Shown: positions 1 to 64,000 of the stretch, piece by piece
How the letters are laid out: every line of letters begins with the position of its first letter
Position numbering within the stretch: the stretch's first letter is position 1
NCBI GenBank assembly: GCA_963827655.1
Contig: CAWHCF010000023.1
Coordinates: 384,001-448,000, forward strand
Source: an uncultured Acidobacteriota bacterium
GTDB lineage: Bacteria; Acidobacteriota; UBA6911
Reading direction: 5' to 3'
Length of the DNA stretch: 64,000 nucleotides
Program-made: the position numbers and the translations under genes
Notes under the pieces: model-generated
The model's database searches: none
Seen by the model: the letters and a program-made list of their open reading frames with translations, nothing else
Told to the model about the DNA's origin: nothing

Positions 1-1
1 A

Positions 2-310
2 CAGGTGGTTTCGTTTCTACAATCCAATTCCAGCCTGAGCCGGCGGATGGTGCCGGAGCTTCCCTATATTCTGGCTGAGGCGTATTACGCAGTGACGTAC
101 GAAAAAGCGCGAACGCTCGAGGATATCCTGGTGCGCCGCACACGCGTGGCACTCCTGGATCCTGGGCGCGGGAGAGGCTGTGCGCGGGAGGTCGCAACGC
201 TGGTCGCGCCCGAGCTCAATTGGAGCGCAGAGGACATCGAACGGCAGATCGAACTTTATGAGAGAGCCATCAAGACCCGGTTCTGTGGACCGGAAGACCT
301 CATCGATTGA
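2..310 (+). CDS. glpD: Glycerol-3-phosphate dehydrogenase, C-terminal fragment (truncated by window edge)
   Basis: AEAYYAVTYEKARTLEDILVRRTR and ELNWS match the DAO_C C-terminal domain of FAD-dependent GlpD. Confidence 0.8.
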   Translation, partial: QVVSFLQSNSSLSRRMVPELPYILAEAYYAVTYEKARTLEDILVRRTRVALLDPGRGRGCAREVATLVAPELNWSAEDIERQIELYERAIKTRFCGPEDLID

Positions 311-409
311 CGATTGACGATTGACGATTAACAATCGATTGACGATTGACGATTGACGATTAACAATGGCAGCTATCAGATGTTCAATCGTCAATGTCAA
401 TCGTAAATC
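302..409. repeat. Heptamer (CGATTGA)n tandem repeat with inverted (CAATCGT)n arm
   Basis: 32-bp unit ATCGATTGACGATTGACGATTGACGATTAACA duplicated (302-333, 334-365), followed by the inverted arm CAATCGTCAATGTCAATCGTAAATC. Confidence 0.9.
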
Positions 410-892
410 TTGATCATGGGAAAAGGAAAATTAATCTCAATTCAGGTTGCTGACCGAGCGGCGAGCCCTATGCTGCCCTTGACCGCGGTGCGCGCCGTCG
501 GGGGGCGCGGGCTCGAGGGAGATCGTTATTTTGATCGAACCGGAACGTACTCGAAGAAAACCGGTCCTGACCGCGAGGTGACTTTGATTGAACTCGAAGC
601 GGTCGAGGCTTTGAAGCGCGACTACGGCGTCGATCTGGATCCAAAGGACAGCCGCCGAAATCTCGTTACTCAAGGAGTTGCGCTCAATCACCTTGTTGGG
701 CGGGAATTCACCATCGGCGAAGTAAAGTTCCGAGGCATTCGTCTTTGCGAGCCCTGCTCTCACCTGGCGAAGCTCGCGGACAGGGAGGTGCTGCCCGGGT
801 TGGTCCACCGCGGTGGTTTGCGCGCGGCCATCCTTACCGACGGCTTGATCCGCGTCGGTGACAGCTTGAGTGTGCAGGTATCACAAGATTGA
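410..892 (+). CDS. MOSC domain protein
   Basis: GLEGDRY, RRNLVTQG, LCEPCSHL and GGLRAAILTDG motifs; ATG at 416 is the probable start. Confidence 0.9.
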   Translation: MIMGKGKLISIQVADRAASPMLPLTAVRAVGGRGLEGDRYFDRTGTYSKKTGPDREVTLIELEAVEALKRDYGVDLDPKDSRRNLVTQGVALNHLVGREFTIGEVKFRGIRLCEPCSHLAKLADREVLPGLVHRGGLRAAILTDGLIRVGDSLSVQVSQD

Positions 893-942
893 AGGTTCTG
901 TGCTTTTTTTACGACCATCGACAACCAAGGCGCGAAGTCGCT

Positions 943-1024
943 AAGGTTCGTTCGGGGACTTCGCCCCGAACGAAGGCCCCTTCTGAACGACAACATGTCG
1001 GTTTGAACGTTTCGCTAAGCGCCT
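943..1024 (+). repeat. 82-bp hairpin-containing dispersed repeat, copy 1
   Basis: 78/82 identical to 57666-57747; perfect 11-bp stem TTCGTTCGGGG/CCCCGAACGAA. Confidence 0.9.
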
Positions 1025-1045
1025 GAGGGCTGTGAAGGAGGAGGA

Positions 1046-2563
1046 TTGGTGCGAGTTCAGCGGCTGTTTCAATTGCTTACTGCAGTTGCACTATGGCTGG
1101 CCGTCGGGTCGACCGGTCCACAATTCGCTTCCGATACATCAGGAACAGACACCGCGCGCCGCCTGCAGGCCGATGTTTCCTATCTGGCATCGGACGAAAT
1201 GGAAGGCCGGGGTACCCCGAGCCGCGGCCTCAATCTGGCCGCGCTCTACCTTCGGGCCCAGTTGCAGATCGCCGGTGTGGAACCTGCCGTAGGAAATTCT
1301 TACCTTCAGGTCTACAAAATCGGCGAATACCGGCCCGCCCAGGCGCGCGTCACCGTATCGATCGATGGCAAAGCGATCCCCCCGGATTCTTACGTCCTCT
1401 GGAACATCGGAAGAGACCCGGCCAAAGGGGCAATGGACCTGGAGCTGGTAAATGCGGGCAACGGAGTCGTCGCCGAAGAGCGGAAGGTCGACGACCTGGC
1501 CGGACTCGATGTACGCGGCAAGGCGGTAGTCACCAGGAAGGGCGCTTCCTGGACGCTCGACCCCACTCAGGTTCTCGGCCCGGATCGCGCCCTGGGCAAA
1601 ATAATGGCGGCCACCGTGCGAGGGGCCGAACTGCTGGTGTACCTCAGTGAGGATCTCGACACCGCGAGCGAAGCCGAAGCAGGATTCCTGCGCGAGATGA
1701 AGAACGCCCCGGTTGCGTTCATGCGGGAAGCCGGCGTCGGTCAGGCTTCCGCGCTCAATCCTGTTCTGGTTCTGAAGCCCCAGTCACTGGCGGGTCTGAC
1801 GGGCGTCGATCCGGCTCGCCTTCCCAGGGGTCCCCTGGGAAAAAGAATCAAGATAGCGTTTGAGGCAACCGTGAGTGAGGGAACGGCTCCGAATGTGCTG
1901 GGCAAGATCGCCGGCACAGATCCGAAACTGCGGGACGAATGGGTTGTTCTCTCAGCCCACTACGATCACCTTGGGTCCCATGATGTTCCCAGCGGCCAGG
2001 ACGGGATCTGGAACGGGGCCGACGATAATGCCTCAGGAACCGCGGCGGTTCTCGAAATTGCGCGTCGCGTGGCGCAGCGACCGGGCAAGCGCAGCGTCCT
2101 GGTATTCTTCACCAGCGGCGAGGACCGCGGTATTCTGGGGTCGGCGTATTACGCCTCGCGCCCGATTGTTCCGATGGATCGGGTTGCGGTGCAAATCAAC
2201 CTCGACATGATCGGCCGGTCGCAAGGGCGCGTCGAGGCCATTCCTGGCTGTGCCCCTTCGTTGTTCGAGGAGTCCCTGGCGATCGGGAAAAAACACAACA
2301 TCGAAGTAATCCCCGACCAGCAACCCACATGGCGAGTCATTTACCTGACCGACCTCTACCATTTTGCCAAGGCCGGCGTGCCAGGAGTCGAATTCTTTAC
2401 CGGACTTCACCCGGACTACCATCAGCCGAGCGACACTGCCGATAAGATTCGTTATCCGGAAATGGCCAGGATTGTGGAAATGGCTTCGGAATTGACCCGC
2501 GGCTACGTCGACGGTAAATCCCGGCCGAAATTCGTTCGCCCGGGATGGTTCATGACTCCGTAA
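1046..2563 (+). CDS. M28 family metallopeptidase with PA domain, secreted
   Basis: Signal peptide; SAHYDHLG, NGADDNASG, GED and NLDMIG motifs; DYHQPSD. Confidence 0.9.
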   Translation: MVRVQRLFQLLTAVALWLAVGSTGPQFASDTSGTDTARRLQADVSYLASDEMEGRGTPSRGLNLAALYLRAQLQIAGVEPAVGNSYLQVYKIGEYRPAQARVTVSIDGKAIPPDSYVLWNIGRDPAKGAMDLELVNAGNGVVAEERKVDDLAGLDVRGKAVVTRKGASWTLDPTQVLGPDRALGKIMAATVRGAELLVYLSEDLDTASEAEAGFLREMKNAPVAFMREAGVGQASALNPVLVLKPQSLAGLTGVDPARLPRGPLGKRIKIAFEATVSEGTAPNVLGKIAGTDPKLRDEWVVLSAHYDHLGSHDVPSGQDGIWNGADDNASGTAAVLEIARRVAQRPGKRSVLVFFTSGEDRGILGSAYYASRPIVPMDRVAVQINLDMIGRSQGRVEAIPGCAPSLFEESLAIGKKHNIEVIPDQQPTWRVIYLTDLYHFAKAGVPGVEFFTGLHPDYHQPSDTADKIRYPEMARIVEMASELTRGYVDGKSRPKFVRPGWFMTP

Positions 2564-2600
2564 TATTCGTGTCCTGGTGTCTTCGCAGCAAGAGAATGTG

Positions 2601-3898
2601 TTAGCCGCCGGAAGCGCGGGCGGTTGGCCCTACCCCTGGAACCGGAATGACCGCCTGGATGGAGACGGGGCCCATTGCATACTCCGTGGGGCCAAGCCTC
2701 ATGCTGGACTGCATCAGCTCATTCCAGGTAACTTCTTTGCCGGTGTAGGCTGTTTCGCGCCCCATGACGGCAACCATTGTCGAGACCGCGGTATCGTGGG
2801 CCGTATTGACCGGTTTCGAGGTCCGAATCGCGGTAACCAGGTCGACATGTTCCTGCACTATCATGTTGTTTTTCGGCCCTTCGTACGCCCAGACGAGTTT
2901 CCCGGCCAGATCGAAGACCTTCCCATCCATGTCGCAAGTCCCTTTGGTTCCTACCAGCACTTCCTCGCGCACGTTCGCGCACCCGTTTAGCTGGCGGATT
3001 GTGCTGTGCATGTGGACGCCGTTTTCAAAAATATAGTCGGTGCTGAAGAAATCATACTGATCTCCTGTCTGACGGCGCGCGCGTCCGCCCATTCCCACCG
3101 CTTTCACCGGATGCCGAGCCCATAAACCAGACTGCCTGGTCCAGATGATGGATGTGCTGTTCGACGATGTGGTCACCCGATAACCAGATCCAATTGACCC
3201 AATCCCGGATCATGTATTCCATGTCGGACCACGCCGGCTGCCGTTCCCGGAACCACAGGGCTCCCTGATTGCGAAAAATCCGAAGCGCTCGAACATCGCC
3301 AATGATTCCATCGAGCTACCCGCTTGCGTGTTTCTCTCCGCGCGTTGTCACAGCGCATCTGAGTGCCGGTCATCACGCTGACGCCCAGTTCCTTTGCCTT
3401 CTTGGCCGTTTCCATTACCGATCGCACGCCGACAGGATCCACGGCGACTGGTTTCTCGATGAAAACGTGTTTTTTTGCGGCGACCGCAGCAGCGAAGTGC
3501 TCCGGACGAAAGTGGGGCGGGGTCGCATGCAGGACAATATCGACCCCGGAGTCGATCAGTTTCTTATAGGCGTCAAAACCGACAAAGCAGTTCGATTCGC
3601 GAATATCCTGACCACGTTCCTGGTTGAGACGCTTGCGGCCTTCGTCGACCCGATCCTGAAACACGTCCGCCAGAGCCGTGATCTGGAGGTTTGGACCTGC
3701 ATCGAGGAAATTAACGGCCGCGCCTCGCCCTCGACCGCCGCAGCCGATGAGTCCGGCTTTCAACACCGGCCCGTCGGGAGCCTTGCCCTGGACGACCGGC
3801 CCGGGTTGTGGCAAAGCCGTCCTGGCAAAAAGTGTGGCGCCTGTGGCCGCTACGGTTCCGATGAAACTTCGACGGTTGAGATCTGATCCCTGGTTCAT
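2601..3898 (-). CDS. Gfo/Idh/MocA oxidoreductase with Tat signal, split by two +1 frameshifts (~3317, ~3114)
   Basis: NRRSFIG Tat motif, GLIGCGGRG and EKP; the intermediate frame reads LSGDHIVEQHIHHLD and joins ORFs 3173..3928 and 2601..3176. Confidence 0.85.
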
Positions 3899-4021
3899 GT
3901 GCGCGTCTCCTTTGGATATTCTGACCACCAGATTATACCCAAGCAGACACGAATGTCCCGTCTTTTTCTTTGTTGTCTTCGTGGCTTTTGTCAGGCCGCA
4001 CTAACCACGAAGACACGCATT

Positions 4022-5280
4022 TTAGTTGACTGCCACAACGCCCGATTTCGCCACGAGGGTAAACCCATTGTTCGCAAACAGGCGAAATTCATAAGTGCCG
4101 GGCGTGCCGGGCATGGTGAAGACACACGAGCCCGACAAGGCGCCCGAGGCGCCGGCACTCTGGCTGCAACTGCTGGTATACATCCAACCTTGTCCGCTTC
4201 CGCCTGCCGCAAGGTAGCAGCCGATCCAGTCAGCCGGGGTCGCGCCGCTCACCCCATTCCAGACCAGCGTGACTGTCCCGCCGGGCCCGACGGCACTGGG
4301 GCTGGCCGTGAGGGTCGGAGTGCCGCCTCCCGCGACGGTGACGGTGCTCGAGGTGGCCAGGCGATTGTAGGAGCCACTGGCAAACAACCGGAACTCGGAG
4401 GTGTCCGGTGGTTAGCGGCATCGTGAAAGAGCACGAACCCGACGGGCGCGGGGTGCCACCGGAACTCTGCGCGCAGGTGCTGGTGTATTTCCAATCGCTG
4501 TACGCGGTGTTGGCTGCGCCCGGGGTGAAGCGGCCGATCCAATCGGTGACACTTGGGCTGCCGACGCCGCTCCAGCCGAGAGCCACGGCGGCCGCCCGGT
4601 GTGACCGAGTCGGGGTTGCCGTAAGTGCGTGGGCCTGAACCCCCGCCCGAACCCCCGCCCGAACCCGAGACGGTGATTATGTTGGAAGTTCCCAGCCGGA
4701 CATAGGTTCCGTTGGCGAACAACCGGTATTCATAAGTACCCGCCACAGTCGGCAGCGCAAAAACACACGAGCCCGACGATCGCGGGCTACTGCCGGGACT
4801 CTGCGCGCAACTGCTGCTATATTTCCATTCCCCGTAGGAACCGTCGCCCGCCCCGGTGCTGTATCGGCCAATCCAGTCCGTCACGGTCGGACTGGTGACG
4901 CCACTCCAACTCACGGTAACATTCCCGGATCCGGGTGTCGCAACCAGACTGAGAGTCGCCGAGACACCTATGGTGGCGGAGACTTCGTTTGATGCATCGC
5001 TTTCCAGCCCCGAGGTGTTGTAGGCCGTAACTACAAAATAATAAGTCCCGACTGCGAGTCCGGTTACAGTGTAAGTCGTCTGATTACCCAGATTGATTGC
5101 CACACTATAATTGCCGGGAGCCAGCCCGTAATAAACTTTGTAACCTGCCAGATTTGTTTCGGGATTGGGGTCCCAGGCGAGTTGGATATCAGCGGCAAAA
5201 GATTCAATACTGAGCGCCAGGCAGAATAGTGCAGGGACAACCTTAAGAAATGCTTTCACCCTCGCTAACAGGTAGTGCAT
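4022..5280 (-). CDS. Secreted fibronectin type III protein with three Cys-containing Ig-like repeats (frameshifted)
   Basis: Signal peptide; LAWDPNPETNLAGYKVYYG FN3 domain; three repeats WSGV..P...DWIG.Y...W.Y.S.C...SGSC.F..P...GTYE.RLFANG spread across three frames. Confidence 0.8.
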
Positions 5281-5402
5281 GGGGGGAACCTCCTGTGATA
5301 GGTGATGCGTCTGGATTGGATGAAAAGACGCCTGTGTGTCCCGGCGATGGATCGGTTATGATTCATCTGCCGCGAAGACACCGAGACGCCCATGCCCGGA
5401 AT

Positions 5403-5580
5403 AGCGGGAACTCGACGGTCATTGACCCGTCGACCGCTCTCCGTCTTGCGTCAAAGGACTAAGTAGAAAACTCGAGGTTCAGTGAAACCTCTGACTGCTA
5501 CAGCGAATCGTCTCAGGGCGGCGACTCGCTGAAGGAGAGGCTTGCTGTCGTTCTGGAACCTCGATCTAAGGGACGGAAAG
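5403..5580 (-). ncRNA. Candidate structured leader RNA (rod plus hairpin) upstream of the FN3 gene
   Basis: Nested stems CUUUCCGUC/GACGGAGAG, UCGAGGUUC/GAACCUCGA, AAGCCUCU/AGAGGUUU and CAGCGAGUCG/CGAUUCGCUG; G-U pairs on the minus strand. Confidence 0.5.
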
Positions 5581-5771
5581 GCTGATGATCTCCTCACTCG
5601 TCCAGTTGATACAGCTAGCAGATACTGACTACGTAGTGCTTGATTCGTTGACCAGCTGCCCGATTGTGATCACGACGCGAGCTCGATTTGTTGTCGGCAG
5701 CCGGGGCATCATAGTTGGTCTCGGTACGAGGAGCAACGATTTTCTGGGAACGGTCCAACTTGTTTCCAAGG

Positions 5772-5864
5772 TTCTTGGTGTTTCTTCGTGCCTTCGTGTC
5801 TTTGTGGTATCTGTTTCGCAGCACTAACCACGAAGACACGAAGAAACACTAGACACAGACACAA
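5772..5864. repeat. CACGAAG-family palindromic (REP-like) repeat
   Basis: CTTCGTGCCTTCGTGTCTTTGTGG ... CCACGAAGACACGAAG; related copies at ~3976, 17100, 18021, 22255, 28788, 32181, 40410 and 57645. Confidence 0.8.
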
Positions 5865-5872
5865 GCCTCCGG

Positions 5873-5901
5873 TTGACCGGTTCGAGAGCGAACCGTAAAA
5901 T
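5873..5901 (+). promoter_or_regulatory. Sigma70-type promoter of uvrA with palindrome in the spacer
   Basis: TTGACC-17 bp-TAAAAT; CGGTTCG-agag-CGAACCG at 5878-5895. Confidence 0.65.
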
Positions 5902-5916
5902 GACGCTTTTGGTCTG

Positions 5917-8727
5917 ATGATGCTAGAGAAGATCGTGGTGCGTGGCGCGCGCCAACATAACCTCAAAGAGATCAGCCTCGAGATCCCACGCCACAAACTG
6001 ACGGTAATCACCGGGCTCTCCGGTTCGGGAAAATCGAGTCTTGCCTTCGATACCATCTACGCGGAGGGACAGCGCCGCTACATCGAGTCGCTCTCCGCGT
6101 TCGCGCGCCAGTTTCTCGAACAGATGGAAAAACCCGACGTCGATAGCGTCGAGGGACTTTCGCCCGCAATCAGCATCGAGCAGAAGACAACCAGCCGAAG
6201 CCCCCGCTCAACCGTCGGGACCGTGACCGAGATCTACGATTATATGAGGCTTCTGTTCGCCTCCGTCGGCAAACCTCACTGCCATCTGTGCGGAAAACCG
6301 ATCACCCACCAGACGCTCGATCAGATCGTGGACTCCGTGTCCGCGTATCCGGAAGGCACGCGAGTAGTGATACTCGCGCCGGTGGTACGGGACCGGAAGG
6401 GAGAATTCAGGAAACTGTTTGAAAAGTACCTCAAGAAGGGATACCTGCGAGTTCGAGTGGACGGGCAGATCTACGATATGGAGGAGCACATCCGCCTGTC
6501 CAAAACCCGCACCCATACCGTGGAGGTAGTCGTCGATCGCGTGCTGATCAAACCGGGGATTCGGCGGCGCCTTGAGATATCGATCAGAGCCGCGATGGAC
6601 CTGGCCGAGGGCCTGGTTACCGTTTCCGCGCTGGAAAAAGAGGAACGGCTTTACTCGGAACGACAAGCGTGCATCGACTGCGGGGTCAACATTCCTGAGC
6701 TCGAGCCGCGCTCGTTCTCGTTTAACTCGAAGTATGGCGCGTGCCCAAGCTGTGACGGCGTCGGAACCCGCCTGGTGATCAATCCTGAAAAGATTATTCC
6801 GGACCCGACGCAGCCGATCTCGCAAATAACTTTTCCCGTAGAAAGCGGGCGGATTGAAAGCTACCTGCGTGAGTCGCTGCTCGCAGTGGCGCGGAACTTC
6901 AAATGCAATGACCAGACTTCGTTTGAACGCCTCCCGGCAAGAGCCAGGGAAGTCTACTTCTTCGGCAGCACCGAACCGATCAATTATTACTACGGCAATT
7001 TTCGCTATAGCGCGGAGTTCAAGGGAATCGGCCACTGGCTCGAGAACCTCTATCAGGATGAAGCGAATTCGCGCATCCAGCAGGAAGTCGAGAACCTGTT
7101 CTCGATCCAGAGCTGTCCCGCGTGCGGCGGGTCGCGCCTTCGTCCCGAAAGCCGAGCTGTGAAGCTGGATGCCAAGGCGATCTCTGATTTCGCTCGTTTA
7201 CCGTTGGAGGAATCTCTCCCGGCGTTCCAGAAGATACAATTGACCCCGCGCGAGGATAAGATAGCGGGACAGATCTTGAAGGAGATCTGCAATCGGCTGG
7301 GCTTTCTGGTTGACGTCGGAGTGGGATACCTCTCGTTGGACCGAGCGGTTTCTTCTCTATCAGGCGGTGAAGGACAGCGCGTACGCCTGGCAACTCAAAT
7401 CGGGTCGAAACTCAGAGGGGTGCTGTATGTGCTCGATGAGCCGTCCATCGGGCTCCACCCTCGGGACAACGGTCGTTTGCTGGATACGTTGACCGGGCTC
7501 CGCGAGATGGGCAACACCATTCTGGTTGTGGAACACGACGAGGAAACTATTCGTCGCGCAGACCACATTGTCGACCTGGGGCCTGGCGCAGGGCGCGCCG
7601 GAGGGCACGTGGTTGCCGCCGGTGATATCGGCTCCGTACAGGGAAATCCAGATTCCCTCACGGGGAAATATCTGAACGGCGAGCTGAAAATCGATTATCC
7701 GCGAACGCGTCGTGCCGGCAACGGCAAGAGTCTTGTAGTCAAGGGCGCCCGTCACAATAACCTCAAGCACCTGACCGCGGAATTCCCGCTCGGCCTGTTC
7801 ATCTGTGTGACCGGAGTCTCGGGCTCGGGCAAGTCATCTCTGGTCGAGGATATTCTGTACAAGGCGCTATCACGGAAGCTGAATCGAGCTCTGACCGATC
7901 CCGGCGCCCATGGTGAGATTCTCGGGGTCCACTACCTCGATAAGGTGATCGAAATCGATCAGTCGGCCATCGGGCGAACGCCTCGATCCAACCCCGCTAC
8001 CTATACCGGTCTTTTCACTCACATCCGGGAACTATTCGCCATGCTCCCCGAGTCCAGGATCCGAGGTTACAAACCCGGGCGGTTCAGCTTTAACGTCAAG
8101 GGAGGGCGCTGCGAAACCTGCCAGGGGGATGGACTTCGCCGGATTGAGATGAATTTCCTGCCCGATGTTTATGTCTCGTGCGAGACCTGCCAGGGGAAGC
8201 GTTACAATCGCGAGACGCTCGCGGTAACGTACAAGGGATACTCGATCGCCGATCTGCTGGAAATGAACATCAGTGACGCCTACCCCTTGCTGGAAAACAT
8301 CCCGGCGATCGCACAGAAACTTCAGACTCTGAATGCCGTAGGATTGGGCTACGTCCAGCTGGGTCAACCAGCCACGACGCTCTCGGGCGGCGAGGCGCAG
8401 CGGGTAAAGCTCGCCAAGGAACTGAGCCGACGAGCCACGGGCAAGACGCTCTACATTCTGGATGAGCCGACTACGGGGCTTCATTTTCATGACGTAAAAA
8501 AACTGCTCGACATACTGAGCAGTCTTGTCGGATTGGGAAACACCGTCGTGGTGATTGAGCATAACCTGGATGTCATCAAGATGGCGGACCATGTCATTGA
8601 CCTGGGGCCGGAGGGGGGAGAGCGGGGCGGGCAGATCGTCGCCGTTGGCAGCCCCGAGCAGATAGCCCGAGTCGACCATTCGGCAACCGGCCAGGCGCTG
8701 CGCCGGGTCCTGGGGGCGGCTTCATGA
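5917..8727 (+). CDS. uvrA: Excinuclease ABC subunit A
   Basis: GARQHNLK, two Walker A motifs ([16 protein letters not shown]), LSGGEAQR and zinc fingers; 936 aa. Confidence 0.98.
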
Positions 8728-9296
8728 TTGAGTCGATCCGGCGGGCCGTCTCGGAGAGTCTACAGCTCAAGCAGACGTTCTTTGCCGCCAACGAGGAGCG
8801 CATCTCCGCGCTGGCGCGCGAAGTTTGCCAGGCGTTAGAGCGAGGAAACAAAATCTTGCTCTTCGGCAACGGCGGGAGCGCCGCCGACGCGCAGCATATC
8901 GCCGCCGAATGGATCGGCCGCTTTCGGCGCGAGCGGCGGCCGCTCGCTGCCATCGCGCTCACCACCGATACCTCGATTCTAACCAGCATTGGCAACGACT
9001 ATGGATACGAACAGGTATTCGTACGGCAGGTTCGGGCCCTGGGCAGCAAGGGGGATGTTTCGATTGGCTTGTCAACCAGCGGGAACTCTCCCAATGTGCT
9101 TCTGGCGACTGCCGCGGCGCGCGAACTTGGCATGGTGACTGCGGGGCTCACCGGCAGCGACGGCGGCAAGTTAGGCTCTCTGGTTTCGTACCACCTCAAC
9201 GTCGCTCATAAATCTACCGCCCGCGTTCAGGAAATCCACATCATGATTGGTCACATCCTTTGTGAACTCGTGGATGAAACCTTGACCGGATTGTGA
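8724..9296 (+). CDS. gmhA: D-sedoheptulose 7-phosphate isomerase
   Basis: [24 protein letters not shown] and RVQEIH motifs. Confidence 0.95.
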
Positions 9297-10267
9297 TCAC
9301 GCGAATGTCCAAGTACCCCCTCGAGCCATACAGCTTGAATCGCATCCGCACCTATTCGCTCAAGGACCGCCCGAGCAAGGTGGAGGTCCGCACCTTCGGA
9401 CGCCCGCACACTCAGGGTGGAACTCTGGCCGAATTCCTGGAGACCTTGCCTCAGATCCTTGCTGCCCAGAGCCTGCAGGACCTGGCCCGAGCCATCCTGC
9501 AAGCTGACAACCTCGGCAAGGCCATCCTTTGGGGGCTGGGGGGACACATCATCAAGACCGGCCTGTCACCTGTCATCATCGATCTCATGGACCGTGGTCT
9601 GGTAACGGCCGTGGCGCTGAATGGGTCCGGCATTGTCCACGATTTCGAAATCGCTCTTTCGGGCGCCACGAGCGAGGATGTGGAGACGCAGCTGGAACAA
9701 GGCGCGTTCGGCATGGCCGAAGAAACCGGACGTGGAATCAACCAGGCGATCAACGACGGCGTGCCGGACGGGCTGGGAATCGGCGAATCCCTGGGTCGAC
9801 ACCTGGAACGGTTACGCCCCTCCTTTGGCAACTATAGCCTTCTGCTTCAGGCTTACCTGAGAAATATTCCCGTGACGGTCCATATCACGCTGGGGACGGA
9901 TATTATTCACAATCATCCCAGCATTTCTCCTTCGGCTACCGGGGAAGGAACCCACCGGGACTTTCGCTTGTTCGCCTCGCTGGTTTCGCGCCTGAACGGG
10001 GGAGGGGTTTATCTGAACTGTGGATCAGCCGTGACTTTGCCTGAGGTATTCTTGAAATGCGTCACGCTGGTCCGCAACAGCGGCGAGCCTTTGCAGGATT
10101 TTACCACCGCAAACCTTGATTTTATCCAGCACTACCGTCCCACTGAGAATGTCCTCAAGCGACCCGTGAAAAAAGGGGGACGTGGATTCTCCCTCACAGG
10201 TCACCACGAGATAATGGTCCCTCTCCTGGCGGCATGGCTGATCGAGCTGTCGGGGAAAAAAGAGTAA
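9293..10267 (+). CDS. Deoxyhypusine-synthase-like (DHS fold) protein of unknown function
   Basis: LGGHIIKTGL, HDFEIA, GMAEETG, GSAVTLPEVFLK and GHHEIM are typical of this uncharacterised DHS-like family. Confidence 0.65.
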   Translation: MITRMSKYPLEPYSLNRIRTYSLKDRPSKVEVRTFGRPHTQGGTLAEFLETLPQILAAQSLQDLARAILQADNLGKAILWGLGGHIIKTGLSPVIIDLMDRGLVTAVALNGSGIVHDFEIALSGATSEDVETQLEQGAFGMAEETGRGINQAINDGVPDGLGIGESLGRHLERLRPSFGNYSLLLQAYLRNIPVTVHITLGTDIIHNHPSISPSATGEGTHRDFRLFASLVSRLNGGGVYLNCGSAVTLPEVFLKCVTLVRNSGEPLQDFTTANLDFIQHYRPTENVLKRPVKKGGRGFSLTGHHEIMVPLLAAWLIELSGKKE

Positions 10268-10671
10268 TGAGCGAAGAAATCCCCGAACCAGAACTCGATT
10301 CGGCTGTTGTGCGCGGGATCCAAAAGGGGGTCGCCGAATTCAACGCCGGTAAGTTCTTCGAATGCCACGACACTCTCGAAGAAATCTGGCAGGGGATTCG
10401 CGGGCCGGCGCGAGATTTTTTCCAGGGACTCATCCAGATCTCGGTGGGCTTCTATCATCTCCGGAACGGCAATTTTCGAGGCGGTGAGAGCCAGTTGGAA
10501 AAAGGGCTCAAGGCGCTGCGGCGCTACGGCGACCGTTACGCGGGTATGGAGCTGGGCAATCTGCGCGGGGAGCTGGAGCTCTGGCTCGAAAGAGTCCGCG
10601 CCGGCGAGGACCTGCGAGCGAATGTAGCCGATTTACCCAAATACCACTTCACGCCGCCAGCCCAGGGCTGA
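10267..10671 (+). CDS. DUF309 domain protein
   Basis: FNAGKFFECHDTLEEIW and FQGLIQ motifs; ATG overlaps the upstream stop. Confidence 0.9.
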   Translation: MSEEIPEPELDSAVVRGIQKGVAEFNAGKFFECHDTLEEIWQGIRGPARDFFQGLIQISVGFYHLRNGNFRGGESQLEKGLKALRRYGDRYAGMELGNLRGELELWLERVRAGEDLRANVADLPKYHFTPPAQG

Positions 10672-10720
10672 TCCCCTGCGTCTTCATTCTTCGCGTCTTT
10701 GGGTCCTGGCGGTATTTTGT

Positions 10721-11563
10721 TTAAGGTCGGGTCAGGAGCGAGGCGCTTCGCATGAACGACTGGAATTTCTGGTCTTCGCGGATCGGGTCGAAATCGGGCT
10801 CCTTCTTGATCGCATCAATATCGGTGAAACCCGCATTCAGCGCCAGCTGCAAATTGTCGACGGCTCGCTCGGCATCACCCATCGACGCAAACAGACGAGC
10901 CATGAAGTAGTTCTTGTCGGTGGACGATCTCTTCGATCCGGCTGCCACAAGGCTGATCCCTTCGCTCTTGCCCAGGATGCTCGAGTCTAAGGCGATCCCC
11001 TTGCGCCACTCTTCCATGCCCTTGTCCATCTTCTTCTTCTCAAAGTAAAGAGTGCCAAGGTTGACATGGAACGATGCTACGTTCGGATTCAGGCTGATCG
11101 CCTTCTTGAAGAACCTTTCCGCCTTGCCTTTTTCGCTGGTGGCAAAGTAGACGGAACCAAGATTGTTATAAGGATAGGCGTATTTGGGATTGAGCCCGAT
11201 CGCGCGCTCGAACGCGTTCGTCGCCTCCGGATAATACTGGAGCTGCGAGTACGTGATGCCCAGCTTGTTGTAGATATACTCGCTGTTGGGATTGCTGCGA
11301 GTAGCTTCGAGATACTTTATCAGGGCGGCGTAAAAATCTTTTCGGGCGAAGGCGATATCGGCTTCTCTGGCGGCTTCGTTGGCCAGAAGAATCTTCTCCG
11401 CCGGAACCGGGGTTCGGACTATGGGAGGGCGGCAGCCGACCGGCAGAATCGCAGCCAGCAGAAGCGGAAGCACGACCACTACGGGACGCGCCCTGTGGAC
11501 TCGCCGTCTTGCCAGGTGCCGACCGGGAGGCGTTGTCATTTCGTTGCCAATCTTCGAAGTCAA
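10721..11563 (-). CDS. TPR-repeat lipoprotein
   Basis: Lipobox LPVGC; TPR units such as YNKLG and YNNLG; C-terminal EPDFDPIRED motif. Confidence 0.85.
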   Translation of the reverse strand: MTSKIGNEMTTPPGRHLARRRVHRARPVVVVLPLLLAAILPVGCRPPIVRTPVPAEKILLANEAAREADIAFARKDFYAALIKYLEATRSNPNSEYIYNKLGITYSQLQYYPEATNAFERAIGLNPKYAYPYNNLGSVYFATSEKGKAERFFKKAISLNPNVASFHVNLGTLYFEKKKMDKGMEEWRKGIALDSSILGKSEGISLVAAGSKRSSTDKNYFMARLFASMGDAERAVDNLQLALNAGFTDIDAIKKEPDFDPIREDQKFQSFMRSASLLTRP

Positions 11564-11665
11564 TCTGGAGTAATCTTAGCTCCGGCGCTCCTTTCAATCA
11601 AGACTTTAGGAGAGGCTGTGGGCTTAAAGCACAAACGCTTACCGCTCGATCGAGTCTTCGCGCTT

Positions 11666-13465
11666 TCAATCCACCTTCAAGACGGCCAGAAAAGCTTCCT
11701 GGGGAATTTCAACTTTACCGAGCCGTTTCATTCGCTTCTTTCCTTCTTTCTGCTTCTCGAGTAGTTTGCGTTTTCTCGTGATGTCCCCGCCGTAACATTT
11801 GGCCAGCACATTCTTCCGCATCGGGCGGACCGATTCGCGGGCAATAATCTTGCTGCCGATGGAAGCCTGGATGACGACTTCGAACATCTGCCGCGGGATC
11901 AGTTCCTTCATTTTTTCGACCAGGGCGCGTCCGCGGATCTGAGCCGTGTCATGGTGAACGATAAGGGAAAGAGCATCGATAGGTTCTCCGCTCACCAGAA
12001 TATCCAGCTTCACCAGGCGGGATTCGTTATAACCCGAGAAGTGATAATCGAGCGAGGCATAACCACGCGTAGCCGATTTCAGGCGATCATAAAAATCCAG
12101 GACGATCTCGTTCAACGGGAGTTCATAGGTGATCAAGACTCGATTGCTGGTCACATACTCGAAACCCTTCTGCACGCCGCGTTTTTCCTCAACCAGCTTA
12201 AGGATAGGTCCCACAAACTCGTCATTGCTGAGGATCATGGCGGTGATCATGGGTTCTTCGAATTTTTCAATATCCCCGGCTGGGGGAAGCTTGGAAGGGT
12301 TGTGGATCTCTATCAGATCGCCCTTGCTGGTGGTCACCCGGTATCGAACTCCAGGCGCGGTTGTTATCAGCGAGAGGTTGAATTCGCGCTCCAGGCGTTC
12401 CTGCACGATCTCCATGTGGAGCAGGCCGAGAAAGCCGCAGCGAAAGCCGAAACCGAGCGCTCCCGAAGTATCGGGCTCATAGAAGAAGGATGAGTCATTG
12501 AGCTGAAGCTTTTCCAGCGCGTCCCGCAGATCCTCATACTGGGCCGTATCGGTAGGATAGAGCCCGGCGAACACCATCGGCTTGATCTCCTGGAATCCGG
12601 GAAAAGGTTCCAGGGTGGGCCTCGCATCCTCCGTAATTGTATCGCCGATCTTGCTGTCGGCCACCCGCTTGATCCCGGCCACCATAAACCCTACTTCCCC
12701 GACGGAGAGTTCATCTACTTCCAGAAACTTGGGCGTGATCACACCCACCTGTTCGACGGTGAAGGCTTGCTCTGTCGCCACCAGACGAATCTTCATTCCC
12801 TTGCGCAGCGTGCCATCGATGACGCGCGTGAGCACGATGACACCGCGATAGAGATCGAACCAGGAATCAAAGATCAGGGCCTTCAGGGGCTTGTCGTACT
12901 CGCCGCGCGGCTGAGGAAGCCGATGGACGATCGCCTCGAGGATTTCGTCCGTTCCGATCCCCTCTTTGGCGCTGGCCAGGATTGCATCCTTCGCATCCAA
13001 TCCGATGATCTCCTCGATCTGGTTCTTTATTCTTGAAGCATCCGCGCCCGGAAGATCGATCTTGTTGATAACCGGGATGATCTCGAGATGATGGTCCAGG
13101 GCAAGATAGGTATTCGCCAGCGTCTGCGCCTCGACGCCCTGGGATGCGTCAATGACAAGCAGAGCGCCCTCGCAGGCTGAGAGGCTGCGGGAAACCTCGT
13201 ATGAGAAGTCGACGTGCCCGGGGGTATCGATCAGGTTTAGAACGTAGTCTTTTCCGTCCTCCGCCCTGTAATTCAGGCGCACCGAGTGGGCCTTGATGGT
13301 AATCCCTCGCTCGCGTTCGAGGTCCATCGCGTCCAGCACCTGGGCGGACATCTCCCGCTGGGTAAGGGCCCCGGTGCGCTCCAGAAGGCGGTCGGCCAGC
13401 GTCGACTTCCCGTGGTCAATATGAGCGATAATGGAAAAATTGCGGATGAATGCTTTGTCGCGCAA
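11666..13465 (-). CDS. lepA: Elongation factor 4
   Basis: [28 protein letters not shown] and [18 protein letters not shown]. Confidence 0.99.
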
Positions 13466-13624
13466 GCCTTTTACGATCCTTGTGGTGGTCCAGAATCAAG
13501 ATGATACACGCCCCCTCAGGCCTAAACAACCCTGCCGGGTCTTCTATGCTGACGAAGACCGCAAGACACCCGGAAACGCCGCGAGCGCTTGACGCCTTAG
13601 GTTCGCTGGTTCAATATTTTGCGT

Positions 13625-14026
13625 ATGGATCTGGCGACGAAAACGAGACGCCGTCAGGCGCGTGCATTCTTGAAGGAAGCGGTCTTGCTTCTTCCCAGGC
13701 TGGTTCGGCTCCTCTCCCGCCTCCTGCGCGATCCGCGGGTGAGCAGCGCCGATAAAATCCTGGTCGGAGCTGTGGCGGTCTACGTCGCCAGTCCGATCGA
13801 TCTCATACCGGATTTTATCCCGTTTCTGGGGCAGGTTGACGATCTATTCGCCGTCTCTCTGGTACTAATGCGTCTGATCGGCGACGCAGGCGAAGACGTC
13901 GTCAGGGAGCACTGGACGGGGTCTGAAGATCTGGTTCCATGGATCCATAAGGTAGCCAGCCTTAGCCGGGTCATCCTCCCGGACCGGGTGATCCGTCCCA
14001 TCTACGACAAATTCGGCAAACAGTAA
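13625..14026 (+). CDS. DUF1232/YkvA family membrane protein
   Basis: YVASPIDLIPDFIPFLGQVDD signature. Confidence 0.9.
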   Translation: MDLATKTRRRQARAFLKEAVLLLPRLVRLLSRLLRDPRVSSADKILVGAVAVYVASPIDLIPDFIPFLGQVDDLFAVSLVLMRLIGDAGEDVVREHWTGSEDLVPWIHKVASLSRVILPDRVIRPIYDKFGKQ

Positions 14027-14058
14027 GGCCGCGCACCCACTGCCTACTGCTTACTGCA

Positions 14059-14718
14059 TTACCGCCACCTCTTGCGTCCGGCCTTTTCACAGAAGTGTTC
14101 CACCGGGCACTTACTGCACCATGGGGATACCGGGACGCAAAGATTCTGGCCGAAGGTGACCAGGATGTCGTTGTACGTTTTCCAGTAACGTCTGGGCAGT
14201 TTCGCGCGCAACGCGAACTCGGTTTTCTCAGGAGTCGCCGTCTGAACATAGCCCCAGAGATTGGTTATTCGATGGACGTGCGTGTCGACGCAAATCCCGT
14301 AATCGCCGTGCCCAACCGTCATCACCAGATTTGCCGTTTTGCGCCCGACTCCGGGAAGATTCAGGAGCGAGTCAAGGTCTCGCGGTACTTTCCCTTCGTG
14401 TTTCGTGAGGAGCATCCGGCAGGTCTTTCTCAGATTCCTGGCTTTCGTGTGATAGAAGCCAACCGGGTAGATCAGTTCTTCGACCTGTTTCAGAGGAAGC
14501 GAGGCGATGGCAGCCGGGGTGGGCGCCCGCGAAAGAAGGCGGCGGGACGCCTGTTCGGTAACCGCATCCTTGGTTCTTAGCGAGAGAATCGTGCTGACCA
14601 GTGTTTCGAAAGGGCGATCAACGGCCTGCTCCGCGATCACTCCCACGGCGGGAACTTTCCATTTCGGAATTTCCCGACGCAGGATGCGGAGAAGCTTCTG
14701 GAGGGTAACCGTATCCAT
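14059..14718 (-). CDS. nth: Endonuclease III
   Basis: HhH motif LPGVGRKTAN, VDTHVHR and 4Fe-4S motif C-x6-C-x2-C-x5-C. Confidence 0.95.
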   Translation of the reverse strand: MDTVTLQKLLRILRREIPKWKVPAVGVIAEQAVDRPFETLVSTILSLRTKDAVTEQASRRLLSRAPTPAAIASLPLKQVEELIYPVGFYHTKARNLRKTCRMLLTKHEGKVPRDLDSLLNLPGVGRKTANLVMTVGHGDYGICVDTHVHRITNLWGYVQTATPEKTEFALRAKLPRRYWKTYNDILVTFGQNLCVPVSPWCSKCPVEHFCEKAGRKRWR

Positions 14719-14759
14719 CGTCAGGTATCGCAAACCCGCCGCGAAGATGGGAACCCGAA

Positions 14760-15818
14760 TCAGCGGGATTGGGGATTCTTGAAAAGATAGGCGCTATCGA
14801 GCAGCTTGCTTCCCTCGCCGGCATTGACACAAAACCGCGCGGGATAGAGCGCAGCGGCGCCGTATTCGCCTTTCTTGTTCAGGGCGTAGAAGCTGAGGTT
14901 AAAACTCGGTCGTCCGTCTTCCCTCAACAAGCGCTTCTCTTTGGTCGTCTTCACGACGCGTTCCAAAGTTTCGAGACAGGCCTGCTCCGGGCTTTTCCCC
15001 TGGCTCATCAACCCGACCACCGTGTGGGCGCCGCAGACCTTTATGTTGGCTTCGCCCCGGCCGGTCGAACCGGCGGCGCCGGTATCGTTGTCCACGTAGA
15101 GACCCGCGCCGATTATGGGAGAGTCACCGACTCGACCCGCGATCTTCCACGACAGCCCGCTCGTGCTGGTGGTTCCCGCCATATCTCCGTTTGTGTCGAC
15201 AGCCAGGCAGTTGATGGTCCCATAATGCCGTATGAATTGACCGAATGCGCTGGCGGAAGATTCCTCGCTAAGCCAGTTGTCCCGATCGGAGAGCTTGGAC
15301 TTCCAGTCCAGCCATTTCTTGCGCGAGTCGTCGGTGAGCAGGTCCTCTTTCTTGAACCCCATTTTGAGGGCAAAGTTCAACGCCCCCTCGCCCACCAGGA
15401 AAATGTGATCGGTGCGGTCCATGACCAGACGCGCCACCTTGGTCGGATTCTTGATGAACTTGAGCCCCCCGACAGCGCCGCAGCGCCAGGTCGAGCCGTC
15501 CATCACACTCGCGTCCAGCTCCACCTCGCCGTCCTCATTGGGCAAGCCTCCATAACCGACGGAGCTGTCTTTCGGGTCATCCTCGACGATATTGACTCCG
15601 GCGATCACCGCATCGATGGGCTTGCCTCCGCTCTTGATTATCTCCATGGCTTTGGCCGTCGCCTGCAATCCATTGGCGCTGGATATCACGACGGGGCGCT
15701 GAGCCGGTACAGCAAACCCGGCCGCGTTCTTGACGGCTTCGGAGGCAATGGCCCCGCCGGTGAGGCCGGCCAGAGATGTGAGCTTAATGAAATCACGGCG
15801 TTGAACCCTGGTGCTCAT
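14760..15818 (-). CDS. N(4)-(beta-N-acetylglucosaminyl)-L-asparaginase (Ntn hydrolase), Tat-exported
   Basis: QRRDFIK Tat motif; SVGYGG, ELDASVMDG, GT cleavage site and GRVGDSPIIGAG. Confidence 0.9.
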   Translation of the reverse strand: MSTRVQRRDFIKLTSLAGLTGGAIASEAVKNAAGFAVPAQRPVVISSANGLQATAKAMEIIKSGGKPIDAVIAGVNIVEDDPKDSSVGYGGLPNEDGEVELDASVMDGSTWRCGAVGGLKFIKNPTKVARLVMDRTDHIFLVGEGALNFALKMGFKKEDLLTDDSRKKWLDWKSKLSDRDNWLSEESSASAFGQFIRHYGTINCLAVDTNGDMAGTTSTSGLSWKIAGRVGDSPIIGAGLYVDNDTGAAGSTGRGEANIKVCGAHTVVGLMSQGKSPEQACLETLERVVKTTKEKRLLREDGRPSFNLSFYALNKKGEYGAAALYPARFCVNAGEGSKLLDSAYLFKNPQSR

Positions 15819-15934
15819 GAACGACCTCCGGTCGATTGTCTGACTAATATTGGGACTTGCTCGGGAACGGGGAGCCCATCATAGCTTCGGCATTGGCTCA
15901 TGACAATTGACAAATGCCGAGGTTGTGGCTTTTC

Positions 15935-17107
15935 TCAATTCGTTATTCTGACTTTGCGCAGTTCGATGCGCTGCTTGGGAGTTTCCCCTTCAACTTCGAC
16001 ATTCTGAAACTTGTCCAGGATGTCCAACCCTCCGGCCACTTTTCCGAACGCAGTGTATTCGCGGTCCAGGCTTGTGGCGTCGCCCAGGCAAATGAAGAAC
16101 GAAGTCTCGGCGCTGTCGGGCTCATCGGAACGCGCCATGCTCAAGATACCCTTCAGATGCCGCGTCTCATTGAACTCAGGCTTGAGTCTTCGCACCAGGT
16201 CCTGCTGACGAAAGTCCGGCAACAGAGGCTGGCGCGTGGAGAGGAGTCCCCCCTGAGCGACAAAATCGCTCACCACGCGATGGAAGGATGTACCGTCGTA
16301 AAACCCCGCCTGCGCCAGTCGAAGAAAATTGCGGACGTGATTCGCAGCCAGGTTGGGAAAGAATTCGAGCGTGATTTCTCCCAGCGAGGTCTCCAGCACG
16401 GCCCGGTATTTCGCCAGTTCTTCCGTAGAGCTCTGAGAGAAGGCCGGAGGTGGAACCGGCCGGGCAGGACGAAGAGTCACCTTATGGATACCCGGCGGTT
16501 TCACCGGGACCGCGCTCGCGTCGGCCGGGGTTTCCGAGATCTTATCCACGACCTCGATCCCTTCAGCCACAAAACCGAACACCGTGTACTGGCCGTCAAG
16601 GGTCGGCTGAGGAATCACGGAGATGAAGAACTGGTTGCCGCCACTGTCCGGCTTTCCCGGAAGAAGGACACTCGACAGAGTTCCGCGCACGTGCTTGAGG
16701 TCGGAGATCTCGCCCTTGATTTTGTTCAGCCCGCCGGTTCCCCAAAGACTCTTCTTAGCCGGGTCCCTGGTTAAAGGATCGCCCCCCTGCACCAGTCCCC
16801 ATTTGATCACTCGATGAAACAGCGTATTGTCGTAAGCCCCTTCGGCGGCAAGGCTGAGGAACAACCGGACATGGAGCGGAGCCTTGTCGGGATAAAATGA
16901 CAGGACGAAGGTTCCCTCGGTCGTCTCGACCACAGCTTGCTGGTTAACGTCTATATCTGGAGAGCGCGTTTGAGCCGCCAGAGAAAACCAGAAGAGAACT
17001 AGCGTCAGGAAAGCACCGGATGGAACAGGACGGAAGGCCGCGGTCATGGGATAAGGTAGCGTATTCAAATCCCCGTGGATAGTAACAAAAACCCGCCTCC
17101 AAGACAC
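15935..17107 (-). CDS. Peptidyl-prolyl isomerase with two cyclophilin domains (start uncertain)
   Basis: Two FHRV...QGG motifs and two LD..YT.FG motifs; signal-like hydrophobic stretch. Confidence 0.9.
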   Translation of the reverse strand: MSWRRVFVTIHGDLNTLPYPMTAAFRPVPSGAFLTLVLFWFSLAAQTRSPDIDVNQQAVVETTEGTFVLSFYPDKAPLHVRLFLSLAAEGAYDNTLFHRVIKWGLVQGGDPLTRDPAKKSLWGTGGLNKIKGEISDLKHVRGTLSSVLLPGKPDSGGNQFFISVIPQPTLDGQYTVFGFVAEGIEVVDKISETPADASAVPVKPPGIHKVTLRPARPVPPPAFSQSSTEELAKYRAVLETSLGEITLEFFPNLAANHVRNFLRLAQAGFYDGTSFHRVVSDFVAQGGLLSTRQPLLPDFRQQDLVRRLKPEFNETRHLKGILSMARSDEPDSAETSFFICLGDATSLDREYTAFGKVAGGLDILDKFQNVEVEGETPKQRIELRKVRITN

Positions 17108-17167
17108 GAAGACTCAAGTTCGTTCGGGACTAGCCACGAAAGGCCCGGAAGAAACGCTTCAGCGCAT

Positions 17168-17914
17168 TCAGCGCATCATCGTCGCTCCTCTTCCAAGGAG
17201 CTCGAGCAGCAAATCGGCCACCTGATTGGGCGCCGTGACGTTGGCGGCATGGCCCGTCGAGAGTACCTGATACCGCCATCCCTCGGCACGCGCTCTTGAT
17301 GCAAACTGGTCGAAGGTTCCCCTTGCGGGATTATTGCAATAGACGAAGGTTCGCGGCAATTCCGCGGCCTCAGCGTTCGAGACGCGCACCGGCTGGAACA
17401 TCGTCTTGATGGGCTGGGGCTTAAGTCTTGGTTCTATCCACCGCTGGTCGGCCTCATCGGTAACGCCGGACCATTCCGGAGGCGGAGGCGGTATCCTCCA
17501 ACCATCACCGCTCAACCGCACGCCTTCCTCGAAGGACGCTGCCAGCTCGGGGCTGACAAGATCTGCCACCGATTGGCCGTCTTGCGGAACAAAGGCATCG
17601 AGATAGACCAGGTGGCTAAGCCGTTCCGCGGTTCGTTCGGCCACTCCCGTGATCACCATGCCGCCGTAACTGTGACCAACCAGCACCACGCGTTCGAGGT
17701 CTTCGCATTCCAGCACGGCCACTACATCCTGAATGTGGGTGCTCAGGTCAATCTCCGGATTCGCCAGATGGGCTCGTTCGCCCAGCCCCGTGAGCGTTGG
17801 AGTGAAGACGTCGTGCCGCGCCTTTCGCAGAATTGGCGCGACCCGGCCCCAGATCCAACCCCCGGCCCAGGCGCCGTGCACAAGAAGATAGGTTGTCATA
17901 TTGTTCCCGGTCAC
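17168..17914 (-). CDS. Alpha/beta hydrolase (esterase)
   Basis: LVHGAWAGGW and GHSYGG nucleophile elbow. Confidence 0.9.
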   Translation of the reverse strand: MTGNNMTTYLLVHGAWAGGWIWGRVAPILRKARHDVFTPTLTGLGERAHLANPEIDLSTHIQDVVAVLECEDLERVVLVGHSYGGMVITGVAERTAERLSHLVYLDAFVPQDGQSVADLVSPELAASFEEGVRLSGDGWRIPPPPPEWSGVTDEADQRWIEPRLKPQPIKTMFQPVRVSNAEAAELPRTFVYCNNPARGTFDQFASRARAEGWRYQVLSTGHAANVTAPNQVADLLLELLGRGATMMR

Positions 17915-18075
17915 GCCATGCTATCGTTTCGGGATGCGCAGCCACTCGGCCTGCTCACAATATTATCCCCAATGTACATGGCCAGTGTACGTCGACAGCC
18001 CTGTGGAGGTCAAACGGGGAGCTTCGCGTCTCTTTGCGCCTTGGGGTCTTCGTGGTAAATTTCTGAGTCTCGACC

Positions 18076-20160
18076 ATGGCGAAGAAACCACAGATCGATA
18101 CCGATCTCTCGTATTCGAACATCCCTTATGGGCGGGCGCTCATTCACTCATCCCAATTCAAGATGAGCACCCCCTTCGAACCCCAGGGGGACCAGGCGGA
18201 AGCCATCGAGCAGCTGGTGCGGGGTCTCGGGGACGGAGAAAACCATCAGGTTCTGCTCGGAGTCACCGGTTCCGGCAAAACCTTCACGATGGCGAAGGTG
18301 GTCGAGGCCGTCCAGCGGCCTACCCTGGTCCTGGCGCATAACAAGACGCTGGCTGCGCAGCTCTACCGGGAGTTCAGGGGCTTTTTCCCGAACAACGCAG
18401 TCGAATACTTTGTGTCGTACTACGACTACTACCAGCCGGAAGCCTACATTCCCTCGACCGATACCTACATCGAAAAGGACGCGCTCATCAATGACGAGAT
18501 CGATCGCTTGCGCCACTCCGCGACCCGCTCTCTTTTCGAACGGCGAGATTGCATCATCGTCGCCAGTGTCTCGTGCATTTACGGTCTCGGCTCTCCTGAA
18601 GCCTATTACGGGATGCTGCTCTTCCTGGAAAAAGGACAGCAGATCAAGCGGGACGAAATCCTGCGCCGGCTGGTCGAGATGCAGTTCTCACGCCAGGACT
18701 ACGGCCTGGAGCGCGGGTTTTTCCGCGCCCGGGGAGATGTGATCGAGGTTTTCCCGACCTACGAGGACTATGCGATTCGCATCGAGATGTTCGGCGACGA
18801 AATCGACAGCATCGCCCAGATCGATCCCGTCACGGGCCGCACCCTCAAGGAACACGCGCGGATGCCGATCTATCCCAAGTCGCACTACGTTCAGCCACCC
18901 GACCAGATGTCGCGGGCGATTGAAAGCATAAAGGCGGAGCTTGCGCAGTGGCGCACTCTGCTGGAAAAAGACGGGAAGCTCCTCGAAGCGCATCGGCTGC
19001 ACCAGCGCACGATGTTCGATCTGGAAATGATGAAGGAAATCGGGTTTTGCCGGGGGATCGAGAACTATTCGCGTCACCTCACAGGTCGCCAGCCCGGAGA
19101 GCCTCCCCCGACCCTGCTGGACTACATGCCCCATGACTCGATGCTGTTCATCGACGAGAGCCATGCCACAATTCCGCAGGTGCGCGGGATGTATTTCGGC
19201 GACCGCTCGCGCAAGGAAAACCTGGTGAAGTACGGTTTCCGGCTTCCGTCGGCGCTGGACAATCGCCCGCTGAACTTCCTTGAATTCGAACACCGGGTCA
19301 ACCAGGTCATCTACGTCTCGGCTACTCCTGGCCCCTACGAGCTCACCCGATCGGGCGGTGTTGTCGTTGAACAGATCGTGCGTCCCACCGGCCTGATCGA
19401 CCCCCAGGTGGAAATCCGCCCCGTAGCGGGCCAAGTGGACAGCCTGATGGAGGAGATCCGCGCCCGGGCCGAACGCAATGAGAGGGTGCTGGTTACCACG
19501 CTCACCAAGCGAATGGCTGAGGACCTGGCGGAGTATTACACGGAGCTCGGCCTCCGCGTCCGATACTTGCATTCGGAAGTTGAGACTCTGGAGCGCATCA
19601 AGATCTTAAGAGCCTTGAGGGCCGGGGAGTTTGACGCGCTCATCGGCATCAACCTGTTGCGCGAAGGGCTGGATCTGCCCGAAGTTTCGCTGGTTGCCAT
19701 CCTCGATGCCGACAAGGAAGGTTTTCTGCGATCTACCACGTCCCTGATCCAGACGGTCGGTCGAGCGGCGCGCCACATCAACGGCCGGGCCATTCTGTTT
19801 GCCGACACCATCACGGGCTCTATGCAGTCGGCCATTGACGAAACCAATCGCCGCCGCTCCGCGCAGCAGCGCTACAACGAAGAAAAAGGGATCATCCCGC
19901 AGTCCATCGTAAAACCCCTCGATCCCGACCATATTCGAATCTACGAAGGGGATTACTACGAAATACCGGCGGTGGCGGAAGAGGCCGTGCACTATTCTTC
20001 GGTCGAAGACCTGGAAAGAGAAATTCAGCGCTTGGAGGCGGCCATGCGCGCAGCAGCGAAGGAGTTCGAGTTCGAGCGCGCGGCCTCTCTTCGCGACCAG
20101 ATGAAGAAGCTCAAAAAGCTGGAACTGGAGCTCTCGGAAAATCCCGGGCCTTCGTCATGA
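18076..20160 (+). CDS. uvrB: Excinuclease ABC subunit B
   Basis: [22 protein letters not shown] and C-terminal UVR domain. Confidence 0.98.
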
Positions 20161-21464
20161 TCCAGTCAGTGCGCCCTGCGACTCGACTCGCCGGTACCGT
20201 GAGTCTTCCGGGAGACAAGTCGATCTCTCACCGTTACGCGCTCCTGGCCGCCATCGCCCAGGGGACTTCCGAGTTGCGGCACTTCGCATCTAGCCAGGAT
20301 TGCCGCAGCACGCTGGACTGCCTGCGCGGCCTCGGGGTTTCGGTGTTTGAACAGGGTGAGACCGTCATCATCGAAGGCCGCGGTCTGCGCGGTCTGACTC
20401 CCCCGGAGCGGATACTCGATGCGCGAAACTCGGGCACTACCATCCGCCTTTTGTCCGGAATTCTGGCCGGGCAGCCCTTCGAGGCGTCGATCACCGGAGA
20501 CGAATCTCTCAGCCGCCGACCCATGGGAAGGATTTTGCATCCGCTGAGACTCATGGGCGCATCCGTGGAGTGCCGCGACGGAGAACTTCCTCCCGTGAAA
20601 ATCCACGGGGGAAGATTGAAGGGCGTGCGGTACTCGCTTCCGGTTGCGAGCGCGCAGGTGAAATCGTGCATTCTCCTGGCCGGACTGTACGCGGATAGTT
20701 CATCCCAGGTGGAGGAGAAGATCCCCACGCGAGACCACACGGAGATCGCGCTGAGGCTCTTCGGCGCCAGAATTCACCGCAGCGCGGATTGGATCGGGGT
20801 GGAACCCGACCCCGTCCTGCACGCCCAGAGTCTCGATATTCCCGGAGACCTTTCAGGCGCCGCGTTCTTCCTCATAGCGGCAGCGTTGGTGCCGGATTCG
20901 ACGATTCGCCTCGACGGCGTAGGATTGAACCGCACGCGGCGTGAGTTGCTGGACTATCTTCAAGCGGCGGGCCTCGACATCGCCGTCGAAAACGAACGCG
21001 AGGATGCCGGGGAACGGCGCGGAGATCTGCAGGTTCGTCATAGTCCCGCGCTCCTGCGGTCGGCCCTGCCGCCGATCCATGGTCGACTCGTGCCCGCCCT
21101 CATCGACGAAATCCCGATCCTGGCAATACTCGGCTCTCAGGTGGCGGGAGGTCTCGAAATCTCGGACGCGCAGGAGCTGCGCCTCAAAGAGAGCGACCGC
21201 ATCGCCGCTCTCGCCGCAAACCTGCATGCCATGGGCGCCGAGGTGCAAGAAAAACCGGATGGGCTGCGGATCTCGGGCAGACAGCGCCTGTCCGGAGCCG
21301 ATATCGCGACCCGCGGGGATCATCGCATTGCGATGGCTTTCGCCGTGGCCGCACTTGGGGCGCAGGGCGAAACCCGCATTCACCAGGCCGAGTGCGCGGA
21401 CGTCAGCTTCCCCGGGTTTTACGAAGCTCTACAAGCAGCGCAAGAAACTGGTTCACGAGCGTGA
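20157..21464 (+). CDS. aroA: EPSP synthase
   Basis: [25 protein letters not shown] and DHRIAM. Confidence 0.97.
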
Positions 21465-21964
21465 TTGTCTACCTGGTAGGATTCATGGGAGCCGGCAAGA
21501 CGACCGTTGGGGGGCGTCTGGCCGAATTGCTGGGATGGAGCTTCGTGGACCTGGACGACCGGATCGAGCGGCGCGAAGGGGAAGCCATCAGGGACCTGTT
21601 CCGCCGCAAGGGCGAACCGTATTTCCGGCGGGTTGAACGGGACGAGCTGAAGCGGGCCAGCACCGAAACCAGGACCGTGGTAGCCCTTGGCGGCGGCGCG
21701 TTTTGCAGCCCGGAAAACCAGCAGATCGTCCATGGCACAGGCGCGAGCATCTGGCTGGACGCTCCTTTGGATCTGCTGTTTGCCCGCTGCGGTGACGACC
21801 GGACCCGGCCGCTATTTACCACACGCGACGAGATGCAACAGCTCCTCGATCAACGGCGGCCGTTTTATGCGCAGGCCGGGCTGCATATCGAGGTGGCCGG
21901 CCTCACGGTTGACGAGATCAGCCACCTGATTCTGGCCGCCCCCTTCTTTCAGCGAAAACCGTAA
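21461..21964 (+). CDS. aroK: Shikimate kinase
   Basis: GFMGAGKT Walker A, GEPYFR and GGG; GTG overlaps the aroA stop. Confidence 0.95.
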   Translation: MIVYLVGFMGAGKTTVGGRLAELLGWSFVDLDDRIERREGEAIRDLFRRKGEPYFRRVERDELKRASTETRTVVALGGGAFCSPENQQIVHGTGASIWLDAPLDLLFARCGDDRTRPLFTTRDEMQQLLDQRRPFYAQAGLHIEVAGLTVDEISHLILAAPFFQRKP

Positions 21965-21972
21965 CCACTTAG

Positions 21973-22204
21973 CGGTTCGTCGCAGAAGTAAGTTCGCATT
22001 CTGCTGCAGGCCCCCAGGCCCGCTGGCGAGGCGCGAGCGACGATGCGTACCCGGTGCGGTACGTGAGGAGCGAGCAACAAAGCCAGCGGGCCTGCAGGCC
22101 GCAGCCCGAAGGGGCGCGATCCTCAGGGTGCGTAGCTGAGGAAACCGCTCATGATTTGACTACCGACTCTCGCGCCAGAATGTGAAGTTATCTTTACGGA
22201 GCCG
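21973..22204. mobile_element. MITE-like non-autonomous element
   Basis: TTAG direct repeats at 21969-21972 and 22205-22208; imperfect terminal inverted repeats; internal perfect 13-bp stem 22015-22027/22082-22094; no ORF. Confidence 0.6.
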
Positions 22205-22538
22205 TTAGCGTTTCCGCTAGTGTCTTCGAGGTTGGCTTTTGTTCCACCTCACGAACCACGAAGACTCGAAGAAACGCGAAGCGTCACAAGCGGGGACGTT
22301 GGAATTGACTCCGTTAGACTTTACGCATCATCGGCACCGGCAATTCGGGGCTGAAGGCGGAGAATTCCTGTCTCAGAGACCTGCGTCAGGGTAAAATGGC
22401 CCCCGCTGGGAGCTCGCAGGGCGCTGGAAGTCGACACAAACCTCAACTACGAAATTGGAAACGCCCTTATAGCGGGACAACAAAACAAAACGCGACTGGT
22501 TTCTCCCCTCATGCAGGTGACGTTTCTCTTGAACTCTC

Positions 22539-23840
22539 TTGATGAGCTACGCGCCGGATGCCGGTGGAATCGAGATAGGAGCGTGTCCTTTGGATAGGCG
22601 AAGTTTCTTGATGGCGGCCGCAGGGGGCGCCCTGGGCCTGTTACCTTTCCACCGGCTTTCAGCGAAGCAGAAAGGAAAGGTCCGGATCACCAACGTCAAA
22701 TGCATGATCGTGCGCGGGACCTGGGACTGGAACCTCATCAAGGTCGAAACCGACTCCGGCCTCTATGGGCTCGGCGAAGCCTACTGGGGCTGGGGTGTGA
22801 AGGACCTGGTCGTCAACAAGCTGTGCCCCATCGTGGTGGGCGAGGATCCGCTCAACGTGGACAAGCTCTACACGAAGATGCTGATGGAGAGCGCGGGAGC
22901 GGGCGCAATCGCGGGCGTCACCGTGACGGCCGCGAGTGGCATCGAGATCGCGCTTTGGGATCTCGCGGGGCGCATCCTCGAGACGCCGGCGTGCAACCTG
23001 CTGGGGGGAAGGTTTCGCGACCGCATCCGGTTCTACCGAACCATGCCCGCGGTCGACCGGCCGGAGGACCCGCAGGCGTGGCGCGCCCAAGTGCGCGAAG
23101 CCAAGGCAGAAAAATTCGGCTGGACCGCCTTCAAGTTCCAGGGAGACGGGATCCCTCCGAAGGCCGATCCGGAGTACAAAGAGCCGGGGCACGACCGCTA
23201 CACGCGCGGGCTGACACTCCGGGACCTGCGGCGCATCGCGCGAGCCATGGAGATCGTCCGCGAGGAGCTCGGGCCGGATGTCGACTTCGGGGTGGAGGCG
23301 CACTGGAAGTACGACGTGCGCGACGCGATCCAGATGGCCAAGGCTATCGAGCCCTCCAAGCCGATGTGGTTGGAAGATCCGGTCCCACCCGGGAATCCGG
23401 ATGCCATGGCGCGAGTAACGCACGCGGTCGACATCCCGATCTGCACGGGGGAAAACCTGTACACACGCGACGGATTCCGCCGCCTGATCGAGATCCAGGG
23501 GTGCGACGTCGTTCACATCGACATCCCGAAGTCGGGAGGGCTGCTCGAATCGAAGCGGATTCACGATCTGGCCGAGAACCATTACATCTGGACCGCGGCG
23601 CACAACCCGGCAAGCCCCGTCGGCACCATTGCATCGTGTCACGCCGCCGCCTCGATGCGCGACTTCCGCATCCACGAGCTCGCGAGGTACGTGGACTGGT
23701 GGCAGGACCTCGTGATCCGCGAGGGCCCGTTTTTCCAGAACGGGTATTTCACCATTGCCGACAAGCCCGGCTACGGGATCGAGCTCAATCCCGACGTGGC
23801 CAAAGCGCACCTGGCACCGGGCGAGACCTGGTGGGGGTGA
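22539..23840 (+). CDS. Mandelate racemase/muconate lactonizing enzyme family protein, Tat signal
   Basis: DRRSFL; SGIEIALWDL, WLEDP, TGEN and GYGIELN (enolase superfamily). Confidence 0.9.
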   Translation: MMSYAPDAGGIEIGACPLDRRSFLMAAAGGALGLLPFHRLSAKQKGKVRITNVKCMIVRGTWDWNLIKVETDSGLYGLGEAYWGWGVKDLVVNKLCPIVVGEDPLNVDKLYTKMLMESAGAGAIAGVTVTAASGIEIALWDLAGRILETPACNLLGGRFRDRIRFYRTMPAVDRPEDPQAWRAQVREAKAEKFGWTAFKFQGDGIPPKADPEYKEPGHDRYTRGLTLRDLRRIARAMEIVREELGPDVDFGVEAHWKYDVRDAIQMAKAIEPSKPMWLEDPVPPGNPDAMARVTHAVDIPICTGENLYTRDGFRRLIEIQGCDVVHIDIPKSGGLLESKRIHDLAENHYIWTAAHNPASPVGTIASCHAAASMRDFRIHELARYVDWWQDLVIREGPFFQNGYFTIADKPGYGIELNPDVAKAHLAPGETWWG

Positions 23841-24053
23841 CGCAGTGATTGAGCATCGCATTTCAGTCTCGAAGAGAGACGTTGCTCCTCAGAGAAGTCA
23901 GATGTCAGGTTAAGGGATTGCACTGGGCGTACGTTTGTTGATCTCAACGACGAGCGGAGGGCAGAGAGCTGATCAGAATCACCAAAGAATCAGGACCTGG
24001 CCTGCGGCTCTCGGCTGACCTGTTTGAAAATTGATCCAACTGCGAGGTGTGAA

Positions 24054-24488
24054 ATGTCAGAAAGCAACAAGAAGCTGGTGCGACGCTGGTTTGAAGAGGT
24101 TTGGAACAAGGGGCGCGCCGAAGCCATCGACGAAATGTTTAGCGACGACGGCATTGCCCACGGCCTCTCCGATGACCCGGAAAAGCCTTTGCGTGGTCCC
24201 GCTAATTTCCGAACCTTTCACGCGCAATTTCGGGAAGCCTTTCCCAACATCACAGTGACTGTAGAAGACGCTATTGCCGAAAACGACAAGGTTGCTGCCC
24301 GCTGTTTGGTGCGTGGCCGGCACGCCGGCGACAGTCTGGGATTCGCTGCGACTCAGTCGCCAGTGGAGTTTACGGGAATGTTGATCATGCGCGTTGAAAA
24401 TGGCAAGATCGTCGAAGCCTGGAATAACTTCGACTTCATGAAAATGTACAAGCAGCTCGGTGCCCTTAAGTTTGGCCCCGCGACCTAG
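24054..24488 (+). CDS. SnoaL-like ester cyclase (NTF2 fold)
   Basis: NKKLVRRWFEEVWN, AFP and ENGKIVEAW. Confidence 0.9.
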   Translation: MSESNKKLVRRWFEEVWNKGRAEAIDEMFSDDGIAHGLSDDPEKPLRGPANFRTFHAQFREAFPNITVTVEDAIAENDKVAARCLVRGRHAGDSLGFAATQSPVEFTGMLIMRVENGKIVEAWNNFDFMKMYKQLGALKFGPAT

Positions 24489-24496
24489 AGCTGCAT

Positions 24497-25114
24497 TTAC
24501 CGCGGCGGCCGGGCGGCGCGCTCCTGTCTGCGCAGCGCTTTCTCCAGCAACTCCTTCAAGCGCCCCCGAGCGCGGAAAACCTTGAGTCGGGCCGCCTGCT
24601 CCGTGCATTTCAGTACCCGCGCGATCCGCTCGTACGGAACGTCTTCGAGGTCCCGCAGCACGATCGCCATCCTTTGCTGTTCCGTGAGCTGGTTCAGCAT
24701 CTTGTGCAAGAGGGCGTGCAGTTCCTTCTGCTCATCGGGAGACGCAGGGGCTATTTCGCTTTGGTTAATCAGCTTTTCTATGCTCTCCGACTCCTCGAGG
24801 CTCAGCTCGGTGAAAGTCCGGGTCTTGCGTCGCCGGGCGCGGCGCAGCTCGTCGTAGCACTGGTTAACCGCGATCCGATAGAGCCACGGGAAAAAAGGTC
24901 GATCGAGGTCGAACTTCGGAAGCGAGAAGTAGACCTTGGCGAAGATCTTTTGGGCTATGTCCTCGACGTCGTTGGGACGGCCGGTACTGTGGTAGATCAG
25001 GTTGAAGACGGTCTGCTGATACTTCCGAACCAGCTCTTCGAAAGCCCGCTCGTCGCCAGCCCGGACACGACGCACAAGATCGCGGTCGTCTTCGGCGTAC
25101 GCTTCTCTCCCCAC
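24497..25114 (-). CDS. ECF RNA polymerase sigma factor
   Basis: Region 2 (AFEELVRKY, WLYRIAVN) and region 4 helix-turn-helix. Confidence 0.92.
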   Translation of the reverse strand: MGREAYAEDDRDLVRRVRAGDERAFEELVRKYQQTVFNLIYHSTGRPNDVEDIAQKIFAKVYFSLPKFDLDRPFFPWLYRIAVNQCYDELRRARRRKTRTFTELSLEESESIEKLINQSEIAPASPDEQKELHALLHKMLNQLTEQQRMAIVLRDLEDVPYERIARVLKCTEQAARLKVFRARGRLKELLEKALRRQERAARPPR

Positions 25115-25125
25115 GAGTGGGAATC

Positions 25126-26310
25126 CTATCGGCTGTGGGTCAGTCTCTGCTGGGAGATTTTCCGCAAACGTTCCGAGGCAGCCTGCAGTGTCTCGTCTTT
25201 CTTACAGAAGCAAAACCGAATATAGCGGGAGCCGCCGGAAGGATCGTGAAAAAAGCTGCTTCCAGGAACCACCGCGACACCCACATCCTTGACCAGATAC
25301 CGTGTGAATTCCAGATCGTTATCGGCGCCGAGCGGCGAGATGTCGGCCATTATGTAATAGGCTCCCCTGGGCGTGAAACATTCGAACCCGGCCGCATGCA
25401 AGCCCTCCACCAGCAGGTCGCGCCGCCTCTGATAAGCTCGCGCCAGCTCCGAGTAGTAGCCCGGAGGAAGCGCCAACGCCCGCGCGCCGGCCTCTTGCAT
25501 CGGGGCGGCGGCGCCGACGGTCAGGAAATCGTGGACTTTTCGAATCGCCTCGGTCAAGTGAGGCGGCCCGATGGCATATCCTACGCGCCATCCCGTGACG
25601 CTGTAGGTCTTGCTCAGGCCGTTGATCGTGATCGTCCGCTCCCGCATGCCGTCGAGCGTTGCTATAGCGCAGTGCGCCCAGCCGTCGTACAGGATATGCT
25701 CGTAGATCTCGTCGGTCACCGCGATCGCATTCCACTTGATGCAAAGGGCGGCGATAAACTCCAGTTCCTGACGGCTGAAAACCTTCCCGGTCGGGTTGTT
25801 GGGAGTGTTGATGATGATGGCTTTGGTCTTCTCGTTGAAGGCGGCTTCCAACTCCGCCGGGTCAAAGCTCCACTCCGGCGATCGCAGCGTAACATACCGC
25901 GGAATCGCGCCCGAAAGGATGGTGTCAGGACCATAGTTCTCATAGAACGGTTCGAAGATTACGACTTCATCTCCCGGATTGATGATAGCCAGGAGGGAGG
26001 CGATCATGGCTTCGGTAGAACCGCACGTAACCGTGATTTCCCTCTCGGGATCGATTTCGATGCCGAGATACGACCTGGTCTTGAGCGCGATGGCGTTTCG
26101 GAAGGACTTCGCGCCCCAGGTGATCGCATACTGGTTAATGTCATCCATTATGGCCCTGCAGGCCGCTTCTTTGATTTCCAGCGGGGCGGGAAAATCGGGA
26201 AATCCCTGGGCGAGGTTCACGGCTCCGTGGAGCTGAGCCAGGCGTGTCATCTCTCTTATTACTGATTCGCTGAAACGGTCCGCCTTCTCGGAAGTAATCT
26301 TCTTAGCCAT
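25126..26310 (-). CDS. PLP-dependent aminotransferase class I/II
   Basis: NLAQGFPD, NTPNNPTG, DEIYE and SKTYSVTGWRVGY. Confidence 0.95.
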   Translation of the reverse strand: MAKKITSEKADRFSESVIREMTRLAQLHGAVNLAQGFPDFPAPLEIKEAACRAIMDDINQYAITWGAKSFRNAIALKTRSYLGIEIDPEREITVTCGSTEAMIASLLAIINPGDEVVIFEPFYENYGPDTILSGAIPRYVTLRSPEWSFDPAELEAAFNEKTKAIIINTPNNPTGKVFSRQELEFIAALCIKWNAIAVTDEIYEHILYDGWAHCAIATLDGMRERTITINGLSKTYSVTGWRVGYAIGPPHLTEAIRKVHDFLTVGAAAPMQEAGARALALPPGYYSELARAYQRRRDLLVEGLHAAGFECFTPRGAYYIMADISPLGADNDLEFTRYLVKDVGVAVVPGSSFFHDPSGGSRYIRFCFCKKDETLQAASERLRKISQQRLTHSR

Positions 26311-26374
26311 ACAGATCAACCATGGAGGGCAAAGATGCAAAGAAACGCTTCCTCAATCTTTCTCATCTCTCTGC

Positions 26375-28591
26375 TCAGGGATTATTGCGGGCTGCGGCAC
26401 TCAAAACACGATAGTGGGACTTGCCGGTCAGCACCTGTTTCACATAACCGCGGGTTTCACTGAAGGGAATCCGCTCGACAAATTCCACCATGTCGACGTT
26501 TCCCAGTTCTTGCAGCCAGCGATCCACTCGGTTTTCACCGGCGTTGTAGGCTGCCAGGGCCAGTTCCTCCCGGTGTCCAAACTGCCGCAGAAGCGCGGCC
26601 AGGTGGCGCGTGCCCAGAACGATGTTCGTCTCCGGCCGGAACAGCTTCGGCGTGCTGTACCGAGGGATCTTGGCTTCGCGAGCCAGCTGCCTTCCCGTCG
26701 TTGGAAGAACCTGCATTAAACCCCGCGCGTTAGCAGGAGAGCGCGCCTCTTCCTTGAAGGCCGATTCCTGCCGGATAACCCCCAGAATCAGGGCGGGATC
26801 CAGACCGTTCTTTCTCGCCTGCGCAGAGATAACTTCCCAATGCCGGACCGGAAAGAATAGCCGCCACACTTCGTCAGGAAGCGCCTCGTGCGGTCGAACG
26901 TCATAATTAGGAAATGCTCTCCGGAGCGTGACAATGACGCTGTAAAAGTCCTGCTTGCTTTCGTGAATCCGCGACATGACAAAGCTCAGCGCCCTCTCCT
27001 CGGGAAACCGCCGCATGGCGCTGCGCAGCTCCGTCAGTGCCAGATCGGGCAAATCGGCTACCACCAGCTGGCGCGCGCGTTCGATGAGCCGGGTAACCGG
27101 CATCGGAGGTTCTTGAATAGAAGTTTCGGTCAGGCGCAGGCCATCGAGAGTACGGGACACCTGGTCGAAGCTGATCCCCTGGTAGTCCTGAGGGGCCGAA
27201 GGCTTCTGCTTTTTCAATCCGCTTTCGGCTTCGGCCGCTCGCTGGCCGTAGTAACTGTTGTTGGAGAGCGCCCGCGCCCGCCGGTACAAGTAAGCGGCGT
27301 GGCCGCGATCGCCCAGTCTTTCGTAACATCGCCCCATCCAGTAGATCGTAGCGCCGGCGGAGTCGGCCTCCGGATAAGTGAAGAGAGAGTTCCAGAAGGC
27401 GTGGAGCGCCTCCGCGTAACGGCCTTCGGTGTATGCGAAAAGCGCTATTTTCCAGCGAGCGCGCTCTGCATGCTCTCCTGTGGGGAATTTTCCGGCCATC
27501 GTCCGGTAGGCCTGGTCGGCCCGAGCCGGCTGATTCTTGACGTCGAAATAGGTTGCGACCGAGTGGAGAATTTTTTCGGTGAAAGAAGATTGGGGATATC
27601 GCTCGAGCGCCAGGTCCCTGATCGCGAGAAAGGAGGCCTCTTCCTGCAGCCTGCGATAAGCGAGCGCCTGAAAATACAAAGATTGCGCGTGAAGAGACCC
27701 ATTGTCGTCTTTGACACTCTGAAGATGCGAGAGCGCTGCCCTGGAATGGCCAAGATTGTGCTCGGTCTCTCCACGCAACAGATTCAACTTCTCGACGCTG
27801 GACCGATCGGGCGCCGGGACAGCGTTCAGCTTCAGCAACTGGGCGCGCGCTTCGGCGTTCTTGCCGGAACGGATGAGATTCTCAGCCCTACGCAGCAGAG
27901 GCTTGAAGTTCGCCGCGGGAGAAACGGCCTCGGGCGCAAGTGCCATAAGCCGCTCTAAGGCGAGGGCCGCGGTCTCGGAGGCAACGAAATCAGTGTAGAC
28001 TCGAAGGTACAGGTCGATCGCTCCCTGGCGCATCCCGGCATCTTCCTGCGCCCTCCCGCGGAAATAGAGGATCTCCGCACTCTGCTCCAGCCCGGGATTG
28101 TTCAGCACCGCCAACGCTGCCCGTGGATCATGCAGTTTGAGCCAGGCCTGGCATTCTCCGAGGATCGCCTCGTGGAGTTGCGATGATTGCGGGTGGTCTT
28201 TTTGCAGAAGTCGAAAATCCCTCAGCGCTTCTTCGTCTCGATCCAGAGCCAGGTTCGTTTTCGCCCGGTAAAGAAGAAAGAAGTCGGCCACGGCTGTGGC
28301 ATTGGCTGAGGCTGTGTCCGGAAAGGCTGCAAGGGCGGGCGCGTAGCGTTCATCAAGGTAATGATCTACCGCGCGTTTTAGAGCCTTCAGCGAATTCTCC
28401 ACCCGCGGTGGATATTTCGGGAGCAGTGTATCGAGCGCCGCCGGCAGAGAAGCGCCTTCACTGTGTGGATTTCCCGCCGGACCCAGGGGGGATGCAAGGA
28501 GCGAAGCGATTAGAAAAAGAACCGGTGCGGCTCGAATGAGATATCTTAGTGGCGTGCAGTTCGTGGTGGCTTCAGCTGGTCGACGGGGCAC
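26375..28591 (-). CDS. slt: Soluble lytic murein transglycosylase (Slt70-like) with TPR repeats
   Basis: IRQESAF, ARGLMQ, AAYNAG and ETRGYV. Confidence 0.9.
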   Translation of the reverse strand: MPRRPAEATTNCTPLRYLIRAAPVLFLIASLLASPLGPAGNPHSEGASLPAALDTLLPKYPPRVENSLKALKRAVDHYLDERYAPALAAFPDTASANATAVADFFLLYRAKTNLALDRDEEALRDFRLLQKDHPQSSQLHEAILGECQAWLKLHDPRAALAVLNNPGLEQSAEILYFRGRAQEDAGMRQGAIDLYLRVYTDFVASETAALALERLMALAPEAVSPAANFKPLLRRAENLIRSGKNAEARAQLLKLNAVPAPDRSSVEKLNLLRGETEHNLGHSRAALSHLQSVKDDNGSLHAQSLYFQALAYRRLQEEASFLAIRDLALERYPQSSFTEKILHSVATYFDVKNQPARADQAYRTMAGKFPTGEHAERARWKIALFAYTEGRYAEALHAFWNSLFTYPEADSAGATIYWMGRCYERLGDRGHAAYLYRRARALSNNSYYGQRAAEAESGLKKQKPSAPQDYQGISFDQVSRTLDGLRLTETSIQEPPMPVTRLIERARQLVVADLPDLALTELRSAMRRFPEERALSFVMSRIHESKQDFYSVIVTLRRAFPNYDVRPHEALPDEVWRLFFPVRHWEVISAQARKNGLDPALILGVIRQESAFKEEARSPANARGLMQVLPTTGRQLAREAKIPRYSTPKLFRPETNIVLGTRHLAALLRQFGHREELALAAYNAGENRVDRWLQELGNVDMVEFVERIPFSETRGYVKQVLTGKSHYRVLSAAARNNP

Positions 28592-28865
28592 TTCTCTCTA
28601 ACTTTCAGCGCGTGGTCCGGGACGGTCGCTTCCCGGTTTCGCGGAGTCATTCTCCCCGAGAATTCATTTCAAACGCTTCTCGACACCGATGGGGAGGCTG
28701 GCCTCTCGCACATTTCGCGGCTTCGGTCAAATATCTCGCTATAGAAAGGACCTGGCAAGATCGCCGGCACAGTTTTTCATTATACTAACGACGAAGACAC
28801 GAAGACACTAAAGAAACGCGAAGCATGGCGGAACGTAGCGCGAAGCCAGGGCGAGTTCGAGAAGT

Positions 28866-29735
28866 CTACAGCCGGCGCGCGGAGGCCTCGATGACCTTGG
28901 TGAGTTTTTCGATTCCTTTGGAGAGGGACGCAAACGAAGGCTGCGATAGATTCTGCACTGAAACGCTCGACGTCGTGGACTGGCTGTACATCCCTTTGAG
29001 CTGGGTATGAAGATCGGTGGCCAGCTCTCGAAGATTCTCGATCCCCGCAAGTCCAAGATCATCGAACTGGTTTCCTTTTCCGAGGTTTTGGTCAAGACGC
29101 CGGTCGACGAAGGCCAGCGATTCATCCTGGCGTATCTTCTTGGCGAGGTCGCGAATCTCCTGGGCTTTCGTTGCAATGTCTTGCTTATTGATCTGCTTCC
29201 CTGCCTGAAGATCGGTCAGCATGGCCTGGAGCTGATCGACCGCGGAAACCATCTGCGAACTCAAGGTGAGCGGGGAGCGCAGAGTCAACTTCATCAGCTC
29301 GGGTGTGACCAAGGGCTCGGTGTTTCGATAGAAGCGACTAAAGTACAGTCCATTCAACATGTACATAGTGCGCATGCGCCAGTAGTAGTTCTGCCAGTCG
29401 TAATAAGAATCCAGGGTCGTGAAAGACGTTCCCTGCAAATTCGGCGCACTGGAGGCATACCCTCCGCCGCTGGGAGCAACGGAAGCAGGAGCGCCGGAGT
29501 AGCCCCGCGACCGGCTCGAGGAGTCGATACCTCCCATCGGGGCAGAGCGCGACGAAATGGAAGCACCGCCGCTCATTCCACCCATGTTTCCAGGAGCGCT
29601 GCGACCGGCCCCAGTATCGCCCGAGGACTGACGATTGGTCTCAGCCGCGGGAGCACTCGCCTCCTGGGCGAAACCCGAGAGGCTAGAAAGCAGCAGCAGG
29701 GTTGCAAAGCCAAACAAAACACGGCGCTTAGCCAT
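28866..29735 (-). CDS. Secreted hypothetical protein (Gly/Ser-rich linker plus helical C-domain)
   Basis: 289-aa ORF with signal peptide and GAGGAG RBS. Confidence 0.75.
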   Translation of the reverse strand: MAKRRVLFGFATLLLLSSLSGFAQEASAPAAETNRQSSGDTGAGRSAPGNMGGMSGGASISSRSAPMGGIDSSSRSRGYSGAPASVAPSGGGYASSAPNLQGTSFTTLDSYYDWQNYYWRMRTMYMLNGLYFSRFYRNTEPLVTPELMKLTLRSPLTLSSQMVSAVDQLQAMLTDLQAGKQINKQDIATKAQEIRDLAKKIRQDESLAFVDRRLDQNLGKGNQFDDLGLAGIENLRELATDLHTQLKGMYSQSTTSSVSVQNLSQPSFASLSKGIEKLTKVIEASARRL

Positions 29736-30014
29736 GGTCTCCTCCTCGAGAACGAGGCTTGTGGTTTAACGCGCGAAGTCTAACATGACGGTCGTAGCGG
29801 CCACAAGGTTAAATTAGGTCTTGCCTTTTTGTTAGATCGGGTTCGAGCACAGATTGTTCAGTTTTTTCTTGCCTGGAGACAAGCTGGCGAGGAACCCACT
29901 CCGGGCAGCGGGGCCGGAGATAAATCTCCCGCCCCACCACCCGTTCGAAGGAGGTTATTGAATGGGTATTGCATTAGACGTAAACCGCCTGAAAAAAGTT
30001 GCTTTTTCTTTGTG

Positions 30015-30023
30015 TGCTATACT
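30015..30023 (+). promoter_or_regulatory. Extended -10 promoter element
   Basis: TGcTATACT upstream of ATG 30080. Confidence 0.5.
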
Positions 30024-30079
30024 CGGCGACCCCGACTATCCCTCGGGCGGAGTCCTCGGTGATGGCGCGCGGCGATTGA

Positions 30080-32159
30080 ATGACTGCACTATCGCGGTTC
30101 TGGCTGCCGGGTATTCTGGCGCTTGCATTCGCGCTGCGCCTGGCTTATCTCATTGAACTCAGGCACACGCCATTTTTCGATCAGCTTATCCTTGATCTGG
30201 CCGCGTACGATTCCTGGGCGCAAGATATTGCCCGGGGTGATTGGTTTGGATCCGAAGTCTTCTACCAGGATCCGCTCTATCCCTATTTCCTCGCGACTCT
30301 CTACTGGATTCTCGGCCACCGCTTGACCATTGTCTACCTGATCCAGATCGTGCTCGGGGTGATCACATGTTATCTCGTCTACTGGATCGGACGCAGAGTG
30401 TTTTCGCCCGTCGCCGGCCTGCTGGCGGCAGGAATAGCGGCAACGTACAAGCCCTGGATTTTTTACGACGTCCAGGTGGAGAAGTCCTTTCTGGCGGTGT
30501 TTCTCATCTGCGCCTCATGTGCGCTGCTGCTGCGGGGCGCTTGGCTCCTGGCAGGTCTTGCCCTGGGTCTGGCGGTACTGGTCCGAGGGAACTATCTGCT
30601 GCTCCTCCCATTCGTATTGTCGGGAATTCTGTTCTTGATACGAGAATGACACCTACACCGTCCGCATCCGGCGAGCGATGTCTTATGGTCTGGGCGTCGC
30701 TTCCATCCTGGTCGTCACACTGGTTCGAAACTTTACGGTGGCAGGTGATTGGGTGTTGACTACCTCTCAGGTCGGTCAGAACTTCTTCATAGGCAACAAT
30801 CCCGACAACCTGACCGGCATGTACCGGCCACCTGAATTCGTTCGCTCGGATCCGAAATTCGAACGGCTGGATTTCGCCCGCGAGGCCGAACGGCTCGCCG
30901 GCAGGAGACTCAAGCCTTCGGAAGTGTCCGCGTTCTGGTTCAATCGAGCGGTTGAATTCATCGCCGCGCGGCCGGTCGATTTTCTAAAACTGTTGGCACA
31001 GAAAACCGCGCTCTTCTGGAACCATTATGAAATCCCGGACAATCTGGATAGCTATTTTTTCGAGCGCTACTCGCGGGTAATGAGGCTCTGGCTACCCGGC
31101 TTTGGTGTTGTCGCGCCGCTGGGCGCGTTGGGGATGGTGCTGTGCCTTCCTCAATGGCGGCGTCTCTGGCCCCTCTACTTCTTCGCGGCCGGATACTTCC
31201 TTTCAATCATCTTTTTCTATATTTTTGCCCGCTATCGCCTTCCGGTAGTACCGTTCATGATGGTCTTTGCCGGGCAGGCTATTTACCAGCTCTATTCCTG
31301 GATTCGCGGCCGAAACGTCCGTCAATTGATCTACTCGGCTGCGTTACTGTCGCTATTCTCACTGGGAGTTCACCTCCCGCTTGTCAATGCCTACAATCCT
31401 GCCGCGGTAAACAACCTGGGGGCCGTTCTCTTGCGCCTGGGCGAGATCGAAGAGGCGGAATCGCTCTTCCGGCAGGTTATCGCGCGGCGGCCCGACTTTG
31501 CGGACGGTCGCAACAATCTTGGAGTAACGCTGTTACGGAAAGGGGATATAGGCCAAGGCCTGGATCAGATCCGTGAGGCTATCCGGTTGAAACCCCGCCA
31601 CCCCAACAGCTACGTGAATCTAGGACAGGCGCTGCTGCTGCAGCGGGATACCGGAGGAGCGATGGACGCCTTCGTTACGGCCAGCCGTCTCGACCCCGAG
31701 AGTGCCGAGGCTGTCGCCGGCATGGGACTGGTGCATCGCGCCAACGGAGACCAGGCCGCGGCGCTCGAGGCATTCCGCAAGGCGCTGGACCTCGATCCGC
31801 AGTCAGGCGAAATCCATAACAATCTGGCGATAGTTCTGCTGGCTCGCGGCGAGTTGATGGAGGCGCTCAAGCATTTTGAGGCCGCCATTCAGTCAAGACC
31901 GAGGTTTTCCGAGGCGCACTACAACCGTGGGATCTGCCTGGAGCGTCTTGGAAAAAAGGAGGAAGCTGCCGCGGCTTATCGTGCGGCGCTGGCTGCGCGT
32001 TCAGATTACGCCGAGGCATATAACAATCTGGGCAATCTTCTGGCTGAAAGCGGCGACCGGCGCGGGGCGGTCGAAGCCTACGAAAACTTCCTTCGATATT
32101 GGCAGGGTGATGAAGGTGTGCGCCAGGCCGTACGCGAGGAAATCAACAAACTGAAATGA
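30080..32159 (+). CDS. GT-C fold (PMT/GT39-like) membrane glycosyltransferase fused to TPR repeats; +1 frameshift at ~30647
   Basis: DLAAYDSWA, FYQDPLYPYFL, GQNFFIGNNP, RYRLP and C-terminal TPRs; removing one base joins ORFs 30080..30649 and 30678..32159. Confidence 0.8.
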
Positions 32160-32178
32160 CCTCCGTTAAGATTCTTGC

Positions 32179-34131
32179 GTGGCTTCGCGTCTCAGCGTCT
32201 TCGCGGTTGGTTTTGTTCCTTCAGGATATCGAATGCCTGTGCTGCGCGCCGAGCTGCTGAAAGACCTCCTGCTCTGTGGGGCTATCGTCTGGCTTCTCTG
32301 GGTGCCGCTGGGACGCTGGGCGCTGAGCCGTATCGGAAGAGGAAATCTTCCTGATCCGCAAGCCCTCGCCCTGCCTCTGGGAATGGGCGCCTGGGGTTAT
32401 CTGATTTTGATCCTCGGCCTGGCCGGTGCGCTCTACAAGACCGTCCTGATTCTCATCGCCGCATTGCTGTTCCTCACCCTGAGGCTGCATCGTCACTGGA
32501 AGCCGGTCAACCCGGAACTTGCAACAGCGCAGCTCTCGCGATTCGAGCGAATATTCGTCCTGGTCTTCACCGCGATTTCAGCAGCCTATTCGGGGCTGGT
32601 TCTCGCATCGGCGCTCGCCCCCGAGGTCGCCTTCGATGCGCTCAATGTGCACCTGCCATATGCTCGCGACGCCGCAGCCTCACATCGGATAAGCTTCGCG
32701 CCCAACAACTGGAACAGCTCGATGCCGGCCCTGCCGTTGATGTCTTATATCACCGCCTTTCTGATCTCAGGACTGCCGCTGGCGAAGCTGTTCAATGTCG
32801 TCTGCTACCTGGCCTCCGGCGGCGTAACCTACTGGTTTGCCCGCCGATGGTGGAGTCCGCTTCACGGCGCGGCCGCCGCGCTTCTCGTCTGGAGTTCTCC
32901 CGTCGCCTTGTACGAGGCTACGACCGCCCTCGTCGACCTTCCACTTACACTGTACTCGGCCGTCGCCGTGTTTTCGGTTCTCGAGTGGACACGCCGCCAG
33001 GAGTCGTCGTATCTCTGGCTCTCCGCGGCAACGCTGGGGCTGGCGTTGAGCTGCAAGTATCATGCGGCGCTCTGGTTCATTCCCATTCTCTTCATCCTCG
33101 CCTGGCACTGTCTGCGGGGGGGCACGCAAACGCCGCGGCAGTTCGCCCGGCTGGCTCTGGCTTACTCGCTGATTGCCGCAGCCGTTTTCCTTCCCTGGCT
33201 GGTCCGCACCTGGTACTACACGGGAAATCCAGTGTTCCCCGTAGCGAATTCCTTCTTCGCCAGCCCATACTTCACGCCGGCGATGGAGAAAGCGGCTCTT
33301 GCGATGTACGACAACGAAGGTGTGGGCCGTTCCTGGCAGGCGCTCGCTCAGCTTCCCTGGACTGTCACTTTTCATCCCGGTCCATTTCGTGGCAACCTCG
33401 GAGTGCTCTTTCTTCCGGGAGTTGTTCTGGCTCTCGTCCGCGGGAAAACCCCTCAGATCCGTTTCGGATTGGCGCTGGCCGGAGCATACTTTTATCTCTG
33501 GGCCCTCACGCTGCAGGAAATCCGCTACCTGCTGCCCCTGGCCCCCCTCCTGTCGGTGTTGACATCGTTCGGACTCCTGGGAAACAACCCGGCGACCGCG
33601 CAGTCCAGGCCAAGACTCGCGTACGCCGGTCTTGTCCTGATTCTGTGCGCATCCGTCATGAGCTTCCCCTCGGTTTATCCACTCTGGACGAAAGAATGGA
33701 CGTACTGGCACAGTTATCAATCGCCGCTCTCCTATCTCCTGGGCCGAGAGACCCGGCAGGACTTCATGCGCCGGGACGTCCCCTCGGTCTACGTTTACGA
33801 CTTCATCAACGAAAAGCTCGCGGCGCCGGACCGGATCTTGTTGTTGAACGACGCCTCGCAGTTCTACTCCCGGGTCCCAACGCTGTACTCGTATACCGTG
33901 GAGGGGGAAGAAATCTTGCTGCAGGAAACAGCGGACGGCGTCGTGCGCAAGCTGAAGGAATCGGGTATTACCCACGTGCTGCTGAACTACAACGACATTG
34001 CTCCATTGCCCGGAGTGGTTCCCAGGCAGGGTGTATATTTCTTCCTGGACCGCACGTTCCAGGAAAAGCACCTGCGAGCTATTTATTCCAGCAACAATGT
34101 AGTCTTGTATCGATTGGCGAATGACGATTGA
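32179..34131 (+). CDS. GT39/ArnT-like membrane glycosyltransferase
   Basis: Multi-TM protein; DALNVHLPYA, PWLVRTWYYTGNPVFP and RYLLP. Confidence 0.8.
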   Translation: MASRLSVFAVGFVPSGYRMPVLRAELLKDLLLCGAIVWLLWVPLGRWALSRIGRGNLPDPQALALPLGMGAWGYLILILGLAGALYKTVLILIAALLFLTLRLHRHWKPVNPELATAQLSRFERIFVLVFTAISAAYSGLVLASALAPEVAFDALNVHLPYARDAAASHRISFAPNNWNSSMPALPLMSYITAFLISGLPLAKLFNVVCYLASGGVTYWFARRWWSPLHGAAAALLVWSSPVALYEATTALVDLPLTLYSAVAVFSVLEWTRRQESSYLWLSAATLGLALSCKYHAALWFIPILFILAWHCLRGGTQTPRQFARLALAYSLIAAAVFLPWLVRTWYYTGNPVFPVANSFFASPYFTPAMEKAALAMYDNEGVGRSWQALAQLPWTVTFHPGPFRGNLGVLFLPGVVLALVRGKTPQIRFGLALAGAYFYLWALTLQEIRYLLPLAPLLSVLTSFGLLGNNPATAQSRPRLAYAGLVLILCASVMSFPSVYPLWTKEWTYWHSYQSPLSYLLGRETRQDFMRRDVPSVYVYDFINEKLAAPDRILLLNDASQFYSRVPTLYSYTVEGEEILLQETADGVVRKLKESGITHVLLNYNDIAPLPGVVPRQGVYFFLDRTFQEKHLRAIYSSNNVVLYRLANDD

Positions 34132-34249
34132 CGATTGGCAGACTCAGGATCACGAAACCCTTGGTGGGCGCCGGCCGCTTGTGGCATAATCCGACTATCC
34201 CTGGTCTCAATCTCAGCCAACGACATTGCCTGTTGAACGGAGGAAGTTC

Positions 34250-37200
34250 ATGCGCAAGATGCTCATTCTCGCCGCAATGTTTGCCGCCGCGGCGTCATGC
34301 TACGCCCAGACGCCTGACGGCCGCATCTCAGGCATCGTGACCGACTCGACGGGTGCTGTCGTCCCTGGGGTCGAGATCGAGGTGACAAGCGAGGATACGG
34401 GCAACCGGGTCTCGTCTATCTCCGACGACCAGGGGCGGTATATCGTTCCCCGCGTACCGCCCGGGCGCTGGCGCGTGACGGCCAAGCTGACCGGCTTCCG
34501 CGGTTACCAGCGCACGCCGGTCGTGGTCGGAACGGCCGAGCATCTCGAGATTGACATCCGGCTCGAGGTCGGCGAAGTGACCGAGACCGTGACGGTCAGC
34601 GGCGCGGCTCCACTCCTCGAGACCAACACCTCCGACATCAGCCAGCTCATCGAGTCGAAGAACGTGACCGACCTCCCGCTCAACGGGCGGCGCGCAATCA
34701 GCATCGCCGCCGTGGTGCCGGCCACCGTCTGGGTAAACTACTCCGGCAACGCCAAGCCGAACTTCAGCCTCGCCGGTGGGCGGACCCAGAGCCAGGTCTT
34801 CTGGATCGACGGCGGCAACGGCCAGAACATGAGGCTCGGCGTCGGCCAGATCGACAGCGACCCGCCGGTCGAAGTCGTGCGCGAGTTCCGCATCCTCTCG
34901 AACAACTACTCGGCCGAGTACGGCGGCTCGGCCGGAGGGCTGATCATCCTGACGACCAAGTCAGGAACCAACGAGTTCCACGGCAGCCTCTTCGAATACC
35001 TGCGCAACGACGCCTTCGACGCGGCCAACTTCTTTGCGCCCATCGACTCGACGACAGGCGACAAAAGCAAGGCCCCGCTCCGGTACAACCTGTTCGGCGG
35101 GACCGCCGGCGGCCCGATCGTGCGCAACCGAACCCACTTCTTTGCGGGGTACGAAGGGACGCGCCAACGCGTCGGGAGCACCGAGATCCTGACTGTCCCC
35201 ACGGCGCTCGAACGCGCCGGCGACTTTTCCCAGACCCGCAACGCTGCGGGGGCTGTGATACCGATCTACGATCCCTCGACGACCCGCACCGAAGCGGGCC
35301 GGACCGTTCGTGACCGCTTCCCGGACAACCGCATTCCCCAGGGGCGGCTCGACCCGGTTGCGCTCAAGATCCTTAACTTTTACCCGGTTCCGAACCGGCC
35401 CGCGACAAATCTCGCCGGGGCCAACAACTTCGCCGGCAACTGGACCGAGCGGTTCGACCGGGACAATGTCACGGCTCGGGTCGACCACGTCCTTTCGGAC
35501 AAGGACAAGGTCTACGCCCGCTACATCTTCAACGAAGATCCGCTGTCGAACACCACGGTGCTCCCGGACCCGCGCACGAACACGCGCAACTTCAGCGACC
35601 GGTTCCAGCACAACATCCTGGGCACATGGAGCCGGACCCTGTCGCCCCGCTGGCTGAACGAGCTGCGCTACACCTTCGCGACCCGCCGGTTCCACAACCG
35701 CAGCGAGGGGCTCGAAGGCAACTGGGATCAGGAGCTCGGCCTGAGCGGCATCTCCGGCGAGGCCTTCCCGCAGTTCACGGTGGCGGGAATCGCGACACTG
35801 GGATCGGGCACCCACGAGCGTCGACAGTTCCCGATTCGGCAGCACCAGCTGATCGAGAGCGTCACGGTGATCCAAGGCAATCATGCGCTGAAGTTCGGGA
35901 CCGAGTTGCGGAAGTCGACGAACTTCGAGGTCCTTCGCACTTCGATCTCGGGCCAGTTCAACTTCGGGGCCCAGCCCACGGGGTTGCCGGGAACCGGCGG
36001 AACCGGGTTTGGCTTCGCCAGCCTGCTCGTCGGGTTTCCGAACTCGTTTACGCTGCGCGAGACCGAGCCCCTGATCCGCGATAGCTGGTATCTGTCCGGG
36101 TATGTCCAGGACGACTGGAAGGTGAGACCGAACCTGACGCTCAACCTCGGGCTGCGATGGGAGACCGACACACCGATGGTCGATCGGAACCAGCGCATGA
36201 ACGGCTTCGATGCGGTGCCGATCAACCCGGTATCGGGCACGCCCGGCGTCGTTCGCTTCGCCGGACAGGATGGCTGGCCGAACCGGCTGGCTGATCCCGA
36301 CTGGAACAACTTCGGTCCGCGGTTCGGACTGGCCTGGCGGCCGTTCGGCCGCCAGAAGACCGTGATCCGGGCCGGATTCGGAGTCTTCTTCGCGCATCCC
36401 TACGACGCCGGCGTTCCCAACCAGGCCTCGCTCGGGTTCGAGAAGTCCGCCAGCCTCCAGACGCCGGACAACGGCATCACCGCGCCCTTTCTGCTCGCCA
36501 ACGGAGTGCCGCCGGTCCAGCTCACCGGCGCCGAGCGGAATGCGGGCTTCGGCGCCGTGGAGGTCGGGAGGCCGACGACCACCAATGTCACTTTTTTCGA
36601 GCCGGGCCGAAGGACTGGTTACTCGCAGCAGTTCAACCTGGGGGTGCAACACGAGCTGTTCGGCGTTCTGGTCGAGGCGGGCTATCTTGGGAATCTTTCG
36701 CGGAAGCTCGCCAACGACAATGTGACGCTTAACCAGATTCCTACCGAGAGGATGGGACCGGCAGCAACCCAGCGCGACCGGCCTTTCCCACAGTTTTCGA
36801 ACGTGACGCTGCAGCGGCCGAGCTTCGCCGTGACGGACTACCACGCCGGGTTTGCAAAAGTCGAGCGGCGGTTCTCTGGCGGAGTAAGCTTCCTCGCGAG
36901 CTACACCTGGGCGAAGAACGTCGGCAACGCGGGTCCCGGCAGCGATGGCCTCGGCGATACCCAGCCGTACCAGGACTACTACAACCGGCGCCTGGATAAG
37001 GGCCCGAGCGAGCTCGACATCAACCACAGGTTCACCTGGAGCTCGGTCTACGAGCTTCCGTTCGGGGCCGGCCGCCGCTGGCTGGCCACCAATCCCCTTC
37101 GGCACCTGGTCGGCGGCTGGTCGCTCGGCTCGATTGCCGTGCTTCAGAGCGCGCCGCCGATGTCGCTCTGGACACAGACCAACACGACCAGCGCGTTCTC

Positions 37201-37555
37201 GGCCGGAGCGCAGCGGGTGAATCTCCTGCGCGACCCCAACCTGCCGGCTTCGGAACGCACCGTTGATCGCTGGTTCGACACCGACGCGGTCGTCGCGCCC
37301 CCAGCTTTCACCTTCGGAAGCGCCGGCAACGGCATCGTCCGGGCCGACGGGAAGGTGAACTTCGATTTCTCGCTGATCAAGAACTTCTCGTTTTCGGAGC
37401 AACGCGTCGTTCAGGTGCGGGTTGAAACGTTCAATTCGTTCAATCACCCGAACTTCGATCTGCCCGGGCGAGCTCTCGGCGGACCGGGTTTCGGAGTGAT
37501 CTCAAGCGCCGACCCGGGCCGAATCATCCAGTTCGGCGTGCGCGTGGCTTTTTAA
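34250..37555 (+). CDS. TonB-dependent receptor (Oar-like) with carboxypeptidase-regulatory-like N-domain
   Basis: ISGIVTDSTGAVVPG, LPLNGR, KSGTNEFHG, YVQDDWKV, LNLGLRW, NNFGPR and terminal Phe. Confidence 0.93.
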   Translation: MRKMLILAAMFAAAASCYAQTPDGRISGIVTDSTGAVVPGVEIEVTSEDTGNRVSSISDDQGRYIVPRVPPGRWRVTAKLTGFRGYQRTPVVVGTAEHLEIDIRLEVGEVTETVTVSGAAPLLETNTSDISQLIESKNVTDLPLNGRRAISIAAVVPATVWVNYSGNAKPNFSLAGGRTQSQVFWIDGGNGQNMRLGVGQIDSDPPVEVVREFRILSNNYSAEYGGSAGGLIILTTKSGTNEFHGSLFEYLRNDAFDAANFFAPIDSTTGDKSKAPLRYNLFGGTAGGPIVRNRTHFFAGYEGTRQRVGSTEILTVPTALERAGDFSQTRNAAGAVIPIYDPSTTRTEAGRTVRDRFPDNRIPQGRLDPVALKILNFYPVPNRPATNLAGANNFAGNWTERFDRDNVTARVDHVLSDKDKVYARYIFNEDPLSNTTVLPDPRTNTRNFSDRFQHNILGTWSRTLSPRWLNELRYTFATRRFHNRSEGLEGNWDQELGLSGISGEAFPQFTVAGIATLGSGTHERRQFPIRQHQLIESVTVIQGNHALKFGTELRKSTNFEVLRTSISGQFNFGAQPTGLPGTGGTGFGFASLLVGFPNSFTLRETEPLIRDSWYLSGYVQDDWKVRPNLTLNLGLRWETDTPMVDRNQRMNGFDAVPINPVSGTPGVVRFAGQDGWPNRLADPDWNNFGPRFGLAWRPFGRQKTVIRAGFGVFFAHPYDAGVPNQASLGFEKSASLQTPDNGITAPFLLANGVPPVQLTGAERNAGFGAVEVGRPTTTNVTFFEPGRRTGYSQQFNLGVQHELFGVLVEAGYLGNLSRKLANDNVTLNQIPTERMGPAATQRDRPFPQFSNVTLQRPSFAVTDYHAGFAKVERRFSGGVSFLASYTWAKNVGNAGPGSDGLGDTQPYQDYYNRRLDKGPSELDINHRFTWSSVYELPFGAGRRWLATNPLRHLVGGWSLGSIAVLQSAPPMSLWTQTNTTSAFSAGAQRVNLLRDPNLPASERTVDRWFDTDAVVAPPAFTFGSAGNGIVRADGKVNFDFSLIKNFSFSEQRVVQVRVETFNSFNHPNFDLPGRALGGPGFGVISSADPGRIIQFGVRVAF

Positions 37556-37814
37556 AACACGGCCTCGGGGAATGCCGCATTCCGGACTCTAACAGAAGAA
37601 TCGGCAACACAGTTGCCTCGATCAGCCAGGCGGATTCAAAGCTGGCCCTTGGGCCTCCCCACACCGGGTCCGATCGACAAGACCCGGTCATCACGGTGCC
37701 AATTCAACTGTTACCACTCCACCGGTCATCGAATGAATTCACGACTCACGACTGTGCAGATCGGTGAACAGCGACCGGGGATTCAATCGTCAATCGTCAA
37801 TTGAGATTAATCCG

Positions 37815-38381
37815 GTGACGAAAGAGCATTACACCTGGTTCGACCGCTGGGTCGCCGGCATGCGCTACCGCGCGGCCGAGAAATACATTACACCGGACAG
37901 CAGGGTGTGTGATGTCGGCTGCGGAGTCGATGCGCTCTTCCTCAAGAAACTCGTCCCGCTAACTCGATGCCGGGTTGGGCTCGACTACCAGGAAATCACG
38001 GAAAAGGTTCCGGGCACGGAGTTTTTCAAGGTTGATGTCACAGGGGCATTTCCGCTGCGGGATGCCGCTTTCGATCACGTGACCTTGCTGGCGGTAATCG
38101 AGCATTTGACAGACCCGAGTCTGGTTTTCAAAGAAACCTACCGCGTGCTGGCGCCCGGAGGCTCGCTGATCGTGACCTGGCCTCACGCCTGGGTAGATCA
38201 GATTCTGATTGTGCTTTGGAAAATCGGCCTGGTGAGCCCGACCACCGAGTTCCACAAACATCAGCCCCGCAAGCCCGCCGCTTATTGTACGAAGCTGCTG
38301 CGAGACCTGGGCTTTGTCGAGATCAGGCACAGCACTTTCGAGTTCGGTCTGAACAACCTGCTGGTAGCCGTCAAGCCGTGA
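37815..38381 (+). CDS. Class I SAM-dependent methyltransferase
   Basis: VCDVGCG, LAVIEH and RVLAPGG; type commonly found beside glycosyltransferases. Confidence 0.9.
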   Translation: MTKEHYTWFDRWVAGMRYRAAEKYITPDSRVCDVGCGVDALFLKKLVPLTRCRVGLDYQEITEKVPGTEFFKVDVTGAFPLRDAAFDHVTLLAVIEHLTDPSLVFKETYRVLAPGGSLIVTWPHAWVDQILIVLWKIGLVSPTTEFHKHQPRKPAAYCTKLLRDLGFVEIRHSTFEFGLNNLLVAVKP

Positions 38382-38750
38382 TCGATCACGCCGGTGCCGT
38401 CAGCTGCGAATTTCATTGCGCGGCACCAGCGGCGGCACTCTTGGAGGGCGCGCTTCGCTCCAGGCGAAGATTGCTTCGCCTTGCATCAGCACGGCTTTGA
38501 CATCGACAACGATGCCTACTTAGGGCTTGCGTTGAACTCTACTCGTGGCACATTCTGGCCTCTTTTGACTCCGGTATTCAGGCCTTTGCATCGGCACAAC
38601 GAAGCTCTGCGCTGGAGATCGTGCCGGTCAAGTGAAGGGCAACCGGATCCCCGGCTTGGGTGGGCCAGACCAGCGCGTCTCGATCCGTCGGTGGGCCGCC
38701 GCAATCGTCGGGACTTCTATCCGCCCGAAGCCGCAAAAATCGCCCGTTCC

Positions 38751-40370
38751 CTATCGGTTTCCCACGCGCTGAATTGACGGACCGCTGGAGGTGAAAGATA
38801 ACACCACTCCGACTCGATTCTGCACGGCGGTGGCCTGGTCCGGTGCGGCGCGTGGGAAGAGAAACAATTCCTCGAAGGCACGTTGAAGGGGTGTGGACGG
38901 AAAAACCAACTGAGGATAGATTCCATGCACATGCCACAGCGGAAGAATTGCCTGGGGATCCGGAGTGACCACGGCGATTCGTTGCCCATAGGGAAGCTGG
39001 TCCAGGGCCTGGTGATACGGTAGCCATTGCGCGCGGTAAAAACCGGCATCCTGGCGGCGTGTGTCCACGTAGAAACCGATAGCCGCGCCGTGCAATATCA
39101 GAACAACCAGCGCGCCCACCCAGAATCGACGGCGCTCGCTGTTCCTGGTCACACGCGCAACCCACTCCCAGATCAGGTATCCCATAAAGATTGAGGCCAG
39201 AGCGAGCGGGATGAAATAGTAATGAAAGCTCGCCCGGTGGATCAGGACCGGCGCCATCAGCACCCAGTAGGCAGCGAGCCAGGCGATTCGGCTGCGACTC
39301 CCCGGGTGTATCCTGAGATACATGATCAGTCCCAGCAAGGCGCATACAAGAAAGAGGCATTCTGCCAGGGCAAACATCCCCTCATAGGTGGAACCCATGG
39401 TGTAAAGCTTCAGAAAAACCGGCACTCGGCTCGCGAGGTAGGCCGGGGTGCGTTCGATCGCCTTGAGATAGTCAGGCGCAATCGCACCGGGCGCATCGGA
39501 AGCCGCCGAGTCGCGACCCGGCATATACTCGTATGAGAAGCGGGCAAAGACGGGCCAGTTCATCTGCAGACTTCCCACCCACAGAGCCAAGCCGGCGCCG
39601 GCGGCGAACAGAGCGGCCATCGGCAGGCGGCTCCTCAGCCGGCGAGGGATCGCGTCGTCCCGGGCGTGTTTTTCGAAAAGGATCTGAAAGAAAACAAAAG
39701 GAATCAGCAGCCCTGCCAGGTGAATCTTCGTGTAAAAGGCCGCCGCCGCGCACAACGCGGCGGAAACTGCGGACAGGTAAGCCTTGCCGCGTTCCCCGGC
39801 CGCCGCGTGTTCCTGTAAATTCCAGACTGAGATGATTGTTCCCAGGAAAAAAACCACCAGGAGAGGTTCAGGGGAGATCCGGCTCAGGAAGAAAAGAGTG
39901 GGAAACGAGGTCGCATAGGCCAGCACTGCCAGCAGGCAGGCCGACCGGTCAGGCAATAGTCTGCGCGCGAAACGATACAACACGTAAAAAGACAAGACAT
40001 GCAGGGCGGTCACGGCGACTTCACAGATGAAAAAGAGCCAGTGGATGTTCTTCGCGATGAAAGGTTCAAAAGCGACACTCTCGCCAAAAAACGAATGCCC
40101 AACGTGAAACCCGCGCAGGATAAGGTGCACGAAGAGCTGCAGAGTCAACCCTGGATGTCCGAAGGATGAGCGATCGGCACCGAAAAAGTGAACGGCGGCG
40201 CCGAAATAGAATCCCCCCGGATCCCCGTGATGCCAGAACGGAACATCGAAGACGTAGTTGGTCCAGAAACCACACGGTGCCAGATAACTGGTTATGGCAG
40301 AGGAAACCAGCAGAGTGGCGGTCAGCGCCGGCCAGAAGCCGCGCGCAGGACCAGCGTCTTTAGATCTCAT
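38751..40370 (-). CDS. Multi-pass membrane protein, probable GT-C glycosyltransferase
   Basis: About 12 hydrophobic segments; DP..Y...A and GHPG loop, PE and TK motifs, HYYFIP. Confidence 0.65.
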   Translation of the reverse strand: MRSKDAGPARGFWPALTATLLVSSAITSYLAPCGFWTNYVFDVPFWHHGDPGGFYFGAAVHFFGADRSSFGHPGLTLQLFVHLILRGFHVGHSFFGESVAFEPFIAKNIHWLFFICEVAVTALHVLSFYVLYRFARRLLPDRSACLLAVLAYATSFPTLFFLSRISPEPLLVVFFLGTIISVWNLQEHAAAGERGKAYLSAVSAALCAAAAFYTKIHLAGLLIPFVFFQILFEKHARDDAIPRRLRSRLPMAALFAAGAGLALWVGSLQMNWPVFARFSYEYMPGRDSAASDAPGAIAPDYLKAIERTPAYLASRVPVFLKLYTMGSTYEGMFALAECLFLVCALLGLIMYLRIHPGSRSRIAWLAAYWVLMAPVLIHRASFHYYFIPLALASIFMGYLIWEWVARVTRNSERRRFWVGALVVLILHGAAIGFYVDTRRQDAGFYRAQWLPYHQALDQLPYGQRIAVVTPDPQAILPLWHVHGIYPQLVFPSTPLQRAFEELFLFPRAAPDQATAVQNRVGVVLSFTSSGPSIQRVGNR

Positions 40371-40426
40371 GTTTTGGACTATTCGTGGTTAATGCTGTGA
40401 AACAAGCCCACCACGAAGACGCGAAG

Positions 40427-41530
40427 CTATCGGAGCTTGATCGTGTCGATCGTGACGATATCCCAGTACGAGTACAGCTGATTTGTGCTGAAGTTCTTGA
40501 GGAACGGCTTCGCCCACTGGAGGATCTGCGTGAATGCGTAGCCTGGAACCGCGTCCGGGTGAGGAATTCGATTGCTCCAGTAGGCGCGAATAAAAACCGA
40601 ATTCTCGTGCAGGGGCAGTTCCCGGGCATTCTCCAGGAACTGTCCCCAACCCAGGTTGCGCACCAGATACTGCTCAACGTTGGAGGTGTAAAAGACCGTC
40701 ACTTTCTCGTCCCGTTCTTTCAAGAACCGGCCGATTTCCCTCAACGAGTGCGATCCCGCGAAGTCTCCGACTACAGGAATGATTCGATTCTCTTCCTGCA
40801 TTCGTTTCAGGTACCTGAACTCTTGCGCGCTGTTCAGAAAATTCTGTTTCCGCCCGTCGAGGTCGCTTTCCAGCAGAAACTCGCCGTAGGTCGGCACCGG
40901 AATATAGTCGTACTTGATGGAGAGTCCTCGCAGAGAGAATGCCCTGTGAATCTTGTCAATGGTGGCCATGTCCTGGTCGGTCAAATTCAACCGGCAGGCA
41001 TTCTTGAGGAACAGGCGAATGCGGGCTTGATTCCTCGAGTACAGGATGGAGTCGGGGCTGGCGGTGCGAAAATACTCGACCAGATCATCGACCGTGTATC
41101 CGTCCTTCGGCAGTTTGTTGCCGTGCATGGGACGACTCAGGAGCATCGAGAGATACTCTCGCCGGTCGCGCGCGTAGTGGAACAACGCCTTGAACAGGAG
41201 ATGCTCGAGGAAGTTCTGCCGCCGAATATCGATGATGAATGCATAACGCGGTTTGAGCTTGGCAATGTAAGTGAAGTTCTGGTTTGGCCCGACGCCCAGG
41301 TAAACACCGCCCTGGATTCCAAGCTCCCGCAGCTTCCCAAGCGGATGCAAGTAGGAGGCTTCGTTGGAAACATAGTTGTCGTTCCAGAAATATCCACTCT
41401 CCTCATTGACACGCTGGATCAGTTGAGCGAATTGGCTCGCCGTGAAGGGAGGGGCCTCGTGTTCCGAGGACAGGACCGGTAGCGTTAGGAGAGCCAGGAT
41501 CCAAAGGAGCCCGGCACGGGAGAATTTCAT
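40427..41530 (-). CDS. Secreted conserved hypothetical protein (LIC_10091-like)
   Basis: Signal peptide; DNYVSNE, GVYLGVGPNQNFTYIA and FYTSNVEQYL. Confidence 0.65.
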   Translation of the reverse strand: MKFSRAGLLWILALLTLPVLSSEHEAPPFTASQFAQLIQRVNEESGYFWNDNYVSNEASYLHPLGKLRELGIQGGVYLGVGPNQNFTYIAKLKPRYAFIIDIRRQNFLEHLLFKALFHYARDRREYLSMLLSRPMHGNKLPKDGYTVDDLVEYFRTASPDSILYSRNQARIRLFLKNACRLNLTDQDMATIDKIHRAFSLRGLSIKYDYIPVPTYGEFLLESDLDGRKQNFLNSAQEFRYLKRMQEENRIIPVVGDFAGSHSLREIGRFLKERDEKVTVFYTSNVEQYLVRNLGWGQFLENARELPLHENSVFIRAYWSNRIPHPDAVPGYAFTQILQWAKPFLKNFSTNQLYSYWDIVTIDTIKLR

Positions 41531-41554
41531 CTATGAGGTTTTACCAGGAAAATT

Positions 41555-41679
41555 GGTGACAGGCTACGCTTTTCCCCATTTCAATGCCGCACAGAAGGAC
41601 TTCAGCGAAAGGCCACGCATTCAGTTTAGCCGGCCCTCAGGGTGACCGGTTGAAATTGGGAAAAGCGTAGCCTGTCACC
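41555..41679. repeat. Long inverted repeat (REP/MITE-like)
   Basis: 30-bp arms at 41555-41584 and 41650-41679, 29/30 complementary. Confidence 0.85.
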
Positions 41680-41709
41680 TTGTAATGATGTAGCCTTCTG
41701 AAGTCTACG

Positions 41710-42351
41710 ATGCGCATTCCACTTCACACGCGGGCCCTGAAAGTTGCGGCATTAATCGTGGCTCTTCTGGTCGCTGCTTGCGCCCGGAAGCCGGCCGAGG
41801 AGAAGGCAAAGCTCGACCCCCTGGTCGAAGAAAGGAGGCAAAGGGACCTTGCTTTCAAATCCGGTCCCGAATCCCCCCTCCGCGACGAGGACAAGTCGCG
41901 CTTTGTGGCGCTGAACTACTACGACGCCAACCCTGAATTGCGTTTCCAGGCTGTCCTGCATCGGCATCCGACGCCGCAAACCATACGGATAGCAACCAAT
42001 ACCACTGAAGAACGATATGCTCTGCGCTACGGCTATTTCGAGTTTCAGGTCGAAGGCCAAACCTGCAGATTGCAGGTCTATCGGATGCTCGATGACCCGC
42101 CGCCGGGCCAGGCAATGCTATTTGTGCCCTTCCGTGATCAAACTTCGGGGCGGGAAAGCTATGGAGGCGGACGATACATCGACCTGCGTGAGAATACCTC
42201 GGGGATTTATGACCTCGATTTCAACCGTGCCTACAATCCCTCCTGCGCCTATGGAAAGGACTACAGCTGTCCGGTTCCACCGAGAGAGAACACGCTCGCT
42301 GTTCCCATCCGAGCCGGTGAGAAGAAGTACTCGCTTGCGGAAGTCCACTAA
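41710..42351 (+). CDS. DUF1684 lipoprotein
   Basis: Lipobox VAAC; FRDQTSG.ESYGGGRY, DFNRAYNPSCAY and IRAGEK. Confidence 0.92.
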   Translation: MRIPLHTRALKVAALIVALLVAACARKPAEEKAKLDPLVEERRQRDLAFKSGPESPLRDEDKSRFVALNYYDANPELRFQAVLHRHPTPQTIRIATNTTEERYALRYGYFEFQVEGQTCRLQVYRMLDDPPPGQAMLFVPFRDQTSGRESYGGGRYIDLRENTSGIYDLDFNRAYNPSCAYGKDYSCPVPPRENTLAVPIRAGEKKYSLAEVH

Positions 42352-42356
42352 CCTTC

Positions 42357-42409
42357 CGATTTACGATTGACGATTGACGATTGACGATTTATTGACGATT
42401 GACGATTGA
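42357..42409. repeat. Heptamer (CGATTGA)n tandem repeat
   Basis: Same unit as 302-365. Confidence 0.9.
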
Positions 42410-43046
42410 AGTGCAAATAGACAACCAAACCAGCGCCCTGCTCGTCATCGACATCCAGAAGGACTTCTGCGACCCCGATTTTGCCTGCGGCAAATCAGGG
42501 CGAGACCTGAGTCCGATTCATGACATGGTTGCGAAGCGGCTTCTTCCGTTTTTGCAGCAGACCCGCGCGGCCAGCATCCTGACCGTCTATTTGGCTGCCC
42601 AATACCCGATGGGAAAGTTCTCGGTGGATGGCCTGGCTGAACTCTGCCTCGAGGGAAGTCCCGGGGCCGAGTTGTATCTGATCCAGCCGGACGCAAATTC
42701 CACCCGCGAGCGAATCTTCTTCAAGTCCGAGCTGAACGCCTTCAGCAATCCGGAGCTTCACTCTTGCCTTGCGGGCGAAAGAATCGAGCAGATTCTGATC
42801 GCCGGGGTTGCGACGGACAAGTGCGTCCGCGCGACTGTGCTGGCAGCGAGATCGATGGGATATCGGGTGATCGTGCTCTCCGACCTGGTAGCCGCAGGCA
42901 CCCACCGCCGGCGCGAGCACGACGAGACTCTGGGCTACCTGGCGGCTCAGCCTGGAATCGGCGTGCTTTCTTCCGCCGAGATTCGGTTTGAGTTGGACGG
43001 TCGCAGCTTCCCGGGGAAGCGTCCACGAAGCGCGATCTTGGGTTGA
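42399..43046 (+). CDS. Isochorismatase-family cysteine hydrolase (GTG 42411 may be the true start)
   Basis: ALLVIDIQKDF, K..LNAF and GVATDKCV. Confidence 0.88.
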   Translation: MTIEVQIDNQTSALLVIDIQKDFCDPDFACGKSGRDLSPIHDMVAKRLLPFLQQTRAASILTVYLAAQYPMGKFSVDGLAELCLEGSPGAELYLIQPDANSTRERIFFKSELNAFSNPELHSCLAGERIEQILIAGVATDKCVRATVLAARSMGYRVIVLSDLVAAGTHRRREHDETLGYLAAQPGIGVLSSAEIRFELDGRSFPGKRPRSAILG

Positions 43047-43094
43047 TCGCCTCCGAGCTTCGGACCGCTTCCCCGGATCACATAACCTTTCGGC

Positions 43095-43634
43095 CTACTT
43101 GAGGGTCTGGCAGGAGGCAAGCGCGCCCGTCACATCGATCGCGCTCTGTCCCTGCTCGACACTCTTTATCTTGCCTTCCTTGTCAATGACAAAAGTCGTA
43201 CGGATGGCAATCCCCGCCTCTTCGTTCAGCACTCCATAAGCGCGGGACACCTCGCGCTTGAAGTCGCTTAGGAGAGGGAATTCGACACCGTTCTTGTTGG
43301 CGAATTCCTTCTGAGAGGCGAAAGAATCAACGCTGATGCCCAGGACCTGGGTGTTGGACTCCCGGAACTTTGCCATGTTGTCCCGGTAGTTCTGTACTTC
43401 GCGGGTTCAGCCGCCGGTGAAGGCCAGGGAGTAGAAGGCAAGAACGACGTTCTGCTTCCCGCGAAAATCAGAAAGCTTGACGTCCTTTCGATCTTGATCC
43501 TTCAGGGTGAAGTCTGGCGCCATATCCCCGACTTTCACCGAGGTCTTGGGTGTCGTGGCTTGCTGGGCGTAGGCTGAAAGGATACCGGCAACCAGGGCAA
43601 GCATAAGCCCTGGAATGAAAAGACGTCGAGTCAT
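43095..43634 (-). CDS. Selenocysteine-containing peroxiredoxin (AhpC/TSA, AhpE/BCP-like)
   Basis: ORFs 43407..43634 and 43095..43376 are one frame; [16 protein letters not shown] puts UGA at the peroxidatic Cys position; downstream hairpin. Confidence 0.85.
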
Positions 43635-43664
43635 CTTCAGGCTCCTTTCGGGAAATATGCTTAA

Positions 43665-43693
43665 AATTTATGCGCGGGTGTCTTTGGAGTCAA
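43665..43693 (-). promoter_or_regulatory. Sigma70-type promoter for the peroxiredoxin
   Basis: TTGACT-17 bp-TAAATT on the minus strand. Confidence 0.6.
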
Positions 43694-43728
43694 CCGAAAA
43701 CGCCGCTTCACCAGGAAAGCCGCCAGAA

Positions 43729-44125
43729 CCTGCGATTCAAACGGTGGTCGCTGGCCGAGAACGAAGAAGGAAAGAAGTGCCTGGCAAAGCGCCAGATCCG
43801 AAGGGCCGGCAGTGCGTAGGCCCGGCCGATAGAGACTGTTGCAGAACAACGGTCTCAGATGGTCGTCGCCACAGGATGCTCGAAAGGTGTCTAGGCCACT
43901 CGGCAGTGGGCGCGGGCGTCAGTCTCGTTAGGCCGGGAAAAGAGTTCAGGTCGAGAACGAGCGCCGAAGGTGCGACACAGTCGGAGTGCCGGTCCTTCGG
44001 ATGTCGGATTCGGGGCCGTGCCTCACGCCTCACGGCAGCGGCTATTCCCTGCCCGGCCTTCGGCCCTGTTAACGGGACGCGAGAAGAACCTTCGAGAATC
44101 GTACCGCTACTGTCTGAATCGCAGG
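43729..44125 (+). ncRNA. Candidate large structured non-coding RNA of unknown family
   Basis: 19-bp terminal stem with G-U pairs, about 10 internal stems, UUCG and GAAA loops, A-rich junctions; no credible ORF. Confidence 0.65.
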
Positions 44126-44193
44126 CCAGGACATATAAGTTTGGAAGTATGGTGCGCTTGTGATAAACCTAATTCCTAATTCCAGGTGAATCA

Positions 44194-44640
44194 ATGGCGG
44201 CGATTTCCGCTGACCTCAAGAAGCTTCTGGCGCGCACCAAGCTGGCTGTACTTCCGGAGGATTACTACTTGATCCATCTTCCGCTGGACACCCGGCCGAT
44301 TGCGGCGGAATGGTTTCGTCCCGCCACGACCCGTTTTGCAATCTTCATCCGCGAGCCGAGGGGAATCTCCCTGGTGGTTCCGCGCAGAAAATGGCTGCGG
44401 ATGAGAAATATCTTCAGCGAGTACCGGCTTCGCGGACCGATGAGAGTGATCACGCTCGAAATGCCGGATTCCCTGGAGGTGTCCGGCTACATCTCGGCGC
44501 TCATCAATGTTCTTTCGCAGGCACGAATCAGCCTCATTCCCGTATCTTCGATGAATCGCGATCACATCCTGGTAAGGAAGCCGGACCTTCCCCGCAGCGT
44601 TCGGCTCTTGCGCAACTTCCTTCAGAGCTGCGGGGCGTAG
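44194..44640 (+). CDS. ACT-domain protein (ACT_7/CASTOR-like)
   Basis: EP.GISLVV and L...GYISALINVLSQARISLIPVSS..RDHILV pattern. Confidence 0.75.
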   Translation: MAAISADLKKLLARTKLAVLPEDYYLIHLPLDTRPIAAEWFRPATTRFAIFIREPRGISLVVPRRKWLRMRNIFSEYRLRGPMRVITLEMPDSLEVSGYISALINVLSQARISLIPVSSMNRDHILVRKPDLPRSVRLLRNFLQSCGA

Positions 44641-44769
44641 GAAATTACTAATTACAATGGCAACGCAATTGTGAGAGACCCGTTCCTTTTCTTTCGAGCG
44701 GCCGCCTTCAGGTATCCGCATGTTGTCCGTATTGTTAGAAGCTCACTGGCTGATTGAGTCGAGGCCATC

Positions 44770-45255
44770 ATGACATTCCTTATCCTGTCGTTTCTCATCA
44801 CAATGATAGGGCTCGGCCAGGATTCGAGCGAGCCGGCGCGCCAGATACGGCTTATGCTCGAAGTTCAGCAGCAGGACTGGAACCGCGGCGATATCGAATC
44901 CTTCATGCGCGGCTACGAACGGGGCGATTCCCTTATTTTTACCAGTGGAGGGAAGATCTTCCGGGGTTGGGACGAAGCGCTTCGGCGGTACAAATCCACG
45001 TACCGGGATCGTGAGGCCATGGGGCAACTCGAGTTCTCACAGCTGGAGATAACGATTCTGAGCGACACGGCCGCCATCGTCCTCGGAAAATGGAGTCTTC
45101 AACGCCGAAACGACAGCCCGGGAGGTGTCTTTACGCTGGCGCTGCGAAAGGGCTCCGATGGATGGAAGATCATCCACGACCACACGTCATCCTACGAAAC
45201 GACCAGAACTGAGAGATGTACTTTGAAAGAGAAGGATGCGAACTGCGAATCGTGA
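44770..45255 (+). CDS. DUF4440/NTF2-like secreted protein
   Basis: QQDWNRGDIESFMRGY, MGQLEFS and WKIIHDHTS. Confidence 0.85.
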   Translation: MTFLILSFLITMIGLGQDSSEPARQIRLMLEVQQQDWNRGDIESFMRGYERGDSLIFTSGGKIFRGWDEALRRYKSTYRDREAMGQLEFSQLEITILSDTAAIVLGKWSLQRRNDSPGGVFTLALRKGSDGWKIIHDHTSSYETTRTERCTLKEKDANCES

Positions 45256-45654
45256 AGAAGCGATACTCGATGTTTTTATCCTGAACGATTTTGACACACG
45301 GATATCCTGTGAGATCTTCGAATCACAAAAGCGAACCGACCCGTCGTCCGGAAGCGTGGCCAGCGACGGCATGGTGCTGCCGTAGGCATCGCTTCTCCCC
45401 GCGCGGGTATTGTTCCAAATTTCCGATAAGCTGGTTCAGCTCTTCCAGCGAAGAGACGGTACGGCCGATCGCGTCCCGCGACTTCTAGCCGACAATGTCG
45501 ATTGACTGGATGGCGATGAAAAGGCTAGAGTAAGGATTCGCTAAGCCCATCCCTCGAGTTGTGAGCTGAGTCCGTCCCTTGCTTGCGCTGTACCGCGTGA
45601 GCGATCTGCGGACTATGTTGTCTTCCGTAAAGCGCCTTTGCGGCGACACCTTTC

Positions 45655-47422
45655 ATGCAGATAGTTCTGGTCCTGACACTTCTGGTTCTTGTCCTGGTGC
45701 TGTTTCCTCTCGAGATAGTCTCGGTCGACATCATTGCACTCGGGGGTGTGATCATCCTGGTCGCCACCGGCATCCTGTCTTCGAGCGAGGCATTCGCGAG
45801 CTTTGGCAGTGACATGATGGTCCTTTTGGCTTCTATCTTCGTCATTGCCGGAGCGCTTCTCAGGACTGGCGTCCTTGACTCCATGGGGCTCTGGCTCTAC
45901 CGCCACAGCAAAGGGAACTACTATGTCCTGCTGGCGAGCATTATTCTGGTGGTCTGTTTCGCGTCCGCATGGATGAACAACACCGTGGTCACGGCCGTGT
46001 TCGTGCCGCCGGTTCTTGCGGTGGCCCGCCGATCTCAGATTCCTCCCTCGAAGCTGCTCATGCCCGTGGCCTTTGCTGCAATGCTGGGCGGATGTTGCAC
46101 CTTGATCGGAACCTCCACAAACGTCGCCGCCAGCGCTTTTCTGACCCGCAGGGGTATGGAACCCTTCGGTCTCTTTGAGTTCTTGCCTATCGGTCTGGCG
46201 GGAATTATCGGCCGGTACCCTCTTCTTCCTGTTCGGGGGAGCGCGGCTTTTGCCGTCGCGAGGAACCGGAGAGCTGATCAAAGCCTACCACGTGAAGGAG
46301 TACTTGACTGAAGTGGCCCTCCGGAACGGCTGCCCATTTGTGGGAAAACGCATCGATGAAGGCGGATTCAGGGAAATTGCGGAAGTGACGGTCCTCGGAA
46401 TCATCCGAGGGCAGAACACTCAACTGGCGCCCGAAGGACATGAGATCCTGCAAGAAAATGACATTCTTCTGCTCGAAGCCGGAGTGGAAGGCATTCACCG
46501 GCTGCGCCACACTCAAGGAGTGGAAATCAAGGGGGATATCGACCTCGGCGACAAGAGCCTTGAATCGGAAAAGGTCAAGCTGGCGGAGGTAATGATTGGA
46601 CCGGGCTCACGTTTCATCGGCCGATCACTGAAAGAGATCGAGTTCCGCCGCAGGTATGGCATGACGGCTCTTGCTCTCTCCAGGCATGGCGGTGACGTGG
46701 TCGAAAAAGTGGGAAAGATCCCGCTGATGGTAGGAGACGTCCTGCTGGTTCAAGGTCCTGAGACTCGGCTGGACGACCTCCGAAGCAGTGCCAGTATCCT
46801 GGTGCTGAGCGATCTTTCCCACTTCTTGTTCGAACGAAAGAAAGGAACCTATGTGATAACTTTCTTTGTTCTGGCTCTCGTGCTGGGGGCGCTCGATATA
46901 CTTCCCCTGACCATTACTGTGTTGGGGGCCGCGCTACTCACTATTATCGTTCGCGCTGTTCCACACGAGGAAGTCTATCGTCTGATCGAGTGGCGGCTCT
47001 TAATCATGATCGGAGGAATGACGGCGTTCGGGCAAGCACTGGTGGCCACGGGTGCGGACAAGTTTCTGGCGGACCTGATTGTGAAGACGTCGGGATTTTT
47101 CGGTCCTCACGGGATTCTTATGGGTTTCTTCGTCCTCACAGTGGCGCTGAGCCAGCCTCTATCGAACGCCGCGGCGGCGTTGGCTGTGCTTCCCGTTGCC
47201 GTGGCCAGCGCCGAGAGCCTGGGGGCGAATCCGCGGGCATTTGCCGTGGCTGTGACGATGGCTGCCTCGGCATCGTTCATGACTCCGTTCGAGCCGTCCT
47301 GCGTGCTGGTCTATCCGGCCGGCCGCTATCGCTTCCTGGATTTCATCAAGGTTGGGCTGCCGCTGACCCTCGTGTTCATGGCTGTCGTGTTGATCATGGT
47401 TCCGCTGATCTGGGGGCTGTAG
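45655..47422 (+). CDS. SLC13/CitMHS-family permease with two TrkA-C domains; +1 frameshift at ~46211
   Basis: SAWMNNT, PSKLLMP, GG..TLIGTSTN, SNAAAA and GRYRFLDFIKVG. Confidence 0.88.
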
Positions 47423-47445
47423 AAAAACAGGGACGTCCCCGTTTT

Positions 47446-48627
47446 CTACATCAGCTCGAAGATCCCCGCGGCCCCCATCCCGCCGCCGATGCACATCGTG
47501 ACCATGCCATAGCGGTTTTTGCGGCGCCGCATCTCCGAAATAAGCGTGGCGGTGAGCTTGGCCCCGGTGCATCCGAGAGGATGCCCGAGCGCGACCGCTC
47601 CGCCATTGACATTCACCTTTTCCAGATCCAGGCCGACTTCCTTGATCACAGCCAGCGCCTGCGCTGCGAAGGCTTCGTTGAGCTCGATCAGATCGATGTC
47701 TGAGAGATTGAGTCCGGCTATTTTCAACGCCTTGGGAATTGCGACCGCCGGCCCGATGCCCATGATTTCGGGCGGAACTCCGCCGGTAGCGAATGACACG
47801 AAGCGGGCCAGAGGCCTGACGCCCAATTCCCGCGCCCGATCGGACGACATCACGACACAAGCCGCGGCGCCGTCCGATGTCTGGGAAGCATTCCCGGCAG
47901 TAACCGTGCCGCGCGCATGAAACACGGGCTTGAGCTTTGCCAGTCCTTCGCGCGAGGTGTCGGGCCGGGGCCCCTCGTCGATCGCGAAGGAAATCTCTTT
48001 GAAACTGGGTTGAGTTCCGTTCATCGCGGGCAGTTCTACTTGAACTTTCAACGGCACGATCTCTTCCTGAAACTTCTGATCTCTTATGGCCGCCAGAGCC
48101 CGGGTGTGGCTGCGCAGCGAAAACTCGTCGGCCTGCTCGCGGGTAATGCCGTACTTGCGGGCGAGATTTTCCGCGGTGAGCCCCATCGATAGATACGTAT
48201 CGGGCGCATGCTCGACCAGGTGCGGGTTGGGCGCCAGTTTATGGCCGCTCATTGGAACCATGCTCATGCTTTCAGTTCCCCCGGCGACAACTGTGTGGGC
48301 AAAACCGGCGATGATGCGTTCGGCGGCGAATGCGATGGCCTGCAGCCCGGACGAGCAAAACCGATTTATCGTCAGTGCGGAAGTGGTTACCGGCAGCCCC
48401 GCCCGGAGCATGGCAATGCGAGCAACGTTCATCCCTTGCTCTGCTTCAGGCATGGCACAGCCGAGAATCACGTCCTCGACCTCGGCATCCTCAAGCCCCG
48501 AAACGCGATTGATGGCCTCTCGGATGGCGACTGCCGCCATGTCGTCAGGGCGCGTGTTGCGCAGTGTTCCCTTGCCCGCCTTTCCGACGGCGGTCCGGAC
48601 AGCGCTGGCTATGATTGCTTCTGGCAT
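47446..48627 (-). CDS. fadA: Acetyl-CoA C-acyltransferase (thiolase)
   Basis: [21 protein letters not shown] and CIGGGMG. Confidence 0.95.
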
Positions 48628-48645
48628 GATCTTACCTCCCTATCA

Positions 48646-48777
48646 ATTGCGGATTGCGGATTGCAGATTGCGGATTAGCCGATTGGATTGCGGATTTGGA
48701 CCAGCGCGATCCAAGAACGATTTGGTCTTTTAACCATGAATCTTTAATCCGCAATCCGCAATCCGAAATCTGCAATC
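48646..48777. repeat. Heptamer palindrome (GATTGCG)n ... (CGCAATC)n
   Basis: Tandem ATTGCGG units followed by inverted AATCCGC units between fadN and fadA. Confidence 0.9.
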
Positions 48778-48778
48778 G

Positions 48779-51191
48779 CTAGTTACGCAGCGGCTTGCCC
48801 TCGCGCAGCATATGTTCCATTCGTTCCTGGGTCTTCGGCTGGCCGCAGAGGGTCAGGAATGCCTCCCGCTCCAGATCCCGCAGGTGCTGCTCACTCACCT
48901 TTCGAGTTCCCAGGAACGCCCCTCCAGTAAGTACGACGGCAAGCTGCGTGCCTACCACTTTATCGTACGCAGAAATGTATCCCGCGCGTTCCATGGTGTG
49001 CAAACCTAACTTCAGGCTGGCCAGCCCAGGTTGTCCCAGGACCGGGATATCATTGCGCGGCACCGGAGGGCGATACCCCTCGCGTGCCAGGGTCAGAACA
49101 TCCTGCTTGGCGTGGTAGATGCGTTGGTCCTGGTTCATGCTGATATGGTCGCGCTCACTCAGCAGACCCAACGCGCGCGCTTCCGATGCGGAACCGGAGA
49201 CTCGGGCAGTCCCGATCAGTTCGAAGACTTTCCGAATTCGAGGAAAAAGATCGGTATCAGAATCCGATCCGGCTTCCCGCGCAGCTCTCGAGACCATCTC
49301 CATACATCCGCCGCCCGCCGGCACCAGCCCTACCCCCACCTCGACGAAGCCGATGTAAAGCTCCGCAGCGGCATGGACCTGATCCGACTGGATCACGATT
49401 TCACATCCGCCGCCCAGGGCCATCTGATGCGGCGCCGCTACCACAGGCTTTTCCGAGTAACGCAGCCGGGAATTGGCTTGCTGAAAACTGCGTATAGCCT
49501 CGTCGATCGCATCCCACTTCCCTGCCCTGGCCGCCCCGAGGACCTCAACCAGATTCGCTCCGGCCGAAAAATTGTCCCCGTCATTGGCAATCACGAGTCC
49601 CTCGAAATTTCGGGACACTTCTTCCACCGCTTCGTTCATCATCTGGATGATATCGGCATCGACCGAATTCATCTTGCTGTGAAACTCCAGGCAGGCAACG
49701 CCATCCCCGATGTCGAGGAGCGAGGCGCCGGGGTTTTGCCGCACGATCCGGTTTCGAGTTCTGAAAGAACTCAGAACGATCACACCCGGCCGTTCAGGCT
49801 CCTTTACATACGCCGCGGTCGCGGGCTCGAAATAAAGAGTCTTGCCTGACCTGCGCTTGTAGAACGAGTTCTTCCCCGAAGCCAGGACGCCCTGGACCAG
49901 CGGTGGAATGGGACGCTGCTCTTCCTGCAAGCGCTTCGCCACCGCTTCGACGCCGAGCGCATCCCAGGTTTCGAAGGGCCCGAGCTTATGAAGGAATCCC
50001 CACTTCATGGCTCGATCCACGCTCACGATGTCATCCGAAATTTCAGGAATCTTGGACGCGGCGTAGCTCAGGGAGGAACTCAAGACTCTCCACAAAAACT
50101 TTCCCGCCCTATCCGAACCAAAGACCAGCTTGCGAAGCCGCTTCTCCAGAGCAGGGAGTTTTTTGATCTTGTCCAGCGCAGGGAACCGTGGCCCCTGTGC
50201 GGGACGATACTCCATGGAGTGGTAATCGAGGTATTGAATTTCCGTACCGCGAGCCGAACGGACCTTCTTGTAAAAGCCCTGGCCGGTCTTGTCGCCCAGC
50301 CAACGGTTTTGCAGCATGGTCTGGACGAACGCCGGAACCGTGAAGATTTCACGTTCGGCCGGATCGGAAAGTAAATCGTGCAGGTTTCGGATGACGAATA
50401 CGAAAGTGTCGACCCCCACCACGTCAAAGGTCCGGAAAGTCGCGCTCTTGGGCCGGCCCAGCGACGGGCCCGGTAAGGAGATCGACTTCCTCGACGGTCA
50501 AATCCTCGTCCACCATCGCCTTGAAGAGGACGCAGATCCCGTGCGTGGCAATCCGATTCGCGATAAAGTTCGGCGTATCTTTGCAGAGGACCACCCCCTT
50601 GCCGAGCCGGTCCTCCCCGAATCGCATCAGGAAATGAGTGAGGGCCGGGTCGGTCGCAGGTGTCGGGATAATCTCCAGCAGTTTGAGATAGCGCGGCGGG
50701 TTGAAGAAATGAGTGCCGAGAAAGTGCTTCCGGAAGTCTTCGGAAAATCCTTCCGCGATGCTATGAATCGGTATGCCTGAGGTGTTCGAGCTGACCGGCG
50801 TGCCGGGCCGGCGATGAGACTCAACCTGCTCGAACAACTTGCGCTTGACCTCGAGATTCTCCGTAACAGCCTCGACAATCCAATCGGCCTTCCCGATCCA
50901 ACCCAGGTTGTCGGTGAAGTTCCCGGTCCGGACCAGCGAAGCCGCCTCCGGGCTGAAAACCGCCGCTGGTTTGGAGTTGAGCGCGCTCTTCCAACCGGTC
51001 TGGACGATGCGGTTACGCACAGCCGGCGAATCCAGGGTCAATCCCTTGCTTTGCTCTTCCGGTGTCAGCTCGGAAGGCGCGACATCCAGGAGGTATGACG
51101 GAATTCCGGCATTTGCCAGGTGCGCAGCGATCTTACTTCCCATTACACCGGCGCCTAATACCGCAGCTTGCCGGATCTTGAATTCGGCCAT
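48779..51191 (-). CDS. fadN: 3-hydroxyacyl-CoA dehydrogenase/enoyl-CoA hydratase (FadN type); +1 frameshift at ~50463
   Basis: GAGVMG, SSNTSG, HFFNPPRY, LGGGCE and terminal GKPLRN; the repaired junction reads GPVLGRPKSATFRT. Confidence 0.9.
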
Positions 51192-51247
51192 CGCAAGCTC
51201 ACTTTCGATTGACGATTAAGGAATGACGAGGACCTCAGGGTTGGCTG

Positions 51248-52072
51248 TTAACTCGACAAAGCGTCAATCACCAAGGGTTGGGGCTTCCAGCGCTGAAGGA
51301 AGTCCGTCAGAAAATTCTCCGGGCCGGCAGCGCTGGCTCGGTTGGCTATTTCGTCTCGGGCGCAGGCGACCACTTTCTGATATGCGGCGGCATCCAGTTT
51401 TCCCCTCAGCAACTGCACCCGCGCGAAGAGGAGATATGTTTGCAGCACGTCGGTCATGCAATACTGATTGATCTCCTTGTAGCGACCCTGCCGATACAAG
51501 TACTCAACGTCCTCCCCGGCTATGGTGTACTTTCCTGGCAGCCCTATCAGTTTGGCCAGAATATTCAGCGATCCTCGACGGTAGACGGCGCCAAAGTTAG
51601 AAAGGAAGTCGCACAGGTCGAAGTGGTAAAGATCGAGGTAACGACTTCCGCGGTAGGTCTGGCGCAGTTCCTGGTTGGCGAAGTAGCGCGGTAAAGCTAT
51701 CCCGTATTTCATGGCTCGGGTTTCCAGCACCGGAAGATCGAAGTCGCGCCCATTGAAAGTGACGAGAGTTTGAGAACTCTCGAACATTTGCCAGAAGCGG
51801 ACGACCAGGTCACTTTCCGTGAACCGGTCGACTCCCAGACAACCGAACGCCCGGATACGATAATTCTCATCCACCTGCAGGGTAGCGATCGAGATCGGTA
51901 TGTGGAAAGGAATCGGGAAAAAGTCGCTGCGCTGTCCGCTGCGCTCAAGCAGGCGGTCCCTCGCCTTGTCATACGCCTGATCGAGCGTCAACGTGTCTTC
52001 GGGATCGTAAATCTGTTTTACCAGATCCTTGTCGACCCTGGTTTCAATATCAAAGACGAGATATCGCGACAT
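51248..52072 (-). CDS. PolB-related 3'-5' exonuclease (DEDDy)
   Basis: VFDIET, TFNGRDFDLP and YCMTDV; ATG 52072 chosen as start. Confidence 0.88.
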   Translation of the reverse strand: MSRYLVFDIETRVDKDLVKQIYDPEDTLTLDQAYDKARDRLLERSGQRSDFFPIPFHIPISIATLQVDENYRIRAFGCLGVDRFTESDLVVRFWQMFESSQTLVTFNGRDFDLPVLETRAMKYGIALPRYFANQELRQTYRGSRYLDLYHFDLCDFLSNFGAVYRRGSLNILAKLIGLPGKYTIAGEDVEYLYRQGRYKEINQYCMTDVLQTYLLFARVQLLRGKLDAAAYQKVVACARDEIANRASAAGPENFLTDFLQRWKPQPLVIDALSS

Positions 52073-52127
52073 ATGGAATTCAAATGCAGATTCAAGAGCG
52101 GTAATTGTGGACGAGCCGGACACGGTT

Positions 52128-52320
52128 GTCAAACGTGTTGGGGTCAGAGTCGCATCAGCCGTGCAGGGAGTATCCGTGAAGGCCGTTTGCGAACTATCCA
52201 ATGTCGCGTCAGCCTTCCTCCGCTGGAAATCGAGCAGACAAAGTGCTCCTTCAGCCGGCTCAAACAGCCGCAACGGCCGACCTCGACCACCTGCCCCAAC
52301 CGATCTACGTCCGCGTTGAC
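52128..52320 (-). ncRNA. Candidate 6S-like rod-shaped RNA (193 nt)
   Basis: End-to-end pairing with a central bubble; GATAAT -10 element 6 nt upstream. Confidence 0.5.
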
Positions 52321-52413
52321 GTGCACATTATCCTGGTTTTGGCGGTGGCGCCGATTACCCACCCCAGCAAACCTCGCAGAATGAGCCAGGTAAAGGGATT
52401 CATCCCAATTTCT

Positions 52414-52460
52414 ACCCAATATGTTGGGGCTGAGATCCGCAAGGGCCCAAGATATTGCGG
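52414..52460. promoter_or_regulatory. Tandem NrdR boxes
   Basis: ACCCAATATGTTGGGG (52414) and GCCCAAGATATTGCGG (52445), 31 bp apart, upstream of nrdJ. Confidence 0.75.
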
Positions 52461-52468
52461 ATTTTTGC

Positions 52469-52497
52469 TTGACACGAAATTTCACCGGGTGTAATAA
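52469..52497 (+). promoter_or_regulatory. Sigma70-type promoter of nrdJ
   Basis: TTGACA followed by GTGTAATAA. Confidence 0.55.
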
Positions 52498-52642
52498 GTT
52501 CGTAATTCTTGGAGGTCTTTCAGAGACAAATGTGGGGAGCGTAGAAGCCCTGCCGGAACCAACATTGTGTGGCAGGAGCAGGACATTTTTCTCTCTTTAA
52601 GGCAAAATTGGACTGTTGGTGATTGCGATTTGAGGAGGAGTA

Positions 52643-55393
52643 ATGAGCAGTACCAATCCACTATCGACCCAGGTTGGCGAGCTGGCCGTTTATTCCGCTG
52701 AAGCGACTGGTCAGAAGGCCGGAGGCATCCAGTTCCCCCGTCATTTTACGCACGAAGGAGTATCGCCCTACGATGACATCGAATGGGAAACCCGAACCGC
52801 CTCGATCGCGAATGAGAAGGGGGAAATCCTGTTCGAGCAGAAAGAGGTAGAAATTCCCAAAAACTGGTCGCAGACAGCGACCAATATCGTGGTCTCGAAA
52901 TATTTTCACGGGCAGATCGGCACCCCGCAGCGTGAAAGGAGTGTACGGCAATTGGTAGGACGCGTCGCCCGCACTCTGACGGAATGGGGGCGGAAAGGGG
53001 ACTATTTCGCCTCGGAAGCCGACGCGCGCACCTTTCATGACGAGCTCGCATTTCTGCTCCTCAACCAATACATGTCTTTCAACTCCCCCGTGTGGTTCAA
53101 CTGCGGGATTGAGCCCAAGCCCCAGTGCTCGGCCTGTTTTATCAACTCCGTGGACGACACGATGGAATCCATTCTGGAGCTGGCGCGGACCGAGGGGCGG
53201 CTCTTCAAATGGGGATCCGGCACTGGAACAAATCTGTCTCCTCTGCGCTCTTCCAGCGCGAGGCTATCGCGCGGCGGCATTGCCTCGGGACCGGTCAGTT
53301 TCATGAAGGGATTCGACGCGTTTGCCGGAGTGATCAAGAGCGGCGGCAAGACCCGACGCGCAGCAAAGATGGTGATCCTGAATACCGACCACCCGGACAT
53401 CGTCGAATTCATTGAGTGCAAGGCCAGGGAAGAGAAGAAAGCCTGGACGCTGATTGAGGCGGGCTATGACAGCGCGGTCGATGGAGAGGCTTACTCCAGC
53501 ATCTTTTTCCAGAACGCAAACAACAGCGTTCGGGTCACCGATTCCTTCATGAAGGCTGTCGAAGAAGATGGTTGGTGGGAAACCCGAGAGCGAAACACGG
53601 GTGAAGTGGTCCAGCGCTACAAGGCCCGGGACCTGATGCGGAAGATCGCCGACGCCACTTACGTTTGCGGTGATCCGGGGATGCAGTACGACACCACGAT
53701 CAATCGCTGGCACACCTGCAAGAGCACGGCTCCGATCAACGCTTCGAATCCGTGCTCCGAGTACATGTTTCTGGACGACTCCGCCTGCAACCTGGCATCG
53801 CTGAATTTGATGAAATTCGCCGACGACCACGGAGACTTCGATGTGACCAGCTTCCGTAAGGCTGTGGACGTGACCATAACCGCCCAGGAGATCATCGTTG
53901 ACAATGCAAGCTATCCGACGGAAAGGATTGCGCGCAACAGCCACGACTACCGTCCGCTGGGCCTGGGTTACGCGAACCTGGGCGCGCTGTTGATGTCGAA
54001 CGGGCTGGCCTACGATAGCGATCCAGGGCGAGACGTTGCCGCCGCCATTACCGCCGTCATGACGGGGCAAGCTTATCTTCAATCGGCGCGAATCGCGGCG
54101 AAACTTCACCCGTTCCCCGGCTACGAGAAAAACCACGAGCCGTTTCTCGAAGTGATCCGCATGCATCGCGACGCGGTTAAAGCCATCAATTCGAAGAATG
54201 TCCCGACAGACTTGATGCACGCCGCGCAGGAATGCTGGGACCTGGCGCTCATGGAAGGAAGGGTCCACGGATTCAAGAACGCTCAGGCGACCGTGCTGGC
54301 TCCCACAGGGACCATTGGGTTCATGATGGACTGTGACACAACCGGAATAGAGCCGGACCTCGCGCTGGTAAAGTTCAAGAAGCTCGTGGGGGGCGGTCTG
54401 ATGAAAATCGTCAACAATACTCTTCCTCTTGCGCTGGCCAGGCTGGGCTATCCGGAAATCCAGACGCGCGCGATCGTGAAGTATGTGGACGAGAATGGCA
54501 CCATTGAAGGCGCTCCCGCCATCAAGCCGGAGCATTTGCCGGTGTTTGATTGCGCCTTCAAGCCTCAGCGCGGCACGCGATCAATCGATTATATGGGTCA
54601 CGTGAAAATGATGAGCGCGGTCCAGCCGTTTATCTCGGGGGCAATCTCCAAGACCGTGAACGTTCCTGAGAACATCACGGTCGAGGAAATCATGGAAGCT
54701 TACCAGGCGGCCTGGAAAATGGGGATCAAGGCTATCGCCATCTATCGCGATAATTCGAAGCGCACCCAGCCGCTCAACGTTGCCATGGTTGACAAGGCCG
54801 AGGAAACTCCCGGTCCTGCCGCGCCTTCCGGCTTTCGACCGGTCCGCCGCAAGCTTCCTTCGGAGCGCAAGGCTATCACTCACAAATTCAGCATAGGGGG
54901 TCATGAGGGTTACATAACGGTGGGGATGTATGATGACGGCCAGCCTGGCGAGATTTTCCTGGTGATGGCGAAGGAAGGGAGCACCATTTCAGGGCTGATG
55001 GATTCATTCGCGACCGCCATTTCACTCGCGCTGCAGTACGGCGTTCCGCTCAAGGTGCTGATCGACAAGTTCTCGCACGTCCGCTTTGAACCTTCGGGAC
55101 ACACCGGTAACGCGGAAGTTCCTTACGCGAAATCGATCGTCGATTACATCTTCCGCTGGCTGGCTTCGAAGTTTCTGACTCCCGATGAGCAGGCTCGCAC
55201 GGGCGTCCACGTTCCGGATGCTGATTCCGCTCCCGAGAGCGATGGCAGCGCAACGCCTCGCTCCTTGAATGATCTCAGGTCGATGTACGCGCTGGACGAT
55301 GCGCCCACGTGCGCGAGATGCGGAAGCATCATGGTGCGCAACGGTTCCTGCTACAAGTGCATCAACTGCGGCGACACCAGCGGCTGCAGTTAA
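52643..55393 (+). CDS. nrdJ: Class II (adenosylcobalamin-dependent) ribonucleotide reductase with TSCPD and Zn-ribbon C-terminus
   Basis: SACF, NASNPCSE, ACNLAS, APTGTI and GAISKTVN; CxxC...CxxC tail. Confidence 0.95.
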   Translation: MSSTNPLSTQVGELAVYSAEATGQKAGGIQFPRHFTHEGVSPYDDIEWETRTASIANEKGEILFEQKEVEIPKNWSQTATNIVVSKYFHGQIGTPQRERSVRQLVGRVARTLTEWGRKGDYFASEADARTFHDELAFLLLNQYMSFNSPVWFNCGIEPKPQCSACFINSVDDTMESILELARTEGRLFKWGSGTGTNLSPLRSSSARLSRGGIASGPVSFMKGFDAFAGVIKSGGKTRRAAKMVILNTDHPDIVEFIECKAREEKKAWTLIEAGYDSAVDGEAYSSIFFQNANNSVRVTDSFMKAVEEDGWWETRERNTGEVVQRYKARDLMRKIADATYVCGDPGMQYDTTINRWHTCKSTAPINASNPCSEYMFLDDSACNLASLNLMKFADDHGDFDVTSFRKAVDVTITAQEIIVDNASYPTERIARNSHDYRPLGLGYANLGALLMSNGLAYDSDPGRDVAAAITAVMTGQAYLQSARIAAKLHPFPGYEKNHEPFLEVIRMHRDAVKAINSKNVPTDLMHAAQECWDLALMEGRVHGFKNAQATVLAPTGTIGFMMDCDTTGIEPDLALVKFKKLVGGGLMKIVNNTLPLALARLGYPEIQTRAIVKYVDENGTIEGAPAIKPEHLPVFDCAFKPQRGTRSIDYMGHVKMMSAVQPFISGAISKTVNVPENITVEEIMEAYQAAWKMGIKAIAIYRDNSKRTQPLNVAMVDKAEETPGPAAPSGFRPVRRKLPSERKAITHKFSIGGHEGYITVGMYDDGQPGEIFLVMAKEGSTISGLMDSFATAISLALQYGVPLKVLIDKFSHVRFEPSGHTGNAEVPYAKSIVDYIFRWLASKFLTPDEQARTGVHVPDADSAPESDGSATPRSLNDLRSMYALDDAPTCARCGSIMVRNGSCYKCINCGDTSGCS

Positions 55394-55412
55394 GGCGTCG
55401 CGTCCGCCCTGT

Positions 55413-56048
55413 GTGGGAAAGAACAAAGGCAATTCTGACCGGGTCAATCTGCTGCTGACCGGCGCGCTCGCCATCGTCTTCATCTGGTCGGCCGTGCGCC
55501 CGCGTGATTACTTCACCTGGCTGCTCGAAGTGGCGCCGGCAATCATCGGCTTCGTCGTGCTGGCGGCGACTTACCGGAAGTTCAGATTCACACAGCTTGT
55601 TTATACCCTCTGCGCGCTTCACGCCATCGTCCTGATGGTGGGCGGTCACTACACCTACGCCGAGGTCCCCCTGTTCAACTGGATACGCGACACTTTCGGG
55701 CTGACGCGCAACCACTATGACCGGGTCGGGCACTTTGCCCAAGGGTTCGTCCCGGCCATGGTAACGCGAGAGATTCTGCTGCGCACCTCTCCCCTGCGCG
55801 CAGGCCAATGGCTCACGACGATCGTGGTCGCCGTCTGCCTCGCGATATCAGCACTGTACGAGTTGCTGGAATGGGCTGTGGCAGCGGCAACTGGAAGCGC
55901 AGCCGAGGCCTTCCTCGGAACCCAGGGTGACGTCTGGGACACCCAGAAGGACATGGCGATCTGCCTGGCCGGCGCTTTGGCGGCGCTCCTGACCCTGACC
56001 AGGATCCACGATCGCGCGCTCGCATCCCTGCATCCTGACCGGTACTGA
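55413..56048 (+). CDS. DUF2238 (YjdF-like) membrane protein (start approximate)
   Basis: GGHYTYAEVP, RNHYDRVGH and FLGTQGDVWDTQKDM. Confidence 0.9.
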   Translation: MGKNKGNSDRVNLLLTGALAIVFIWSAVRPRDYFTWLLEVAPAIIGFVVLAATYRKFRFTQLVYTLCALHAIVLMVGGHYTYAEVPLFNWIRDTFGLTRNHYDRVGHFAQGFVPAMVTREILLRTSPLRAGQWLTTIVVAVCLAISALYELLEWAVAAATGSAAEAFLGTQGDVWDTQKDMAICLAGALAALLTLTRIHDRALASLHPDRY

Positions 56049-56124
56049 CCGGCAAGACGCGAAACAGTGACAATGTGTCATCCCCTGTTTGACACTGCTT
56101 CAAGGGCCCTGCTATCCTGTGCGC

Positions 56125-56364
56125 ATGAAACGTACAAATCTTGTGCTTGATGAGCAATTGCTGGAGGAAGCGACCCGCCTTAGTGGCGAACGGACTTACT
56201 CTCGCGCCGTCGAGCGAGCACTCGAGGATTTTGTAAAGAGAATCAAAGCTCGCCAGATCCTGGAACTCGCCGGTTCTGGCCTCTGGGAGGGGGATCTGTC
56301 CGAGATGAGATCCGATCGCCCTCGCAAGCATCCCCGACGAGGCTCGGTTCGTGCTCCTCGTTGA
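56125..56364 (+). CDS. vapB: VapB-type antitoxin (RHH)
   Basis: MKRTNLVLDEQLLEEA and WEGDLSEMR; overlaps the PIN gene. Confidence 0.88.
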   Translation: MKRTNLVLDEQLLEEATRLSGERTYSRAVERALEDFVKRIKARQILELAGSGLWEGDLSEMRSDRPRKHPRRGSVRAPR

Positions 56365-56755
56365 TTCCTCGGTCTGGATCGAGACCTTCCGCAAACCCAG
56401 CCGTTTGGAGTTCGCTTCGATCGCCGATCTCAGCGAAGTTGTCACATGCCTGCCGATTATCCAGGAGGTTCTTCAGGGATTTCGGGATGAGCGGGCATTT
56501 CGCATCGCCCGCGAAGCCATGTGGGCCTTGCCCATTATTGAGTCGCCGTTACGTTCGGAAGTCTTCACTGAAGCCATTCATCTGTATCGGCAAGCACGCC
56601 ACGTCGGCTTGACCATCCGGTCGGGAGTCGACTGCCTGATCGCCGTCGTTGCCATCAGGCACAGCCTGGTTGTGTTACACCACAATCGCGACTTCGAAGC
56701 GCTGGCCAAGGTTTCACCGCTCGAGGCAAGGGAAGTCCTTCAAGCTGGAAAATAG
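56351..56755 (+). CDS. vapC: VapC PIN-domain toxin
   Basis: LVDSSVWI, EVLQG, DCLIA and RDF. Confidence 0.92.
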   Translation: MLLVDSSVWIETFRKPSRLEFASIADLSEVVTCLPIIQEVLQGFRDERAFRIAREAMWALPIIESPLRSEVFTEAIHLYRQARHVGLTIRSGVDCLIAVVAIRHSLVVLHHNRDFEALAKVSPLEAREVLQAGK

Positions 56756-56782
56756 CCGTGTCTAGCGATGAGCAACGACGCG

Positions 56783-57308
56783 TCAACGCTTCTTTTTCTT
56801 AAAGGCATCGCGGCGGATGCGTTTGATTTGCAGCAAGTGATTCAGGTCATGGCCGGCGATCATGCGCACCGTGTGGGCCACGGTTTCCCGGCCGCGCTCC
56901 TGGTGCATGTGGTAGCAATCCCACTGTTCCCTGGAAAGTCCCTTGAGCAGAGTCAGGTTGCACTGGCGCAAGGCGGTGAAGAGCGCCAGGGACTTCCTCG
57001 GATCGCGTTTCGCGTATCGCCCGACGAGAGCCCAATCGTCCTGGTCGTAGGCGTGAACGGGAGTGCCGCTCCTGGTAAGAGCCTGGCGCAAGCGCCAGCC
57101 CACCACCATCTCGGTTTCGGAAAGGTGCGCCAGGATCTCGCCGATGGACCACATGTCCGGCTCGCCGGACTTTTCGCCAGCTGCGCACGAGAGAGTCGCG
57201 TGGGTCAGCCGGGCAAGCCTTGGGGCGTCGCGAGCTGCGTTGCAAGCGCGTCCTTGCCTTCAGTGAAGCGAGGATACGCGCTTTGTACTGATCAATTGTT
57301 TCTTTCAT
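56783..57308 (-). CDS. DinB family protein (several indels in the 5' part)
   Basis: WSIGEILAHL, YDQDDW and AGHDLNHL; the N-terminus MKETIDQYKARIL is in another frame. Confidence 0.8.
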
Positions 57309-57665
57309 GTTGCCGGTGTTTTTAACGCAAAGGCACCGGGGTTTCAAGGAATTCAACGAGTCGCCGAAAACCAACCTCACTCAACGAAATCCGCAGGATA
57401 TCAATCGGGGAAGACCCGGTTAGAACCGCGCTTACGGCCTCGGCCCGGAAGTAGCCATGCCGGTGTTTGCCAGGGGTCCTCTGGTCGGACTGGTGAATGT
57501 ACGCTACGTCTGGGAGTTCGGCGCAGAGACGAACTTCGAAGGAGGGAATTTCCTGTTCAGTTTCATCCTGGCAAGGCTCTCGCACTGAGAGCGACCTCGT
57601 GTCACTGGTCGGTGCTTCCTGCTTTCTTGGGTGCGAAACAAATACCACTAGGACACGAAGACACG

Positions 57666-57747
57666 AAGGTTCGTTCGGGGACTTCGCCCCGAACGAATGG
57701 CCCTTATGAACGACAACATGTTGGTTTGAACGTTTCGCTAAGCGCCT
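57666..57747 (+). repeat. 82-bp hairpin-containing dispersed repeat, copy 2
   Basis: 78/82 identical to 943-1024. Confidence 0.9.
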
Positions 57748-57761
57748 AAGACACCCAGGGT

Positions 57762-59201
57762 CTACGCCAGGAGCTTCTTCACCAGCGTTCCGCTGACGTC
57801 GGTCAGGCGGAAATCGCGACCCTGAAACCGGTAAGTAAGCTTCGTGTGGTCGAGGCCCATCAGGTTGAGGATCGTGGCGTGCAGGTCGTGCACGTGCACG
57901 CCGTCCTCGACCACGTTGTAGCCCAACTCGTCGGTCGCGCCTATCGTGATCCCTTTCTGGACTCCGGCGCCTGCCAGCCACATCGTGAAGGCGCGCGGGT
58001 GATGGTCGCGGCCCAGGAAGCGCGAGTTATTCCTCTTCTCATTCATTGGAGTGCGCCCGAACTCGCCGCCCCATACCACCAGCGTCGACTCGAGCAGCCC
58101 GCGCTGGCGAAGATCGCGGATCAGCGCGGCGGCGGCGCGGTCGGTCTCGCGGCAGCGCTGCGGAAGCGATGTGACGATGTCGTCAGACGGGCTGGTCCCG
58201 TGGCTGTCCCACCCCCGGTGGTAAAGCTGCACGAAGCGCACACCGCGCTCAACCAGCCGCCGCGCGAGCAGGCAATTGTTGGCGAACGAAACCTTCCCTG
58301 GCTCGGTGCCATACATTTCGTGGACGGCGGCGTCCTCTCGGGAAATGTCCGTGAGCTCCGGAACGCTCGCCTGCATCCGGTAGGCCATTTCGTAGGAAGC
58401 GATCCGGGTCGCGATCTCGGGATCACCCACCTCCCGGAGTTGAATCTGATTGAGGTCGCGCAGCGCGTCAAGCGAGCGCCGACGCTGGGCATCATCCATG
58501 CCCTTCGGGTTGCTTACGTAGAGCACCGGATCGCCCTGGGAGCGGAACTCGACTCCCTGATAGACACTCGGGAGAAATCCGCTGGACCAGCACGATTTTC
58601 CTCCGTCTGGCTGGCCGATACCGGAGACCAGCACGACGAATCCGGGAAACTCGCTGCTCTCGCTGCCCAGCCCATAAGTCAGCCAGGAGCCCATCGAGGG
58701 TCGCCCGATGAGCTGGTGGCCGGTGTTCATGAAGATCTGGGCGGGCGCGTGATTGAACTGGTCGGTATGCATCGAGCGCACGACCGCGATCTCGTCAGCG
58801 ACCTCTCTGAGATTGGGCAGCAGTTCCGAGATGACGGCGCCCGACTGCCCGCAGCTCTGGAACTTGTAAGGCGAGCCCAGCAGCTGCGGCACACCCTTGA
58901 TAAACGCAAACCGCTCCCCGCGGATCAGCTCCTCCGGGATGTTTTTCTCATTCAGCTCGACCAGCTTCGGTTTGTGATCGAACAGATCGAGCTGTGAGGG
59001 CGCCCCCGCCATGAAAAGAAAGATTATGTTCGTGGCCTTGGGCTTGAAATGCGGCGCTCGAGGCCGCATCGGTTCCGTTCGGGACGCGTCGCCGGCGTAA
59101 AGATTTTCGTTCCAGAGCGTCGAGAGCGCCAGGGCGCCGATGCCGAAACCGCCGGTCGCGAAAAAGTGTCTGCGCGTAATCGCTTTGAGGTTATCGTTCA
59201 T
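57762..59201 (-). CDS. DUF1501 (sulfatase-like) protein, Tat signal
   Basis: TRRHFF; [31 protein letters not shown] and GRDHH. Confidence 0.93.
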
Positions 59202-59219
59202 GTAGTGGCGACTCCCCGA

Positions 59220-62200
59220 CTATCCTTTCGTCAGAGTCTCGTTCAAGTTCAACAGAACGTTTGCCAGCACGGTCCAGGCGGCAAACCGGCCGGTATCGCA
59301 GCCATCCGGCCGCGCCACGCCGCCTCCGGTCGCCAGTTCTTCGGCGGCCTTCGGATTTCGCTGGAAATTGCCGAGTTCTTCTTCAAACAGCCGCAGCAGT
59401 CGATCGCTCTCCTCCGTCGAAGGCCGGCGTGCCGTGCACAGACGGAAGCCGTAGCGGATCCCCTCAAGCGGGTCCGAAGGCGCCTCGATCAGGATGCGCC
59501 GGGCCAGGCCGCGCGCGGCGTCGAAGAAAACCGGATCATTGAGCGTCGTGAGAGCCTGAAGCGGCGTATTGGTTGCCGTGCGGCGCGTGCATATCAGCTC
59601 CCGGCTCGGGGCGTCGAAGGTCATGAAAGAGGGGTGAGGAGCCGTTCGGCGCCAGAAGGTATAAATTCCGCGGCGGTAACGGTCTTCGCCGGCGCTCTCG
59701 ATCCACTTATCGTCGTTGTAGACCAGATTCCAGATCCCCGCGGGCTGAGGGGGAAACACGCTGGGCCCAAACATCTTCGAGCTCAGAAGCCCGGCGATGG
59801 CCAGGGCGTTATCCCGGATCATCTCGGCTTCCAGCCGCAGCCGCGACCCGCGGGCAAACAGTCGGTTTGCCGGGTCGCGCTGAAGAAGGTCGTCGGTCAC
59901 ACGCGAGCTTTGACGGTAGGCCGCCGAGGTCACGATCAACCGGTGCAGCGCCTTCCGGCTCCACTTCTGCTGGACGAACTCGGTCGCCAGCCAGTCCAGC
60001 AACTCCGGATGACTCGGAAGTTGTCCCTGGCTGCCAAAGTCCTCCTCGGTCTCGACGATGCCCCGGCCGAAATACTGCGCCCAAATGCGATTGACCGCGA
60101 CGCGCGCCGTGAGGGGATTGACCGGGTCGACCAGCCAGCGCGCCAGCGTCAGACGGTCTGCAGACGCACCCTCCGGAAGAGGATGGAGTACGGACGGAAC
60201 CCCCGGCGTGACCTGCTTTCCCTTCGACAAGAAGCTCCCGCGAATATGCACGTACGTCTTGCGAGGCTCCGGCAACTCCTTTATCACCATCGTCGCCGGC
60301 TGCGCCAGGTCGGCCCAGAGAGAGCGGGCGTTCGATAGAGCATCGCGCAGCGATTCGAGCTTTGGGGCGATTGAACGGTAATGTGCTCGGAGTTGCTCCA
60401 GCTGCCGTCCAGAACGCTCCGTTGCCGGAATCGCCAGGATGGACTGGATACGGACCGGAATCCTGACGCTCTTGCCGGCGCCCTTCTCGGTCGTAATCGA
60501 CAGACGAAAGCGACCGATCGATTGCGCGGCTAATGCTGACTCGTGCTTCAGCCGCACCGTAATGCGCGTTCCCCCGGCGAAGCCAAACGGGTTCTCGGCG
60601 GCGAAGACCGCCTGTGTATCTTCGAGCGCGCGCATGCGGTCTACTCGCACCGACCAGCCTCTCGCGGGATCTCCGTCGAGGGCGTTCTTCACATTCGTGC
60701 CGTGCTGCGCAAACGCGTCAACGAACCGGACCGCCTGGCTACGCTCTCGAGCGCCCGCAGGCGCGATCTCAACCTCGAAACCTGTAAGAATGAAGTTTCC
60801 GTTCGGACTGCGGCTGAACCCGCCGTTGGGCAAGCCCGGGTGCATCAGCGCCTCGAGACGAACCGCCGTGATTCCGGTCTGATCGGTCTCGGTCGTCACC
60901 ACATAGCTGTCCTGCGCCGGAATCTTTCCCTGCGCCATTATTGACTGATCCTCGAGTGGCTCGAGGGCAGCGCCGGCGACTGAGACGGCCCGCGACGGCT
61001 GAAGGACGCGCCAGGAGACCAGAGACTCGGCGCCTTCACGCTCCCACGCGGCCTGTGCGGCGTCGAGCTCGGGACTCTCCTGGTCGAGGCGCTCTTCAAG
61101 CTGAAGGATCTGCTCCTCGACCTGCTTGCGGTGAGGCGCGAAACGCCTCGATGCCGGGATGGTGAAATTCGGGCCGCGGCTTCCGCGCTCGCTGCCCGGG
61201 AGCGTATTGACATCCTCTTCGGAGTTGTTGAAGAAAGCGAAGAAGCGGTAAAACTCCTCCTGCGAGAAGGGGTCGAATTTGTGGTTGTGGCACTGAGCGC
61301 AGCCGAGCGTGGTGCCGAGCCAGACCGTTGCGGTCGTGTCGACCCGGTCGACAACGGCGGCAACACGAAACTCCTCGGGATCGACACCCCCCTCCTCGTT
61401 AATCATGGTGTTGCGGTGAAAGCCGGTCGCGATCTTCTGATCATCGGTCGCGTTCGGAAGAAGATCGCCGGCGATCTGCTCGATCGTGAACTGATCGTAG
61501 GGAAGGTCGCGATTGAGCGCGTCAACGACCCAGTCGCGATAGAGCCAGATCTTGCGCCGGTCGTCCTTTTCGTACCCGTTCGTGTCGGCATAACGCGCCA
61601 GGTCGAGCCAGGGACGCGCCCAGCGCTCACCATAGCGAGGCGACGCAAGCAGCCGGTCGACGAGCTTCCCGTATGCATCAGCGTCTGTGTCGGCGAGAAA
61701 GTTATCGATTTCCGCCGGCGCGGGAGGTAGGCCGATGAGGTCCAGGCTGAGGCGGCGGATCAGGGTCTCTTTCGAGGCCTCCGGCTGAGGGGCGAGGCCT
61801 TCGCGCTCGAGGCGCGCCAGAACAAAATTGTCGATCGGGTTTCGCACCCAGCCGGCCTTGCGCACCACCGGGAGATCCGGCCGACTGGGCGGAACATAGG
61901 CCCAGTGCTTTGCGGTTTCTTTCGACTGGCTTGCCTGCGAGCCAGGCCCCTCGGGCCACGAAGCGCCCTGGTGGATCCAGGTCCTTATGCGCTCGATCTG
62001 TTGAGTCGAGAGCCCGTCACCTTCGAGCGGCATTCGAGCGCCCTGGTCGAGACCGGCAACGCGGCGGTAGAGCGTGCTCTGTTCGGCCTTGCCGGGAACG
62101 ATTACGGGGCCGGAGAGCCCTCCCTTCAATGCGGCGGCCCGGTCGTCCAGACGCAAACCCGCCCCCTGCTTCTCGGGCCCGTGGCATGAATAACAAGACG

Positions 62201-62330
62201 TCCGGAGTATGGGCTCGATTTCGCGCTGGAAGTCGATCTTTCCCTCGCCGGCCGGCCGCTGCATTGCCCCGCCGGCCAGGACTGGAAAGATCAGGAGCGT
62301 TAAAGCGTGTTTGATCGGTCTCGAGATCAT
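59220..62330 (-). CDS. Planctomycete-type cytochrome c with PSCyt2 (DUF1549) and PSD1 (DUF1553) domains
   Basis: CYSCH and CAQCH haem motifs, NPIDNF, WLDLARYAD, HPELLDWLA and TPLQAL. Confidence 0.93.
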   Translation of the reverse strand: MISRPIKHALTLLIFPVLAGGAMQRPAGEGKIDFQREIEPILRTSCYSCHGPEKQGAGLRLDDRAAALKGGLSGPVIVPGKAEQSTLYRRVAGLDQGARMPLEGDGLSTQQIERIRTWIHQGASWPEGPGSQASQSKETAKHWAYVPPSRPDLPVVRKAGWVRNPIDNFVLARLEREGLAPQPEASKETLIRRLSLDLIGLPPAPAEIDNFLADTDADAYGKLVDRLLASPRYGERWARPWLDLARYADTNGYEKDDRRKIWLYRDWVVDALNRDLPYDQFTIEQIAGDLLPNATDDQKIATGFHRNTMINEEGGVDPEEFRVAAVVDRVDTTATVWLGTTLGCAQCHNHKFDPFSQEEFYRFFAFFNNSEEDVNTLPGSERGSRGPNFTIPASRRFAPHRKQVEEQILQLEERLDQESPELDAAQAAWEREGAESLVSWRVLQPSRAVSVAGAALEPLEDQSIMAQGKIPAQDSYVVTTETDQTGITAVRLEALMHPGLPNGGFSRSPNGNFILTGFEVEIAPAGARERSQAVRFVDAFAQHGTNVKNALDGDPARGWSVRVDRMRALEDTQAVFAAENPFGFAGGTRITVRLKHESALAAQSIGRFRLSITTEKGAGKSVRIPVRIQSILAIPATERSGRQLEQLRAHYRSIAPKLESLRDALSNARSLWADLAQPATMVIKELPEPRKTYVHIRGSFLSKGKQVTPGVPSVLHPLPEGASADRLTLARWLVDPVNPLTARVAVNRIWAQYFGRGIVETEEDFGSQGQLPSHPELLDWLATEFVQQKWSRKALHRLIVTSAAYRQSSRVTDDLLQRDPANRLFARGSRLRLEAEMIRDNALAIAGLLSSKMFGPSVFPPQPAGIWNLVYNDDKWIESAGEDRYRRGIYTFWRRTAPHPSFMTFDAPSRELICTRRTATNTPLQALTTLNDPVFFDAARGLARRILIEAPSDPLEGIRYGFRLCTARRPSTEESDRLLRLFEEELGNFQRNPKAAEELATGGGVARPDGCDTGRFAAWTVLANVLLNLNETLTKG

Positions 62331-62388
62331 CGTGGGGATGATTTTATCAGACCTTTGCCGCGAAGACACAAAGGTATAATCGGACCCG

Positions 62389-62763
62389 ATGTCGAAGACA
62401 ACGACGGCGGGCGTGAAAGAACGGCTAAGCAAGGAGCGCAATATCTGGATAGCAACCGTGCGTCGCGACGGCCGGCCGCACATCGTCCCGGTCTGGTTTG
62501 CCTGCGTCGATGACCGGATCTATGTCTGCATCGAACCTCAGAGCGTGAAGGGGCGCAATCTCGCTGGCAACCAAAACGTTGCCCTGGCGCTCGAGGACGG
62601 CAGCCATCCGATCATTTGTGAAGGCGAGGGACGGTTTCTGGAACGACCCTGGCCCGAACCGGTCGTCGATGCTTTCCGCGACAAGTACGAATGGTCGATT
62701 TCTTCGGAGCGGCAGTACACCGCCCTGGTCGAAGTCACGCCGCGCAAATGGCTCAAATGGTGA
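62389..62763 (+). CDS. Pyridoxamine 5'-phosphate oxidase-like (split barrel) protein
   Basis: ATVRRDGRPHIVPVWF and KGRNL. Confidence 0.88.
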   Translation: MSKTTTAGVKERLSKERNIWIATVRRDGRPHIVPVWFACVDDRIYVCIEPQSVKGRNLAGNQNVALALEDGSHPIICEGEGRFLERPWPEPVVDAFRDKYEWSISSERQYTALVEVTPRKWLKW

Positions 62764-62872
62764 CTTGGCGTCTTCGTATTACACGACTGTGAAATCTTCT
62801 GACAGCTCAGCGCGGCCAGGCTTTTTGATCATTTTTGCCGCCTTCCGGGCGCGCTGAATCTGGCGGACGTGC

Positions 62873-63946
62873 ATGAAAACAGAAGCCTGGCCCAGGGAGA
62901 GAATTCGGAAGCTCCAGGACCTGCTCCTGGACTGGTACGAGCGGCATCGGCGCGAGCTCCCGTGGCGCAGCCATCCCTCGCCCTATCGCGTCTGGATTTC
63001 CGAGACCATGCTGCAGCAAACCCAGGTCCAAACGGTTCTTCCCTATTATGAACGGTTCCTGCGACGGTTCCCCGATATCAGGACACTGGCCGAAGCGCCG
63101 GAGCAGGACGTGCTGGCCTCCTGGGCGGGTCTCGGATATTACAGCCGGGCCAGAAATCTGCAGCGGGCCGCGCGAGTAATTGTGGGACAGCATGACGGCG
63201 AATTCCCTCGAAAGCTCGAAGACATTCTGAAGTTGCCCGGCGTGGGACGATACACTGCAGGGGCGATTGCTAGCATTGCCTTCAACCGGCCCCAGCCCGT
63301 CGTCGATGGCAACGTGCGGCGCGTCATGAGCCGGCTTCACGGGATCGAGAGCCGGCCGCTCGACAGCTTCTTCTGGGATCAGGCGAAGCGTTGGATCGCG
63401 CCTGGGCGAGCCTCCGATTTCAATCAGGCCCTCATGGAATTGGGCGCGCTGGTTTGCATTCCTTCGCTGCCGCGCTGCCTGATTTGTCCCGTTCAAGCAT
63501 TATGCGAAGCTCGCCGCCGCGGAATTCAAACCCTGATCCCACCCCTGCGCTCAACCCGGGCTCGCGAGGCGATCCGTCTGATGATGCTGGTCCTGGCGCG
63601 GGACGGGAGCGTCCTGCTGGCGCGCCACCGCGATGCCGCCTACATTCCGGGTGAGTGGGGACTGCCTACACGGGCGCTGCGCGCTGACGACATTCCCGAA
63701 CGAGTGGCCAGGCTTCTGGCAAGGACGATTCTGCGCGGCCCGCTTCACCTGGAGGCTTGTCCAGTCGTGCGCCATTCGATCACTTTCCGGCATATCACTA
63801 TTCACGTGTTCCGGGGGGAATTGCCGGCCGGTCCGATGAACGATGGCGAGCAGTTTTGCTGGTCGCCCCGGACCACTCTGGCCCGGAGGCTGACTTCATC
63901 GGCCTTTCGCAAGGTTCTCGACTCCGCCGGTGTCGCCGCGTCCTGA
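62873..63946 (+). CDS. mutY: A/G-specific adenine glycosylase
   Basis: WISETMLQQTQ, GLGYYSRARN, LPGVGRYTA, VDGNV and FeS cysteines; C-terminal NUDIX-like domain. Confidence 0.96.
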   Translation: MKTEAWPRERIRKLQDLLLDWYERHRRELPWRSHPSPYRVWISETMLQQTQVQTVLPYYERFLRRFPDIRTLAEAPEQDVLASWAGLGYYSRARNLQRAARVIVGQHDGEFPRKLEDILKLPGVGRYTAGAIASIAFNRPQPVVDGNVRRVMSRLHGIESRPLDSFFWDQAKRWIAPGRASDFNQALMELGALVCIPSLPRCLICPVQALCEARRRGIQTLIPPLRSTRAREAIRLMMLVLARDGSVLLARHRDAAYIPGEWGLPTRALRADDIPERVARLLARTILRGPLHLEACPVVRHSITFRHITIHVFRGELPAGPMNDGEQFCWSPRTTLARRLTSSAFRKVLDSAGVAAS

Positions 63947-64000
63947 GACGCCAAGACCCAAAGATCGGGAATTCGATGTATACTCCGGACAGAGACTCGC

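Follow-up and report, generated by a model that had tools for sequence, protein, structure and literature searches.

The question raised by this locus is whether a gene can be captured between the two halves of a short palindrome. In the window (the whole 64,000-nt stretch of DNA analysed here, from an uncultured Acidobacteriota bacterium), TGACGATTGACGATTG at 34122-34137 (the left arm) and CAATCGTCAATCGTCA at 37784-37799 (the right arm) are exact reverse complements of 16 nt lying on either side of a gene for a 1101-aa receptor. An earlier note, whose letters and coordinates for these arms we confirm, took them for one heptamer palindrome split by the uptake of a foreign gene. If heptamer palindromes did act as gene-uptake sites, they would open a new way of acquiring genes without a recombinase; the evidence argues against this. 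We consider it probable (roughly 0.78) that each arm belongs independently to a heptamer family spread over the whole genome, and that the receptor gene was acquired separately rather than captured by the repeats.

The left (forward) array occupies 34111-34139 on the plus strand and consists of two degenerate units followed by 2.3 perfect TGACGAT units, and the right (reverse) array, with 2.7 units, occupies 37782-37803 on the minus strand, 15 nt upstream of the GTG start of a methyltransferase gene. Tandem Repeats Finder reports a period of 7 at 304-361, 34111-34137, 37783-37801, and 42357-42409, i.e., head-to-tail copies of a 7-nt unit. The left array covers the last four codons of the upstream GT39 gene plus its TGA stop (34129-34131); homology of GT39 to its relatives stops at ...NNVVLYR(L/V), and the array encodes the remaining tail, ANDD followed by the stop. 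The window has 10 copies of the 14-mer (at most one mismatch), where 100 shuffles lead one to expect 0.03, which is far from chance because it represents a repeat family, not because the receptor-flanking pair is special. At 22 nt as detected, both receptor-flanking arrays are unusually short and fall at the 25th percentile of solo array length.

No significant local folding partner was found for the left arm within 34105-34235 (z +0.37 as RNA, +0.20 as DNA) or for the right arm within 37725-37812 (z +1.22 and -0.62, respectively). Two copies of TCACGAC at 37739-37753 and a TCAATCT word near 34208 were considered as possible arm remnants and discarded as not significant. An Rfam scan of 33900-38100 returned nothing at E<=1, and a promoter scan of 33800-38100 found no promoter-like site; terminator-like sites in the latter interval (4 vs. 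3.6 expected) are uninformative. The window contains no tRNA gene, and, in agreement with the earlier note, a Pfam scan found no integrase or transposase among the predicted genes in 22-50 kb.

Genome-wide, the (GACGATT)n family comprises 398 arrays in 8.18 Mb, with 133 hairpin pairs and 118 solo arrays (54 + 64), so that about a third are solo. Close pairs (<=200 nt) are strongly polar, with 133 forward-then-reverse vs. 3 reverse-then-forward, and their arms mostly have 4-5 units. By the gene calls of a rough in-house caller, only 3 of the 133 pairs and 20 of the 118 solo arrays lie inside predicted genes. Nearly half of the sense-oriented arrays (91/185) overlap the stop codon of the upstream gene, and 135/185 start within 10 nt of it. 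Solo arrays abutting a stop have it on their outer side in 38 cases and on their inner side in 4, and 35 of the 118 have a gene 5' end on the outer side. Among loops of 60-700 nt, 30/34 are without a second copy in the genome. A second family, GCGGATT, contributes 170 arrays and 49 close pairs. Five of the 40 relatives searched carry GACGATT arrays, including the two genomes referred to below as G007 and G010.

The window itself contains further examples. The adjacent-arm palindrome that the earlier note pointed to near the start of the window is present at 303-409 (forward array 303-364, reverse array 384-409), with the stop of the upstream ORF (308-310) inside its forward arm, and it folds as a hairpin (RNA fold -39.6 kcal/mol, z -4.4, 0/200 shuffles as good). 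A solo forward (GACGATT)n array at 42357-42411 (plus strand) begins 6 nt past the stop of a DUF1684 gene, and a GCGGATT-family palindrome at 48646-48777, with a GCGGATT forward arm and an AATCCGC reverse arm, folds with -63.5 kcal/mol (z -8.1).

In the explanation that we favor, (GACGATT)n arrays would colonise intergenic spacers, typically as a forward array at a stop codon, a unique loop, and a reverse array, probably through slipped-strand or template-switch copying. The forward solo array would then sit in its usual place, on the GT39 stop, and the reverse solo array in the next spacer, and the receptor would have replaced a GT2 gene that is coupled to GT39 in relatives, within a variable glycosyltransferase block. 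By analogy, the arrays most likely act as 3'-end RNA hairpins or are neutral structure-forming repeats.

The receptor gene (34250-37555, plus strand; 1101 aa from the ATG at 34250, with GGAGG 7 nt upstream) combines a CarboxypepD_reg domain with an OMP_b-brl_4 barrel, and by Pfam encodes a TonB-dependent-receptor-like outer-membrane protein of the Acidobacteriota type (PF25183, 5e-235, residues 243-1102; PF13620, 8.5e-18, residues 34-114; both numbered on a 1109-aa reading). Its match to a Plug domain is weak (PF07715, E 9e-4, 20.1 bits, under the 23.9-bit cut-off). As the earlier note had stated, the gene is more GC3-rich than its neighbors (0.847 vs. 0.66-0.73), and it ranks at the 99th percentile of the 3116 predicted genes of >=900 nt; among 103 receptor paralogues, the closest of which stands at 47%, it ranks only at the 95th (mean 0.766, maximum 0.878). 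In a composition profile, the GC plateau matches the coding sequence, and the insert boundaries are defined no finer.

After GT39, the receptor is absent in 8/8 same-family genomes and in 6/6 metagenome loci showing DNA beyond the GT39 stop, and no homologue at E<=1e-250 was found in 50 same-family genomes (14 best candidates per genome scored). In the reference genomes searched, the nearest homologues belong to other families of the class, where identities of 53-71% occur, and close homologues share 97, 87, 88, and 80% identity; the GACGATT repeat was not found flanking the receptor homologues in other genomes. The closest homologues elsewhere have a GC3 of 0.65-0.78, like the genes next to them in those genomes, and their lineages were set aside as the donor since this range leaves 0.847 unexplained. 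High expression was likewise rejected as the cause, as accessory or defence genes (including restriction-modification, TIR, ligase, and ABC-transporter ones) predominate over housekeeping genes among the 20 with the highest GC3, which makes high GC3 compatible with foreign origin. Distribution and composition thus suggest a lineage-specific gene that was probably horizontally acquired, one more in a soil acidobacterium with more than 100 such receptors. To this extent the earlier proposal is supported, in that the gene is lineage-specific and of atypical composition; the palindrome as its uptake site is not supported.

The left neighbor is a conserved anchor gene for a GT39/PMT-family glycosyltransferase (32179-34131, plus strand; Pfam PMT_2/PMT), whose orthologues in 8 family genomes show 51-58% identity (tblastn) and conserved synteny; a metagenome scan with GT39 gave only 50-63% relatives, and close homologues share 95, 89, and 89% identity. 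The right neighbor encodes a class I SAM-dependent methyltransferase (37815-38381, plus strand; 188 aa, GTG start; Pfam Methyltransf_11), and its start is supported by the lengths of its homologues (187-195 aa). The earlier note placed the GT39 stop within the left arm and the methyltransferase start at 37815, both correctly, and argued that removing the insert would restore a natural operon. In part this is borne out, as a methyltransferase-domain gene lies downstream of GT39 in 5/8 family genomes. Its identity to the gene at this locus is 25-29%; the best match among 40 relatives is 38%, homologues of 55-65% exist in the protein database, and close homologues share 98, 96, and 83% identity. 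The gene actually joined to GT39 in relatives is a conserved GT2 gene, whose start and the GT39 stop overlap in 8 related loci (ATGA, TGATG, or GTGA). An apparent N-terminal domain of the relatives' methyltransferase-like ORF was dismissed as an out-of-frame reading of this GT2 gene. The overlap indicates that GT2 is translationally coupled to GT39 in relatives and that the receptor takes its place here. It follows that GT39-methyltransferase would not be the ancestral junction, and that the ancestral site would have had no spacer for an "empty" palindrome; at this place, where the earlier note suggested looking for empty sites, relatives at genus distance or more have GT2 or nothing.

The surroundings are variable as a whole. 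The variable block (30080-40370), between conserved genes at 28866-29735 and 40427-41530 (both on the minus strand), holds a PMT_2 fragment, a TPR gene, GT39, the receptor, the methyltransferase, a 127-aa ORF, and a second PMT-family gene on the minus strand. On contig C62 of G007, the flanking conserved genes are ~675 nt apart with none of the block genes between them, and other family genomes have GT39 and GT2 at this site, with or without a methyltransferase-like gene. The gene content of the block is different in every relative examined, in a comparison of junctions between genomes at genus distance or more. No heptamer arrays were found at the other junctions of the 30.0-40.4 kb block.

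Against this background we regard it as improbable that a single palindrome stood after GT39 and that receptor DNA entered its loop and moved the arms 3.6 kb apart, with illegitimate recombination at a break in a cruciform or hairpin as one conceivable route. Such an insertion would explain why the 16-nt inverted match is exact, with the forward-then-reverse polarity of real palindromes, and why the arms stand at both edges of DNA without counterpart after GT39 in relatives; these observations count against independent arms. It would also suit a lineage-specific receptor of odd composition, with a GC3 compatible with foreign origin, and the long tail of loop lengths (201, 298, 407, and 623 nt, then 912, 1489, 2141, and 3642 nt). 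However, the GT39-GT2 overlap in 8 loci would require an extra step of GT2 loss and palindrome gain, and the methyltransferase beyond the right arm lacks clear orthology to the gene found in relatives. Moreover, contigs of related strains bridge both filled junctions (left, 33955-34344; right, 37672-37952), and those of 4 soil or rhizosphere runs showed only filled junctions and no true empty site. Apparent receptor-skipping joints in the 4 runs turned out to be other palindromes, with sides of only 20-23 nt and differing loop letters.

Other genes enclosed by arrays bear on this point as well. A forward...reverse bracket also surrounds atpD within the conserved atpG-atpD-atpC operon. The identity of atpD (85-91% within the family vs. 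78-82% outside) and the atpG-atpD adjacency kept in relatives indicate that this gene is vertically inherited, and an insertion cannot have made its bracket. Further brackets enclose a cyclophilin together with a 3-keto-disaccharide hydrolase (GC3 at the 8th and 22nd percentiles), and an alpha/beta hydrolase on contig C26 with a GC3 at the 97th percentile. The last is distributed patchily (identity of 90% in G007 and 79% in G010, then <=54%) and, as a second bracketed gene with high GC3, counts against our explanation; its homologues in G007 and G010 have no flanking arrays, and in G007 the hydrolase and the adjacent Rieske gene are already neighbors without arrays, which is at odds with a split palindrome. 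Brackets are thus not specific to accessory genes, enclosing core atpD, cyclophilin, and a hydrolase-like gene, and the integron-like capture envisaged earlier finds no support in them.

The earlier note also let its proposal depend on arm orientation being tied to accessory genes. Consecutive solo GACGATT arrays 1-6 kb apart (n=11) are forward-reverse in 3 cases, reverse-forward in 3, forward-forward in 2, and reverse-reverse in 3; forward-reverse order has no excess at this range, against the expectation from a split palindrome. The proposal is thereby refuted on one of the two grounds that the earlier note itself named, since arm orientation comes out random with respect to accessory genes. 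With both families pooled, solo pairs are forward-reverse in 8/19 cases at 0.9-6 kb (binomial P 0.077) and in 14/27 at 0.2-6 kb (P 0.0024), and the latter figure implies that some pairing beyond 200 nt exists. This pooled excess, like the unusual shortness of both arms, counts against independence. The stop-codon rule accounts for some of it, since a forward-reverse pair may enclose no gene at all and a reverse-forward pair must enclose at least 2.

These figures bear on whether the arms form a true long-range pair without any capture, which we judge unlikely. As related copies they would serve as portable homology, letting strains with the same repeat family trade the DNA between a forward and a reverse array by homologous recombination, or they would pair within a polycistronic RNA and mark the gene off for processing. 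The weak pooled excess at 0.9-6 kb and the equal shortness of the two arms would be consistent with it, as would the 90 and 79% identity of the bracketed hydrolase in G007 and G010, both of which carry GACGATT arrays. Yet the hydrolase gene is array-free in both genomes, the atpD identity pattern is vertical, the geometry of the stop-codon rule accounts for at least part of the excess, and arms of 16-35 nt are short for efficient RecA-dependent exchange. It is similarly doubtful, and slightly more so, that the dispersed arrays are portable recombination boundaries between which strains swap DNA from forward to reverse array; the receptor and the C26 hydrolase would then be exchanged segments, and the 8/19 excess their footprint.

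Independent arms would also be in keeping with the behavior of arrays in orthologous spacers. The atpG-atpD spacer holds a small complete palindrome in G007 and a 4-unit forward arm with a 1-unit reverse remnant in this genome, which has an additional 5-unit reverse arm after atpD; in G010, arrays are in neither atpD-flanking spacer. The aminotransferase-SLT spacer has a GCGGATT palindrome in the G007 orthologues and is only 34 nt long here, and the hydrolase-Rieske spacer is 30 nt without an array in G007 and 323 nt with a reverse arm here. These comparisons indicate that arms grow, shrink, and decay in place.

Identical inverted ends around one gene might also suggest the terminal inverted repeats of a transposon or MITE-like element carrying the receptor as passenger. 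This is highly improbable, as the receptor is the only enclosed gene and no transposase lies inside, no direct repeat is found outside the arms (...ggcgaa to the left, attgag... to the right), the other brackets hold atpD, a hydrolase, a cyclophilin, and a glycoside-hydrolase-like gene, and receptor homologues elsewhere lack the arms. The earlier note suggested looking for a nuclease or recombinase family that co-occurs with the repeats; the genome has a single Y1 transposase gene (one PF01797 match, on contig C35), and the 15 kb around it are free of GACGATT arrays.

Taken as independent arms and a separately acquired gene, the locus comprises two ordinary things: a lineage-specific receptor and two copies of a heptamer repeat. 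With 398 arrays, a bracketed atpD, and the block's other junctions array-free, heptamer palindromes do not appear to be gene-uptake sites. An imperfect palindrome beside an accessory gene is reminiscent of integron attC sites, but there is no integrase nearby, no cassette array, and no attC architecture, and a core operon gene is bracketed as well. REP/BIME elements (REPINs) are hundreds of short extragenic hairpin repeats, mostly downstream of genes, that are copied whole, together with the spacer, and are associated with a RAYT gene. The GACGATT arrays resemble them in number, extragenic position downstream of genes, and hairpin formation; unlike REPINs, their loops are unique (30/34), and the lone Y1 transposase gene is not flanked by arrays.

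Closer parallels are the heptamer arrays already described in Xanthomonas, cyanobacteria, and Beggiatoaceae, the kind of repeat to which these arrays belong. Direct TAACTGA heptamers of marine Beggiatoaceae, cyanobacteria, and Bacteroidetes occur in 2-6 copies at ~170 intergenic sites; a forward array provides a stop codon in each of the three frames, and in 13 cases it overlaps the stop of the gene before it (MacGregor, 2015; PMC4679880). Nearly all are direct (with one inverted pair) and end just upstream of starts, and they are proposed as translational-regulator sites, whereas GACGATT arrays are mostly inverted pairs anchored at stop codons. In Xanthomonas (GGGAATC) and Nostoc (GGGGA(C/T)T), intergenic 7-nt tandem arrays occupy ~190 sites per genome, of which 70-75 in Xanthomonas are convergent opposite-strand pairs that can fold into stem-loops (Rehm et al., 2015; PMC4692102). 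Their single or paired type is usually kept between species while length varies, and no function is established for them. The arrays in this genome are similar to the Xanthomonas type in being dispersed, intergenic, and frequently in convergent pairs (133) that form hairpins (z -4.4 and -8.1), and differ in that the units GACGATT and GCGGATT are not G-rich and have no quadruplex potential. Beyond what the sections of that report used here describe, they show strict polarity (133 vs. 3), arms with 4-5 units in most cases, and a position on a stop codon for half of the sense arrays. Together with the unique loops and the gain and loss in place, these features may be useful for explaining this class of repeats.

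The TonB-dependent receptor-like gene is enclosed by two exact inverted arms, TGACGATTGACGATTG (34122-34137) on the left and, on the right, its exact reverse complement (37784-37799), an arrangement that an earlier note had read as possible integron-like capture of the gene between the halves of a split heptamer palindrome. The upstream GT39-family gene (ORF 32179-34131) indeed has its TGA stop (34129-34131) within the left arm, and its four-residue tail ANDD and stop come from the array, homology with relatives stopping at ...NNVVLYR(L/V). Between the arms, the receptor gene (probable start ATG 34250, preceded by GGAGG) encodes CarboxypepD_reg, a weak Plug and an OMP_b-brl_4 barrel, from which its product is predicted to be a TonB-dependent-receptor-like protein. 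The next gene beyond the right arm encodes a class I methyltransferase of 188 aa, and its proposed GTG start at 37815 agrees with database homologues of 187-195 aa. The adjacent-arm palindrome placed by the same note at 302-409 was found at 303-409, where a forward (GACGATT)n array and a reverse array (its reverse complement) are separated by 19 nt and fold as a strong hairpin; the 14-mer (at most 1 mismatch) has 10 copies in the window vs. 0.03 expected. Another heptamer, TCACGAC x2.1, lies at 37739-37753, 30 nt upstream of the right arm, and may be either a diverged forward arm or unrelated. Upstream of GT39, 30080-32159 contains a 189-aa PMT_2 fragment, a 28-nt gap and a 493-aa TPR protein, which look like one split PMT-TPR gene or like two; the TPR part has orthologues before GT39 on two metagenome loci (L018 and L019).

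The arms belong to a large genomic family. The assembly holding the window (G000; 8.18 Mb, 59% GC, 53 contigs) contains 398 (GACGATT)n arrays, counted genome-wide as at least 14 nt with at most 1 mismatch. Close pairs (at most 200 nt) are forward-then-reverse in 133 cases, with a median loop of 29 nt, and in the opposite order in 3, while the solo (unpaired) arrays number 54 forward and 64 reverse. The genome also has a second, (GCGGATT)n family of 170 arrays, whose 49 close pairs include the one at 48646-48777 in the window. The GACGATT arms mostly have 4-5 units (149 reach a fifth and 19 a sixth), and at the second (96/367) and third (112/315) arm positions the variant TACGATT is enriched, features that free microsatellite slippage alone would not give. 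As 30 of 34 loops of 60-700 nt have no second copy in G000, the spreading unit is the arm and not the whole element.

These arrays are anchored on stop codons. Read as TGACGAT in the sense of the adjoining gene end, the repeat supplies TGA in all three frames, as follows directly from its sequence; of 185 such sense arrays, 91 overlap the gene's stop and 135 begin within 10 nt of it, so the left arm at GT39 is in the standard position. Solo arrays abut a stop on their outer side in 38 cases and on their inner side in 4, and 35 of the 118 face a gene start, as the right arm does. These counts rest on gene positions from our own rough codon-usage gene caller (5719 genes, 78% coding), in which stops are exact and starts are not. 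In the window, upstream-gene stops touched by or near forward arrays are at 308-310, 34129-34131 and 42351 (array from 42357), and genome-wide the C-terminal residues of many proteins are repeat-encoded (e.g., ...DD*, ...VD*, ...ID*).

Gene capture within split palindromes predicts an excess of distant forward-reverse arms, which the genome does not bear out: among consecutive solo arrays 1-6 kb apart, only 3 of 11 are forward-reverse, with 3 reverse-forward, 2 forward-forward and 3 reverse-reverse. With both repeat families pooled, forward-reverse accounts for 8 of 19 pairs at 0.9-6 kb (binomial P 0.077) and, when pairs at 0.2-0.9 kb are added, for 14 of 27 (P 0.0024). A tail of long loops thus exists, and the gene-scale trend is weak at most; it is partly due to the stop-codon rule itself, since the anchoring genes lie outside a forward-reverse pair and both lie inside a reverse-forward pair, a geometry with which the counts of genes enclosed by pairs agree.

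Other brackets, in which forward and reverse arms enclose genes, also bear on capture. On contig C34 of G000 (L021:3600-5170), a forward arm on the atpG stop is followed by atpD and a five-unit reverse arm ending 5 nt before the atpC start. Identity within the taxonomic family vs. other families is 85-91% vs. 78-82% for atpD and 68-79% vs. 54-60% for atpG; both genes show a vertical identity pattern, and they are neighbours in the relatives listed. atpD cannot be a cassette, and its bracket is a decisive counter-example to capture. In the relative G007, a small complete palindrome occupies the atpG-atpD spacer and the atpD-atpC spacer has none; in G010, neither spacer has arrays; in G000, a forward arm of four units and a reverse remnant of one lie upstream of atpD, with an additional reverse arm downstream. 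Comparison of these spacers therefore indicates that arms arise, grow and shrink in place. Two further comparisons agree: the aminotransferase and SLT orthologues of G007 have a GCGGATT palindrome between them where G000 has a 34-nt spacer, and the alpha/beta hydrolase bracketed on C26 of G000 is separated from its Rieske neighbour by 323 nt carrying the reverse arm vs. 30 nt without arrays in G007. Inside the remaining brackets are a cyclophilin gene and a gene of low GC3 with a 3-keto-disaccharide-hydrolase domain, and no transposase or nuclease was present inside the brackets examined in G000. G000 also has a second, divergent ATP synthase gamma/beta pair (C53:12747-15057; identity to the main copies 39% and 67%), as do G006, G035 and G012.

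The receptor junction itself can be compared in relatives. Synteny of 24497-29735, GT39 and 40427-42351 is conserved in eight family genomes. The receptor is absent after GT39 in all eight, and also in the six metagenome loci with DNA past the GT39 stop (L014, L015, L016, L018, L019 and L020; L017 stops within GT39 and was not counted), and is thus lineage-specific at this position. In eight loci, six from genomes (G009, G005, G016, G014, G002 and G003; L001, L003, L004, L006, L007 and L008) and two from metagenome contigs (L015 and L016), GT39 is translationally coupled to a conserved GT2 glycosyltransferase gene (253 aa), whose start overlaps the GT39 stop via ATGA, TGATG or GTGA. The G000 assembly (90% complete) has no GT2 orthologue (best 29-30% identity), so the receptor occupies the GT2 place of relatives, and is a replacement at a junction that lacked a spacer, which does not have the look of a capture site. 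The earlier note's expectation of a GT39-methyltransferase operon holds in part: a methyltransferase-domain gene follows in five of the eight family genomes, but GT2 stands between, and the window's methyltransferase is only 25-29% identical to that gene, its best matches (55-65%) being elsewhere in the protein database. The right arm may therefore be flanked by two lineage-specific genes and not mark a foreign/native border. The entire block at 30.0-40.4 kb, with seven ORFs in G000 and no arrays at its other junctions, is variable: G007 has about 675 nt and nothing else between the two conserved flanking genes, and other genera have GT39 and GT2, with or without a methyltransferase-like gene.

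The receptor's GC3-richness, noted earlier by eye, was confirmed at 0.847, the 99th percentile of G000 and the 95th among 103 paralogues. Most of the top-20 GC3 genes of G000 are of accessory or defence type, among them restriction-modification, TIR, ligase and ABC-transporter genes. Genes with the most extreme values (0.90-0.99), on C22, C29, C35 and other contigs, include those for two N6 DNA methylases, a ResIII helicase, a protein with a TIR domain and an ATP-dependent ligase, and may represent foreign islands or contaminating contigs. Among the 14 best candidates per genome in 50 same-family genomes, no homologue reached E 1e-250, G000's own 48% paralogue scoring 3e-250. Homologues occur in other families of the class at 71% (G034), 69% (G033, partial), 61% (G039) and 55/53% (G030) identity, with no flanking genes in common with the window and no (GACGATT)n beside them. 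The unpublished genome G034 is the basis of the 71% homologue, of the GC3 value of its locus L009 and of the lack of flanking repeats there; independently of it, the public protein database gives 97, 87, 88, 80, 73, 72, 71, 71 and then about 61%. The lineage-specific place, GC3 and homologues in other families make horizontal acquisition, or at minimum a very patchy history, likely.

Parts of the stretch occur in 20 metagenome runs from 18 studies, none with half or more of the sampled words. Contigs from four soil or rhizosphere runs (four studies) were compared with 31500-40500: X1 spans 33955-34344 with 9 differences, joining the GT39 end, arm and receptor start, and X2 bridges the right junction (37672-37952). 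These weakly support filled junctions in related strains, weakly because one run is perhaps the source of the assembly. All contigs seeming to skip about 3642 nt were rejected; their shorter side matched only 20-23 nt, with differing letters between the arms, and they are other palindromes of the (GACGATT)n family.

Cassette capture is therefore not supported, given the atpD bracket, in-place arm change, GT2 replacement and the lack of a forward-reverse excess at 1-6 kb. The best remaining unusual reading, in which arrays act as exchange boundaries, has low probability, and both components of the locus are ordinary: a repeat of a known class and a lineage-specific receptor gene. A search for three GACGATT units in tandem gave 187 occurrences in G000, 12, 8, 7, 4 and 1 in five same-family genomes, and none in 35 other relatives; a reversed control pattern gave zero in all genomes searched. 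Relatives bear other heptamers, e.g., GAAGCCG and GGTCATC. About 100 nt of G010 (L046:7259-7361) has counterparts of 77-84% identity at more than 20 places in G000, and represents another dispersed repeat family common to both.

Among the papers listed by full-text searches, none was on such heptamer repeats in Acidobacteria, and excerpts of Rehm et al. (2015; PMC4692102) state that heptameric repeats had no prior detailed literature. The same excerpts put the intergenic GGGAATC arrays of Xanthomonas at about 190 per genome, 70-75 of them as convergent inverted pairs, and report GGGGA(C/T)T arrays in Nostoc. A GATT end is common to several heptamers here (GACGATT, GCGGATT and CAGGATT), to GGGGATT of Nostoc and to the complement of the Xanthomonas heptamer; GAAGCCG and GGTCATC of some relatives lack it. 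As far as these excerpts go, the Xanthomonas and G000 repeats are alike in being intergenic heptamer arrays with convergent inverted pairs. Similarly, excerpts of MacGregor (2015; PMC4679880) report, for a Beggiatoaceae genome, about 170 arrays of TAACTGA, which give stops in all three frames and of which 13 overlap upstream stops; on this description, TAACTGA and the TGACGAT of G000 share both all-frame stops and overlap of upstream stop codons.
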